Assembly (NCBI RefSeq): GCF_021869535.1
Contig: NW_026262679.1
Coordinates: 126,480,001 to 126,544,000 of the forward strand
DNA: 64,000 nucleotides
Origin: Mytilus californianus
Lineage: Eukaryota
Direction: 5' to 3'
Notes under the pieces: model-generated
Databases searched by the model: none
Told to the model about the DNA's origin: nothing
The model's input: the letters and a program-made list of their open reading frames with translations, nothing else
In this document: positions 1-64,000 of the stretch, piece by piece
How the letters are laid out: every line of letters begins with the position of its first letter
Numbering within the stretch: the first letter of the stretch is position 1
Program-made: the position numbers and the translations under genes

Positions 1-109
1 GCCGGTGAGATCTATAGCAAGGTATTCCACTAAAGCCAGTGAGATCTATAGCAAGGTATTCCGCTAAAGCCGGTGAGATCTATAGCAAGGTATTCCACTA
101 AAGCCGGTG
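1..109. repeat. 34-bp tandem minisatellite, at least 3 copies (cut by the window start)
   Basis: Unit gccggtgagatctatagcaaggtattccactaaa starts at 1, 35 and 69, with a partial copy at 103. Confidence 0.9.
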
Positions 110-967
110 CTTAAAATGTCTTCAGCTTTCAATGAGGTGTGAAATTTTGCTCCGTGTTGAAGGCCTCACTGATGAATACATAAATAATTTCTACAAGTTG
201 AAACAAAACCATTGCATGGTTACAAACTCTGTTGTTGGCATATTTAGATGTTGCGTTCATTCTCACCAGAAATCCTAGACCTACCTCTGATGGAGTGTGC
301 TCGTTATGACTAATTTAAAAAAAAAAATTTATCGAATATATTTACCATAGCTAAATATTGATAACTGTCCCTGAGACATTCTGTTATCTGTTTTCTAATA
401 GATCTTTGGTTCTTACTGTCAAAATTCTGTTCTACCAACTTGTGAACTAGATGTCTGGTTTCAATAACTAGACGAAATGTTAATATAAAGGTATTACAAT
501 ATAGAAATACAAATCTACATTAACTGTTAATATGCAAATTCACAAGGGGGAATATGTTTACAAAATTTACATATAAATTCTTTCTATGTGATAAATCTTT
601 GATTAAATTTTGTTTTGATGGTATAAATGGTGACAACAGATTCTGCAGTCTAGGATGGAATACTAGTGCAAACACATGTTGGTTATTCGCAACAAATCAC
701 AACAAAATAAAACAAAAACAACAATCTTAAGACTATAGAAAAATTACTTTGTTTAACTAGAGGTGAATAGCATCGCACCTGTAAGGATATCGTGTGTAAT
801 ACATTAAAAGAGGTTCGTGTTGCTCTTGTTTTAGTTTTAGGTGTAGTTCTTTGTGCTTTTATGTTTTGAATGTACCGGTAACAGTCTTGTCATGAAAAAG
901 TTGTTTCAATTTCATATTCGGTAAAGTTTCAGGGCTAGAAAATTTACATGTTTTAGTTTTCTATTAT

Positions 968-1160
968 AATAAGAAGATGTGGTATGAGTGCCAATGAGAC
1001 AACTCTCCATTCAAGTCAAAATGTATGAAAAGTTAACAATTATAGGTCTAAGTACGGCCTTCAACACGGAGCTTTGGCTTACACCGAACCGCAAGCTATA
1101 AAGGTCCCCAAAATGACTAGCGTAAAACAATTTAAACAAGAAAACCAACGGTCTAATCTA
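968..1160 (+). mobile_element. Abundant short interspersed repeat (atgtggtatgaNtgccaatgagacaact...acggccttcaac family)
   Basis: The same motif recurs at about 8413-8495 (-), 28440-28605 (-), 52267-52370 (+), 61415-61462 (-) and 62712-62780 (+). Confidence 0.75.
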
Positions 1161-1337
1161 TAGAAAAAAAAAGAGAAACGAGAAACACTTATGCTGTTTG
1201 TTGTGTACTGGTGTTTGTCTTTTGTCGTTTTTCGTTTTTTTGCCATGACACTTTCAGTTTGTTTTCGACTCATGAATATCTCTTTTGTATTTTTCGCCTC
1301 TCTTTTATAATTTCGGATAAGATTTTTAGTCATAAAT

Positions 1338-1374
1338 CTGGGACTATTATACTAAGTTAGTATAATAGTCCCAG
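1338..1374. mobile_element. 37-bp palindromic insertion with 7-bp target-site duplication CATAAAT
   Basis: CTGGGACTATTATACTAA-G-TTAGTATAATAGTCCCAG has perfect 18-bp arms. CATAAAT lies at 1331-1337 and 1375-1381. A sister copy is at 45075-45112. Confidence 0.85.
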
Positions 1375-1905
1375 CATAAATGCACATCCCATAAAAAGGT
1401 TGCCATCCTATAGATACAGGAAAAAAATCAACAAATTCATTTTTTTAATTGTCAATATGTTTGAAATACTAAAATAAATACTATGTTCTTACCCGTTACT
1501 TTCTCATCTGATGTGAAAAAAAATCCACTTGCAGAAAAAGCAAATATTGCTGCGACGCCAACCAAGAGCCCTATCACACCATGCATAGTGTATTTACATA
1601 AACTGGTATCCTATAGAATATCTGAAATTCTTACAAATATACTTGTCTTTAAATCTAAGATTCCAACTTTACAAACAATTCTTATATATTAAGAATTACA
1701 TATTTCTAGAATATAGTTTCGTTACTTTTCTACAATACGCAAAATCGTTCGGAAAATAATAAGGTCAAACTATTAAAGTGGTACATGAGTCATCCCAATG
1801 ATAACTTTTGGACATTGTATCCACACGTACATTACTTGATAATTAAGTAAAACAAATGATATAATCACTTTTAATATTGAAGAGAGGACATCCATTTTTA
1901 TCATC

Positions 1906-4900
1906 ATGAAATCGTTGTTTTTAATAAGCTTGGTAGTTGCAGCATGCAGTGCTATCGATGGTAAGATTTATGTTTTTACATCTATATATAAGAAATGGTA
2001 CTGATAAAATCGAAGATATTGTTCTTCCAATTGGTATGGAAAAAAGTAAAATAACAAAAATACCGAACTCCAAGGGAAATTCAATAAGGAAAGTCCTTTA
2101 TAAAATGGCAAAATCAAAATCTAAAACACATCTAACGAATGGAAAACAACTGTCATATTCCTGACTTGGTACAGGCATTTCCTTATGTAGAAAATGGTGG
2201 ATTTAGCCTGGAATTTTCAATACTCAGTAATATTTTATGTTCCTCTAAGTCTTTAATAAGCGTGGCTCGAACTAGAGTGTCTTGTCTTATAGCCACTGCA
2301 AACGTCTCATGCATGACCAAGCGTTGTCTTATTATATACCAGAATGTATTAGATTCACAAAGACTAAAGAAAACTTCAAGCAGATACAAAGTAATGTGAT
2401 GAGAGCCAATCATAGTCGACTAATTCAAGTTTTTAAATTATACAAAATTTGATTTTGAATTTAGTGCTTGAAATGGTATTGATACGCGGAAATTGTGTTA
2501 TTTCAGAGCATTTGTGAAATCAATTAATAAAAATGCATAAAAAAATCGATACTTAACTGTGTAGACACTATATGATAAAAAGAAATTGTTGTGAAGCTGT
2601 TCTTGGCTTCTTGGATTCTCTATTTTTGACTCTTGCTCCCATTTCACTGTATTCTTTGTATGTTTCATATAGATATGTCTCAAACTTCTTGTTTTAGATG
2701 TTTCAAATGTTCGACAGGATTTTAAAACATCAACAATAAATGCCTTAAACGAACAGATCGTGAAAGAACTCCAGGCCAGCTATATTTACAAAGCATATGT
2801 AAGTAATAATGACGTGACATCACATGTTATATAAATCGAACATCAGCACTTGTGTAGCCTTCTCTACTGGAAAAAATAGTCACATTGAATAACTAAATAA
2901 GAATCATTTCTTTATGACAAGATTCACCATAAATTTACCTTCACAGATAACATTATTGGTACGGGAGTTTTCAGTATCCAAGCTGATTAAACATCTTTTT
3001 GAGCACTTTACTCTCTCCTAACCCGGGACAGTGATACCAGCCTTGGCATTGTTTATTATATTACTTTTGCATATATTTCAGTCCCAGTACTATGCTAGAG
3101 CTGACGTATCCCTGCCTGGGTTTGCCAAGTTTTTCTCTAAAGCGTCCAAGGAAGAGTCGGAGCATGCTGAAAAACTGATGGATTACCTGAATCAGAGAGG
3201 GGGTGAAGTCAAACTACAAGATATAAAGGTATCATCCATTTCTCTTTCGATCTGTTATTTGGTTGAGAATGTTTCATTTCTATTCGTTAATCAACAAATA
3301 CACATGACTTATTATGTAGGGTTTTTTTCGCGCATAGGAAGATTTCCTGCTAAAAATTGTATCAAAAAAACCCAAAACAGTAAAAATTTTGAAAAATTTG
3401 AAAAATGCAAAAAAAAAAAATTCTGTGTCTCTCTGTCTGGCATGGAAAATTTCAAGAAAGATGGACGTTTTTTCTGAAAGTAGTTGTTCCACTAATTGTG
3501 CCATTACATTTAAAAAAAATAGTAATATATTAGACAATTATATAAGACCGTTGATATCTCTTGTTATTTTTGATAATATTTTGTTTTTGTCATTCTGTTT
3601 TATTTAATGTTTAACTCTATGATACTTTCATCTTAGTTGAATGATGTTTGTGATGTGGTGTCAGAAGAACTTGGAAAACATTCTGGTATAGAAAATTCAA
3701 GAACAAAAGCATGTGTAAGTGTAACAGTAAAATGATTCATATAGTAATATTCAGATGATAAATTGGTCTACACAAAAGACAACCTGAAGTTTGTTAAGAA
3801 ATATGCATATTAAGAAACACAGCCGGATTTGATTCACATGGTAGCTTAAAGTAGCATAAATGTGAACACCGATCATATGTGCCTGAAATTTTAAAATAGT
3901 TATTGTTTTTTTCCGAATTTAGAGCCAGCTTATTCTTGTACTTGTGTGATACGAAAGTAATACGACCACTCCTTAAAGACAAGAAGGTGAAAAATCTGCA
4001 CAATTTTACTATCAGCAATATTGAGAGAGAAAAAAATCTATCATCTCATGATCCCTTTTCACTACCATGTGGATTTTACAAGAATGTACACTGATATTGG
4101 AGCCAACAAAAGTACTTTTCATTCACACTCTATATAGTTAATTTGAGAATAATATATACTAAATAGACTATGACTCTAACTCGAAATTAACCATGATGGA
4201 CGCCTAAAAAGTAGATTGAAAGGTCAAACCCAATAATTTAAAATTTCGTGCTTTCAATTTCCAATTTTTGAAGTAGTAATATTTAATCTGCTCCAGCCTT
4301 GATTTTGATTCTAGAAGGACCTTTGCTGTATCTTTTTCACTTTTATCTCAGGTATGAAATGTTTGCTTCATAATATTATTACTTCAATTTGTATTGCAAA
4401 GGGGATGTGGAATAAATACCCCTTTTCCTATTTGGAAAATCAAAAGCAGAAAAAAAACAAACAAAACCAAACAAAATGAATAAGAAAATAAGCAAAATAT
4501 TAAGACAATATATCAGTAAAAAAGAAAGATATACATGGGACACACATACATATTTGTGAAATTGTCCCTAGTTAAGTATCATCAGAACGGAGAATTAAAA
4601 TGCCTGTATAACTTTTTCTTTTTTACAGATGTGTTACTTCATGGCAAAATCTCAAACATGGAATTTGTGTCAGGTAAGACATTTATTCTAATTTATATAT
4701 TGAATTTGTGTTTTTTAATTTAAAATTGGGTTTTATACATATCGGTCAATCTGAAGTTAAGTAATTATTTAAAGTACATGGTTTATCAATGAAAAAAAAT
4801 TGATAACATATTTATCTGTTTTACTATTTCAAGATGATAACAATGTTTTACCTTTGACCATGGAAGTAATATTCAATATTACTTCCATGCTTTGACGGAC

Positions 4901-7895
4901 AACCTTTCATTAAATCTATAATGTACTATATTGTGGCCAGGCAAGGCCCTTACTATAAATTATGCTGTGGACTACTAGTAACTTTCAGTAAGTGCGTATA
5001 CTCCTATATCGGCTGTGGTTGTCGTCGTTTGTGATGTGCCATACTTGTCTTTCGTTTATTGTTTTTATGATAAATCAGGCCGTTTGTTTTCTCTTTGAAT
5101 TGTTTCATATTTCATTATACCGTTAACTTTACGGTATGGTTTCTGCTCAATATTGATGACCGTAAGGTGACACGTAGTTGATTATTTCCTTGTCTTTTTG
5201 TCGTGGGCTGATAGTTGCCTCCTTTACAATCATACCACGTCTCCTTATTGTTACATAGATCGTGAATTTCAGTTGTAGGTTGTTCACATTCTCCAAATCA
5301 ATACAGTCAGCACATAAGGTTGTTCGTTTTTTTTTTAACAAGCAATAGTTGAAAGACCTTTTATCTTGATTATCTTATCTTGTGTTTATTATATCAAACT
5401 TATTACATATATAATGTTTATTTCTATCCTATCCAGTTTGGGTTTACCACATGTTTTATTTTTAGCATACCGAAAGGACGTGTGAGCTTTTACCATCACG
5501 AGATGTCCGTTCGGAGACTTCACATTTTAATCACGTGGTATAAATCCACTTAACCAGTAGAATCAAACTTTGATATTCATTTTTATATTTTTCCGGATCA
5601 TAATTAATCAAAGATGAGCTCTAGAGCCTATTGACAACTGAGACAAGTTTTGAAACCTGTTCTAAAACTACTTGCTTAATAAATGAAAGCAAAACTTAGT
5701 GAAAGAGGCGAAAGATATCAAAGGGACATTCAAACTTATAAGTAAAAAAAAAACTGACAATGCCATGGCAAAAAAAAAAGAAAAAGGCCAAAAAGACAAC
5801 AATACACAAATCACAACATAGAAAACTAAAGACTGAGCAACACGAACCCAAACTACAACCGGGGGTGATCTCAGGTGCTCCGGAAGGGTGATGTTTATGG
5901 CAATTTCATCTATTTCACTGCATGTTTTGAGGTATTCGAATCGTAAAATATTAAAAGTGTAAATCAAGTCAGGAATATGATAGTTGTTTTCCATTCGTTT
6001 GGGCTTTTGATTTTGCCATTTGATAAAGGACTTTCCGTTTTGAATTTTCTTTGGAGTTCGGTATTTTTATTATTTTTATTTCTTTCGAGAATGGGATTTA
6101 AATATTTTCTTTCAGTAACAGGTTTTACTAGAAAATTAGATCGATTATGATGTATTATGTCAATAATGGACACATTTCTGAAACATACTCTGTATACTGT
6201 TAGTTCGTACCATTTTATATTAATTTTTGTTATTTACTAACTATGAATCTAATTGGTAGAGAATTAAGTGGTTATTTAAGCTCGCGAATAATAGGGTGTA
6301 ATTAAGAAAGGAACTGTAATTAAGAAAGGTCGTAACAATAAAAGTTAAACACAATAAATAACCGTTAGTACATTAAACAGATACAATCCGCCCTCCCTCC
6401 GGGCTCATGGTATCTTTTAACGAACTAACGCCTATCTTTTGTATTTCATCCACTTCACCACTCGTTGTCAAATAGCTAAGGTTTTTTTTTAATTAAATGC
6501 ATTGAAAAACTAGTGTGGAGTTGAGAAAAGAGAGAGTTAAATTGATAGACAATTAGTACTTCTACAAATAAATTGGGTAACATTATCTCAATATTCTCAA
6601 GATTATCAAATCAATTTCTTGTTTAAAAGTGGTCGTTTTTTACCCTTTGCATGTACTAGTATTGTACAAAATTCTAAGGGTAAATCTTGTTTTGAGATGA
6701 CCTTTTATTACGTTGAATATTGTAGGATAGAGATGAATGGTACAATGGATTAATGGGAATGGAAGATGCTTTAGTATTAGAAAGATTTGTCAACCAGAAA
6801 TTATTAGATCTCCACAAAGCCACGGAGAGCGATGCTCATGTAGGTAGATCATGTTTGTACAGAATAAGATATTAATTGAACAAAACTAAACCTATAGGTT
6901 TTTTACTTATGGGTAAAGGATCTGGTTTCATAATCTTTATTTTTCTTTTGAAAATTTAAAAGTAAAACTATCATCAAATTTTAAAATAGCCCCAAGATGA
7001 ACCCCACAAATTAAGACAAAAACAAAACAAAGTATAAATAAAAAAAACTCATATAAAACAAAAACAAAAAACATTAAAAACTAAAAGAACAGAACATGCT
7101 CATGAAACTGTTCTCAACAAGTTTAAGTAAGGAAACAGAACTTACATCTTTTTTTTTCAAAATTAACTAAAACTTTTTAGTCCTTGAAATTGTACAGTAT
7201 ATAAATATACACCTCCGTAGTGACTTCTTTGTTTTTACAATTTTTAAAGTATCATATTCTTTTATTTCAAACAATTAAATATTCCTTGCATAAAATTTAA
7301 GTAATAAAGTTAATTTACATCAAGTAAAAAAAAAAAACACACACACAAAAAGGCAACATTATAAGTATATAGTTGTGAAGTCCATAAAGATCACTTTACA
7401 AATTACTTATGAAATATTATATAAAACACTTAATGTAATGTTATACATGTAACACCTAAAGTACTAAGAGATAAGACTTAAATAAACTATTGAATTGAAA
7501 AAAAAATTTTGCAAACTGCCAGAAATAAAGTGTCATGGGATGGAAAACACTCAGATCATTGCTGGTCATTCTTTGAATTTTCTAACTTTTTATAAATACT
7601 TAAGGACCCTTTATAAATTCAAAGTTGAAAGTCTTGGTTGATGAAGTCTTTCTATATCCTCAATGTTGTATATTCTTTTCTAGATAAAAGAACTGTTCAT
7701 AGCAAAATAAGTTTCAAGTTTTCTGTACACGTGCATTCAACAAATATCTCATTTTTTTTTCAGCTTTCCCACGTTCTGGAACATGATTTCTTAGATGAAC
7801 AAGTCCATTCCATAAAGAGCATAGGTGACACAGTGAAACAGTTGAGAAGAGTAAAGAAAGGTCTTGGAGAATATTTATTGGATGAAAAAATGTAA
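1906..7895 (+). CDS. Secreted yolk-type ferritin, 223 aa, 7 coding exons: 1906-1960, 2698-2798, 3082-3228, 3637-3714, 4629-4673, 6726-6839, 7764-7895
   Basis: All introns are GT-AG with matching phases (1,0,0,0,0,0). Protein: [223 protein letters not shown]. Ferritin motifs ELxASYxY, EExEHAEKL, NQRGG, LERxVN and FLDEQV are present, along with a hydrophobic N-terminus and a BC-loop insertion like molluscan yolk ferritin. Confidence 0.93.
5755..5890 (+). mobile_element. Interspersed repeat fragment (…aagactgagcaacacgaacc…gggggtgatctcaggtgctccggaagggt)
   Basis: A GC-richer module typical of a SINE or LINE-end repeat. A degenerate relative lies near 53370-53430 (aatcagctcaggtgctctggaaggg). Confidence 0.5.
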
Positions 7896-8727
7896 AATCG
7901 TAAACCTCTTTGTATAAATAATAGATGTATTTATTTTTGTATTTAAAACAATAGACAGAATATTATAAACTGTCTAACCAGGTTTGCGAGGAACTTCATA
8001 TATGGAAAATACTTAAAATGTGTGCTGTAATAGTTTGTTGTCAGTCAGCATTGAATTTTTGTTTGAAATTTTTGCAAATTCCATTTTTTTCTTCTGCCAT
8101 TTCAAAATTACTATTTAACTGTTTTTCATATGTATAACTGCTAAAGCTATCAGAGTTTCTGCATCAAAATACTATACTTTGTAGATCACATTAATTTTAC
8201 AGCTAGTTGTTCAAACAAAGGTTCAAAGGAATGGAAAATTTAATAGGAAACAATCTTTATAGTTTGATGGTGTAATTAAACCTTTAATAAAACATGATGA
8301 AGAAGAACTACATCTTTTGTTATTGAGCACATCAAATACTTCTATATAAATAGAGAGATGATGTCAAAGGAACATTTAAAAATCATAAGTGAAAAAAAAA
8401 AACCAAACAACGTAAGGTGACCTATAGTTGTTAACTTCTATGTCATTTGGTCTCTGGTGGAGAGTTGTATCATTGGCAATCATATCACATCTTCTAAATT
8501 TTATAACACCATGGCCAAAACGAATATGACAAAAAGACAAACAACAGTCCACAAAACCAAAGATTTAGAAGCTTCCATAGTCTGCAGTTCTCGCTCAACT
8601 AGTGAAACCCCTAATAGTCACGTTAATTGACTGATGAATGAAAAAGGTGATATGATCTGGATGCTTCAGTTCAGAAAAGTCAACTGTACTGTGATGTCAC
8701 TATGATGTCATAGACAGTATTTTACCT

Positions 8728-10584
8728 AAACTAGAGGCTCTCAAGAGCCTGTGTAGCTCACCTGATTCTACTTTGGTTTTGGAAATCATGTAAAAATAGA
8801 TTAAAATCATAACGGATACCCTAATAATGAGTGAGGCCAAATTTGGTTTAATATTGGTCCTGTAATTTGATAAAAAATCCTGGTGGCCATCTTGAACAGT
8901 AAATAGGCAACAAAGTAGCAACACTTCATCAGCACCTCATAAGAAACATTTATGCCATGTTTTGGTTTCATTCCATTCAGTTCACCTCTAGAAGAAGCAT
9001 TTGTATGTATTTCCCATAGGGTCTTATGTTAAAGGAAGTCCCCCCATTGGCGGCCATCATGGATGAAGGATCAGCTTCAAAGTAACAAAACTTAGTCAGC
9101 ACCTCATAAGGAACATTCATGCCATGTTTGGTTTCAATCCATTCAGTATGTGGTTCTCTAAAAGAAGACATTTGTATGTATTGTCCATAGGGTCCCTTGT
9201 TAAACATTGTCCCCCTCTGGCGGCCATCGTGGATGAAGGATCAGCTTCAAAGTAACAACACTTGGTCAGCACCTCAAAAGGAACATGCATGCCATGTTTG
9301 GTTTCATTCCATTCAATGGTTCTCTAAAAGAAAACATTTGTATGTATTTCTCATAGGGTCCTACGTTAAATTAAGTCCCCCCGCTGGCGGCCATCTTGGA
9401 TGATGGATCATCTTCAAAGTAACAACACTTGGTCAGCACCTCATAAGGAACATTCATGTCATGTTTGGTTTCATTCCATTCAGTGGTTCTCTAAAAGAAG
9501 ACGTTTGTATGTATTTCCCATAGGGTCCCATGTTAAACTTAGTCCCCCGCTGGCGGCCATCTTGGATTATGGATCGGCTTCAAAGTAACAACACTTCGAC
9601 AGCACCTCATAAGGAACATTCATGCTATGTTTGGTTTCATTCCATTCAGTGATTCTCTAAAAGAAGACATTTGTATGTATATCTCATAGGGTCCCATGTT
9701 AAATTGAGTCCCCTGCTGGCGGCCATCTTGGATTATGGATCAGCTTCAAAGTAACAACACTCGGTCAGCACCTCATAAGAAACATTCATGCCATGTTTGG
9801 TTTCATTCCATTCAGTGGTTCTCTAAAAGAAGACATTTGTATGTATTTCCCGTAGGGTCCAATGTTAAACTAAGTCCCCTGCTGGCGGCCATCTTGGATT
9901 ATGGATCAGCTTCTAAGTAACAACACTCGGTCAGCACCTCATAAGAAACATTCATGCCATGTTTGGTTTCATTCCATTCAGTGGTTCTCTAAAAGAAGAC
10001 ATTTGTATGTATTTCCCGTAGGGTCCAATGTTAAACTAAGTCCCCTGCTGGCGGCCATCTTGGATTATGGATCGGCTTCATAGTAACAACACTTGGTCAG
10101 CACCTCATAAGGAACATTCATGCCATGTTTGGTTTCATTCCATTCAGTGGTTCTCTAAAAGAAGACATTTGTATGTATTTCCCAAAGGGTCCCATGTTTA
10201 ACTAAGTCCCCCGCTAACGGCCATCTTGGATAATGGATCAGCTTCAAAGTAACAACACTTGGTCAGCACCTCATAAGGAACATTCATGCCATGTTTGGTT
10301 TCATTCCATTCAGTGGTTCTCTAAAAGGAGACATTTGTATGTATTTCCCATAGGGTCCTATGTTAAACAAAGTCCCCCGCTGGCGGCCATCTTGGATGAT
10401 GGATCCGCTACAAAGTAACAACACTTGGTCAGCACCTCATAAGGAACATTCATGCCATGTTTGGTTTCATTCCATTCAGTGGTTCTCTAGAAGAAGTTCA
10501 AAATGTAAAAAGTTAACGACGACGCCGGACGACGGACGCCAAGTGATGAGAAAAGCTCACTTGGCCCTTCGGGCCAGGTGAGCT
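8728..10584 (+). mobile_element. Non-autonomous Helentron-type element (HINE), family 1 copy 1, with about 10 x 166-bp internal satellite
   Basis: 5' end aaactagagg…gctcacctg (subterminal repeat). Then a 166-bp array, a GAC/GGAC microsatellite, and the 3' hairpin gctcacttggcccttcgggccaggtgagct. No TSD. Near-identical to 29453-32500. Confidence 0.85.
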
Positions 10585-13181
10585 AGAAAGGCCATTATAC
10601 ACATAGTTTTTGGCAAAATTAGTTATGAACCAGGGCCTTGCCCAAAGATATATTCACCCATGATGACATCTTTGTATAAGATATATTGTAACAAAATATC
10701 ATTTGGAGTAAAACCTTGGTTCAATATTGTAATATTGTACATTTATGTACTGGAAAAAAAATATATTCAAACTAAATTTCAAATGTTTTATTTATTTACA
10801 TTTTGTACAATATACTTAAAATCTTAAAAAATCATAACAAATTGCTGAAGAAGCACTCTTTGTGCTGTAAAAAACATCATAAAAACAAATGTAAAACCTG
10901 TTATCAACTAACAACTCTAGCTGAGTCAGCAGATATTATAAAACACTGTAAAAACTTGCTGAGTACGCACTTGCTGTGCTGTAATAAAAACAATATAAAA
11001 CTTTAATCATTAGAAATAATTGATAAATCAATCAGTTTGCAGGTGGTGCACTGAAAGCGCTACTCAATTGTGCATATCTCTGCTTTACACAAATTGTATT
11101 CAATACTATAAAATTTAATATGTAGGAATACAAAAATGTTGAAATAACCAAATGAAACTTCATCTAAACCAAAACAAAATTTTTCATTTCATTCTTTCAA
11201 GATAATGTGACAACTCATCATACATTTGGCACAAGTATCAAAAATAGCCTAAATTTTCAAGTTACCTGATAAATGACAATATGAATAAGATGAGTCCTAA
11301 CTAAAATTCGTACAAATCTCTCTTCATTCTCCTACCTGAAAACTTGGTAACTACTAATATATACTATTTCTATAAAACAATGAACACATAACAAAACAAA
11401 ATTAACTAGAGGGTGTAGAGAAACCATACTGCTCACCTGGCACTTGTTTATATATCAGTAAGTGACACAATCAGTGAAAATACTGAAGAATGATTTGATT
11501 CAGACATTATCTCTAAATATAAAAAAAGCCTCTGCAAAAAATTCTTGACAATTGATGTATAAAAAATCTTAAACCTTAGAGTCTAAACGTTAACTGCAAA
11601 AAAAAAACTAAGTTCTGTCATCAGTAAAATATGGAAAAATGAAAATATATATATTTCAAAATTTATCTGTGGAAAGCGTCTTTTGATCATAAAAAAATTC
11701 TTTCTAAGTTTCATTTAACTCGATGAAGCTTGAACAAAGTTATTGATATTTGAAAAACTTTAACTGTAAACTGTATCTTAAAGTAAACTGCAAAATAATT
11801 TAGTCCTTTTATAAATAAAATACAGAATAAATGAGAGAAAAAAAAAATTTGCTCTGAATACAGTCTTTTCATCATAAAAAAGCTTTTGTCCACGTTTTAT
11901 AAAATTCCATAAAGGTTTGAAGTAATTGATGTCTAAAAAAAACTTAAATCACAGAATAACTTTTAATGTTGACTAGGACAATGCCGTAATGTAGGACCTC
12001 TAGGTCATGCTTATGTGACAAGATGTTACAGGCTCTACAAAAATTGTGCAAAAGTAGCTATGTACCTATTCTAGTAGACTCTCCCCCAAATTTTGAGTCA
12101 GAATTTACAGATGGAATATATTTTAAATGTTCAAGGACAAAAGACAAGAGGGCAGACGACAGATGCTAAGTGATGACAAAAGGTCATTAGGACAGGCGAG
12201 TCAAAAATTTACATCTCAGATCTAAATCAACAAAAATGTACATTTCTTGTGTACAAACAATAACTTTGTATAGCTACATAACAAACAATAATAGTTATGG
12301 TCTACAAACTGTAACTGTGTATTTACATAACAAAAATGAATGTCTGATCTAAACACTAACTCTGTATATCTACATAACAAAATATCTATAACATTAGCAC
12401 CTCCTTTATTATCTCAGAAATGTACTGGCCTACCGCTTCTCTTCTATCTACAAATATGCTTTGTTTTTAAATTTCAAAGCTTCTTTGTATTCTGAATTTT
12501 CTTATATTTATATTTGCTTTTCTATATTTATCAAAAAATGTTTAAAATAACAAATAAATTTCTTGCAACCCCTCTACAAAAAATGTCTGTATCCTGCCCA
12601 ATATTTTTCATTAGGAAATAATGCTCTCTGCTTTTATACTAAATAAAAAAAAAAAAAAACTGGTAGCAAAGGCTAGTACAAATAAGTCTTCAGTAAAAAA
12701 CAATTATCGAAAGTTAGGAACTGTTCTACTTTAACAAATGATAAAATTTACAGAAGAAAAAAGTCAATAATGACCTCAAATACAGATCTATTTTTACAGA
12801 ACTATGAAAAGTGACTCTTAAAATGTTCCTTCAAAGCAGTTATACAAGTTCTATGGTGTAAAAGTAGTGATAACCCATTATGTGTATTATAAATGAGATA
12901 AACTGGATTATTTCCCTTTCTCAAATTGGTACATGTAATAAGCATACAAAATGTAAATAGATTTGACATGTGCTTTCTTTTTTCACATATCTCCTTACAA
13001 TTTGAATAAATGCTAAATGACTATTAGATCTTTTCATATTAAACAAAAATGATGTCTTTAAAAATTCACAGCATTTGACATGAATCAATATCAATCGCAT
13101 TTATAGTTTAAATTCTTTATTATTGCTCTCTTTCTTTTAGTTCTTTCTTCTCTAACTGTTTTTTTTTTGGCACTTTTTCTT

Positions 13182-16100
13182 TTAGTTCTGTCTTCCAGGA
13201 ATAAGATTAGTGACCTCATGAGAGGAATGTAACTTATAGGCACCATGTGACATTCCATGGTCTCCATGACAAGGACGTTTCAAATTTTTGGACCTGAGTT
13301 TTTCCGAGTAGATAAAATGATCTGCCATATCCAATAAATCCAATAATTCCTTAGAAATTCTCTTTCTTTTGTTTTTAACAGATGCCTTTCCAAACGTCTG
13401 CTTCTTTGTTGGTAACTTTGATCTCTGCATGAATTAGAAAAATTGAGAAATTATATATTTTGCAGTCTTATAAGTTCACAAGGCAAATAAAGTCATTTCA
13501 TTTATAATTTGTTTGGAACTATAAAAAAATTATAATATTACAAAAATAAATTTTGTTGATAAAATTTACCATAGTACTTGAAAAAATTTTTGGAAAAAAA
13601 CCCTTTAAAATAGGAAAGCAAATTTTATAAGCAAAATTATATCATATTGGCTGTTGAACAATAACAATAAATTTACATACTTCTCTCTTTTTCTTTTCCT
13701 TTAAGTTATTAGCTTTCTCTCTCTGGATTGGTGGCTTTCTTCCAAAGTGTAATTTTCTCTTTACTTTATGCAAAGGTACTACAAAATATAATTCATAATT
13801 CATAAAAGATCGTAACAATAAGAATAAGAATAAGAATATTTATTATTCCAATCAAGGGCCCTTGATGGGCAGCATAACATGTACACATAAAACAATACAT
13901 CAATGATTTGTAACAGAAAAACATTTTTATATATTAAAATGAAACATTAAAAAAGTTAAGACAGATGTTATTATCTTCATTCTATAAAAAATCACATACA
14001 TTTAATTCCAGGCAGGATCAGAACTATAAAATCATTACAATTATCAATTAACAATAAAGTACACATTCTACAGATTTCTGAAATTTTTGTTTTACATGTA
14101 GTTGATAAATTCTTAAATTCTTATTCCATAAATTTGCCCCATCATGACTATATCAGTTCTCATGAAGAAATTCTTATAACATGTACTCATGTACCCCCCC
14201 CCCCCCTCCCTTCCTTGGCCCTCTAAAAAAAATGAAAAATATATATAACCCAGGGAGTCATGAAACAAATCATTTGAATGCAAGGATGAAATGAGAAAAT
14301 AAAAGGTTAAACCTAAGGGACTCATCTGCATATCTTTTATTTGTTCTTTTCATTGGTCATAACATTTCCAAAATTATATGGTTGCTAGGTGTTCTGATAG
14401 ACTTCCAGGCAGTTTACATATATTCTTTTGACACATTTAATTGTTCCAGGAAAGTGTTTTAAGTCATGATAATTCCAAAAATATTGGTTGCTAGGTGCTT
14501 TTTCCAATTATTGTTGTTCTGAGAGACTTCAAGGAATTTTACTGAAACATTCAGGTAATTGACCAAAGTAGGAATTACATATTTTTGAAATTTAATTGTT
14601 CCATGTCTATGTTTGGGTCTTAACATATAAAAAATACATGGTTGCTAGATGCTTTTCCTAAGCATTATTGTTCTGAAAGACTTCTAGGAAATCTATTAAA
14701 ATGGAATAGTATCCTTTGCAATCCAATTGTACAATATAAAAATTTGGGACAAAATATTAATGTCATAAAAAGAAGAGCTGCTATGTACTGTTTTAAAAAA
14801 ATTCCTGGTCTCTGAGTCTTTTAGGGAATCAAGTTTTAATAAAATTGGAATTAAAAGAGCAATTGTATTGTATCAGAAAATTGGTCATCATCATCCACCA
14901 AGTATAATGCAGTAACAGTTGGTTCCAATATATGCAAGAATGACCAGTTACATTATTTAACAATTTGAAGACAGCTTCAAAAATGTCCTCCTTGATTTAT
15001 ATAGTAGCCCCCCTCTTATATATATACTTCAAATCCATCACATCATCCAAACTAATGGTCAAATAACGTTAGATAGAGCATGCCCTGTGTCTAGTGGTAT
15101 CTGACTGGAAATCTGAGTCAGTACGGACGGACGGACGGACGGACGGACGGACGAACGGATGCATAGACCGAAAAACATAATGCCCCTAGGTGCGGAATAA
15201 AAATGTCGATCGTCTACCATTTCTATCGCTCGTACTAAAGTATAATCACTTGTAAACTATATATATGTTAATTACTTCTATATGGGACCGACATACCTGC
15301 CTTCTTTTCAAAATCTCCATGGGGGATTTTAACCACAAGAGAAACTAATGCATCTCTAATTAATGTCATTTTTAATTTGTATAACATTAATCTATGTTTT
15401 TGTAAGTTATCCTCCTGTGACGTAATCTTCAATTTGTTGAAAGTGGTCACTATATGTTGTAAGTAGAATCAGTGATTTTAATTTTATAAACTAGGGTTTT
15501 GAATGAGTGTATATGTGCTTAAATGTAATTTATCTCCGTGGATGCCTTGTTTGGGGATTAAGGTCATATAATTGAGGATTTCAAGTGTCTGATTAACACC
15601 TCCCACGGGGGAAATGATTAATCCCCCACAAATTGGGAAAAAATATCGACGGGATCCACTTGGTCCGAAACGACTTGGGCTGGAACTACGACGGGATCCA
15701 CGTGGTCCGGAACGACTTGAGCTGGAACTACTTATATCTTGTGTAGAATACCTCACTCCTCACTCGTAAATAAGTACAAATATATAGGAAAACAGGAATT
15801 AGGTGTCTGGCAGATAAAATAATGAACAAAAACAAACAAAAAAACACTCACAAGTTACAACTCATTTCTGCCAAACTGCTGACTAAATATGAAGTTATTC
15901 TGTTCAGTAGTATTTGAGAAAAGTGTGATGAAAATTTTTAAGTTCATTCAACATACTGAAAAATTCAATGTATGATGTGTGACAGGTCCGAAAAGTGCTA
16001 ACACGTTGCATTTCATCACTATTAAACATCTAACTAAATATTATGTTTATATCTACCTGAATAAAGTGGACCGGAAACATTTGTTGGACGAACGAACGGA

Positions 16101-17133
16101 CGGAAAATGTGCATGAAATCAAATTAGCTTCCACTCATACAGCGGGATTTATTGGAGAAATACACTTAAAAAATGACCGAAGTGACCGTCTGTAATGTAA
16201 AACTAGTATAACATTTTTTGTAGGAAGCTCTTACATGCCCCTTCATTCATCCTAATATTGTTAGTCACTTACCAGTTGAGATATCAAAAAGTAAAACTGA
16301 ATCCAAGGCACTGAGACGTATATTACAGGTCTCTGGTTATAGTGACAATGGAAGATGTTGTACTCTCGTAAATGCATCATTACAACAAGTGATCATTTGA
16401 ATCTTAAACCCGATTATTAACTTATAAATATGCCACTTTCAAATCAAAGGTTTTAAAAATCTGATTCATGGCTTAAACGATACGCGAGTTAGGAAAATAA
16501 AAATGTAAATTCCTAGACATACGGACTGGCATCCTGAAACAAGCAGACGCTATTCATGATATTTGTAGAAAGTGGGCAGTTACAACGAGGAAAACAAATG
16601 TGTCAATATTGGCTGGATTTTTTTACACCTAAATCTTTAAATAATGATTCGATCTTTCAAATTGGGATCGAAAACGACATAAAATTGTTTAAATGGTCTA
16701 TTTGTGCAAGTGCAATAACATTTCACACAAGTAAAACAAAAGTTGTTTTCCTTCCGGGTCACCTGAGTTCAGCCGGGTTTATCAATTGAATAATTTTTTC
16801 TGTGAAATGTTTTGTCATATTTTCTATTTTTCATTGACTTATAAATTTTTGAGTGCCCCCTTGGCAACCTCCATTTTCTAAAACCAAACTTACTGCGTAT
16901 GAACGAAAACATTGAAATGGTCGTATTTCAAAGAAAACCTAACTGATTGCACTATGTAAATAAATTACCTTCACTAGAACATGTTTTGGTTGCCTTAACA
17001 GCTACAGCTGGAGATGTGTAGTGACCATTTCTTCTTTTAGCAATGTATTTTCTGGTAGGTTTCCGTGTCCTGGCAGCCATGTCCACTACAACCTTTTCTG
17101 GGGTTGATTCATTGTCCACTTGCTGCAGGACGT
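13182..17133 (-). CDS. Putative orphan basic (about 27% K+R) protein. Exons 17133-16969, 13778-13681, 13424-13182. First in-frame ATG at 17080 gives 150 aa; the N-terminus may be longer
   Basis: Three stop-free segments with canonical acceptors (ttgtag, tttgtag, atgcag) and donors (gtaatt, gtatgt), joined in matching phases (1, then 0). Protein from 17080: MAARTRKPTRKYIAKRRNGHYTSPAVAVKATKTCSSEVPLHKVKRKLHFGRKPPIQREKANNLKEKKKRERSKLPTKKQTFGKASVKNKRKRISKELLDLLDMADHFIYSEKLRSKNLKRPCHGDHGMSHGAYKLHSSHEVTNLIPGRQN. A minus-strand AATAAA cluster lies near 10785-10797. No recognised domain. Confidence 0.55.
15110..15202 (+). mobile_element. HINE 3' end: (ACGG)n plus atgcccctaggtgcggaat-aaaaa hairpin
   Basis: Same terminal architecture as the complete short copy at 53087-53349. 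Confidence 0.6.
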
Positions 17134-17754
17134 CTACAATGGTAATAGAAACAGTGCAATAATACGGTCACCATGGAAGAACTTTGTGACGTTAAAAACG
17201 TCGCCAAGGAAAAATAGGATGACGCTGAAGTTGTCACCTCAACAGAGGAAGAACTTGAGTAATAGGCATCACATGACAGAGGCATACCGGTATATTCATT
17301 AAAATTCTATTACTCGTAATCACAACTAAATGCCCCTTTAACACTATTCAAAACAAGACACAACGAACTAAAGCATGGAAAATAAAGGTAAGTGCAGACG
17401 AGGATACGTAGAATTTAAAAGATGGGAGCAAATTTTGTTACTGGAAAACAACTTAATTTTTGCAAGCAATCTAGCGCTTTTAAATAATGCAATATTTTCT
17501 AACAACCATCTAATCTAACTTTTCTACAATAAATAAGATAATGTAAGGAAACACTGTGTACCAAGTTTTACTTTCTCTGATTTTACAGATTTCGCGCTTT
17601 TAACTTTATATACAAGTCACGTGTTTCAGTTAAAGGTCGTCGCTAAGTGGCGAAAAATCGAAAGCTTTAAATTCTTTTGAGTACAAGATAGCACAGGCCA
17701 TGTGGTCCATATAAACAATACTGGAAATCTTCGACAAAGTGTTCCAATTTTTAC

Positions 17755-20700
17755 ATGGCTACAATGGCAGACGTCAAAGGTAGGATTTTTCTATCCTGTT
17801 CGTTTTTATCTTCATTTATTTCAATTTGACGGAAATTGTATTCGAATGTACGCTTTCAATTCATTATTTAAATACTTTATTAATCAGTAAGTTTTCATTA
17901 ATCAAGTGATTGAGATCGATAAAAGATACACGAGTTAATAACAGGGAAAGTTATTGTTATATCAAAGTATGTAACAGTAGAATATAGTTACACAAATCTA
18001 AACACGAAATATTTTTGAATTTTTATTTAAGTCAGTTATTTGATATGTGAAATAAAATCACAATGAAATGAATGTACACCACTGTAAAAGCTTAAGTGAT
18101 TAAATTTTAAACCAAACATGCTTTTCAAATTCCAAATTTGATTATATTACACTGTACAACAATCAATTGAATAAATTAAAGTTTTTTTTTTAAATAATTT
18201 AATTTGAATTGATCTGTATTATACATTGTATAATAAAATTCACATAAAACATTAAGGCAAATATATTATATAATATAAGACTTCATTTATTTGAACAACA
18301 CCTTTCTCAAAGAACATTTCTAGTTTACTTGGTAATTTGGGGTGTCATATTCTAAGACTACAAAACTATTACTATTATATTAAAAAAAGATAAAAATCAA
18401 TAAACCCATGAAAACAGAAGGATATTTTCTCGGTTTTAATTATTTTACTTAGAATAAAAAAGATGCGATATAACCGTTTTATCTTATATCTTTGTTTTCG
18501 AAACGTGTGTTATCTCGACGCAACCCTTATCTTCATAATCGCAACTGCATCCAATCTCCCAATTGTAATGATTATCTAGAAATTTTGAGGTAATACAATA
18601 TAAAATTTAATAAATAAATAGTGTGTCTCCATCATAAGCTGTTGTATCAATCATAAATAGTGTGTCTCCATCCTAAGCTGTTGTATCAATCATAAATAGT
18701 GTGTCTCCATCATAAGCTGTTGTATCAATCATAAAATATCATTTAATGTTCATAAAGTTTAAGTCTCAATTTTATAACAAATAAATTTCATCACAGACTG
18801 CATAGTCCGTCGTGAACAAAAAAGATTTATAAATTCACTGATATCTGCATATACAATTTCATCAAACATTTAAATAACAATTCAAGTCTTAATCTACAAA
18901 TTTACAGTTTCGACCCATTTAACGTAAACAAGTAATGTTTCTGGGTCGTTGTATCTGAGCGATCACCGTTAAAACATTACTAAGTTGATCACAGTAACGT
19001 GATTGACAGTTTTATGTAATGATCTAATAACTAAATAGACTGTCAAATTATCTTTTGGAAACACGGACATGATCGAAACATTTAGAATAAAAGTTACTTC
19101 ACAACCATTGTGTGCTACAAGTAGAATGAATCTGTCAAATTAGTTAACTCGTGTGTGAGAAGAGGGTACTGGAATCCTTCAGATTTCTCTTCTGTCCCGT
19201 TAAAATAAAATATAAAAAATCATTATCAGGCACTCATTCTATCAAACGGTTAACATATACAAGCACACCCTCTAGTAATAGTTAATGGATCAAATTGATA
19301 TTCAATCTACACAGAATATAAATGTGACGAAGTAAAAAAAAATATATATATATAACGAAAATACGAAAAATGGAATTACACGTATAAAACTACTTGTCCT
19401 TTCTTTTCCTTCTTTTGTTTGAATTTTATACAAATCTCAAAAAACTCTGAAGTATGCAAATGAAATTTACATCAAATCCCTTATTCATTTGTTCCGATAC
19501 ATCTCTAAAATACATACTACAAATAAAAAAGATGTGGAATTATGGACTGTTGAATGAGACCACATCCCAACAAAACAAATAACCAGAAAAAAATCTAGAA
19601 GTCGACACACAGTCCTCAACTATAGACCTGTCTCTTTACAATATGTTGAAACCTCAATTGTCACAAGTTGAAAAATCATGTTTAATAGAGTTGATAGAGA
19701 CTTAATGATAACATTATTTTAAAGAACTTCAAGATATGTTGTGGAAAGTACTAGTGCCTTCCAATACTCCCTAACACATTTATGAGAATATTTCTTTCTC
19801 AGTTTCAACCAAATTTTTCATTTTTGTCTCCATGTAAATTATTATAGAGACTTTGGAATTTAAAATATTTCATTGATCAATTACACTATTTCTAAGGAGA
19901 ACTTCGAAGGCACACTTTCCGAAGAGTGAAAGAAAACCAGGCCAATAAACTTCCAAATATACCAGAGCGAAAAGGTTCACAGGACGATCCCGATGAAGGT
20001 GATCAGTGTTTTCTAGGATATGGGAAACATACAATTATAATATTCACTTGCACTGTTTGGCAAATATCACTACAACCCCATTGTAATTAACAAAATTGTT
20101 AAATCGAACATATTGGTTCTCAACTTACTTCAGATATGAATAACCGCGGAGGTGTTGAATATACGCCAATTACGGAGTCAGAAACTCGACAACTTAAAAA
20201 CAAGTCATCTACAGATGAATCAAACTTGGCGTGGAGTATTAACCATCAAGATTGCAACTCTTAACAACGCAAAACAATAAAATCAAAAGACAACAAGGGA
20301 TAAATCGAGACATGTAATAGACCTATACGTAAATGAGAAAGTAACTCAACGGCAAAAAAAACAATAAGACATCCATAGGTCAACATACGGCCTTCGTATG
20401 ACATGGAAGCCAATGAAATGGATTACCATGGAGGTAGATTATGTCTCATACTGAACACAAGCTGAATTAGCAGTTTACCGTCAACCGCGTCCTTCCGCAT
20501 CAGTAAAATGATTATTGAGAACTATTTCCTCCGAGAAAGTCAAAAGTTGAGAACCCTTAAAAAGTTAATGGGGTTGTTAAAATATAAAGTAATTCTGAAG
20601 TGCCTTGTACCTGCTTATGTATCATTTCATTTCGCCATATAATCATTAATTTTTTTATAGTTTTGTTTATTTGGTAATAATGGAAGGATCTAAGGTTTGT

Positions 20701-23700
20701 TTGCATGCTCAATAAAAAAATATTGTTTAACGATGTGATCAATTTTAATATTACTGCATTCAATTTTATAGCTTGAGTCTGTCTGAGAAGTTTTCGGCAA
20801 AACTAAACTATTACTTTTCATTGATTGAATAATATTGTCCTTTGTTTTTTAGTTTGTTTGCGTTTTTTTATTAATATTATTACCATATTTGATTTTAAAA
20901 TTAATGTTTTGATGTTTTAAAATTAAAGGTGCAGCTCCTTTAATCTACCAGATGTCAATAAAATCATCATTGTATTTAAAATTAAAAAAAAAAGAAACTC
21001 ATATGATAATTTATCATTTTTTTTAAACAAGAGGGAAATAACGTTTAAGAAAATATCTCCACCGTGCGACAGCAAAATGTCATACTAAGTCCAAATATTC
21101 AGGCTGACATCTCAGATATTTTCTTCACTGATATAAACGATATATAAAATTGAGAATTGAAACGGGGAAAGTGTCAAAAAGACAATAACTCGTCCAAAGA
21201 GCAGAAAACAGCCCAAGGCTACCAATGGGTCTTCAAAACAGCGAGAAAATCCCACACCCGGAGGCGGGCTTCAGCTTCATGGCCCTAAACAAAAAATAAT
21301 AATATACATATATGCAGTACTTTTAATAATATTTTATATATTTTAATGTTACTACAAACACGTGAACTTGCAAGTTTCAAATTCTTTGACGGTAATTGCT
21401 TTCTTTTTCGGACAGTGTCGTTTTCTTTGCCAAATATACCGTTCGCTCCCCCTTTTTAAAAAAATTCAGACTGTAATCCTTCTTTAATGCTTTCGGGAAA
21501 TTATCAAGATTATATTTAAAATTCTAAATCCCAAAGTCCTTAAAATCCATTAAATATTTTACACTGGACCTTTGGCAAACGACAATCAATTTGGTATAAT
21601 TTCTCGACCCTTCCTTTCTATGAACTGGATAACATTGTCCTTTCATCCAATCTGAACTGTTACGTTTATATTTTCATGAAATAAAACAACAGAAAAAAAG
21701 TTCGTACTGAAGACGGAAAGTATATACACAGAAATATAGTAACGGAATCTAAAGTGTCTGCCCTTGGTACCTAAAACGAATAAGGAGCGTGTTCCAATCC
21801 AATTGAGATTTTGAAAGTCACCCAAGTACCTATACGTTGACATGTGTATATTTATTTATTTTACCTCTCTTTTTACCATGGACAGATATATATCAGACGA
21901 AGACCTTATAGGTTATCAATCATGTTGAAGTACACATACACCATACTGTTATAAGATTCCAATAATTTTAACACTTTGTCAATAGTATAAATGGATGTAA
22001 GTAATCTGAAGATTTTAATGTTGAGACAACGATTATCTCGACTTTGACACCTCGACGAAGTTTAACCTACAAAGTATTGCTGATCAAGGGATTTAGAGCA
22101 GTATGTGCAGGGGGTCCTGAACAAAACTCGCTGCTTTAGTACCAAATTTCTCTATAAAATTGATAATATTAAGAGATTTTGCCAAATTTTGTTATAAGAC
22201 AATATCAAACCAATGTTCTGATCATTTCAATGAAAAAATCACACAAAGTGTTGTATAGATTTTTATAGATAACCATAACCACAAGACATTAATTTTTCAG
22301 ATATGATAATAAATATTTACAGGATTTTTTGGTAAACTGCCGAAATTGCTTCGTTTTGTCATCTTGTCGTCAGCAATAGAACAAGATCGTTTGCCACATA
22401 ATATCTTTTCAAATTATATATTGCTAACGTGGTTGATAAAAATATCAAATAAGGCCTACATCAACTTATCAAAAGGTTTTTTTTCTTTGTCAAATGTGAA
22501 TCGGTATCATTATCACTGGTTCGGGTTGGGATCGCTGCTTGTTTGCAGTTGATTCACATAGTCACAATCCGCATAGAATCCAATGCGTTCATGACGTGAG
22601 TGGTGGAATTTAAGATTAATAATCGTGTAATTTTACTAAAATCTGAATTTCAACAGTCAGCATTGAACTCGCAAGATTACTGCTCAAATCCTAGCCTAAA
22701 AGGACGATGTATGCTACAGAGGTCACTGCAACTTAAGAGGATTTCCAAGATCGGTCGTCTTTTATATTCGAACTGGCATACCCCTCTTGAGCCGCATACC
22801 TGTGTTGGATTATATCACCTACCCGATCAAACACTGACAAAAATTAGGACGCAGACATAAAAATCAATACCAACAAGTATATAGCTATTGAATAATTAAA
22901 TCTTTAATATTTCCTTACAATAACTTATATTCTTTAAAGTAAAGGTAATTATTATATAAAACATAATAAGGTTTAGAAACAATCCTATATATCAACAATA
23001 CTTATCTCTATTCCACAAGGGTTCAACACATTGTTGGCTTGTTTGTCAGTTGCATTAATGTAAACAAATAATCAATATAAAATTGACAGCATCTACAATC
23101 ATTTACACAACACACTCTCTATAATCCACATGGTGCTGGTACTTTCTGTTTGTGAACTTTCCGATTTTAGGGTATTTGGTCTGGTATTAGTAAGTTGTAA
23201 ACATTTTTATGTTAAACTTTATTTACTGCATCGTGTCTCGGTAAATGATACGATTATAGCAATTTTTTAAAATCTGATTTTATATAATATATTGAATTTT
23301 GATGAAGTTAATGGCAGGTTTTATTAACCCAGGAATATTTTATTGATCGAATTCGTAGGTCGACATTAATACGTTTGCTTTGTTCATTTATTTATTTGTT
23401 GTCAATTGTATTAAAAGCTGTTAGCTGTTTTATCAAATAACACATTTAATCTGTTGTTCTAATATGCTGAAAATACGCTTAAATCGTGACCACTATCATT
23501 GATTTCGCTGTGTGCAAGGCGGTGGAGCGTTTCAATTCACCGATTACAATGCAATTTTCAATAAATTCGCTGATATTACAGATATCAATTTCACAAACAT
23601 CTGTTTAGAAATGTAGGCGAGAGGGCGCTGACAATACCGAGCGGACAGACGCACGATGTTTCTATGTCCCTCGGTCCGTATTGCGGCGGGGGACAATTAA

Positions 23701-26700
23701 CAAGATACTGATTTTGAGATAACGGAAACAATACCCTCTCTTTTTTACCCCCCTAGGCGAGGCATACAAATGGAAATATATATCATATCATGGAAGTAGT
23801 CAATATAATACTTTCATGATCATGTCAAAAGTATTTTTAGAAACCAATGACCGTCGATTACTTAGGTTAGTAACTTTGGTGTGTAACAACTTGGTGCTCT
23901 TAAGTCGGTCTTAGTTTAAATAAAATGCTTCGCTGGGCGCAGCTTGATACGACCGCAGAGGTCGAACCCTGAACAGTTGGGGCAAGTATGGACACAACAT
24001 TCAAGCTTGATACAGCTCTGAATTTGGATTGTGATTAAATATTTGACACAGCATAGGTTTCTGACACAGAAAGAATGTGGTCTAAGAACTTCAATTTTTT
24101 TAATTTACCTATTATGGTCCAATGTCCAAAATCAAAATACATGGTTAGATTCAGCATATCAAAGAACCCCATATATTCAATTTTTGTTGAAATCAAACAA
24201 AGTTTAATTTTGGACCCCAACTTGGACAAACTTGAAAACTGGTCCAATAATCAAAAATCTAAACACATGTTTAGATTCAGCATATCAAAGTACCCCAAGA
24301 ATTCAATTTTTGTTAAAATCAAACTAAGTTTAATTTTGGACCCTTTGGACCTTAATGTAGACCAATTTAAAAAACGGGACCCAAAATTAAAAATCTAAAA
24401 ACACGGTTAGATTTGGCATATCAAAGAACCCCAATAATTCAATTTTTGATGAAATCAAACAAAGTTTAATTTGGACCCTTTTGACCTCAATATGAACCAA
24501 TTTGATAGCAGGCCCACAAAATAAAAAATCTAAATACATGGTAAGATTCAGCATATCAAAGAACCCCATATATTCAATTTTTGTTGAAATCAAACAAAGT
24601 TTAATTTTGGACCCCAATTTAGACCAACTTCAAAACTGGGCCAAAAATCTAAAATCTAAATACATGTTTAGATTCAGCATATCAAAGAACCCCATATATT
24701 CAATTTTTGTTGAAATCAAACAAAGTTTAATTTTGGACCCCAACTTGGACCAACTTGAAAACTGGTCCCATAATCAAAAATCTAAACACATGTGTAGATT
24801 CAGCATATCAAAGAACCCCAAAAATTCAATTTTTGTTAAAATCAAACTAAGTTTAATTTTGGACCCTTTGGACCTTAATGTAGACCAATTTAAAAAACGG
24901 GACCCAAAATTAAAAATCTAAATACACGGTTAGATTTGGCATATCAAAGAACCCCAATAATTAAATTTTTGATGAAATCAAACAAAGTTTAATTTTGGAC
25001 CCTTTTGACCTCAATATGAACCAATTTGATAGCAGGCCCACAAATAAAAAATCTAAATACATGGTAAGATTCAGCATATCAAAGAACCCCATATATTCAA
25101 TTTTTGTTGAAATCAAACAAAGTTTAATTTTGGACCCCAATTTGGACCAACTTGAAAACTGGGCCAAAAATCTAAAATCTAAATACATGTTTAGATTCAG
25201 CATATCAAAGAACCCCATATATTCAATTTTTGTTGAAATCAAACAAAGTTTTATTTTGGACCCCAACTTGGACCAACTTGAAAACTGGGCCCATAATCAA
25301 AAATCTAAACACATGTTTAGATTCAGCATATCAAAGAACCCCAAGAATTCAATTTTTGTTAAAATCAAACTAAGTTTAATTTTGGACCCTTTGGACCTTA
25401 ATGTAGACCAATTTATAAACGGGACCCAAAATTAAAAATCTAAATACACGGTTAGATTTGGCATATCAAAGAACCCCAATAATTCAATTTTTGATGAAAT
25501 CAAACAAAGTTTAATTTTGGACCCTTTTGACCTCAATATGAACCAATTTGATAGCGGGTCCACAAATAAAAAATCTAAATACATGGTTAGATTCAGCATA
25601 TCAAAGAACCCCAAGAATTCAATTGTTGATGAAATCAAACAAAGTTTAATTTTGGACCCTTTTGACCTCAATGTGGACAAAGTTGATAACGGGGCCCAAA
25701 AATCAAAAATCTAAATACATGATTAGATTCAGCATATCAAAGAACCCCATATATTCAATTTTTGCTGAAATCAAACAAAGTTTAATTTTGGACCCCGATT
25801 TGGACCAACTTGAAAACTGGGCCCATAATCAAAAATCTAAACACATGTTTAGATTTAGCATATCAAAGTACCCTAAAAATTCAATTTTTGTTAAAATCAA
25901 ACTAAGTTTAATTTTGGACCCTTTTGACCTTAATGTAGACCAATTTGAAAACGGAACCAAAAATTAAGAATCTAAATACCCGGTTAGATTCGGCATATCA
26001 AAGAACCCCAATAATTCAATTTTTGATGAAATCAAACAAAGTTAAATTTTGGACCCTTTGGACCTCAATGTGGACCAATTTAAAAACGGGGCCCAAAATC
26101 CAAAAACTTAATACACGGTTAGATTCAGCATATTAAAGAACCCCAAGAATTCAAGAATAAAACCCCATTGAAATTGATCAAGAAATAAGCAATTTATACG
26201 AAGTATCTTCTTTTGCACAATACTGTGCAATTGAATATTTCTTGCTATTTTGCAATACTGTACAATTGACAATTTCTTGCTATTGCGCAATATTGTGCTA
26301 TTGGATATTTCTTGCTATTGCGCAATACTGTGCAATTGAAGATTTCTTGCTATTGCGCAATACTGTGCAATTGAAGATTTCTTGCAATTGTGCAATACTG
26401 TTCAATTGAAAATTTCTTGCTATTGCACAATACTTATTATATAATAATTTACACATCCTGTTTGGTGTGTATCTCCTACCATATCATTATTATTTGCTTT
26501 TAAATATTAATCAGAAATAACCAACTTAAAATGGAAAATTTTAAAAGAAAAAAAAAATGAAAAAAAAGAAGAAAAAAAAATCCCCCCCCCCCCCCCCAAT
26601 TTTTTGAACCCCCTTATGATTCATCACCCCCAAACTCAATCCCAGCCTTCCCTTTGTGGTATGGTACCTTGCAGTACAATTTCAGAGAGATCCATACACT

Positions 26701-29700
26701 TGAACACAAGTTATTGTCTGGAAACTAGAAAAATGCTTATTTTTGGCCCCTTTTTGGCCCCCAATTCCTAAACGTTTCGGGCAATTACCCCCAAACTCAA
26801 TTCCAGCTTTCCCTTTGTGATATGGAACCTTGTAGTACAATTTCAGAAATATCCAAACACTTACACACAAGTTATTGTCATGAAACTAGAAAAATGCTTG
26901 TTTTTTGCCCCTTTTTTGGCCCCTAATTCCTAAAATTTTGAGGCAATTACCCCCAAAATCAATTACAGCCTTCCCTTTGTGATATGGAACCTTGTGGTAC
27001 AATGTCAGAGAGATCCATACACTTACACACAAGTTATTGTCTGGAAGTTACAAAAATGCTTATTTTTGGCCCCTTTTTGGCCCCTAATTCCTTAACTGTT
27101 GGTACCATAACCCCCAAAATCAATCCCCACCTTCCTTTCGTGGTATTGAACCTTATGGTAAAATTTCATGGAGATCCATTCACTTTAACTAAAGTTAGAG
27201 TGCGAAAACCAATGTGTCTTCGGACGACGCCGGACGACGCCAGACGACGACGACGACGACGACGTCATACCAATATACGACCAAAAAATTTTCAATTTTT
27301 GCGGTCGTATAAAAATTGCTCCATTTAGTAAAAACCTCATTGAACCAATAATAAAGTAGTTATAAAGACAATGAAACCAAAAAATTAAATGGTTTGGACT
27401 TGGAACATGTTCTACATAATTAACGAGTCGAGTCAATCATCAGATCCATCAAGGTGATATCTAATAGTCTTAAAGACGTGTAAAGTTGTGAAGACTTTAG
27501 ATCAGTCTTCCGTGGGAAGGAGTCTTCTCCTAAACATGACGACGGTCGATATCATTAATGAATTAGGCCCAGACTTCTTTGAGTGTATGTAAAAGTGGAA
27601 AATGGGTTTTATTTCGAACTCTAAAAATTGAAATTCAATTTCTGTGATTCATTTAATATACCTTCTATGATTTGCTTAAAGTTGTTTTCTTTTTTAATGG
27701 AATACCTCTCAAGTGTTTCGGTTAAAGATGAAATCAAAAATACATAGAAATAACGTATGCATATAATATTTTTGAACTGCCGCACATATTTTTGCCATTA
27801 TGGTTAACTGGATTAAATATTTACACCATTTGTTTTTCTTTCTGATTGTAGTGGAGTACGAGAGAATTCGACAGTCGGGAAGGTAAGTCTTTTTTGTCAT
27901 AGATTTAGTTAGCATCATAACACAAGAATACGTATCGTTGTAAAGTCAAATCAGTGACAAAAAGGATCAATTGAAAGCTGAGGTCAATTAAACTGAGTCT
28001 ATCTCTTTTCGGTTATTAACTTTTCCCTCCGAGTCTCCAATATAACTATATTTTTTCCTGTCTGGATGTGTACATGCTAACATACCACTGGTCGTGCCAG
28101 ACAGACATGACATACCACTGGTCGTGTCAGGTAGACATGACATACCACTGGTCGTGTAAGTCAGACATACATACCAGTGGTCGTGTCAGACAGATTAAAA
28201 ATACCACTGGTCGTGTCAGACAGACATAACGTACCACTGGTCGTGTCAGATAGATATAATATACCACTGGTGGTGTCAGACAGATATTACATACCACTGG
28301 TTGTGTCAGACTGACATAACATACCACTGGTCGTGTCAGACAGACATAACATACCACTGATCGTGTCAGTCAAACCTCACATACCACTAGTCGTGTCAGA
28401 CAGATATAATAAACCACTGGTCGTGTAAGACAGGCATATTTTTTCATATTTTTCATGTCGGGGCCTTTTATAGCCGACTATACGGTATGGGTTTTTCTCA
28501 TTGCTGAAGGCCGTACTGTTGCCTATAATTGCTTAAATCCACTTCATTTGAACTTTGGTGGATAGTTGTCTCATTGGCAATCATACCACATCTCCTTATT
28601 TGTATATAACATACCACTGGTCTAGTCAGACAGATAGAATATACCACTGGTCGTGTCAGACAGACAGATATACCACTGGTCGTGTCAGACAGACATAACA
28701 CACCACTGGTCGTGTCAGACAGACATAACACACCACTGGTCGTGTCAGTCAGACATAACATACCACTGGTCGTGTCAGACGGACATAACACACCACTGGT
28801 CGTGTCACACAGACATAACATACCACTAGTCGTGTCAGATAGACATTACATACCACTGGTCGTGTCAGACAGACATAACATACCACTAGTCGTGTCAGAT
28901 AGACATTAAATACCACAAGTGTCAGACAGACATAATATACCATTAGGCCATGAATTGGGTACATGCTATTGGGTCGAGTCAGACAGACGGTCCAAACCAC
29001 TGAATCGTGACAGACAGATGGTAACTTTGTTACATTTCTTCAGGATGTACAATTTGGTCTTTCATGGTAGCTGTCTGATTGACGTATACCCGTTATCTCC
29101 TTTTGTTCATATGTATACATAACTCATGATTAATTCGTTCTTTAAGTAACTTTTTACGTAGCTTCAAACCGATTATATTTCGTTTTTTTCTTTAAATTTT
29201 TATGTTTGTGTATTTGAATTTAAATTAAACTAGAGTGCACACGCTGAAATGTCTCGCCTGTTTTACTGATCATGACTGAATTGTATGTTGAAAGTTTTAA
29301 AGATAACAGTTTAACGACAAATATCACATACACTTAACATCACCAAGGTCGGATGGTCAGATCACCGAAACCCTTCTAGACGAACAAGTACAATTCACAA
29401 TCTTTCCATAATACATACGCCAAAAAAGTTGAAATATTGCTTAAAGTGTCTGAAACTAGAGGCTCTCAAGAGCCTGTGTCGCTCACCTGATTCTACTTTG
29501 GTTTTGGAAATCATGTAAAAATAGATTAAAATCATAACAGATACCCTAATAATGAGTGAGGCCAAATTTGGTTTAATATTGGTCCTGTAATTTAATAAAA
29601 AATCCTGGTGGCCATCTTGAACAGTAAATCGGCAACAAAGTAGCAACACTTAATCAGCACCTCATAAGAAACATTTATGCCATGTTTTGGTTTCATTCCA

Positions 29701-32700
29701 TTCAGTGCACCTCTAGAAGAAGCATTTGTATGTATTTCCCATAGGGTCTTATGTTAAAGGAAGTCCCCCCATTGGCGGCCATCATGGATGAAGGATCAGC
29801 TTCAAAGTAACAAAACTTAGTCAGCACCTCATAAGGAACATTCATGCCATGTTTGGTTTCAATCCATTCAGTATGTGGTTCTCTAAAAGAAGACATTTGT
29901 ATGTATCATCCATAGGGTCCTTTGTTAAACATTGTCCCCATCTGGCAGCCATCATGGATGAAGGATCAGCTTCAAAGTAACAACACTTGGTCAGCACCTC
30001 AAAAGGAACATGCATGCCATGTTTGGTTTCATTGCATTCAGTGGTTCTCTAAAAGAAGACATTTGTATGTATTTCCCATAGGGTCCTATATTAAACTAAG
30101 TCCCCCGCTGGCTGCCATCTTGGATGATGGATCAGCTTCAAAGTAACAACACTTGGTCAGCACCTCATAAGGAACATTCATGCCATGTTTGGTTTCATTG
30201 CATTCAGTGGTTCTCTAAAAGAAGACATTTGTATGTATTTCCCATAGGGTCCTATATTAAACTAAGTCCCCCGCTGGCTGCCATCTTGGATGATGGATCA
30301 GCTTCAAAGTAACAACACTTGGTCAGCACCTCATAAGGAACATTCATGCCATGTTTGGTTTCATTGCATTCAGTGGTTCTCTAAAAGAAGACATTTGTAT
30401 GTATTTCCTATAGGGTCCTATGTTAAACTAAGTCCCCCGCTGGCTGCCATCTTGGATGATGGATCAGCTTCAAAGTAACAACACTTGGTCAGCACCTCAT
30501 AAGGAACATTCATGCCATGTTTGGTTTCATTGCATTCAGTGGTTCTCTAAAAGAAGACATTTGTATGTATTTCCCTTAGGGTCCTATGTTAAACTAAGTC
30601 CCTCTCTGGCGGCCATCTTGGATGATGGATCGGCTTCAAAGTAACAACACTTAGTCAAGACCTCATAAGGAACATTCATGCCATGTTTGGTTTCATTCCA
30701 TTCAGTGGTTCTCTAAAAGAAGACATTTGTATGTATTTCCCATAGGGTCCCATGTTAAACTAAGTCCCCCGCTGGCATCCATCTTGGATTATGGATCGGC
30801 TTCAAAGTAACAACACTCGGTCAGCACCTCATAAAGAACATTCATACCATGTTTGGTTTCATTCCATTCAGTGGTTCTCTAAAAGAAGACATTTGTATGT
30901 ATTTCCCTTAGGGTCCTATGTTAAACTAAGTCCCCCGCTGGCGGCCATCTTGGATTATGGATCGGCTTCAAAGTAACAACACTCGGTCAGCACCTCATAA
31001 GAAACATTCATGCCATGTTTGGTTTCATTCCATTCAGTGGTTCTCTAAAAGAAGACATTTGTATGTATTTCCCATAGGGTCCTATGTTAAACTAAGTCCC
31101 CCGCTGGCGGCCATCTTGGATTATGGATCGGCTTCAAAGTAACAACACTCAGTCAGCACCTCATAAGGAACATTCATACCATGTTTGGTTTCATTCCATT
31201 CAGTGGTTCTCTAAAAGAAGACATTTGTATGTATTTCCCATAGGGTCCTATGTTAAACTAAGTCCCCCGCTGGCGGCCATCTTGGATTATGGATCGGCTT
31301 CAAAGTAACAACACTCGGTCAGCACCTCATAAGGAACATTCATACCATGTTTGGTTTCATTCCGTTCAGTGGTTCTATAAAAGAAGACATTTGTATGTAT
31401 TTCCCATTGGGTCCTATGTTAAACTAAGTCCCTCACTGGCGGCCATTTTGGATGATGGAACAGCTACAAAGTAACAACACTTGGTCAGCACCTTGTAAGG
31501 AACATTCATGCTATGTTTTGTTACATTCCATTCAGTGGTTCTCTAAAAGAAGTCATTTGTATGCATTTCCCATAGGGTCCTATGTTAAACTAAGTCCCCT
31601 GCTGGCGGCCATCTTGGATGATGGATCGGCTACAAAGTAACAACACTTGGTCAGCACCTCCTAATGAACATTCATGCTATGTTTTGTTTCATTCCATTCA
31701 GTGGTTCTCTAAAAGAAGTCATTTGTATGCATTTCCCATAGGGTCCTATGTTAAACTAAGTCCCTCACTGGCGGCCATTTTGGATGATGGAACAGCTACA
31801 AAGTAACAACACTTGGTCAGCACCTTGTAAGGAACATTCATGCTATGTTTTGTTTCATTCCATTCAGTGGTTCTCTAAAAGAAGTCATTTGTATGCATTT
31901 CCCATAGGGTCCTATGTTAAACTAAGTCCTCCGCTGGCGGCCATCTTGGATGATGGATCGGCTACAAAGTAACAACACTTGGTCAGCACCTCCTAATGAA
32001 CATTCATGCTATGTTTTGTTTCATTCCATTCAGTGGTTCTCTAAAAGAAGTCATTTGTATGCATTTCCCATAGGGTCCTATGTTAAACTAAGTTCCTCAC
32101 TGGCGGCCATTTTGGATGATGGAACAGCTACAAAGTAACAACACTTGGTCAGCACCTTGTAAGGAACATTCATGCTATGTTTTGTTACATTCCATTCAGT
32201 GGTTCTCTAAAAGAAGTCATTTGTATGCATTTCCCATAGGGTCCTATGTTAAACTAAGTCCCCCGCTGGCGGCCATCTTGGATGATGGATCGGCTACAAA
32301 GTAACAACACTTGGTCAGCACCTCATAAGGAACATTCATGCCATGTTTGGTTTCATTCCATTCAGTGGTTCTCTAGAAGAAGTTCAAAATGTAAAAAGTT
32401 AACGCCGACGACGGACGACGACGGACGACGCCGGACGACGACGGACGACGGACGACAAGTGATGAGAAAAGCTCACTTGGCCCTTCGGGCCAGGTGAGCT
32501 AAAAAAAACGACCTAACCACGAAAATCCAACGTTGACAAATGAAACAGGAAGTCAAAGTCAGACGAACCTTTCCACATGACATGTCAACCTAACAATCAT
32601 ATCATACATCAAATATAGTTGACCTATTGCTTGTCGTATGTGAGAAATGGACTCAAAATGAAAACTTAACGTTAGAGAATATATCATGAAAATTGTGTCA

Positions 32701-35700
32701 AGGTCGTATGAACCTTGCCAGACGGGCATGTATACCTTGTAACCATTCCTTACACCAATATATATAGTTGACCAATTGCTTACAGTAGCTGAGAAACGGA
32801 CATAATCTTGACATTTATAGTTGATCAATGAACCTTATACCAACATTGCTGGTATTGCTCCGTTTTTCTTTACCAAATAGGACATTATTACTTCGCTTTA
32901 ATCATTTTTTAAAACAATCCGGTCCATGTTTTAATGTTTCTATGAAAACCTAATGTTTCACCATCTATGTGACAGAGGGTTACTTTGTTATGAAATTCAA
33001 TGATTGTTTTCTGTATACCATTGTATCCACAAAGGTTATCGGAATAAACTTAGATTAAATAACCTCTAATGCAGATATGAGTCCAGAATTTTGAGATAAA
33101 AAAAGGGGGGGGGGGGGTTGCAAGTCAACGTTTGGGAGTGATACTAGTAAAATGTCTATACATTTATAATACATGTAGCTCCATAAGAGATACCTGGTCC
33201 CCCTTAATCCGTCTCTGTAATGTATGTTTGAACTATGGTAAGCCCGCAAGTCGAATGCTGGCGAGTAATATCCTTCTGGTTTACAAAGTTATAGGGCTCA
33301 GACATGGGATAGATTTGTTGATCTTTGTCCGTAACTCTTTAAAACATCCTCCATCCGTACCATGTATATCTTCTGTCTTCTCCGGATATAATGCATATCT
33401 ACGGATACACACACAAACAACGAGTAGATGTTGTCGGCGTAATGCCCAGTGGCAATTATTTCATTCACATTCCGGACGAGAATAAATTAGCAATAAGTCC
33501 AACAGCAAGGCTCTACAAAGCGGGCCAACCGCGATGATGGACGGGAAGTTAGGAAATAAATGTGTGCATGTTGGATAAGAGCAGAAATGTTGACTCGGGA
33601 CAGACCACCTACGGTCCCCGCAAAAGCTGACGCAAAGGTTTTTTAACGTGTAGAATGCGTGGCGCCTTTGCTATACGAGGCACCCGATTTAACGCGGAGT
33701 CTTACGTCCCAATTACAAATATAAAATCTGCAAATTCATTAAGGCAGTTCGACGGAACGGTGTGATTTTGCCACTCTCTTGCCAACACCCCCCCCCCCCC
33801 CTAAAAGTTCTTTTCCACCGAATTCAATCTCAGGAGACCAAATAACAGACATGGGCATAGATTTGTCAAGTCTTCCCTTGAGTAAATATAGACAATTATA
33901 TCATGTGCTTATATTTGAATATGTAAAACTTGCTAAACCAGATCAATATTTGAAAAAGTTACTTAATGAAGCGTCAAACGGAATTGTATTGTGTCAAATG
34001 TAAAAATTCAATTCGTTTAAATGAAATTTCAATTCAAATCGATAACATGTCCGCCTTTTAAAATAGTCTCTCGAAATTAAACAGTCCAATTCATTAAACG
34101 CTATAAAACAAAATCAAAATCCATAAAATAACAATACTTCCATTCTGTAGTTTATAATTGTTAAAAGACACGGTTGATCTGCAAACAATATGTCACAAAG
34201 CATATACAATTTCATCACCATTGTGTATAGATATACATTTAAATTATTAAAACATTAATATCATATTAATTAAAATAAATTTTTTGATCTGTTGTACGAT
34301 AAATTGCACTGATTAGTCTTCGACTTTAACATGCAAATTATGTAAAGTTTGAACTGCATGGATAAGCGTTGCTGGGGAGCATCGTATGGGGCTAAAGCGA
34401 GAGAAAACGAAGGCGTCGGAGACGTTGGTACTTCCGCCTATCAACCAATCCCAGTTTCCTGGTTTAGTTAGTAGGAGCTCGTAAGTAGAACTGAAATTGT
34501 TATTCTAACACAATATTCCAAGAGTCGGCATACTTATATTGCATGGTAACACGCATACTCCCACCTACTGTGAAAATAATCTTCATGGAAATGACAAAAA
34601 CATTTTAAAGAATGGCGTTTTTCCTTATTGTTACTAATGCAACAATGAATAATATCAGAATTAAAATCCGTGTTGCAATTAGTATGATTAAGTGGTTTGT
34701 ATCGGCTTTCTCACTATACCAAGTGGAAGGTACCACCTTTAAGACATGATCCAGTGGTATGTTCCTGGTTGTTTCGTCTGTCTTCTGTCTGACATGATCC
34801 GGTGGTATGTTCCCGGTTGTTTCGTCTGTCTGACATGATTCAATGGTATGTAAATTCTATAAAACATGACCCATTGATATATACCCTCTAAAAGACATGA
34901 TCCGGTGGTATGTTCCCGGTTGTTTCGTCTGTCTGACATGATCCAATGGTATGTAAATTCTATAAAACATGACCCATTGATATTTACCCTCTAAAAGACA
35001 TGATCCGGTGGTATGTTCCCGGTTGTTTCGTCTGTCTGACATGATCCAATGGTATGTAAATTCTATAAAACATGACCCATTGATATATACTCTCTAAAAG
35101 ACATGATCCAGTGGTGTGTTCTGTCTGTTTGATATGATCCAGTGGTATGTACCCTCAAAAAGACATGATCTAGTGGTGTGTACCCTCTAAAAGACATGAT
35201 TCAGTGGTATGTTCCTTCTATAACATGATCCAGTGGTGTGTTTCTTCTGCTTGACATGATCCAATAATATGTTCATACTATAAGAAATGATCCAGTGGTG
35301 TGTTCCGTCTGTTTGATATGATCCAGTGATATATATCCTCTATAAGACATGATTAAGTGGAAGACACGATCAAGCGGTATGTACCCTCTATAAGAAATGA
35401 TCCAATGATATGTTCCTTCTGGCTGATAGGATCGAGTGGTATGTACCATTTTTACGACATAATCCAGGTGTTTGTTCCTTCGGTCTGACACGATCCAGTT
35501 GTATGTTCCTTTTTTTAGACACGACCCAGTAGTATGTTTCTTCGGTCCTACAAGATCCAGTGGTATGTACCATCTTTGAGACATGATCCAGTAATATGTT
35601 CCTTCTATCTGGCACGATCCAGTTGTATGTACCGTCTTTAAGACATAAACCAGTAGTATGTTCCTTCTGTCCCACACGATGCAGTGGTGGTATGTACCAT

Positions 35701-38700
35701 CTTTAAGACAAGATCCAGTAGTATGTTCCTTCTGTCCGACACGATCCAGTGGTATGTACCATCTTCAAGACATGATTCAGTAGTATGTTCCTTCTGCCCA
35801 ACACGATCCAGTGGTATGTTCAATCTTTAATACATGATCCAGTAGTGTGTTCCTTCTGTCTGACACGATCCAGTGGTATGTACCGTAAGACATGATCCAG
35901 TAGTATGTTACTTCTGTCTGACACGATCCAGTGGTATGTTCCATCTTTAACACATGATCCAGTATTATGTTCTTTCTGTCTGACACGATCCAGTGGCATG
36001 TTCCATCTTTAAGACATGATCCAGTAGTATGTTCCTTCTGTCTGACATGATCCAGTGGTATGCACCATCTTAACTCAAAAGGACATGTTCGGGTGGTATG
36101 CTCCTTCTGTCGGACATGATCCAGTGTTATGAACCATATGCGTGACACGTCACAGTGGTAAGATCCGTTAGTCTGACATAATCCGATGGTATGGTGCGGT
36201 TTTCCGATATGACACAATGGTATGTTTCGATAGTCTGAATCTATCTGATGGTATTATCCGTTTGTCCCCCCCCCCCCATCCAGTGTTTTGGACCACTTGT
36301 CTGTCACTATTCTAGTGATATGTTCAGTTTGTCTAAGACAATCCAGTGGTACGTTCCGTTGTTCTGCAACTATCCACTGTGTACATGTATGTATCACCTG
36401 GCTGACACGAATAAGTAGTATGTTTTCTCTGTCATAAACTACCCAGTGGTATTTTCCGTCTGTCTAATATATCCCGGTGGTAGGTTCTGTTCTATACTAT
36501 CCCCTGGTATGTTCCTTCGTTCTGATATCAAGTCGTAGATACTAACTGGCAGACATGATGCAGTTAATGTGCTATCGGATGACACGATCAAGTGGTCTAA
36601 CACGATTTAACGGGTTTAAACGGGATGTTCTATGGCTCACGCTCCCGTAGTATGTTCTGTCTGCCTGATACGATCTAATGGTATGTACGATCTGTCTGAA
36701 ACAACCAAGTTACTTGTTCCGCTCGTCTAACACCACCCAGTGGTTTGTTCCGTTCGTATGATACAACCCAGTGAAATGTTACATCTGTTCTATACTATCC
36801 CGTGGTATGTTCCGTCTGTCTGACATGACCCACTGATATGTTCCTTCGTTCTGACAACAAGTCGTATGCATTAAGTGTCTGAAACGATTCAGAATAATGT
36901 ACCGCTTGTTTGACACGACCAAGTGGTATGTACCACGTCTGACTCGATCAAGTGGTTTAACAAGCTTTGTGATAATAATCAGTGGTGTGTTTGACCTTAA
37001 TGGTTAGAGCAAGTTGTATGCATAATCTATCCGACACAGTTCGGTAATATTTCTTATTGGTGTGTATCAGCTGTCTGACATAACGCGTTGATGTGTATCA
37101 GTAAACTAGTTTTCATCTAACTACTACACTTGTATTCATAGACGAAGCGTTAAATGCAAGCTGATTCCAGTTTAGTGTATCAGCTGTCTGACATAACTCG
37201 GTGAAGTGTACCAGCTGACACGCCCTGTTTTTTGTCGACTTTCCTTCAGACACAATAGTGTGTGAGGAAACGAACCAATGATGTGTTTCGACTGTCTGTC
37301 ACTATTCAAAAATATGTATCTGCTGTCAGGCACTACTCCGTGCTGTGTATCACATGTGTTACAAAACGTAAGAGAAAGTCTCTTTTGTCTTCAATGTTCC
37401 TAGTCGTGTAGCAGGTAAAATACCAACGGTACGTTGACATTTCTAGTCGCTATGTATTTTAATACCTACAATTACAACTGTATAGTTTTTTTTCAAATTT
37501 TGCGCTTGTATTTGCAGAGACCGTTATAAAGATCTTTCAAGACCAAAAGAACAAAAAATAGAATGGTGGACAAACGTAGGGTAAGTAGGAGTTCATTTAA
37601 AATGATCTTTCCTTTAATCAATAAACCCTTTGAAATCTTGAGTAGTAACAGCGCAGCCTTTGCATGCTTTACTATTAATGGTCTTTCAGACTTTAAGCAA
37701 TCTTAAAATCATGCCCTCTTTTTCTTAAAATATTTCCCCCTTTTAAAACTCGATTTAAAATATTGACTGTTCTAAACAGATGTTCTGTATTTTCCTGTAA
37801 TCTCCTGATTAAAATTCGGTTACCGTAATTTTACAATAGTTATACAGATCTAATGAGATTAAATGAATTATTAAAATATATTGTGAATAGTCTGGTGACA
37901 TGTATCAGATTTAAATCTCCAATTAAACCTGATATCATTATTTAAGGAACTATTCAGAAAACAATCATTTCTTTCCAAGTTCAAATTGCTTAAATATAAC
38001 AGGAAAACTGTTTAATGTTTTCAAGTTATTAAATACACTGTTTAATTTGCAATCCATTGTAAACCACTATTACATAAGGTACTGTTCTGGCAAGAGAGAG
38101 CCAAGAATTTCCAATACAAGATAGCCTCGAATCACTCACAAACACGACAGATATTCCCATACAATACAACTACTCAAATAGTATGGACTCTTGGGTAGGA
38201 GCTTTAGACTCGAGTATACTAACTGATATATATGCAGATTACCGAGATGTATGCATATTACGCTGATAAACTAATTAGCTTCCATTAAATCATGATTGAT
38301 ATCGTCTCCATAGCTTCATATTCTAGTAAAGATTTCACAACTGTTGTGAAATTAAAATTAATATGTATGCATATAGGCATTACAAAATGAGCCATAGAAG
38401 ACAGTTATAGTTTCTTAAATGTCTACCCCTGAAAATAATATCAAAATGGATATAACTAACGGAAAAATATTCCCGATCTTAGTAGATTTTTTCATGATTT
38501 GTCATATCAACTCGAATAATTCAGTCGTTATATTCCGCTCCTCTATAGGGTGGCTCCATAACCAATTAGGAAGGATCGGTTACGTAGAGGGTCTGAATGA
38601 TTCAGAAATATGGTTGATCAGGAGTCGTCAAAGAAATATGGCTTATGATTAATCTATAATATCAATATTTTCCTGATACTAATATTGGCTTATGATTCTG

Positions 38701-41700
38701 TAAACTTTATGACTTTCGATATTTGATACTATGTAAGAGTTACGTATATTTTTTTTTTTCTTTCCTTTACTTTCAGTCCAAATGTGATGTGGGGGACACA
38801 GGAAATGATGTGGCCAGTTTCCAGAAGTATACCAGATGCCACTGATCGAGTTAAAACTTTAGCATCTCCAAAGAAAAATTTTCAAACAGGGAAAAGTTCA
38901 GGCAGGTAGGAATAAAAAATTCGTAAGGGTTCCGCGGAACCCAGTGTCTCGCCTACTTTTGCTGTTAGTCGCAGGCTCAACAAAAATGGGGAAAAAATTA
39001 TTAAAAATTTTCCTCTAGATACTATCTTTTGATTGTAAGAAGTTCTGTTCAAGTTTGGTAAAAATCCAAGAAGGTTTATGAATCTAATAAATGTTTTAAA
39101 AACTTTAACTGCAGACTGTACGTAATGTTAACTGGAAGAAAAACTAAGTCCATTTATAAGTAATATACGGAAAAACAAGAAATAAATTTTTACAAAATTT
39201 CCTTCTAGATACTAGCTTTTGATCATAAACAAGCTTCTGTCCAAGTTTGGTACAAATCCAGGATAGTTTAAGAAAGTTATTAAAATTTTGAAAGCTTTAA
39301 CCACAGAGTGAATGTAATGTTATCTGGCAGAAAAACTCAGTCCATTTATAAGTAAAATACGGATAAACAGGATTTTTTTTTAACAAAATTTACTTTTGAA
39401 TACTATCTTATGATCACGAACAAGCTTCTGTCCAAGTGTGGTACAAATCCAGGATAGTTCAAGAAAGTTATTAAAATTTGAAAAACTTTAACCACAGAGT
39501 GAATGTTATGTTAAGTGGCAGAAAAACGAAGTCCATATATGAGTAAAATACGGATAAACAGGATTTTTCTTTTTACAAAATTTTCTGCTGGATACTATCT
39601 TATGAATAAAAACAAGCTTCTGTCCAAGTTTGGTACAAATCTAGGATAGTTTAAGAAAGTTATTAAAATTTGAATAAAATGCTCCGCTGGGGCGCAGCTT
39701 GATACGACCGCAGAGGTCGAACCCTGAACAGTTGGGGCAAGTATGGACACAACATTCAAGCTTGATACAGCACTGAATTTGGATTGTAATTAAATATTTG
39801 ACACAGCATAGATTTCTGACACAGAACGAAAGTGGTCTAAGAACTTAAAAATTTTAATTTACCTATTCAAACCATATCATTATTATTTGCTTTTATATAT
39901 AAATCAGAAATAACGGATTTAAAATGGAAAATTTTAAAGAAAAAAAAGGAAAAAAAATCCCCCCCGAAATTTTTTGAACCCCCTTATGATTCATCACCCC
40001 CAAACTCAATCCCAGCCTTCCCTTTGTGGTATGGTACCTTGCAGTACAATTTCAGAGAATAAACAGCTGCGCCATGAGAGCGCATGATACGCCCGTCGCT
40101 TTTTAAAGGAATAAAGTTCAATAACTTCTCAATGTCATATCAGAAATTTATGAAAAAATAAAGGGAGGTTATCTTAATAGATATAAACCAGTCATTAAAG
40201 TTTCATGAAAACTCATCAAAGCACTTTAAAGATATTGTCTGAAAACTGGAAAATCACCCCTTTTTTATGAATAAAATCCCATAACTCCGAAACGTTAAAT
40301 CTAAAATTTATAATAATCGAAATGGAGCTTACGTCAATAGATATAAACCAGTCATTAAAGTTTCATGAAAACTCATCAAAGCACTTTAAAGATATTGTCT
40401 GAAAACTGGAAAATCTCCCTTTTTAATGAATAAAACCCCATAACTTGGAAAGTAAATATCAAAAATTTATAAAAAACGAAAGGGAACTCACATTAACAGA
40501 TATAAACAATTCACCAAAGTTTCATGCAAATTGGTTAAAGCGTCTTTGAGTTATTGTCGGACATGTTGACGACGGATGGACAACAGTATACTATAATACG
40601 TCCTGTAAACGGGCGTATAAAAAGGGTGCAATTTCATCAATGTCATTCGTTTTGGAGAAATATACCCTATTTGGAGATATTTCATGAAATTGCAATCCCG
40701 TGGGTAGATTCATTTTACATCTTAATTTATGTTCCGTTTTTTGCTTGACCCTAGTCCTAAAACACAAACATTGTGTGGCGATATTTACATTTTCTTTAAT
40801 TTTTTCGTGTTTTCTTTTTCATTCATTTTGCTATTTGCTATTTTCAACTTTTATAATCAAGCTGTCACGAGCTTCAAAATTAAAATAAACTGCTTCGCTG
40901 AGCACAGCTGGATACGCCCGCAGAGGTCCAACCCTGAACAGTTGGGGCAAAAATGGACACAATATTCAAGCTTAATACAGATCTGAATTTGGATTGTAAT
41001 TAAATATTTGACATATTATAGGTTTCTGAATAAATGTAGTCAAAGAACTTGAAATTGGTTATATGAATTGAATTCATATTCAATTAAAGATTTCTTGCTG
41101 TTGTGCTATACACTGTGCTGTTGTGCAATACTTAGTAAATCTGTTGTCAGACTATAGACAAACAATAACTTCTCAATGTTATATCAGAAATTTATAAAAA
41201 AACTAAAGGGAGGTTATCTTAATAGATATAAATCAGTCATCAAAGTTTAATGAAAACTGCTCTAAGCACTTTAAGGATATTGTCCAAAAACTTGAAAATC
41301 AACCCTTTTTTATGAATAAAATCTTATATCTCGGAATGTAAAATCTTAAATTTATATTAATCAAAAGGGAGCTTACAACAGTGCAATAGATATAAACAAT
41401 TTAGCAAAGTTTCATAAAAAATGCTGAAAGCATTTTTGAGTTATTGTCCCAAAACTGGAAAATCCCCCTTTTTGTAATGAATAAAACCCCATAAATCAGA
41501 AACGTATAGTCTAAAATTTGAAAAAATCAAAAGGGAGCTCATGTCAATAGAAATAAACAATTCACCAAAGTTTCTTGCAAATTGGTGAAAATGTTTTTGA
41601 GTTATTGTCCAAAAACTGGAAAATCCCCCCTATTTTAATGAATAAAACCCCATAACTCTGAAATGTAAAATCTATAAAATTTATAAAATTCTAAAGTCTA

Positions 41701-43589
41701 ATGTCGATAGAAATAAACAATTCACCAAAGTTTCTTGCAAATTGGTGAAAATTTTTTGAGTTATTGTCCAAAAACTGGAAAATCCCCCCTATTTTAATGA
41801 ATAAAACCCCATAACTTGGAAATGTAAAATCTAAAATTTATAAAATTCTAAAGGGAGCTTACATCAATACTGAATAGATATACATGTAAACAATTCACCA
41901 AAGTTTCATAAAAAATGCTGAAAGCATTTTTGAGTTATTGTCCGAAAACTGGAAAATCCCCCTTTTTGTAATGAATAAAACCCCATAAATCGGAAAAGTA
42001 TGGTCTAAAATTTATAAAAATCAAAAGGGAGCTCATGTCCATAGAAATAAACAATTCACCAAAGTTTCTTGCAAATTGGTGAAATTGTTTTCGAGTTATT
42101 GTCCACAAACTGGAAAATCCCCCCTTTTTTAATGAATGAAACCCCAAAACTCGAAAACGGTAAATCCAAAATTTATAAAAACCGAAAGGGAGCTCACGCC
42201 AATAGATATAAACAATTCACCAAAGTTTCATGCATATTGGTTAAAGCAATTTTGAGTTAATGTCCGACATGTTGACGACGGACGGACGGACGGTCAACGG
42301 TATACCATAATACGTTCCGTAAACGGGCGTATAAAAATGCTTGTTTTTTGGCCCCTTTTTGGCCCCAAATTCTTAACGTTTAGGGCAATTACCACCAAAC
42401 TCAAACCCAGCTTTCCCTTTGTGATATGGAACCTTGCAGTACAATTTCATAAAGATCCATACAATTACACACAAGTTATTGTCCTGAAACTAGAAAAATG
42501 CTTGTTTTTTTGCCCTTTTATGGCCCCTAATTACTAAAATTTTGAGGAAATTACCCCCAAAATCAATCCCAGCCTTCCCTTTGTGGTATGGTACCTTGCA
42601 GTACAATTTCAGAGAGATCCATACACTTGAACACAAGTAATTGTCTGGAAACTAGAAAAATGCTTATTTTTGGCCCCTTTTTGGCCCCTTATTCCTAAAC
42701 TTTTTGGGCAATTACCCCCAAACTCAATTCCAGCTTTCCCTTTGTGATATGGAACCTTGTAGTACAATTTCATAAAGATCCATACACTTTTACACAAGTT
42801 ATTGTCATGAAACTAGAAAAATTCTTGTTTTTTGCCCCTTTTTGGCCCCTAATTCCTAAAATTTGGAGGCAATTACCCCCAATATCAATCCCAGCATTCC
42901 CTTTGTGATATGGAACCTTGTGATACAATGTCAGAGAGATCCATAGACTTACACACAAGTTATTGTCATGAAACTAGAAAAATGCTTGTTTTTTGCCCCT
43001 TTTTGGCCCCTAATTCCTAAAATTTGGAGGCATTTACCCCCAAAATCCATCCCAGCATTCCCTTTGAGATATGGAACCTTGTGGTACAATGTCAGAGAGA
43101 TCCATACACTTACACACAAGTTATGTCTGGAAGTTACAAAAATGCTTATTTTTGGCCCCTAATTCCTTAACTGTTGGTACCATAACCCCCAAAATCAATC
43201 CCCACCTTCCTTTGTGTGGTATTGAACCTTATGGTAAAATTTCATTGAGATCCATTCACTTAAACTAAAGTTAGAGTGCGAAAACTAATGTGTCTTCGGA
43301 CGACGACGACGACGACGCCAACGTCATACCAATATACGACCACAAAAAAAAATTTGCGGTCGTATGAAAACTTTAACCACAGAGTGAATGTAATGTTAAC
43401 TGGCAGAAAAACTAAGTCCATTTATGAGTAAAATACGGATAAACAGGATTTTTTTTTTACAAAATTTATTTCTGGATACTATCTTATGATCATAAACAAG
43501 CTTCTGTCCAAGTTTGGTTGAAATGCAGGATAGTTTCAGAAAGTTATTAAAATTTCAAAAACTTTAACCACAGAGTGAATATTTGTGGA

Positions 43590-43621
<32 letters not shown>

Positions 43622-46600
43622 CCGACGGAATGTAGGATCGCTGTGTCTCGCTTTTGCGACAAAAGTCGCAGGCTCAACAAAAAGCAGTTTCAAAGAAATT
43701 TCTAGTGAAAATAACTTAAATATCAGTTAAACTTTTCACCTGGTTGTAACTCCGATTAAAGGGGAACAAAAGTGAAAATATATGTAGAGTAGTTTGTCTG
43801 TATTTAGTCTTATATGTTGGTTGCTAAGATTAGTCCACTTCAAGATTATGGTATATTTCAGTACACAACAAAACTTAATGTGTATTGAGAAAATAGGCAG
43901 TACAGATGTAGTGGATTAATTAAAACTGTAATCGCCTTAATATGGTTTTAATATTGAACATGGTGACTTTTTCAATGGAGGTATATAAAATTAAATAAAG
44001 TTTGATGGCGAACGATGTAAAATTTGATTATGAGAATCGGATCGCTTTCACTGTTCGGAGATTATGGAGAAGAAATAGAACGACCCCCTAACTGGGAACG
44101 TATAAAATATCTAGCTAAACCTAAAGTAATCAAGAGAAATGGGTCGTTCTATCGAGCACAGTAAGTAAAATAATTCTATTCATAGACTGACAAAAACTTT
44201 CTATCAAAACACCAAAGCATAGTTCAATGTTTCTATCTTTTGTGCACGGAATTTTTAAATGCGATAAAATAAATCGAAACAAATTTAATTTTTCACCGAA
44301 AATACAGAGAGTTTATAGAGTTTCAGCATAATCTGAATAATTTTCGCGTGCGTCATTGTCATTATACATCAGCTTATGTTTCAATAAATAACCTTTAGGG
44401 TTAGGGTAGGTCTGATAAATGCATTGACATATCTCTAGTTCTTGAAAGTCATACTTTGTTTATGGAATCACCAAATGCAACTGATCACGTGGTTTTACTT
44501 GTCATAAGAAACACGAGTTGCCACTGAAGTAACACAATGTTTTCCCCCTTTCATGGCACTTGAGTACACAGTAAGAACAGTAGCTTGTTCGATCTTTAAT
44601 TTTCAGTGTTATATTTTGAAAACGGCTTTCTTCTTTTTTGACAAGATGTCATCCGTCTTTATTCGATCGTATGGCTTGTGATTGCCCTCATTGTATCTTT
44701 TTAATTTCTTTTCGTAACGTTCCGAAAAGGATCATACAATTATCTTTTACCCAGTCAATAGTGTATATATCTTCACACAATTTTTCAGAATGTTCCAGCT
44801 AGATTTTGTTAAATTTTATATTTAAATAGCGGAAGTGGTGATGTTTTGTTCTTCAGCCACAATTCTTGGGAGGGCATCATGCATTGATTTGGTAGCAATT
44901 GGTGTTTATAACCATGCTTACAGAAGTTATATAATTTTATTTTATTATTGTATTTTTTAACTTTGGTTCATAAATATAATTCTTAAGGTAGTTCATTGTT
45001 GTACCCTTTCTACAGCCATATGACTTTTACAAGATTTTCAACTAAATAACCAACTCAATTGTACTTAGGTACAGCTGGGACTATTATACTAACGTTAGTA
45101 TAATAGTTCCAGGGTACAGGGTCAATTTTGGATGGTCGGCTATGGATGATTCTGATGACATTTAGTCCAAATCGACTCACTGACATCAGAAATATTTTTT
45201 TCAAAGTGTGCTACACAGGGAAATTTCACTCATGTGAATTGAGATTCATGTGCATCTCAAGTGAAATTCACGTGAATTATACCTCAAACGAGCTTATACG
45301 TGAAACACGTGAATTAATTTCACGTGAGTTTCATGTGTCTTTCATCGTGAAAATCAATTGAATTTTTGTTCATGTGAATTTTCAAAATAAAGTTATTCAA
45401 AAAACATCTAAATTTTCAAATTTAATTAAAATCATGAAAAATACAATTTTTTTGTGTGAAGTTCATGTGAAATTCATATGAAAATTTGCACATAAGAATC
45501 ATTTGAAATTCACATGAAATTTTCACATGAGTTTCACGTATAAGCTTGTTTGAGGTGAATCTGTGAGATTCATGTGAAATTTGCTTGAATAAATTTGCCT
45601 GTGTACCTGATGAAAAGCTCTGAAAAACCTTCTGGCTTTGACAAGATAAATCAAATTAGGGATTTTATTTTAGACAAAGATTGGTTGTTTTAAAGTTTCA
45701 TTGAAATCCATTTATGTGATAAAATACCAGTTGTGGTTTTCAACTGCATACCTCTAGAATTGGCAATCGCAAACTCTGTTTTGGTATTGAAAATTTGAAA
45801 TCATTTAATCAATTCCATTGGTAATATAAATTAATAGTGGTCCAGAATGACCTTAGTGCTGAAAATTGAATAAAAATCTCATTGAGATGCATAGAGACAA
45901 TGGGACCAACGCACAAAAATCCCTTTTACACCCCTACTGGACATCAGCATTTGACAATTTTAAGTTTCAATTTTGCCACTCTTTTGCAGACCACTGTTTT
46001 ACTACAGCTGTGGACGGTCATCTATGGTATGGGAGCTGAAACCTCTACAGCAACAGGCAAATGTTAGGGTACAAGAACTTTCTAGATCTAAAGAACTACA
46101 TAGAGATCACCGAGAAAACAGGTAGGTTATTGTTTTTGTTTACAGTATTTGTATGTTTGAGCACCCTAGGTAGCACCTCACCTGCTTTAGGAAGCATATA
46201 ACAAGTCTTGAGAATCAATATTATAAATCAAATTAAAGAACATTGTTTCAGTGGTGGATCCATGACTTTGAAAAAGGGGCTCACTTAAAATACAAAGTAT
46301 AGTAATTTAGAGATAACTGTACTGTATTTGAAGCTTTGTGGACGTCCATCGGTAGTTTTACTGTCGCAAATTTAGTTTACCTGGCGACGCGTAGCGGAGA
46401 CAGTAAATGGATATTTGCGACAGTTAAACTACCGATGGACATCAGCAAAGCTTAAATACAATACAGTTATCTCTATTCTAATGCAAAATAAACAAATCAT
46501 TCAATTTTAGTCGTTATTTCAGTGTAAAATTTTCATTAAACGAAAAATCCGCGAAATGATGTTTTCTTCATTGGCGCCATAACTAGGTGACGTCATATGT

Positions 46601-49600
46601 ATGCTTCGGGCATCAAATGTAAACACCAGGCGTTTTCTTGCTTCTTGTCCGCTTCAACATGTTATAAAATTTGATAAAAAGAAGATTTCTAGGTGCAAAA
46701 TGTGAGTTTTTTGCTTATTATTGAAGAAATTACATGTCAATACATTCAGAAATTCAAAATGTCGGCTTCCTTAGTTACAGACAGGGAGATAGAGAATTTT
46801 ACGCTTATTGCCATCCAATCAGAAACATTGATACAACATAATTGCATCAGAATTAACCATACCCCCTCCCCCCATAAAAAAATAACTTGAGTGTTACATT
46901 GCTTTTATGTCTGCTTACTATTGGATTGAAAAAAATCATTCTGTACTGAAATTGAATTGAGGTGCAAAATGTTTTCTAGGCATAAAGAAATACATTGTAA
47001 GGCTTTGTCATGTCAACAGACTCATTTATTTTCTCCCATCGCACAACCTTTTGGTTGAAGTGCGGATTTATTTTAATTCATGATACATAATTAAATCGTC
47101 TATTTTAAAACAAAATTACTAAATATATAAAATTTTCTTTTTTTAATGGCATCAATGTTTATATTGCTGCAAAAAACTTATCTTTATTATTGACTTCATT
47201 TTGTCTTTACTTATAACTTATTTTGGAACAGAGATAACGTATACTGGAGAGATTATTACAACTATATACAACAGTAGGTCATCATTGTTACATGTTGTCC
47301 AATAATATTATTTTAATAGCTGTTGCTTTAACAAACTACATTTACTAGTTAGGTTTACTAAACTTTTGCCATGGCGTTGTCAGTTTATTTTTTACTTACG
47401 AGTTTGAATGTCCCTTTGGTATTATTCTTTTACTATAAAAAGAAGAGTTTCCATCTATCAATGAATAATTTAATTTTGGATGTAATGCGTCTTCTGATTG
47501 GCTGACGTTGTTTTGTTTATCAGCTCATAGACATAATTTTGTCATGTGACCGTGACGTCATCAACGTTTTTTCATGGTTTACTCTGGTTTAAAATGGAAT
47601 TTAGAATTAATTTATAAGAAATGACTGTAATATTTTTTCTGTCTATTCGAAATAACATAAAAAATGTGGTGCACACTTTAAAATAACCTGCTACGCCAGT
47701 TATTCAGTGTGCACCACATTTTTGATGTTATTTCTTCATAGACAGAAAAAATATTAAGTCATTCCTTAAATATTAGAATGCTTTTACCATGATTTTCGTA
47801 AGACATTGTCACAAACTAACTGTTACAGAAAATGTTAAAATGATATTTATCATTACTTTTCATGCTTTTAAACAATGGCCTAATGCTACCAACTTATAAC
47901 AGTCATTAACTTACTATATATGGCAATTAAACACTGATATGTTTCAAGTCATTCAACGGACCCCACATACCATAAAGAATAAGAAATCAAATCCGTGCTT
48001 ATGAGATCTCTAGTCTTCACTGTTTTTATCTTAAAAAGTAAAATATAATGCCTTAGATTGTATTGACGTCATAAGCATTTAAAACAAATTCCTCAAAAAA
48101 ATTTGTGATATATCAGCATGCGACTTAATGCATTCTTAATGTCAATCTTTATAACAAAACATAATGCCATTATTCAATAACCACTCAAAATCCTTAAAAT
48201 ACTATTAAAGAAACTCTAAATTCAATTCTCAACTTATCATAGCCAAGAAAAGAAATTCACTGTTTATACCTTTTCCTAAAACGAATACATTGATTTTTAA
48301 AACAATGAAGTCATGTTGTTTTAATCAGAATGTTGCTTTCTGTTTTTGTTTTGATTATATTTTAACTTGAGTTGAATATTCATATTTACATCAATTATAT
48401 TTGAAATTCTGTAATATTGCTTCCTGCTATTAACCATTGCCCTAATAATGTTATATAAGTAGCTATTTATGTATTAATAGGTATATTCCCTTATTGAGAA
48501 TATCGTTCTCTAGTGCACAAGTTAACTTTCTTAAGAATCGTAACCATGCAGGTTTATTTGTGAGAGTTGTACCTTCAGAAAAAGCAAACAATGAGTTTAA
48601 ATGAGTCAAGAAGATGAATTTCATCAAGAACATTGAATGGTTTTTATCGTAAAATTCTTTTTTGTCAATTATTCACTGATGCAAAATTCAAAAGCCAGGG
48701 AAATTCCTTCTGTATTTGATACTCCTGGAATTTAGTAAATGTCTTGAAGGCACTGTTTGACATCTTTTGACGAGCTCAAGATACTTTTCCATTACTTAAT
48801 TTTTTCATCAATTGTTTATTTGCCAATTATGTTTTTTTCTTTCTTAGTCAGTAACAGTTATATAGCTTCTACACTAATTTATACCAATATTAATAAATAT
48901 ATTTTGGTTACCAAACATCTTGGAGTAATTTTGTCGAATATTAAATCCTTACAAATGCTTTAAACTTATAAAACAGGGTATGTTGTTGGTGGTTCATTTT
49001 TGCTATGATATGGAATTTTTTATCGCAATTTTAAGTTCATGTACACTTCCAGCAGAACTAGAAAGTTTTTATGTTTTAAGAATCTGCTTCATGCTACCAT
49101 TACATGATATATATGTTTATCCTCTTTAAGTTAAAGTTTATTTCATATTTTAGGCGGGAGTATTTATACAGCTGTGGACGTAATACACCAATATGGCTTG
49201 TGGGTAAAGGAGCACAACAGGCTGAAGACCGGCCTCGAACACGACAATTGGCAGAACCTAAACAGCCACCTAAAGAATATGAAGGAGCACGACAAATAGA
49301 AACAATCATACCAAAATCTGCCTTGAAAGGTGAACCAAGTGAAAGAACCCAAAGTTTGTCTTTCCCTAAGAAAAGGCCTGAAGGACCATTTAGAGATCCT
49401 GTATGGTCGGTAAGTTAATTAAAAAAAAATCTATTCTCTTTATATTAAGAGACAACAACGATGTCATATTTTAGAATACTATTACCGTAATATATTTTCA
49501 GACAATTACAAAAATAGCAATATAGAAAAATTGTTTCCGAGATTAGGATTTTTTGGAAGCATCATGCCATGTTTGATCTACATGTAACAACAACCATCAA

Positions 49601-50117
49601 TCAAATGATTTAGTGCATTGTTCATCTTCATCCCAAATTAATGGAATGTTATCAAAAAACGATCAATTATACTCGGTTGAATCTTTTTTTATATAATCAA
49701 TGTTTAAAAAGCTCAACATATCTAAGCATAACCAATAAACTACATAGCAAACCTTGACATAAAACCAGTCAAGGTTTTTATTTACTATTATATCTATATT
49801 TTGGATATGTATTTTCTTTCTTTCAGGTTCCTGTCTCTGCAAAAAATGCATCTGCAACTGAACGATGTGCTGAACTAGCTAGATCAAAATCAACTCCAGA
49901 TTCCTATCAAAAACCAAAAGATGAGATGTGGCCCATTTCCAAAGCAGCAAGGCGTGCCACTGCAACTCCTCGTGTGGATGAACTATCAAAACCTATAGTT
50001 AGAGCGTCTATGGACCATGTGCAATTTAATCCTGATGCATTCTTAGTTAAAGAAACTGCTCTGAAAGGAGTTGTTCCCAAACGAATTGAAACACTATCTA
50101 GACCAATAGATAGATAG
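17755..50117 (+). CDS. THEG: THEG/SPMAP2-like (testicular haploid expressed gene repeat) protein. Exons 17755-17779, 19897-19998, (possible 20134-~20240), 27852-27882, 37518-37580, 38777-38905, 45990-46121, 49154-49409, 49827-50117
   Basis: Phase-compatible GT-AG chain. Eight repeats of the R-x-x-x-L-[SA]-x-[PS]-[KI] type, most preceded by a W-containing segment: RYKDLSRPK, RVKTLASPK, RVQELSRSK, RTRQLAEPK, RTQSLSFPK, RCAELARSK, RVDELSKPI, RIETLSRPI. This is the THEG repeat pattern. The 3' five exons are secure; the 5' exons are less certain. Confidence 0.8.
18616..18732. repeat. 39-bp tandem repeat x3
   Basis: Unit aaatagtgtgtctccatcataagctgttgtatcaatcat at 18616, 18655 and 18694. Confidence 0.9.
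21143..21297 (+). mobile_element. Short interspersed repeat (…ccaaagagcagaaaacagcc…aatgggtcttcaa…cagcgagaaaatccc…acccggaggc…)
   Basis: GC-rich module in AT-rich intron, resembling a common mussel repeat (from recall). Only one copy is in this window. Confidence 0.45.
24130..26150. repeat. Satellite of 126- and 135/136-bp monomers with a ~522-bp higher-order repeat
   Basis: The anchor tagatt(c/t)(a/g)gc recurs about 16 times. The four-monomer block repeats at about 24408, 24930 and 25453. Confidence 0.85.
26213..26436. repeat. 35-bp tandem array, about 6.5 copies
   Basis: gcaatactgtgcaattgaagatttcttgctattgc; the anchor tactg/tattg falls at 26221, 26256, 26291, 26326, 26361 and 26396. Confidence 0.9.
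28077..28940. repeat. 30-bp minisatellite (cataccactggtcgtgtcagacagacataa)n, interrupted at about 28440-28605 by the short interspersed repeat
   Basis: Direct periodicity; the 10-aa periodic pseudo-ORFs (VVCYVCLTRP, SDRHNTPLVV) on both strands come from this array. Confidence 0.9.
29229..32840 (+). mobile_element. Older HINE (5' aaactagagtgcacacgctgaaatgtctcgcct) probably hosting family 1 copy 2
   Basis: HINE-type 5' end at 29229. A degenerate repeat body (atatagttgacc…attgct, twice) resumes after 32500. No 3' end was found. Confidence 0.4.
29453..32500 (+). mobile_element. HINE family 1 copy 2, with about 17 x 166-bp satellite, in a THEG intron
   Basis: Same 5' unique region, subterminal repeat gctcacctg, GAC/GGAC microsatellite and 3' hairpin as 8728-10584. 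Inserted in an A-run without a TSD. Confidence 0.88.
34738..37000. repeat. ~31-bp minisatellite family (gacatgatccagtggtatgttcc…) with ~118-bp and ~62-bp higher-order units, decaying rightwards
   Basis: Periodicity of gatccagtggtatg. Three ~118-bp blocks at about 34740-35100 and an alternating dimer at about 35400-36060. Confidence 0.88.
40059..40623 (+). mobile_element. HINE family 3 (about 160-bp monomers)
   Basis: 5' subTIR atacgcccgt (40087-40096) is complementary to 3' acgggcgtat (40609-40618). A GACG microsatellite precedes the 3' hairpin. Confidence 0.8.
40884..42337 (+). mobile_element. Chimeric HINE: family-2-type 5' module joined to a family-3 array and 3' end
   Basis: 5' tgcttcgctgagcacagctggatacgcccgcagagg…ccctgaacagttggggc. 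About 6-7 monomers of 160 bp from about 41160. 3' gacggacggacgg…acgggcgtataaaaa. Confidence 0.78.
45075..45112. mobile_element. 38-bp palindromic insertion with 7-bp TSD GGTACAG
   Basis: CTGGGACTATTATACTAACGTTAGTATAATAGTTCCAG (one arm mismatch). GGTACAG lies at 45068-45074 and 45113-45119. Confidence 0.85.
45212..45605. mobile_element. MITE with TA TSD and ~14-bp TIRs, with internal catgtgaa/cacgtgaa repeats
   Basis: Left ta|cacagggaaattt; right aaatttgcctgtg|ta. Confidence 0.75.
46309..46474. mobile_element. ~165-bp imperfect palindrome (long-hairpin non-autonomous element end)
   Basis: Arms agagataactgta…gtccatcggtagttt…ctgtcgcaaat and atttgcgacag…aaactaccgatggac…tacagttatctct. Confidence 0.75.
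47617..47766. mobile_element. ~150-bp imperfect palindrome within an interspersed element (about 47460-47770)
   Basis: Arms aatattttttctgtctat…aaaaatgtggtgcacact and agtgtgcaccacattttt…atagacagaaaaaatatt. Confidence 0.75.
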
Positions 50118-52679
50118 TTTGAAAAATTAAATTTGTCACATTGGAAACAGTATTAATTATTTATTTATTAACATTTTGGAATTGTTACCATCACAGTATT
50201 ATTGATGTTTGTTGATAAATATAAAGTTACAAATGTTTTCAAAGGTGCTATCACCCTGTATCTTTGTTAATTATTTGAAATTCTATGAAGCATTTTTAAA
50301 AGAAAAGAAATAACAATTGAACAATCGGAAAGCACTATGAAAATATTTCAACCTTTGTAATTATTTAGCTGATTAAAAACCTTTATAACATGTTAAGTGT
50401 AAAATATTACAATATTTCCATACAACCAGTTTTTTTTCGTGATTTATTCTGAATATACACATGAAACTGTTTAAATATGTTTTCTACTGGATAAAAGGTG
50501 TAAATTGTATTTTACAACCTGACTTATGCTTGTAAAGGATTTTAAATTTTTTTTAAGTAAAAGGTACATATTTTCTCCATAACCTGGAGCATTAAATCAG
50601 TATTATCATGATTATTGTAACATCTGAGGAGACAGATGATAGTCATCTATTTAAGATTAAAATACAGTACTGTTTAAGTAATAGATCATGAACAGAAAGT
50701 TTTAAAGTGTAGAACTTTGACCTTAATATTTTTTTTATTTCTTTGAACATTGTGTGGGTGTGTCTACTACATGCATTTTGCTAAATCTTTTTTTACTCTT
50801 TTTACAATTGATCTATCATCAAGAACTGCCAGAAATTGTCATCATTCTAATGTTTGAACTTGAATCTTATGGCAAGTTGAAATTGGTTGTGTTTATATGC
50901 TTCTACTCTGCAACAAGTGGAATACTTGCTTGTTGTTACAGTATCATGAGTTTTAATTGAAATAACTTCCTAATGAATTGGAGATACTTTCTACAAAGAA
51001 CACTGTCAAAATTCTGTAGTAAGACAAAAAGTACTGTCAACACAAGTAAAACTTCATACTAAATATAGCTTATACTCAATATCCCAGCAAAATTGAGGGG
51101 TTAATTTTCTGGCATTCTAATGTCAATGTCAATATTATTTATCAAACTATCAACATTGTCATTTTGTGAAAAAACTTTTGAGGATGACAATATTATGTTA
51201 TAAAATTTTGATGATGTTAATATCATGTAATAAACTTTTGACAATGTCAATATTTTGTTGTAAAACTATTGACATTGTACATGTTTTGCCATTCATTGCC
51301 ATTTTATTCAGGTTCGAATATCATTAAATGGATTTTGTCATGCTGCAATTTGTTATTTTCTTTGCACATGGTTTAGGTTATGTCTTCTTAACATCTATGT
51401 TAATTTTTTTTCTCTTTGTTTTATTTGTATGATGATTGAAAATAAATCTGCTGTTAAGCAATGAGTTTATCTTATTCAAATGGTCTTGTAGAGGAAACAA
51501 GTTGTGAGGAACAGAGGACAAAGACAAAAAACAAAATTTGTTTTAAAATAACAAATCTATAAAAATTCTATGCAACTATATACCTTATGCCATTACTAAT
51601 GAGATTTGCTACATGTGTAGATACTAATTCATTAACAGTGGTTTAAAGTTAACTCAAAGGGATCAATCCAAACTTTTCAATGCAAGTTTTCTTGCACAAC
51701 TTGAGAAATTAATCCAGGCTATTCACATACCCTGTAATAATATAAAAATGACTAAAAATGCACAGAAAGACTAAGAACTGTCATACACCAGCTCTGCCTA
51801 AGATGTCTTCAGGGGGTAACAGTTTAAGCTTGATACATGTATATGCCAGTCCAATAACATAGAACTAAATACTGATTAGAACAAATAAAATACAAACATG
51901 ACAAATAAACCTATGACAATCAACCTGATCCTGAAGGTGACCAACAAGTTTCTGAGGTGATCATAACTTTATCATTAAACATTTTACTAACTGATTTTAA
52001 AGGAATCCAACAACACACAAAAAAAAAACAACATATACTATATGTTCTTCAACAAAAGACATGTTTAAACAATAGCTCTAAATAGCCCTAATTCAAGAAA
52101 ATTAGTGAATGAAATTTAGAGACTATTAATAATTTGCCATACACACCTAATCCCCATATCATTGCATAGTGACAAACGAAGATGTACTTTTGATCCTACA
52201 TACTATAAAACCATTGAGCATACATTAGCACACATATTACAATGTCTTCAATAGTCATTCTGATATAAAAATAAGGAGATGAGGTATGATTGCCAATGAG
52301 ACAACTATCCACTAAAGTTCAAATAAAGTGGATGTAAGCAATGTGGGCAACCATACGGCCTTCAAATGAGCTTGATCTAGGAGTGGTATGGCCATAGAAT
52401 GTTATAAAACTTATCTTTACAAACCATTACAAAGGTTGTAGAACCTCTAAATATGCTAAAGTGACCCATTTAAATCTAGTCTGCTGTCAGATTGCTAGCA
52501 TAAATAGTACTACAGGTCCAGGGTTAAATAATGGAACACAAAGGAATTATTAATGAAAGGACAAATTGGTGTTTATCATCCAGTTGCAAATATTACATGA
52601 ATATCAGGACAAGAAAATGTTGAATTGATTTAAATTTGAACCCTGCTTTGTTAAGAGTATGACATGATGAGCTGGATTT

Positions 52680-52860
52680 CCCACATTGAAATATTACAGT
52701 CCCCTAACCAACCAATCTTTTTCTCTTACTCATAAATGCTAATTGCTTAGCAGAGAAGCAGCAAATACCAATTTTCAAATCTTTTGTTTGACCGGGCTGG
52801 GGTTTAAACCCATGTGCTCCCTAGCCTCAGGTGAGTACATTTACAGGAGACAACCGAGTG
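52680..52860 (-). mobile_element. Degenerate tRNA-derived SINE, probably V-SINE type
   Basis: The minus strand reads gggtttaaacccc (B-box-like) followed by ggtcaaacaaaagatttgaaaattggtatttgctgcttctctgctaagca, which resembles a conserved central SINE domain (from recall). Confidence 0.55.
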
Positions 52861-53086
52861 AATTTAAATTTATTGAGTTAAAGGAACAGTTAAAATATTC
52901 TGGTATAACAGTTTGGTAGCTGCCATTGGTCAGATTTGCCTCAAGGACAAACATTGAATCATAAGTTTCTATCTATGCCATTTGTTTAAAAAAATTGGTC
53001 AGTATTTTTTTGGACTTTTATTAGAAAATAAATAGGAGTGATTGGCATAAAATCTAAAGAATGTAAAATAACACCACAACATTGTA

Positions 53087-53349
53087 AACAAGAATGTGTC
53101 CATAGTACACGGATTCCCCACTCGCACTATCATTTTCTATGTTCAGTTCAGAAATTGGGGTCAAAACTTTAATTTAGCATTAAAATTAGAAAGATCATAT
53201 CATAGGGAACATGTGTACTAAGTTGCAAGTTGATTGGACTTCAGCTTCATCAAAAACTACCTTGTCCAAAAACTTTAACCTGAAGCGGGACAGACGGGCG
53301 AATGGACAGATGCACAGACTAAAAACATGCCCCTAGGTGGGGCATAAAA
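53087..53349 (+). mobile_element. Short HINE (aacaagaatgtgtcc…GGAC microsatellite…atgcccctaggtggggcataaaaa)
   Basis: Typical 5' aacaag start, microsatellite, and 3' hairpin with A-tail. Confidence 0.7.
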
Positions 53350-54273
53350 ACATGACACAGAAACCAAAGATTAGGAAACTGAAAACCAACAAAAATCCAG
53401 CAATCAGCTCAGGTGCTCTGGAAAGGGAAAACGTTCCATACCAGGTCTACTTGTTGCAACTGTCATGTTACTCATTTCAAGTGAATATTAGATTATAAGT
53501 ATTATTTAGTGATAGCCTTAAAAAGAAAGACTACACTGTGGCTATGACACTTGGAAAATAATATTGGTGGTCAACTGCCCCAAAGACTTTACGCAATAGC
53601 CAAGGTCATAAGTGCATTTATGATTTCTTTGTAAGTTTGACTTCAACTTTATCAATAAGAATCCTTAAGTATAAATGACTATCAATATACTTAAAATTAA
53701 AGTGGACAAGTTTATTTGTTCCTGTAATTTGTTTCCTGTCAGTATGGGTTTTATAAAATATTCTGTTACAGTAATTTACAGCATCTAACAAGATTTGATT
53801 AAATTAATTTTCATACACTGCTGACATAGTGAATGAAATCACTAATCCAAAGATAAAAGACCATGCAAGATGATATATGTACAATTCAGTTGTTGCTTTT
53901 GATTTCTAAAATACTAAATAGCTTATATCTTGAAATAAAATTGCAAAACAGCAGTTCTGTGAATTTGAAAATTTTGTTTAAATCTCACTTTAGATTCCTA
54001 GCTTCAGAAGATACCTTTTACATTTGCACAGCCTTAAATAACGAAATAAAAACAGGAATCTTAAAACGATTTATTGAAATATCAATACAAATAGACAATA
54101 TGTTCAAATTCATGTCTCCATAACAACATATAGAAACAAGATTTCCAAGGAAACAAAATCAGTCACATATTATTTATATGTCCAATTGCACAAATATCAT
54201 CCTCCATAGGCTTTTATCAAAATGTGTTTTCAATGTCATATCAATTTCATGTGAGATGTTCTCCATAAAATTC

Positions 54274-57200
54274 TCAGATGAGAAGTTCTGCCAATTTATT
54301 CTCACTTTTCAACTTCAGATAGGCCGCATACTGACCTGGTGTGTTTTTAAATGATGAAATCTTTCTTTTAATCTGTTTTGGTGTGTCTTGATAATAATTT
54401 TTCCTGTCTTTTGCCATAGCCTAAAATCAAGATACAAAACATGCTTAATATCAACCCACTGTAATCAGTAAACTTAGGAAATTAAACAATACAAATTAGA
54501 AAATAATGAAAATCAAAGTGGATGTGAACACTGATGAAGTAATGATTGCTTACATTTTGCATAGTAAACTTTAAATAAAACATAGCAATATTGTACAAAG
54601 AAACATATTTTGGAAGCATTGTGGATTGAGTTATTTCCCTTTGTCCATTTAATTGTACATGTAGGTAGAAGTGATAGATTCATATATGCCGTATATGGTG
54701 TACTATTTTTGGCAAATTCATCCTTTAATAAAGCTTGTTTATTTGATGTTTTAACTAGTTTCCCATCAGCACCAGCCATCCCTGTGGAGTATGGTTTATT
54801 AGCATGGAGTCAGTATAAAGTACTAACATCAAGTGGCGCTGATGACTTTATTTGGTCTGACCAGCAATTTTTCATTTTACATTCTTCTTAACATAAAAAA
54901 ATAGCATATAACCATGGCTTCTTACATTATAGTGGTAGACCCATTCATACCTTACACAATCTCCTTATATTAAACAAATCCTGTTACCATGGGTTCTCTC
55001 ATTATAGCGGTGCAAACATAATTACCTTATAATCTTCTCCATATGTTTCTAACATGCACACACAATATCTAACCAAAGGTTCTGACAACTGTAAAGTTTT
55101 AGCAGGAGGAATACTGGCTTCTTCTTCTAATTCTGTAATATTGAAAACAACTATCAGTGTTCCAGTTTGAATCTCAGGGCAGAAGGGTGCTAGTTGACCC
55201 AAAGGGCACTTAAGCGCAATCATCCAGATTTTCAAGGCAAAGTTGCAAGATAAAATGAATGCCAAAAAAAATCAATTCTGATAAATCACTTCCTATAGAA
55301 AATGTACCTATAAAACGAGCCAATATAAAGCATCTTTGAAAAATTTAACATAAGTGGGTTGTTAGTACATGTCCTGAAAACAAAATTCAATATTTCTAAG
55401 ATAACTTGAGGCCATATTTTAAGCATATTTATAAAGGTATTTTGTTCTGGATGTTATTTCCATGTTTTATCACATTATTATAAAATGAAGCAAGACACAT
55501 AATTATGATCTAGTATTTGGTCAATTATCTTAAATCATCTAATTAGCAGAAGCCAATCATCAACATAGGTGAGAAAACTTCATAACCTTAGAAAAAGATA
55601 GCATGATAAGAGTCATTAATTTAAAATGATATCTCAGCCAAAAGTCTAGCGAACATACATGTATGAAGGCTGTTTTTTTTTTATAGATTTAAAACACCTG
55701 ATTTTAGAACTCAAACGGCAAATAAGTGGCCTTATCCTGTTCCTCTTTTCTTATCTTGTTAATCTACTGTTGCAAGGAGAATAAATCAGGTTAATCAAAT
55801 AAAATAACAAATTTCATCTATACAACAGGAAAAGAAATCTGAAAATCTCAGTTTCTACGTAAACATAAGCCATACGTCAGGAACAATATTCTGGACATTT
55901 GTCAGATAAACTTGACCATTTCACATTGAATCTAAAACCAAGTGGTTGAGATCATTTGTTATTGTACAGACAGAAACAAAAATACTGTGACCCCAAACTG
56001 GATAAAACCAAGTACTAAGCCATCCATGAATTAATTCAGAGGAGTAAGTACCGATTTACTGTAATACATAGCTGTAGTGAGAGGTCTTGAAGAAATTACT
56101 TATATTTTTAGCATACATTAATTTCTAGCGTTGAACTTTAGAGTTGGATTACAAGTCTGATAAACATTGAAATATAAAATGTATCAAAATTACGGTACCA
56201 AACTATAACATGCAAATTATCGAGGAAATCATCTGATCGCTTCTCAAAGTAGCTCAGTTTTGCAGACAAATCTCTAATCCTTTTTTGCAATGGAATGATG
56301 AAACTCCTATCAAAATATAGTTTTAGACACATTTCAGGCTTCAGTAAATGATTTATTTAGAGAGGTTTTATATACGATTAACAAACCTTTAATAACTGTT
56401 GTTTGTTTAGTTTTCTTCTCTTTCTTTTGTGTTTTCTTATTTTCACTGTTAAGCAATTCCTGAAACAAAGAAAGTAATTTGATTATAGTAACAATAAACA
56501 TTCATTGATCTGTAACTATAAACATGCATGTTATTTTAAATCAATTCTTTTTCATACTGTTACAAACACGTCTACTGTTTATACACTGTAAGCAAAATCA
56601 TTATTCACGATTTTCACAAGTAGAAAAAGAGTTTGAAAATAAATCATTGCAAATGTGCAAAACTTGAATCATCCCTTGAATAAGTACTAGTGCATTAAGA
56701 AAACTGGAAAATCGCAGAAAGTTGGTTTAAATTAAATGGCAGCTTTCTTATCATATTGTTTCTTCTGATCAAGCTACTTTTGTAACAATTTATAATTTTA
56801 TTTACTGGCCTATTGGACAATGTTGGACTACTCTTCTTCTAATCAATCATGAATTAACAAGTCTCAGGGTAACAGGCTAGCATTAGTGTCAACCCCTAGC
56901 TTAACAAAATTTTCACAGACAAAGACCTAGATCTGGATGTCAATCGTGAGTCACAGTAGCTACAATGTATACTCATGGAGAAATATTGTCAGACTTATAG
57001 ATTCAAATATCTGCTCTTAGACTCTTATGCCAGAACATTGACTTAAAAGTTTTCAACTTAACTGATACATTTATAGCAATGCTAATAATGTGTAAGTGAA
57101 TAGAATAACAGTGTTAAACAACATACCTTGGTGCTTGGTACTTTTAATGTGATATTTGGGTCACTGGACAGACCCATCAACCTCATATTCTGTTCAACAG

Positions 57201-60200
57201 ACTTATTTGCAATCCATGCTTTCTTAATTTGTTTACTGAAATGAATGGAAAATTAATTTAAACCTCTTTTCTGTATGCCATCAAGTAATTGATAGCAATC
57301 AACATGGCAAAGTCTCCATCAAACCCTTAATCTGTATAACTGCATGTCACATTACAACATCTACTTGAAGTATATATTTGTACATGCATATGTATACATG
57401 AATAATAAAGTATATCTGGAACGTTTTTTCAATACAACGCACTGCATCACCATCAACCAATATAATTCTTCAAGCAGAGCTCTTGGATTTAAAAATACCC
57501 CTAACTGCATTTCAATACATGTATATGCTGCTTAAATATTTCATCTGCATGCTTTTATGTTATGGGCTTTTTAAAAAAAATGATGACTAAGTGTGACATA
57601 TATATATGTATTTTCATATTTATATTCAGAAAAAATCTCTTATGTTTTCGTACTGATATATTATGTGAACCGTATCAAAATAAACCTTTCGTATAAGTAT
57701 TAGTGTACCCAGTTAAATGGGGATCTTCCCCAACCACAGGTACTAGACGGTCTCAGTGTCTCACTAATTAGCGACAAGAAGCGTCAAGAAGAAAAAAATT
57801 AGCGGCCAAAAAAAAAATTAGCGACACGAAAAAAATAGCAACAAGAAGACAAATTTAGCGACAAGAAAGTTTCTATGTACTATTAAAACAATAAATTTAT
57901 TGAAAAGTCAATTAATTTTAGTTGATGTTTTGCTGTTTTTTAAAGTTTCAAATTTTGCTATATTTAGTAGTACTACGTATGTCTTGTAATGAATTTTTAT
58001 TATCTGATATATTTATATATATAGACCTTTTTAGTGAAACAAATAAAGATCATATTATTCTCTTATAATTTGGTTTGAACCTTTGATATATCAACCATGC
58101 CGACTTGATTCATTCATTTATACACTAAAATGTAAACAGTATATATATCTATTTAAACATATCCTTTATTATTCTTCTGTCGCTAAATTATAATTAGTGA
58201 GACCCGATACTAGAGGGTCGTAATGGGGGTATCTTCATGACGAATAATGGTAAAAAATCTGGCCGAATGACGTTAACGGTAATTTTTGGTGCATGACGAT
58301 AAAATGAACACTTTATACAGTGTTCTCAATAAGATTTTGAATAAGAGGAAGAAAAATAAAAGTAGCAGGCAATCATGAGGGCCATAAGGCCCGAAGCGAG
58401 CGTCGCAGGCGCGAGAGGGGGGTATCCCCCCTTCTCGTTAAGCTGGGGGTTCGGATTTTTGAAAATCTAGATTGCAGGAGGTGGCATCTGGGCTGTTCTG
58501 TGTAGATTTTGACCTCTTATTCTTCATGTTAATTTGTCCATTTTTAGTAGCTTATTTAAATTTTTCCTCAAAAATTGAAAATTAATGTGATTTTTTTTGC
58601 AGATTTTATATGACATGGCTTGCTTCACCCCTTTCCATGTTCAATGTTCTTCTTAGTCTTCATCACTTAGGGCTATTCCAGAATTGATTGTTTGGGGAGG
58701 GAAAAGCACATTTTATTTGAATAAAATTTTAATTCATATTTCCATAATTTTAAATTTTGATTGGGAAAATATTTAAAGTAGCCCATGCATTTTTTTTTTA
58801 TTATGAATGTGCCTTTCCCGTCACTATACAGACATTTCTGGAATAGCCCTTATAATTGTGTCTTCACTTCATATTATTTCTTAGTGTCTTGTGTTATCAT
58901 TTCAAATAGAATTCAATGAGAACATTAATTTATGCTTTATTCAGTTATTCAAAAACTGGTAAGATTTATATTTAGAGGAAACCAGAGTTGCCTTTGGAAA
59001 CTGTCAACCCGCAGTAAGCAACTGACAAAATATGGCTATATAAATAATAAATTTTAAATCCAGGAAATAGGAACTCTGTCATGTCAACAGTCTATCAGGT
59101 TACACTCAATCCGAAATAGTCAAATCGGCATCTGATCAAATAGGCACCTATTTTAAAGTCATTTCGGCATTTAGTTGGTCAGTTCGGCACCAAATAATAA
59201 TGTTCATCTGTTTTCTGCTTTTTAATTATTTAGAAAAAAATTGGGGTTGGATTTTATTTTGTTCAGTACATTGTTAAAAATAATCTTGTTATTAAGAAGT
59301 AAAATGGGAAAGAGTTCCATATGGCACCCCCACGGAATAAACTGTAATACATTATTGTGTTCTTTTTGTATGGTGGGGTGCCATATGGAACTCTTACCTT
59401 TTTTTCTTCAAAAACTTAAATTAAAACCAATGAAGCCATTACCCAAGCTGTTGTTTAATCATGAATAAATAAGAAGCAATAAATAATAATAAATAAAATA
59501 AATTTTATTTTATTATTGTGTCACATACTGATTGAACATTATACAATGACATAATAAAAATATACATTAAAACAATCAGTACCCAGCCATAAGATTGGCT
59601 TATGAGACACATATCTACAAAACATTTCACATTTAAATATATGTAAATATAACATTTCCTAAAATTTGATTTTTGTACAATAAAAGGGCAAACTATTAGT
59701 CCAGGTCATCACTATCAACTGGTTAAAACATGCATAATAAATATCCAATACCTTGAATAAACATATAGTTGACCGAAGAAAATACACAAAGAAACAAAAA
59801 GAACTTGATTATATACAATAATTAATTCTGGCCATCCCCCTTCTTTATTTTAATTTTTTTTGCTTAAAATACTAAAACCAATATATAGTCAACGTATATT
59901 TGACTAGGTACCGAATTGAGAAAAGATCAGTATACCGGGTGCCGATTTAACCACATTCCGAAGTGACTAGAATTCGTCAGATGTTGACTGATTTCACCGT
60001 GTTTTATTTTACTTTATACTCCGTCGATTATACAAAAGAATACATAAATGACCACAAGTTTAAATCCATGTAAGATACACTAAGCGAGCTTTCTTATCTT
60101 TACTTTACTGTAAATCCGGCTCACGCTAAAAGTAATCACTGATCGTTCTCTTCATGTTTGAGGTTGCAACGAGCTGTCTAAAATATCCGCGTCAACATCA

Positions 60201-60954
60201 ATTTCGATTTGTACAGAGTTAATCGCTTTGTTTCAAACGCTCAAATGATTTAAAACTGGTTAACGTTTACTATTGTGTTATTTACGCCTGGCGGACGAGT
60301 TAGTAGAAAAAAGATGTACGACATATCCCGACTATGCGATTTTCGTGTATGTCATATTTTTGTCAATGAATTAATAGCCGGCACAAAACACCGCAATAGG
60401 CGGCAGATTTTGCCGGTTGCCGGCTCTTATTGAGAACACTGTTATATAATCGACTGATTTTGATGAATCACGATAAATTCTTTCCAAAAATAACAGTAAC
60501 TGTTAATTATTTGAGACCTCTGAAAAATCACAATAGGGATAGTTTGACGAATCACAATAAAATTTTAACCAATTTGACGCTAACGGTAACCGAAAATGAC
60601 TGTTTGACGCCTGACGGTAAAGGGCATTCCTACCCTCATACTAAATGTTCTATCAATAACAATAAAATATGGGCAATGCGAAGAAAATAGTTTCAATGCT
60701 TATATGTGTATCTTTATTGTATAGATTGACACGATTTTCTTCCCATTGCCCATATTTTATTATTATTGATAGTAGTTTTTAGTACTCTCTAGTGTCTGTG
60801 GCTGTGCTGTGGCCCAACCTGTGAAATATTGAAAGACTTCGAAATTATATTACCATTCGATTGCAGGCAATTTCTTTGAACTTTTCCATTCTTTTGATCT
60901 ATTTCTGTCATATTGAAATCTAGGTTGTCTGTGTGTTTTTCTAGGTTTTCCCAT
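54274..60954 (-). CDS. NOP16: Nucleolar protein 16, 178 aa. Exons 60954-60854, 57235-57127, 56459-56387, 55132-55026, 54420-54274
   Basis: GT-AG introns with matching phases (2,0,1,0). Translation MGKPRKTHRQPRFQYDRNRSKEWKSSKKLPAIECKQIKKAWIANKSVEQNMRLMGLSSDPN...ELEEEASIP...YGEDYKAMAKDRKNYYQDTPKQIKRKI matches the NOP16 signature (W..KSV.QN..MGL..DPN and GEDYKAMA.D.KNYYQDTPKQI). Confidence 0.95.
57760..58203. mobile_element. MITE with gtctcactaatta…gcgaca TIRs and subterminal tagcgacaagaa repeats
   Basis: Left gtctcactaattagcgacaagaag; right cttctgtcgctaaattataattagtgagac. Confidence 0.65.
58318..60441. mobile_element. 2.1-kb non-autonomous DNA transposon with 17-bp perfect TIRs CAGTGTTCTCAATAAGA (hAT-like ends)
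   Basis: cagtgttctcaataaga at 58318 and tcttattgagaacactg ending at 60441. No clean 8-bp TSD. Confidence 0.65.
59306..59398. repeat. ~90-bp hairpin with 23-bp arms (aagagttccatatggcacccc…ggggtgccatatggaactctt)
   Basis: Arms are near-perfect reverse complements. Confidence 0.8.
60651..60771. repeat. ~120-bp hairpin/MITE with 38-bp arms
   Basis: tatcaataacaataaaatatgggcaatgcgaagaaaat versus attttcttcccattgcccatattttattattattgata (2 mismatches). Confidence 0.8.
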
Positions 60955-61007
60955 TTTAAGGATGGATTTTCATTTCTAAACGTAAACAATGTCAACAACG
61001 CTTAGAA

Positions 61008-61013
61008 CACGTG
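61008..61013. promoter_or_regulatory. E-box CACGTG with an adjacent CAGGAAG (minus strand), about 55 bp upstream of the NOP16 ATG
   Basis: Sequence aacacgtgcttcctg. Position only; ribosome-biogenesis genes are established Myc targets. Confidence 0.3.
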
Positions 61014-61374
61014 CTTCCTGTAAACAAATATGGACATTAAAGGAAAGATTATACTTTGCAACCGTGTAATCTTTGTTTTTGATATTTTTTGTGTTTTTTT
61101 TGTGTTTTTTTTTTGTATACACCAACGCCGACTTACAAATAATGCAAAGTAATTTGATTATAAAAGTGATAAAATAAAAACAATTCATTATATGATAGTT
61201 TTCAACTATCTATCTACATATTTCTGCACTCGATCAGCTTCAACTTTGACTAGTGTGTGTGGCTAAGGATATGTATAGTGATCCTTAGCCATGGCGTGGC
61301 TTATATATATCGTGTACATTTAAAAAATGAAATTCATTTTAAGTAATATGACGTATATAATGATTTACTTTTAC

Positions 61375-61403
61375 CAGAGACATATATATATTATATGTCT
61401 CTG
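61375..61403. mobile_element. 29-bp palindromic insertion with 7-bp TSD CTTTTAC
   Basis: CAGAGACATATATATATTATATGTCTCTG, flanked by CTTTTAC at 61368-61374 and 61404-61410. Confidence 0.75.
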
Positions 61404-62254
61404 CTTTTACAAATTGTGACTTGGATGGAGAGTTGTCTCAAAGGCACTCATACCACATCTTCAAGTCTTGTATCTATTTACATTTGGTGAACAGACAAAT
61501 AAATATCTTTATGGTAAGATCCCGAGGGTTAATGATTTTTAACAAGTGGATTTTGCATGTTTTCTTAACTTATCATCATATTTTTCGATAATCAGATAAA
61601 CTAATTTGCGAGGAATCGTACGCGCCTATAAACTATATACGAAAAATCGAATGCTCCTAGAATCAAATACACGGGAAATTGAATGCTCCTTAGATCAAAA
61701 CTTGAGGCGAATCGCATTCCCCTTAATGATGTTTTCGTTCTTTTCGGGATTTTTTTTCATAATGATTTAGTCATGTGAATTAAAAAAATCTGGAATTTAA
61801 AATTTATACTTTAAAGCAGAAGAGCAACATTCTTGATTATTTTGCCTATTTGCCTATTTTTCTGTATTATTATTTATTTTTTGTCCCGCATTCGCATTGA
61901 ACTTTTTGCCCATTACTCTCATTTCTGTAAACCCCATCCAGACCCTCATATGTTTGATTTTCAAAAAAATTTGCAGGGCGTAGGGCGGAAAAGGGGGCAA
62001 TTATTTTTGAAAATAAAAAAAACGAAAATGAAAGAGGAGACTGACTAACTTCTAGACTATTGCAAGTTGGTTTTTTTTCCTTTTTTATATCGTCCTGCTC
62101 AATAGTTCAGCACTTCCCATCTTACTAGACATCAACCAGCCAATATGTACAGTGTCAATAGTTTTAATCATATTGATTTATCTATTTTCTTTAAAATCAA
62201 AAATATGGAGAAACCTCAGTCCTTTTTCACCGAGCGGAGATAGTAACTTTAATA

Positions 62255-62410
62255 CTATGATATTATTACGTGATTATTTCTGTATTGGCCTTGTTATTGG
62301 TCCGAGGCTTACTGTATTGGCCTGAGGCGAAGCCGAAGGCCAATACAGCTGGCCGAGGACCAATAACAAGGCCAATACAGAAATAATCACGTAATGATAT
62401 CTTTATTAAT
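62255..62410. mobile_element. ~150-bp near-perfect palindrome, the left part of an element extending to about 63250
   Basis: Arms attacgtgattatttctgtattggccttgttattggtcc and ggaccaataacaaggccaatacagaaataatcacgtaat. Related tattggccgag repeats occur at 63140-63185. Confidence 0.8.
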
Positions 62411-64000
62411 TAACTATGTGCATACAGTGTTTAACTTTTTTTGTGTTTTCTTTCATTTCACAAGATTTTAACATGTTTTACATTGAAATCGAACTATCCA
62501 AATTTGAATTTCCTTTTATAAGCTGCAATGTCAAATGATCTGGTGCTGTTTAGAAGAGTCTTCTACATTTTGTGATGATTTGTTAACCCTTTTCAGTCAC
62601 TTTAAAGTGTTACGATACATATTCAAATGCAGCACATAAATAGTAATTGGAAAGGTACTGCCATTGCATGAGAGATTCAGAAACAAAATGACTAAATAAA
62701 ACTAGGAGTTGAATATGATTGCCAATGAGACAACTATCCGTAAAGACTTGATCAATAGATTACAGGTCATCCTTCAACAATCCATATGAGGTTCGGGTTG
62801 AAAAAAATATGATACAAGAACATGAGAAGCGAAAGTAAACAGTAAATTGAAATGCACTCATTAAACTGATAAACTGTTTTAAATGGTTATGAGGTCGACA
62901 AAAAATGAGCTTTGTGATAATCTACAGACTCGTTGCCCAAACCTGAAATAATTCAATTGTCTGCTTATAAAATGCTTTTTTAATTGAATGTGACCGTCTT
63001 CAGCCTGAAATATTTGCCACACTGAACGTTTCGGCATGTTTATGGTGAGTAAATAAAACAGCGTCTTACATTACGTTGTGTTTATCATGATTTTCGATCT
63101 AAAAACTAAGAGACGTTCCGAAATCCTGTATTGGACGGATGAAAACTCGGCCAATATTGGCCGAGTTTTCCTGTATTGGCCGAGTTGACACTTTTGTATA
63201 GCAAAGACAGTTATCATCATATTAAGTCCAATAACAGAGTAGTTAATTAATAAGATACAGTTACAGGGGAGGTAATGACGTTGTTAACGTAAAATGTTAT
63301 TTTTCGCGACGTCAAACTGCGACATATATGGAAAAGATGCATTTTTCGAGTGATTTCAATCATTAACTTGAAAACGAGTACATGGACCCCTCTTTTTTAA
63401 AATGACATTTGACTTGATACTGTATGAAGATTATTAAAAATTTCCGTCAAGTTTTTTTTTTAAATCATGAAAATTTAATAAAAATGAATTATTTCGACAG
63501 AATTGCTAAAAAAAATTAAGAGTATGCTTTTGTAAAGATATTCCAAATCTTTTAAAAAAAAAACGCATGTGTTTATCTTTTGAAACAAAAAAGTTAAGGA
63601 TGTCTGTCCAAAAGATAGAAGTGTCATGAACCCGGCCGAGACTGTAGGTAAATGTCTAAAATTTCTACCCTATTTATCTCTAAATTTAGCACATGAAGGT
63701 ATATTTTTTATCACATATTTGAATTACCTAGGTGAAAAATAGCTTTTATGCAAATTTTCGTAAAAAAATTACCGAGGATTAAAACTGTATCGTATGGCCT
63801 TCAGTTAATATTAGGCAAATCCCTTTTTTACGGGAAGAAATAAACATCAGACGCTTCCAGTGTAGCCCCTGAAGGTTAGTGAAGGTTTTAAGAAGCTTGC
63901 ACCTATTATGTCTGTTTGTTTTGCGCTCACACATTGTTGTCAATATAATGGAGCTTTATGCGACTGTCCAAGTGAGAGTTTTAGCTAGCTATAAAACCAG

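What the first reader, a model, noticed from the sequence alone, without database searches (positions are those of the whole stretch)
1331..1381. Ultra-short (37-38 bp) palindrome that looks mobile: a 'TIR-only' element with 7-bp TSDs
Seen: a perfect palindrome CTGGGACTATTATACTAA(C)GTTAGTATAATAGTCCCAG is flanked here by the 7-bp direct repeat CATAAAT. The same palindrome recurs at 45075-45112 with a different 7-bp direct repeat. Known: TSDs mark staggered-cut transposition, and human MADE1 (about 80 bp, two fused mariner TIRs) is the classic minimal MITE; 7-bp TSDs are uncommon (P-element-like, Dada). Inference: this is a unit half the size of MADE1, probably too short to bend into a normal transpososome. 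It may insert as a TIR-TIR junction or hairpin intermediate. This copy lies about 530 bp upstream of the ferritin ATG.
Basis: partly seen in the sequence, partly recalled or inferred. Interest (0 to 1): 0.8.

Follow-up and report, generated by a model that had tools for sequence, protein, structure and literature searches.

The report
Transposon excision scars, not mini-transposons
The 37-38-bp palindromes with 7-bp flanking repeats are real and came from insertions, but they are most likely scars left when P-element-type jumping genes cut themselves out of this mussel genome, not the smallest known mobile element.

Summary
The palindrome lies at 1338-1374 (37 bp, repeat CATAAAT) and 45075-45112 (38 bp, repeat GGTACAG). 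A scan of the window found only 7-bp flanking repeats enriched. It also found three more tiny palindromes from two other end-sequence families: 4859-4889, 23789-23818 and 61375-61403. Nothing longer than 38 bp carries such ends.

Three other Mytilus assemblies show empty sites with a single target copy at 1338 and 4859. A closer species lacks exactly 38 bp at 4859. So the flanking repeats are true target-site duplications.

Contigs from public runs show hundreds of copies of the CTGGGAC palindrome. Its centre varies: 38, 37, 35 and 32 bp.

The architecture is a duplication, at most about 19 nt of each end, a variable junction, then the duplication again. This matches end-joined donor sites left after P-element excision in Drosophila (17+17 nt between 8-bp duplications). 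P-superfamily members such as Galileo make 7-bp duplications.

I therefore read these as P-type excision footprints (about 0.75). No parent element could be searched for, because no tool reaches this genome.

First-stage notes on other windows of this genome list similar palindromes. None of those had been followed up.

The parts
1331..1337 (.). Left copy of the 7-bp target-site duplication CATAAAT (site 1)
   Evidence: Three other Mytilus assemblies have a single diverged copy (TTTCAAAT) and no palindrome here.
1338..1374 (.). 37-bp palindrome, 18 + G + 18 (equivalently 18 + 19 nt of the CTGGGACTATTATACTAAC end). Read as an excision footprint.
   Evidence: Contig depth here is about 34,600 against about 41 for single-copy sequence, and the centre varies among copies.
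1375..1381 (.). Right copy of the 7-bp target-site duplication CATAAAT (site 1)
45068..45074 (.). Left copy of the 7-bp duplication GGTACAG (site 2)
45075..45112 (.). 38-bp palindrome of the same family, 19 + 19 with centre CG and one arm mismatch (C to T in the right arm)
   Evidence: This '+C' form makes up about 6-10% of the family's contig depth in all four runs.
45113..45119 (.). Right copy of the 7-bp duplication GGTACAG (site 2)
4852..4896 (.). Second family: CTTTGAC, then the 31-bp palindrome CATGGAAGTAATATT-C-AATATTACTTCCATG (4859-4889), then CTTTGAC. It lies in a ferritin intron.
   Evidence: A contig of the related species B skips exactly 4852-4889, which is 38 bp (record 13). Three further Mytilus assemblies have a single CTTTGAC.
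23782..23825 (.). Older, decayed copy of the CATGG family: a 30-bp palindrome at 23789-23818 with a different junction (about 12 + C + 17). Its duplication ATCATAT/ATCATGT matches at 6 of 7 positions.
61368..61410 (.). Third family: CTTTTAC, then the 29-bp palindrome CAGAGACATATA-TATAT-TATATGTCTCTG (61375-61403), then CTTTTAC

Best explanation
These palindromes are excision footprints of cut-and-paste transposons with P-element-type cleavage. The proposed sequence is as follows. A longer element with ends CTGGGACTATTATACTAAC... inserted and made a 7-bp target duplication. Later its transposase cut it out. The 3' cut fell at the element's tip. The 5' cut fell about 19 nt inside each terminal inverted repeat. 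Each flank therefore kept the duplication plus a roughly 19-nt 3' tail of end sequence. The cell joined the two tails by non-homologous or microhomology-mediated end joining and trimmed 0-3 nt from each. The result is duplication, at most 19 nt, at most 19 nt, duplication: a 32-38-bp palindrome that cannot leave again.

Shown here: the architecture, the 7-bp duplications, the empty ancestral sites, the many copies, the variable centres, and the same size class in three unrelated end-sequence families. Inferred: that the parent belongs to the P superfamily, that the cut is about 19 nt inside the repeat, and that each copy is an independent excision event. Two same-family pairs in one 64-kb window suggest that one element hopped locally and left a trail of scars.
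For: 1. Real insertion-type events. Empty orthologous sites with a single target copy exist at 1338 and at 4859. A contig of a closer species lacks exactly the 31-bp palindrome plus one 7-bp repeat (record 13).

2. A size ruler that holds across families. The window holds five palindromes of 29-38 bp with 7-bp duplications, from three unrelated end sequences. No element with 7-bp duplications is longer than 38 bp, searching up to 8 kb. No other duplication length is enriched for this architecture.

3. Junction heterogeneity confined to the centre. The window copies are 18+19 and 19+19. Genome-wide, the 38-, 35- and 32-bp forms each make up about 6-18% of contig depth in four runs of two species. 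The two CATGG copies are 15+1+15 and about 12+1+17.

4. A known mechanism gives this product. P transposase cuts 17 nt inside the inverted repeat (PMC7776569). Sequenced end-joined donors in Drosophila read 8-bp duplication, 17 nt, 17 nt, 8-bp duplication, with small trims or insertions (PMC2895639, Table 1).

5. P-superfamily members Galileo and 1360 exist, and Galileo makes 7-bp duplications (PMC4168063).

6. D. melanogaster P elements need 138 and 216 bp of their ends to move (PMC1562414). A 37-bp unit is far below that.

7. Inference from geometry. If the cuts fall about 19 nt inside each end, a 38-bp unit has no duplex left to excise.

8. Same-family clustering. There are two CTGGGAC copies 44 kb apart and two CATGG copies 19 kb apart. 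The families have only some hundreds and some tens to 170 copies in a genome of about 1.65 Gb (PMC9710001). [quoted passage not shown]
Against: No parent element with these ends was found. No tool here can search this genome, and the window holds none.

The arms kept are 19 nt, longer than the 17 nt of Drosophila P. The cut position would have to differ.

Hundreds of copies per family need hundreds of fixed insertion-then-excision events, if these are all independent.

Centre variation could also arise after insertion, because palindrome centres are unstable.

One of the three families starts CTGGG rather than the CA of the other two. I could not verify any terminal motif of the P superfamily in the literature.
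Confidence: 0.75

Rival explanations
1. One reading: the 37-38-bp palindrome is itself a mobile 'TIR-only' micro-MITE. A transposase supplied in trans recognises its two fused ends. It amplified to hundreds of copies, each insertion making its own 7-bp duplication.
For: There are hundreds of copies. Every window copy has a clean 7-bp duplication. Empty sites exist in relatives. One junction form may predominate, since the listed variants sum to only about a third of contig depth.
Against: Empty sites are predicted equally by the footprint model. Three unrelated end-sequence families all give units of only 29-38 bp and nothing longer in the window. That points to a mechanistic ruler rather than to three independent minimal elements. 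Variation is concentrated at the junction. Known P elements need more than 100 bp per end (PMC1562414). A 37-bp duplex is far below the DNA persistence length of about 150 bp (established knowledge), so it could not bring its two ends together. With P-type staggered cuts nothing double-stranded would be released.
Confidence: 0.1
2. These are remnants of longer copies collapsed in place by another route. Candidates are interrupted gap repair after excision, or deletion at the centre of a foldback or MITE copy. Alternatively they are footprints of a non-P superfamily that also makes 7-bp duplications. On this view the roughly 19-nt limit does not report a staggered cut.
For: It predicts the same features: retained duplication, variable centre and no mobility. 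No P-like transposase or parent was seen, so the superfamily is inferred only from the duplication length and the architecture.
Against: Interrupted repair synthesis and random internal deletion should give a broad range of sizes. The window shows only 29-38 bp and nothing between 39 bp and 8 kb with 7-bp duplications. Among characterised cut-and-paste transposases, an atypically long staggered cut of this kind is described only for P (PMC7776569).
Confidence: 0.12
3. Chance palindromes or an assembly artefact.
For: None beyond the AT-rich, repeat-rich context.
Against: There were 0 comparable hits in 20 shuffles and 0.05 expected arm matches. The palindrome is present in contigs of three independent individuals from three studies. 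The orthologous sites are precisely empty.
Confidence: 0.01

Closest known systems
End-joined donor sites ('footprints') left after Drosophila P-element excision
   Same: The layout is the same: intact target duplication, a short stretch of each inverted repeat, then the duplication again. Junctions are trimmed by a few nucleotides or joined at microhomology (PMC2895639, Table 1; PMC7776569).
   Different: The duplication is 7 bp, not 8. Up to 19 nt are kept per side, not 17. These are natural alleles present in all three individuals checked in a mollusc, and they are present in hundreds of copies per family rather than being laboratory events. The parent element is unknown.
Galileo and 1360, the other members of the P superfamily
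   Same: Galileo makes 7-bp target duplications and belongs to a superfamily that moves by cut-and-paste (PMC4168063).
   Different: Galileo has very long foldback ends and a target consensus of GTANTAC. The five targets here show no such consensus. No transposase was available here for comparison.
MITEs made of fused ends, such as human MADE1 (about 80 bp, from memory) and Anopheles P-MITEs
   Same: They consist of inverted repeats flanked by target duplications, occur in many copies, and are non-coding.
   Different: MITEs carry internal or subterminal sequence and are mobilised as units. P-MITEs keep somewhat under 100 bp of P sequence at each end (PMC1562414). The units here are 29-38 bp, consist only of the outer 19 nt or less of each end, and vary at the junction.

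Membership tests
P-type excision footprint | Both copies of the target duplication are retained, with the length typical of the superfamily (7-8 bp) | tested here: met
   The window holds four exact 7-bp duplications and one that matches at 6 of 7 positions. A 7-bp duplication is documented for Galileo in the P superfamily (PMC4168063).
P-type excision footprint | Only the outer part of each inverted repeat is kept, up to the length of the staggered cut (17 nt in Drosophila P) | tested here: inconclusive
   Arms are 12-19 nt in all five copies, and the largest form genome-wide is 19+19. A cap exists, but it lies at 19 nt rather than 17. The cut position of the unknown transposase cannot be measured here.
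P-type excision footprint | The junction differs between independent events (trimming, microhomology, small insertions) | tested here: met
   The window copies are 37 and 38 bp. The 38-, 35- and 32-bp forms appear in four runs. The CATGG copies are 15+1+15 and about 12+1+17.
P-type excision footprint | The ancestral site is empty, with a single copy of the target | tested here: met
   Site 1338: alignment A1. Site 4859: (record 13).
P-type excision footprint | A longer parent element exists with the same ends and a P/THAP9-like transposase | not testable with these tools
   No tool searches this genome. The window holds none. Public pattern scans gave only chance hits.
MITE (mobile miniature inverted-repeat element) | A unit with terminal inverted repeats and target duplications, present in many copies at unrelated sites | tested here: met
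MITE (mobile miniature inverted-repeat element) | A family-specific internal or subterminal sequence and a stable unit length, showing that the unit is copied as a whole | tested here: not met
   There is no internal sequence. The length varies at the centre: 32, 35, 37 and 38 bp.
MITE (mobile miniature inverted-repeat element) | Evidence that the short unit itself transposes | not testable with these tools
   Presence or absence between species is predicted equally by insertion followed by excision.

The most novel reading that the evidence does not exclude
The 37-38-bp palindromes are themselves substrates of a P-like transposase. They would be inserted as TIR-only units, or as two separately cleaved ends that are then joined. 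That would make them the shortest eukaryotic transposable element known and a minimal model of a transpososome.
Probability: 0.08. Interest if true: 0.85.

Novelty: new member of a known kind. Interest (0 to 1): 0.45.

Why it matters
If these are footprints, they are a fossil record of transposon departures. Most transposon superfamilies leave scars too small to recognise. A long staggered cut leaves a 30-40-bp scar that can be counted, dated and assigned to a family.

This would allow three things from sequence alone. Excision rates in a wild animal genome could be estimated. The cut position of an uncharacterised transposase could be read off: about 19 nt here against 17 nt in Drosophila. 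Local hopping could be detected as trails of same-family scars.

At five per 64 kb, a crude extrapolation to a 1.65-Gb genome gives on the order of 100,000 such scars. Repeat annotators would misfile these as tiny MITEs.

I found no evidence that the copy 530 bp upstream of the ferritin start codon has any function.

Tried and rejected
1. I looked for longer elements with the same ends in the window, using pattern searches with 2-3 mismatches and a scan for inverted-repeat pairs with 5-9-bp duplications up to 8 kb apart. None was found.

2. I scanned public collections for the arm. Metagenome contigs gave 7 hits, none of which continues into the palindrome, so all are chance. Bacterial and archaeal genomes gave 0. 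Viral contigs gave 1 chance hit, with the same flanking sequence as one metagenome hit, L006.

3. I looked for a transposase in the window. The seven ORFs of 110 aa or more include one that is a ferritin exon read into its intron. The other six have no significant Pfam match.

4. An apparent 2-kb element with a 7-bp duplication in L008 (22473-24519) turned out to be a false call. Its inverted repeats run further outward.

5. My recollection of a P-superfamily terminal motif could not be confirmed by a literature search. I do not use it as evidence.

6. At site 1 in the related species B, the contig aligns only from 1376 and has 81 unaligned letters before that (record 9). I could not tell whether the site is empty there.

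7. I did not obtain orthologous loci for the copies at 23789, 45075 and 61375. The fetched loci end at about window position 19,200.

8. Paralogous empty sites inside the window: none exists.

Full report
**What is there**

The window is AT-rich animal DNA with 30-41% G+C. It carries a secreted ferritin gene whose first exon starts at 1908.

Copy 1 lies at 1338-1374 and is 37 bp, 18 + G + 18, with no mismatch. It sits between two copies of CATAAAT at 1331-1337 and 1375-1381. Copy 2 lies at 45075-45112 and is 38 bp, 19 + 19, with one mismatch. It sits between two copies of GGTACAG at 45068-45074 and 45113-45119. The 18-nt arm occurs four times against 0.05 expected by chance. The flanks of the two copies are unrelated. 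The two copies differ by one base at the centre.

**More than one family**

I scanned the window for short palindromes bounded by direct repeats of 3 to 11 bp. Hits of this type (unrelated flanks, 10 exact terminal bases) occurred only at 7 bp. There were three exact hits against none in 20 shuffles, and none at 5, 6 or 8-11 bp. With one mismatch allowed there were four.

The additional ones belong to other end sequences:
- CATGGAAGTAATATT-C-AATATTACTTCCATG at 4859-4889 (31 bp, duplication CTTTGAC).
- CAGAGACATATA-TATAT-TATATGTCTCTG at 61375-61403 (29 bp, duplication CTTTTAC).
- A decayed fifth copy at 23789-23818. It belongs to the CATGG family, has a different junction (about 12 + C + 17), and its duplication matches at 6 of 7 positions.

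No pair of inverted ends with a 7-bp duplication is longer than 38 bp, searching up to 8 kb.

**The duplications are real**

I fetched the orthologous ferritin locus from three other Mytilus assemblies (L008-L010). They are collinear with the window at 75-91% nucleotide identity.

At site 1 they read ...CAGAGTTTCAAATGCGC..., that is, one diverged copy of the target and no palindrome (alignment A1). At 4859 they have a single CTTTGAC.

Contigs of public runs gave a closer comparison. In a related species (organism B, about 93% identical here) one contig runs to 4851 and continues at 4890 without a break. It lacks exactly the 31-bp palindrome plus one 7-bp repeat (record 13). Three individuals of the window's own species label, from three studies, carry both palindromes (table 8).

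**Copy number and centre variation**

Contig depth across 1353-1356 is about 34,600 in run X1, against about 41 for neighbouring single-copy sequence. Contigs break inside the palindrome. Core and flank contigs are summed in this depth, so I estimate some 280-840 copies.

The CATGG palindrome has a depth of about 7,000, which gives some 60-170 copies.

The listed variants of the CTGGGAC palindrome all lie at the centre:
- +C behind 1355, giving the 38-bp 19+19 form of copy 2.
- -2 at 1355 or at 1356, giving 35 bp. These are the same form seen in the two orientations.
- -5 at 1353, giving 32 bp (16+16, centre CTAG).

Each makes up about 6-18% of depth in all four runs, in both species (table 4).

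**What it most likely is**

P-element transposase cuts the 3' strand at the element's tip and the 5' strand 17 nt inside the inverted repeat (PMC7776569). Each donor flank therefore keeps the target duplication plus a 17-nt 3' tail.

Sequenced end-joining products in Drosophila are written as acccagac-CATGATGAAATAACATA / TATGTTATTTCATCATG-acccagac. They show trims of a few nucleotides, microhomology joins or small insertions (PMC2895639, Table 1).

The mussel palindromes have the same architecture, with a 7-bp duplication and up to 19 nt per side. Seven-bp duplications are made by Galileo, and most Galileo copies have them (PMC4168063).

The observed series of 38, 37, 35 and 32 bp is what trimming 0-3 nt from two roughly 19-nt tails would give. 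The 32-bp form can be read as two 17-nt tails annealed at the terminal TA.

The same 29-38-bp size class recurs in three unrelated end families, and no longer relatives are present. This argues for a mechanistic ruler, the staggered cut, rather than three separately evolved minimal elements.

**Why the unit probably does not move**

D. melanogaster P elements need 138 and 216 bp of their ends to transpose, and Anopheles P-MITEs keep somewhat under 100 bp per end (PMC1562414). By geometry, which is my inference, cuts about 19 nt inside each end of a 38-bp unit would meet at the centre and release no duplex. The scar is a dead end for the transposase that made it.

**Clustering**

The genome is about 1.65 Gb if it is the California mussel, as earlier notes of this scan say (size from PMC9710001). 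On that basis the chance of a second family member falling in the same 64-kb window is about N x 3.9e-5. That gives 0.01-0.03 for CTGGGAC and 0.002-0.007 for CATGG. Both families nevertheless have two copies here.

Old, decayed copies are undercounted, so these figures are rough. [quoted passage not shown] On that view one element hopped locally and left a scar at each stop.

**Weak points**

- I could not find the parent element. No tool here searches this genome. Pattern scans of metagenome, prokaryote and viral collections gave only chance hits. The window encodes no transposase.
- The 19-nt retention differs from the 17 nt of Drosophila.
- Palindrome centres are unstable, so some centre variation could have arisen after formation.
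- Presence or absence between species does not separate 'inserted as a 37-mer' from 'inserted long, then excised'.

I therefore put about 0.75 on P-type footprints. I put about 0.12 on other in-place collapse routes or a non-P parent, and about 0.1 on a truly mobile TIR-only unit.

**Earlier notes of this scan**

First-stage notes on other windows of this genome list the same kind of object. Their titles mention arm splits of 16+17, 17+17 and 21+17 and unit lengths of 28-40 bp. They also mention CAGAGACATATA palindromes in clusters. None of these had been followed up. The titles gave me the footprint lead. I tested it here only on this window's copies.

**Comparison with known things, and novelty**

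The mechanism is known from laboratory P-element excision. What is new is the setting. These are natural alleles, present in all three individuals checked, in a mollusc. They occur in several families and in hundreds of copies each, with a 7-bp duplication and a cap of about 19 nt. My literature searches found no paper describing genome-wide P-type scars or micro-palindromes of this kind in bivalves. That search is limited to open-access text.

Noticed in passing
window 23782-23825: A decayed fifth micro-palindrome of the CATGG family, 30 bp long. Its 7-bp duplication matches at 6 of 7 positions, and its junction differs from the copy at 4859. It lies 19 kb from that copy.
   Followed up: partly
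window 801-1200, 2001-2200 and 5601-6000: Segments of an extremely abundant repeat. Summed contig depth is in the millions against about 41 for single-copy sequence, and copies lie in both orientations (joints 968/2040 on opposite strands). The left flank of site 1 (about 1198-1314) is also repeated, with depth about 55,000. It is already present at the orthologous locus of other Mytilus species.
   Followed up: partly
window 10554-10584 and 32470-32500: The same 31-bp G+C-rich palindrome, AGCTCACTTGGCCCTTCGGGCCAGGTGAGCT, occurs twice, each time next to AGAAA or AAAAA. It is probably a hairpin that is part of another repeat family.
   Followed up: no
window 62259-62401 and 46328-46456: Two longer near-perfect palindromes, with arms of 70 nt (89% complementary) and 63 nt (78%) and 3-nt centres. 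The first has GGCC on both sides of an inner 79-bp core. They are different in kind from the micro-palindromes with 7-bp duplications.
   Followed up: no
window 47635-47749: A 115-bp unit with inverted ends and an exact 6-bp flanking repeat, AATATT. It encloses an 86-bp palindrome-like core (47649-47734). It looks like a small MITE of another family.
   Followed up: no
L008 18783-31637: One Mytilus assembly (GCA_965363235.1) has roughly 13 kb more sequence in the ferritin gene than the other two assemblies. This stretch includes an element of about 2.1 kb with inverted repeats of about 270 bp, at 22445-24547.
   Followed up: partly

What the first reader, a model, noticed from the sequence alone, without database searches (positions are those of the whole stretch)
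45068..45119. Second, independent insertion of the same 38-bp palindrome, in a THEG intron
Seen: CTGGGACTATTATACTAACGTTAGTATAATAGTTCCAG between two GGTACAG copies. It differs from the 1338 copy only by one central base and one arm mismatch, and the flanks are unrelated. Inference: two near-identical copies with different TSDs in 64 kb imply a high genomic copy number and fixed structure, i.e. propagation as a 38-bp unit, not segmental duplication.
Basis: partly seen in the sequence, partly recalled or inferred. Interest (0 to 1): 0.7.

Follow-up and report, generated by a model that had tools for sequence, protein, structure and literature searches.

The report
Transposon excision scar, not mini-transposon
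The 38-letter palindrome between two copies of GGTACAG is most likely the scar left when a cut-and-paste jumping gene cut itself out of this intron. It is one of many hundreds of such scars in this animal genome. It is probably not a tiny mobile element that copies itself as a 38-letter unit.

Summary
Window 45075-45112 is a 19+19-nt palindrome with one arm mismatch, between two GGTACAG copies. Window 1338-1374 is a 37-nt sister between two CATAAAT copies. Their flanks are unrelated.

The arm is the outer end of the 31-bp terminal inverted repeat (TIR) of a 1238-bp non-coding transposon family with 7-bp target duplications.

- **Copy number:** the exact 18-nt arm occurs 1280 times in the 1.65-Gb genome. 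341-537 loci are tight arm-to-arm palindromes.
- **Structure is not fixed:** lengths run 24-54 bp. Arms are trimmed independently, and junctions are blunt, use 1-2 nt of microhomology, or carry 1-18 nt of filler. No junction class exceeds about 8%.
- **Arms stop at nt 19 of the 31-nt TIR:** exact prefixes of 18, 19, 20 and 22 nt occur 1280, 667, 196 and 99 times.
- **One-sided deletion copies** of the 1238-bp element break at the same position.

This matches Drosophila P-element donor-site repair: TSD + up to 17 nt + filler + up to 17 nt + TSD. The best reading is an excision scar from a P-like staggered cut.

No transposase was linked to this TIR, and no occupied allele was seen, so P-superfamily membership is inferred, not shown. 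Other agents of this scan reached the same reading on other DNA of this genome.

The parts
45068..45074 (.). left copy of the 7-bp target-site duplication GGTACAG
45075..45093 (+). left arm: nt 1-19 of the family's 31-bp terminal inverted repeat
45094..45112 (-). right arm: nt 1-19 of the same TIR on the other strand, with one substitution at 45108; joined to the left arm with no filler
45113..45119 (.). right copy of the target-site duplication GGTACAG
1331..1381 (.). sister scar: CATAAAT + 37-nt palindrome (18+19 arms, no filler) + CATAAAT
44021..44161 (+). open frame with a weak THEG-repeat match (upstream exon candidate)
49080..49415 (+). open frame with a THEG repeat, PF14912 50.2 bits (downstream exon candidate)

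Best explanation
A member of a cut-and-paste DNA transposon family once sat at this spot in the intron and had duplicated GGTACAG when it inserted. The family has a 31-bp TIR and 7-bp target duplications, and 1238-bp non-coding copies are still present. Its transposase later cut the element out. The inferred cut is staggered, as in the Drosophila P element: exactly at the element's 3' ends, but about 19 nt inside the TIR on the other strand. Each chromosome end therefore kept a 19-nt single-stranded tail of TIR sequence next to its copy of the target duplication. End joining ligated the two tails. Here nothing was lost or added (19+19 = 38 nt); at 1338 one base was lost (19+18 = 37 nt). Shown: the anatomy, the family, the 19-nt ceiling on arm length, the mix of junction types, and the one-sided deletion copies. 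Inferred: that excision occurred, the staggered cut, and membership of the P superfamily.
For: 1. The arm is the outer part of a 31-bp TIR of a 1238-bp element with a 7-bp TSD. At least 40 scored copies are 84-96% identical, out of 193 first-look candidates.
2. Tight palindromes number 341 loci with exact 15-nt arms and 537 with exact 12-nt arms (controls 0). Their centres are very variable.
3. In 48 distinct loci read by eye, 13 junctions are blunt, 8 have 1-2 nt of microhomology, 15 have 1-3 nt of filler and 12 have 4-18 nt of filler. In the 20 loci computed, 13 have a perfect 7-bp TSD and 6 more have 1-2 mismatches.
4. Exact TIR prefixes fall 1280 (18 nt), 667 (19), 196 (20) and 99 (22). 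The excess at 20 nt over the long TIRs is about 17% of the 19-nt arms, which is the background frequency of G. So arms end at 19 nt or fewer.
5. Partial copies break at the same place: arm19 joined to element 280-1 (L025/26), and arm18 + TT + element 568-1238 (L054). This is the expected product of repair synthesis from one side followed by end joining.
6. Scar centres are stable once formed. Copies of a host repeat that are 89-91% identical all keep a 35-bp scar, and two segmental duplicate pairs carry identical scars.
7. Experimental P-element donor junctions have the same layout, TSD + up to 17 nt + microhomology or filler + up to 17 nt + TSD, and include the SDSA-plus-end-joining class (PMC2895639). 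The 17-nt cut inside a 31-bp TIR is described in PMC7776569.
8. The 7-bp TSD and a weak T..GTnnnAC..A target motif resemble Galileo of the P superfamily (7 bp, GTAnTAC; PMC4168063).
9. The genome encodes P-type transposase domains: 51 PF21787 hits, some in open frames of up to 893 aa.
Against: No allele or paralogue with a full element at a scar site was seen. The only reads available were Logan contigs, which break inside the palindrome. They show just the scar allele in two samples. No transposase gene was found between these TIRs. None of the PF21787 hits lies inside a TIR pair, and the 9.4-kb and 1.8-kb TIR-bounded stretches I could read hold retroelement pieces. The ceiling of 19 nt would also arise if every copy descended from a 19+19 founder. 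That alternative is rejected on other grounds, not by the ceiling alone.
Confidence: 0.78

Rival explanations
1. The palindrome is a minimal TIR-only element that a transposase moves as a 36-38-bp unit.
For: Each copy has its own 7-bp TSD at an unrelated site. Some junction forms recur at several loci, including about 11 perfect 38-bp copies in the first half of the 20-mer listing.
Against: There is no dominant master form; no class exceeds about 8% of 48 loci, and most centres are unique. Centres do not drift after formation, so the variety arose when each junction was made. The same nt 17-19 break is seen in one-sided deletion copies of the 1238-bp element, which this model does not explain. 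If the enzyme cuts 19 nt inside each end, a 38-bp element would fall into two single strands (inference). P-type elements also need subterminal binding sites beyond the TIR (PMC7776569).
Confidence: 0.07
2. The interior of full elements was lost without transposase, by hairpin or cruciform processing or by replication slippage between the inverted repeats.
For: The 31-bp inverted repeats could pair. Both TSD copies would be kept.
Against: Such loss should leave arms of any length up to the full 31 nt. Instead arms stop at 19 nt, with no excess at 20-22. Fillers and blunt joins of two identical, non-complementary ends fit end joining of a two-ended break better.
Confidence: 0.08
3. It is an excision scar, but from a family outside the P superfamily, or the 19-nt limit reflects a bound protein shielding the termini from nucleases, not the position of the cut.
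For: No transposase is linked to this TIR. The TSD is 7 bp, not the 8 bp of Drosophila and zebrafish P.
Against: According to the review read, a long stagger distinguishes P from the other characterised cut-and-paste transposons. Galileo, a P-superfamily member, makes 7-bp TSDs with a similar target motif.
Confidence: 0.15

Closest known systems
Drosophila P-element excision footprints (17-nt staggered cleavage followed by end joining)
   Same: Both target-duplication copies are kept. Only the outer part of a 31-bp TIR remains on each side, up to a fixed maximum. Junctions are blunt, use 1-3 nt of microhomology, or carry short or templated fillers. One-sided repair synthesis followed by joining gives internally deleted copies (PMC2895639, PMC7776569).
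   Different: The maximum retained is 19 nt, not 17, and the TSD is 7 bp, not 8. These are fixed natural scars in a non-insect animal genome, numbering in the hundreds to about a thousand, not laboratory events. The enzyme is unidentified.
Galileo and 1360 (P superfamily, Drosophila)
   Same: 7-bp TSD. The palindromic target preference has G-T at the start and A-C at the end (GTAnTAC in Galileo).
   Different: Galileo has very long foldback TIRs; here the TIR is 31 bp. The mussel motif is weak, comes from only 63 flanks, and adds a T/A pair 3 nt outside the TSD. No transposase comparison was possible.
MITEs (miniature inverted-repeat elements)
   Same: Short, non-coding, made of TIR sequence, flanked by TSDs, high copy number.
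   Different: MITE families have a conserved length and interior and amplify as units. These loci share only the outer 19 nt or fewer of each TIR and differ at nearly every junction.

Membership tests
Excision footprint of a cut-and-paste transposon | Both copies of the target-site duplication retained around a remnant | tested here: met
   GGTACAG x2 and CATAAAT x2 in the window. Of 20 loci, 13 have a perfect 7-bp TSD and 6 have 1-2 mismatches.
Excision footprint of a cut-and-paste transposon | The remnant consists only of the element's termini, with junction-to-junction variation (trimming, microhomology, filler) | tested here: met
   total length 24-54 bp, arms 12-19 nt, filler 0-18 nt.
Excision footprint of a cut-and-paste transposon | A full element at the same site in another allele, individual or paralogue | tested here: inconclusive
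   Logan contigs of 4 runs break inside the palindrome. Two samples show the scar allele; the other two give no contig across the site. No occupied or empty allele was seen.
P superfamily (P, 1360, Galileo) | Transposase with a THAP domain and an RNase-H-like catalytic domain split by a GTP-binding insertion, encoded between these TIRs | tested here: inconclusive
   The genome has 51 PF21787 hits. None lies inside a pair of long TIRs.
P superfamily (P, 1360, Galileo) | 7- or 8-bp target-site duplication | tested here: met
   7 bp. Galileo makes 7 bp and P makes 8 bp.
P superfamily (P, 1360, Galileo) | Long staggered cleavage inside the TIR (17 nt in Drosophila P) | tested here: met
   Met only indirectly. 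Retained arms stop at nt 19 of 31: 1280, 667, 196 and 99 for prefixes of 18, 19, 20 and 22 nt. Deletion copies break at nt 17-19. No biochemical mapping was done.
MITE or minimal mobile element | Copies share one conserved length and interior, consistent with descent from a master copy | tested here: not met
   most centres are unique, and the commonest classes are each about 6-8% of loci.

The most novel reading that the evidence does not exclude
The 36-38-bp TIR-only palindromes can themselves be picked up and reinserted by the family's transposase. That would make them the smallest mobile DNA elements known, with the junction variety produced afresh at each move.
Probability: 0.05. Interest if true: 0.8.

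Novelty: new member of a known kind. Interest (0 to 1): 0.38.

Why it matters
If the reading is right, this genome holds a natural archive of many hundreds of germline excision-and-repair events for one transposon family. Without any biochemistry, the archive gives two things. First, it shows where that family's transposase cuts: about 19 nt inside the TIR, against 17 nt in the fly P element. That would suggest the unusual long stagger extends beyond the one biochemically mapped case, Drosophila P. Second, it gives the mix of end-joining outcomes in a bivalve germline. It also warns annotators that short perfect palindromes with target duplications are not necessarily tiny mobile elements. For the THEG gene, the scar is an intronic 38-nt hairpin-forming insert with no shown effect.

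Tried and rejected
- **Autonomous copy among held loci:** L052 (9.4 kb, TSD GTTTCTG) contains a nested reverse transcriptase. L051 (1.8 kb between 17- and 19-nt arms, TSD GGTCTCT) holds a LINE fragment. L048-L050 have no ORF of 150 aa or more. The 1238-bp element has no ORF over 51 aa.
- **PF12017:** no hit, but its control rang nowhere, so this is uninformative.
- **PF21787:** hits exist but were not linked to the TIR.
- **Metagenome scan for the 31-mer TIR:** 0 matches.
- **Reads:** only Logan contigs were laid, and they end inside the palindrome, so the allele test failed.
- **Rfam on 44800-45400:** nothing near any gathering score. A known structured-RNA family was therefore rejected.
- **Segmental duplication of the two window copies:** rejected, because the flanks are unrelated.
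- **A true 20-nt or longer arm:** rejected as chance. The 20th base is the complement of the partner arm's 19th, or background G.
- **The one 25-nt arm (L036):** its extra GGGACTA also equals TIR nt 3-9, so it may be templated filler.
- **Limit reached:** I did not try to get around it, so several candidate loci stayed unread.

Full report
**Observation**

At window 45068-45119 the sequence reads GGTACAG, then a 38-nt palindrome, then GGTACAG. The palindrome has 19+19 arms and one mismatch at 45108. At 1331-1381 it reads CATAAAT, a 37-nt palindrome, CATAAAT. The 18-nt arm CTGGGACTATTATACTAA matches four times in the window, against 0.05 expected from shuffles. Each strand of both palindromes can fold into a 17-bp hairpin (z = -7.8 and -9.5). 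BLAST of 500 nt on each side aligns nothing but the palindromes. The site lies between + strand open frames that carry THEG repeats, at 44021-44161 (weak) and 49080-49415 (PF14912, 50 bits). The exons were scanned singly by reference. No Rfam family comes near threshold.

**What the arm belongs to**

The window is C99:126480001-126544000 of a 1.65-Gb assembly. The arm is the outer part of a 31-bp terminal inverted repeat, CTGGGACTATTATACTAACGGGACTGGAAAC. That TIR bounds a 1238-bp element with no ORF over 51 aa and a 7-bp target duplication (L053, TSD GTGTTTC). A DNA search with the element found 193 first-look candidates. The 40 that were scored are 84-96% identical, and many are full length.

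**Copy number and structure of the palindromes**

- The 18-mer with up to 1 mismatch occurs 2810 times (control 4). The exact 18-mer occurs 1280 times.
- Two arms facing each other within 30 nt occur at 341 loci with exact 15-nt arms and at 537 loci with exact 12-nt arms. Controls were 0.
- The arms are exact, but the centres differ from locus to locus. Total length runs 24-54 bp.
- I measured each arm as the longest prefix match to the 31-nt TIR in the 50 distinct loci listed. This was done by eye, and I dropped one composite and one duplicate. Arms are 15-19 nt long, mostly 17, 18 or 19. Four apparent 20s, one 21 and one 25 also occur.
- Junctions in those 48 loci: 13 blunt, 8 with 1-2 nt of overlap, 15 with 1-3 nt of filler, 12 with 4-18 nt of filler. 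No junction class exceeds about 8%.
- In 20 loci computed with their flanks: 13 have a perfect 7-bp TSD, 4 have one mismatch, 2 have two, and 1 is a composite.
- Some longer fillers repeat arm sequence. The filler in L043 shares 7 nt with the arm, and the filler in L010 is itself palindromic.

**A ceiling at 19 nt**

Genome-wide exact counts of TIR prefixes are 1280 (18 nt), 667 (19), 196 (20) and 99 (22). After setting aside roughly 100-120 ends of long elements, about 48% of 18-nt arms continue to nt 19. Only about 16-17% of 19-nt arms show the G of nt 20, which is the background frequency of G in this 33% GC sequence. In a 19+19 blunt join, the apparent 20th base is simply the complement of the partner arm's 19th. 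So arms end at nt 19 of a 31-nt TIR.

The finding's 38-nt copy is therefore the untrimmed 19+19 junction, and the 1338 copy is 19+18. About 11 perfect 38-bp copies appear in the first half of the 20-mer listing. That extrapolates to roughly 20-25 genome-wide.

An earlier agent's note on this genome inferred a 20-nt cut. My counts favour 19, but a 20-nt cut followed by routine loss of one base cannot be excluded.

**The same break in partial elements**

- L025/26 is a 19-nt arm joined directly to positions 280-1 of the 1238-bp element.
- L054 is an 18-nt arm + TT + positions 568-1238.
- L051 has 17- and 19-nt arms around a 1.75-kb LINE fragment, inside a perfect GGTCTCT duplication.

A model in which a 38-bp unit spreads does not explain why deletion copies of the long element break at nt 17-19.

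**Centres are stable once made**

A 35-bp scar variant lies inside a repeat of about 750 bp whose copies are 89-91% identical. All three copies that I hold keep 35 bp and differ only by substitutions. Two segmental duplicate pairs carry identical scars: C1:92193517 and 92201792 (41 bp), and L028 = L029 (27 bp). The variety of centres therefore arose when each junction formed, not by later decay of one founder.

**Mechanism**

In Drosophila, P transposase cuts at the element's 3' ends and 17 nt inside the 31-bp TIR on the other strand (PMC7776569). Each donor end is left with a 17-nt non-complementary 3' tail. Sequenced repair junctions have the form TSD + up to 17 nt + microhomology or insertion + up to 17 nt + TSD. 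[quoted passage not shown]

The loci here have that anatomy with 19 in place of 17, including the one-sided products. I therefore read the finding as an excision scar from a P-like staggered cut. Excision itself and the stagger are inferred, not observed.

**Membership of the P superfamily**

In favour:
- The TSD is 7 bp. Galileo, a P-superfamily member, also makes 7 bp (PMC4168063).
- Across 63 outer flanks there is a weak palindromic target motif: T at -10 (71%), G1 (32%), T2 (51%), A6 (49%), C7 (35%). That is T..GTnnnAC..A, close to Galileo's GTAnTAC.
- The genome has 51 PF21787 hits, with open frames of up to 893 aa.

Missing: no such hit lies inside a pair of long TIRs. The larger TIR-bounded stretches I could read hold nested retroelements. 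Several 3.3-4.3-kb TIR pairs, and a TIR 6.6 kb upstream of a P-type gene on C121, could not be read.

**Allele test**

Only Logan contigs were available. They end inside the palindrome. Two samples of the same species show the scar allele with both flanks. A third sample and a related species give no contig across the site. No occupied or empty allele was seen, so the most direct test remains open.

**Rivals**

- A self-propagating 38-bp unit is disfavoured by the junction variety, the stable centres and the shared break in partial elements.
- Transposase-independent loss of the interior by hairpin processing should leave arms of up to 31 nt. It does not.
- A non-P family, or protein protection of the termini instead of a cut at nt 19, remains possible.

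**Earlier notes of this scan**

After I had written down the footprint idea, look-ups showed that other agents read the same kind of palindrome in this genome as P-type excision scars. They call the genome a mussel; I did not verify the species. One of those notes covers the sister copy at 1331-1381 of this window. These are unchecked notes, not independent evidence. The tests above are my own.

**Verdict**

The 'fixed 38-bp mobile unit' reading is not supported. This is a new member of a known kind: a P-type excision footprint, here as a large natural set with a 19-nt limit and a 7-bp TSD.

Noticed in passing
window 45216-45619: A high-copy repeat about 100 nt downstream of the scar, made of nested inverted repeats of TGAAATTCACATGA-like units. 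Logan word depth is 100-1000 times that of the flanks.
   Followed up: no
window 62259-62401, 46328-46456, 60643-60779: Three other foldback structures with long arms (70, 63 and 55 nt). They look like foldback or MITE-type elements of other families.
   Followed up: no
L030:906-1646, L027:1371-2108, L005:1004-1653: A 35-bp scar variant rides inside a repeat of about 750 bp whose copies are 89-91% identical. The same variant appears at at least four C1 sites (35648248, 54166476, 64505872, 77727833). Part of the scar count therefore comes from hitch-hiking in another repeat.
   Followed up: partly
L001:1501-1647 (G000:C1:1865990-1866136) and G000:C2:8956107-8956160: Composite forms. The first is element positions 1-110 + a 19-nt arm + an 18-nt arm on the other strand, inside the TSD TGTTTAC. 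The second is a triple: arm, arm, then an arm on the other strand. Simple two-end joining does not explain either.
   Followed up: no
L051:8214-10000 (G000:C1:12883669-12885455): Scar arms of 17 and 19 nt inside a perfect GGTCTCT duplication enclose 1.75 kb of a LINE (zf-RVT match). This is either retroelement DNA captured during break repair or a LINE insertion exactly at a scar centre.
   Followed up: partly
G000:C57:23841960, C35:14211185, C110:39510728, C121:69837019, C132:103009597: Five P-type RNase-H N-domain hits with nearly identical scores (78.7-78.8 bits) in open frames of 393-462 aa. This suggests a young multicopy P-like element. Its ends were not examined.
   Followed up: no
G000:C2:62477865-62477971, C13:22507491-22507596, C13:68079597-68079700: Pairs of facing TIR ends about 105 bp apart. 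These may be a separate mini-element class of uniform length, which unlike the scars could be a true MITE.
   Followed up: no
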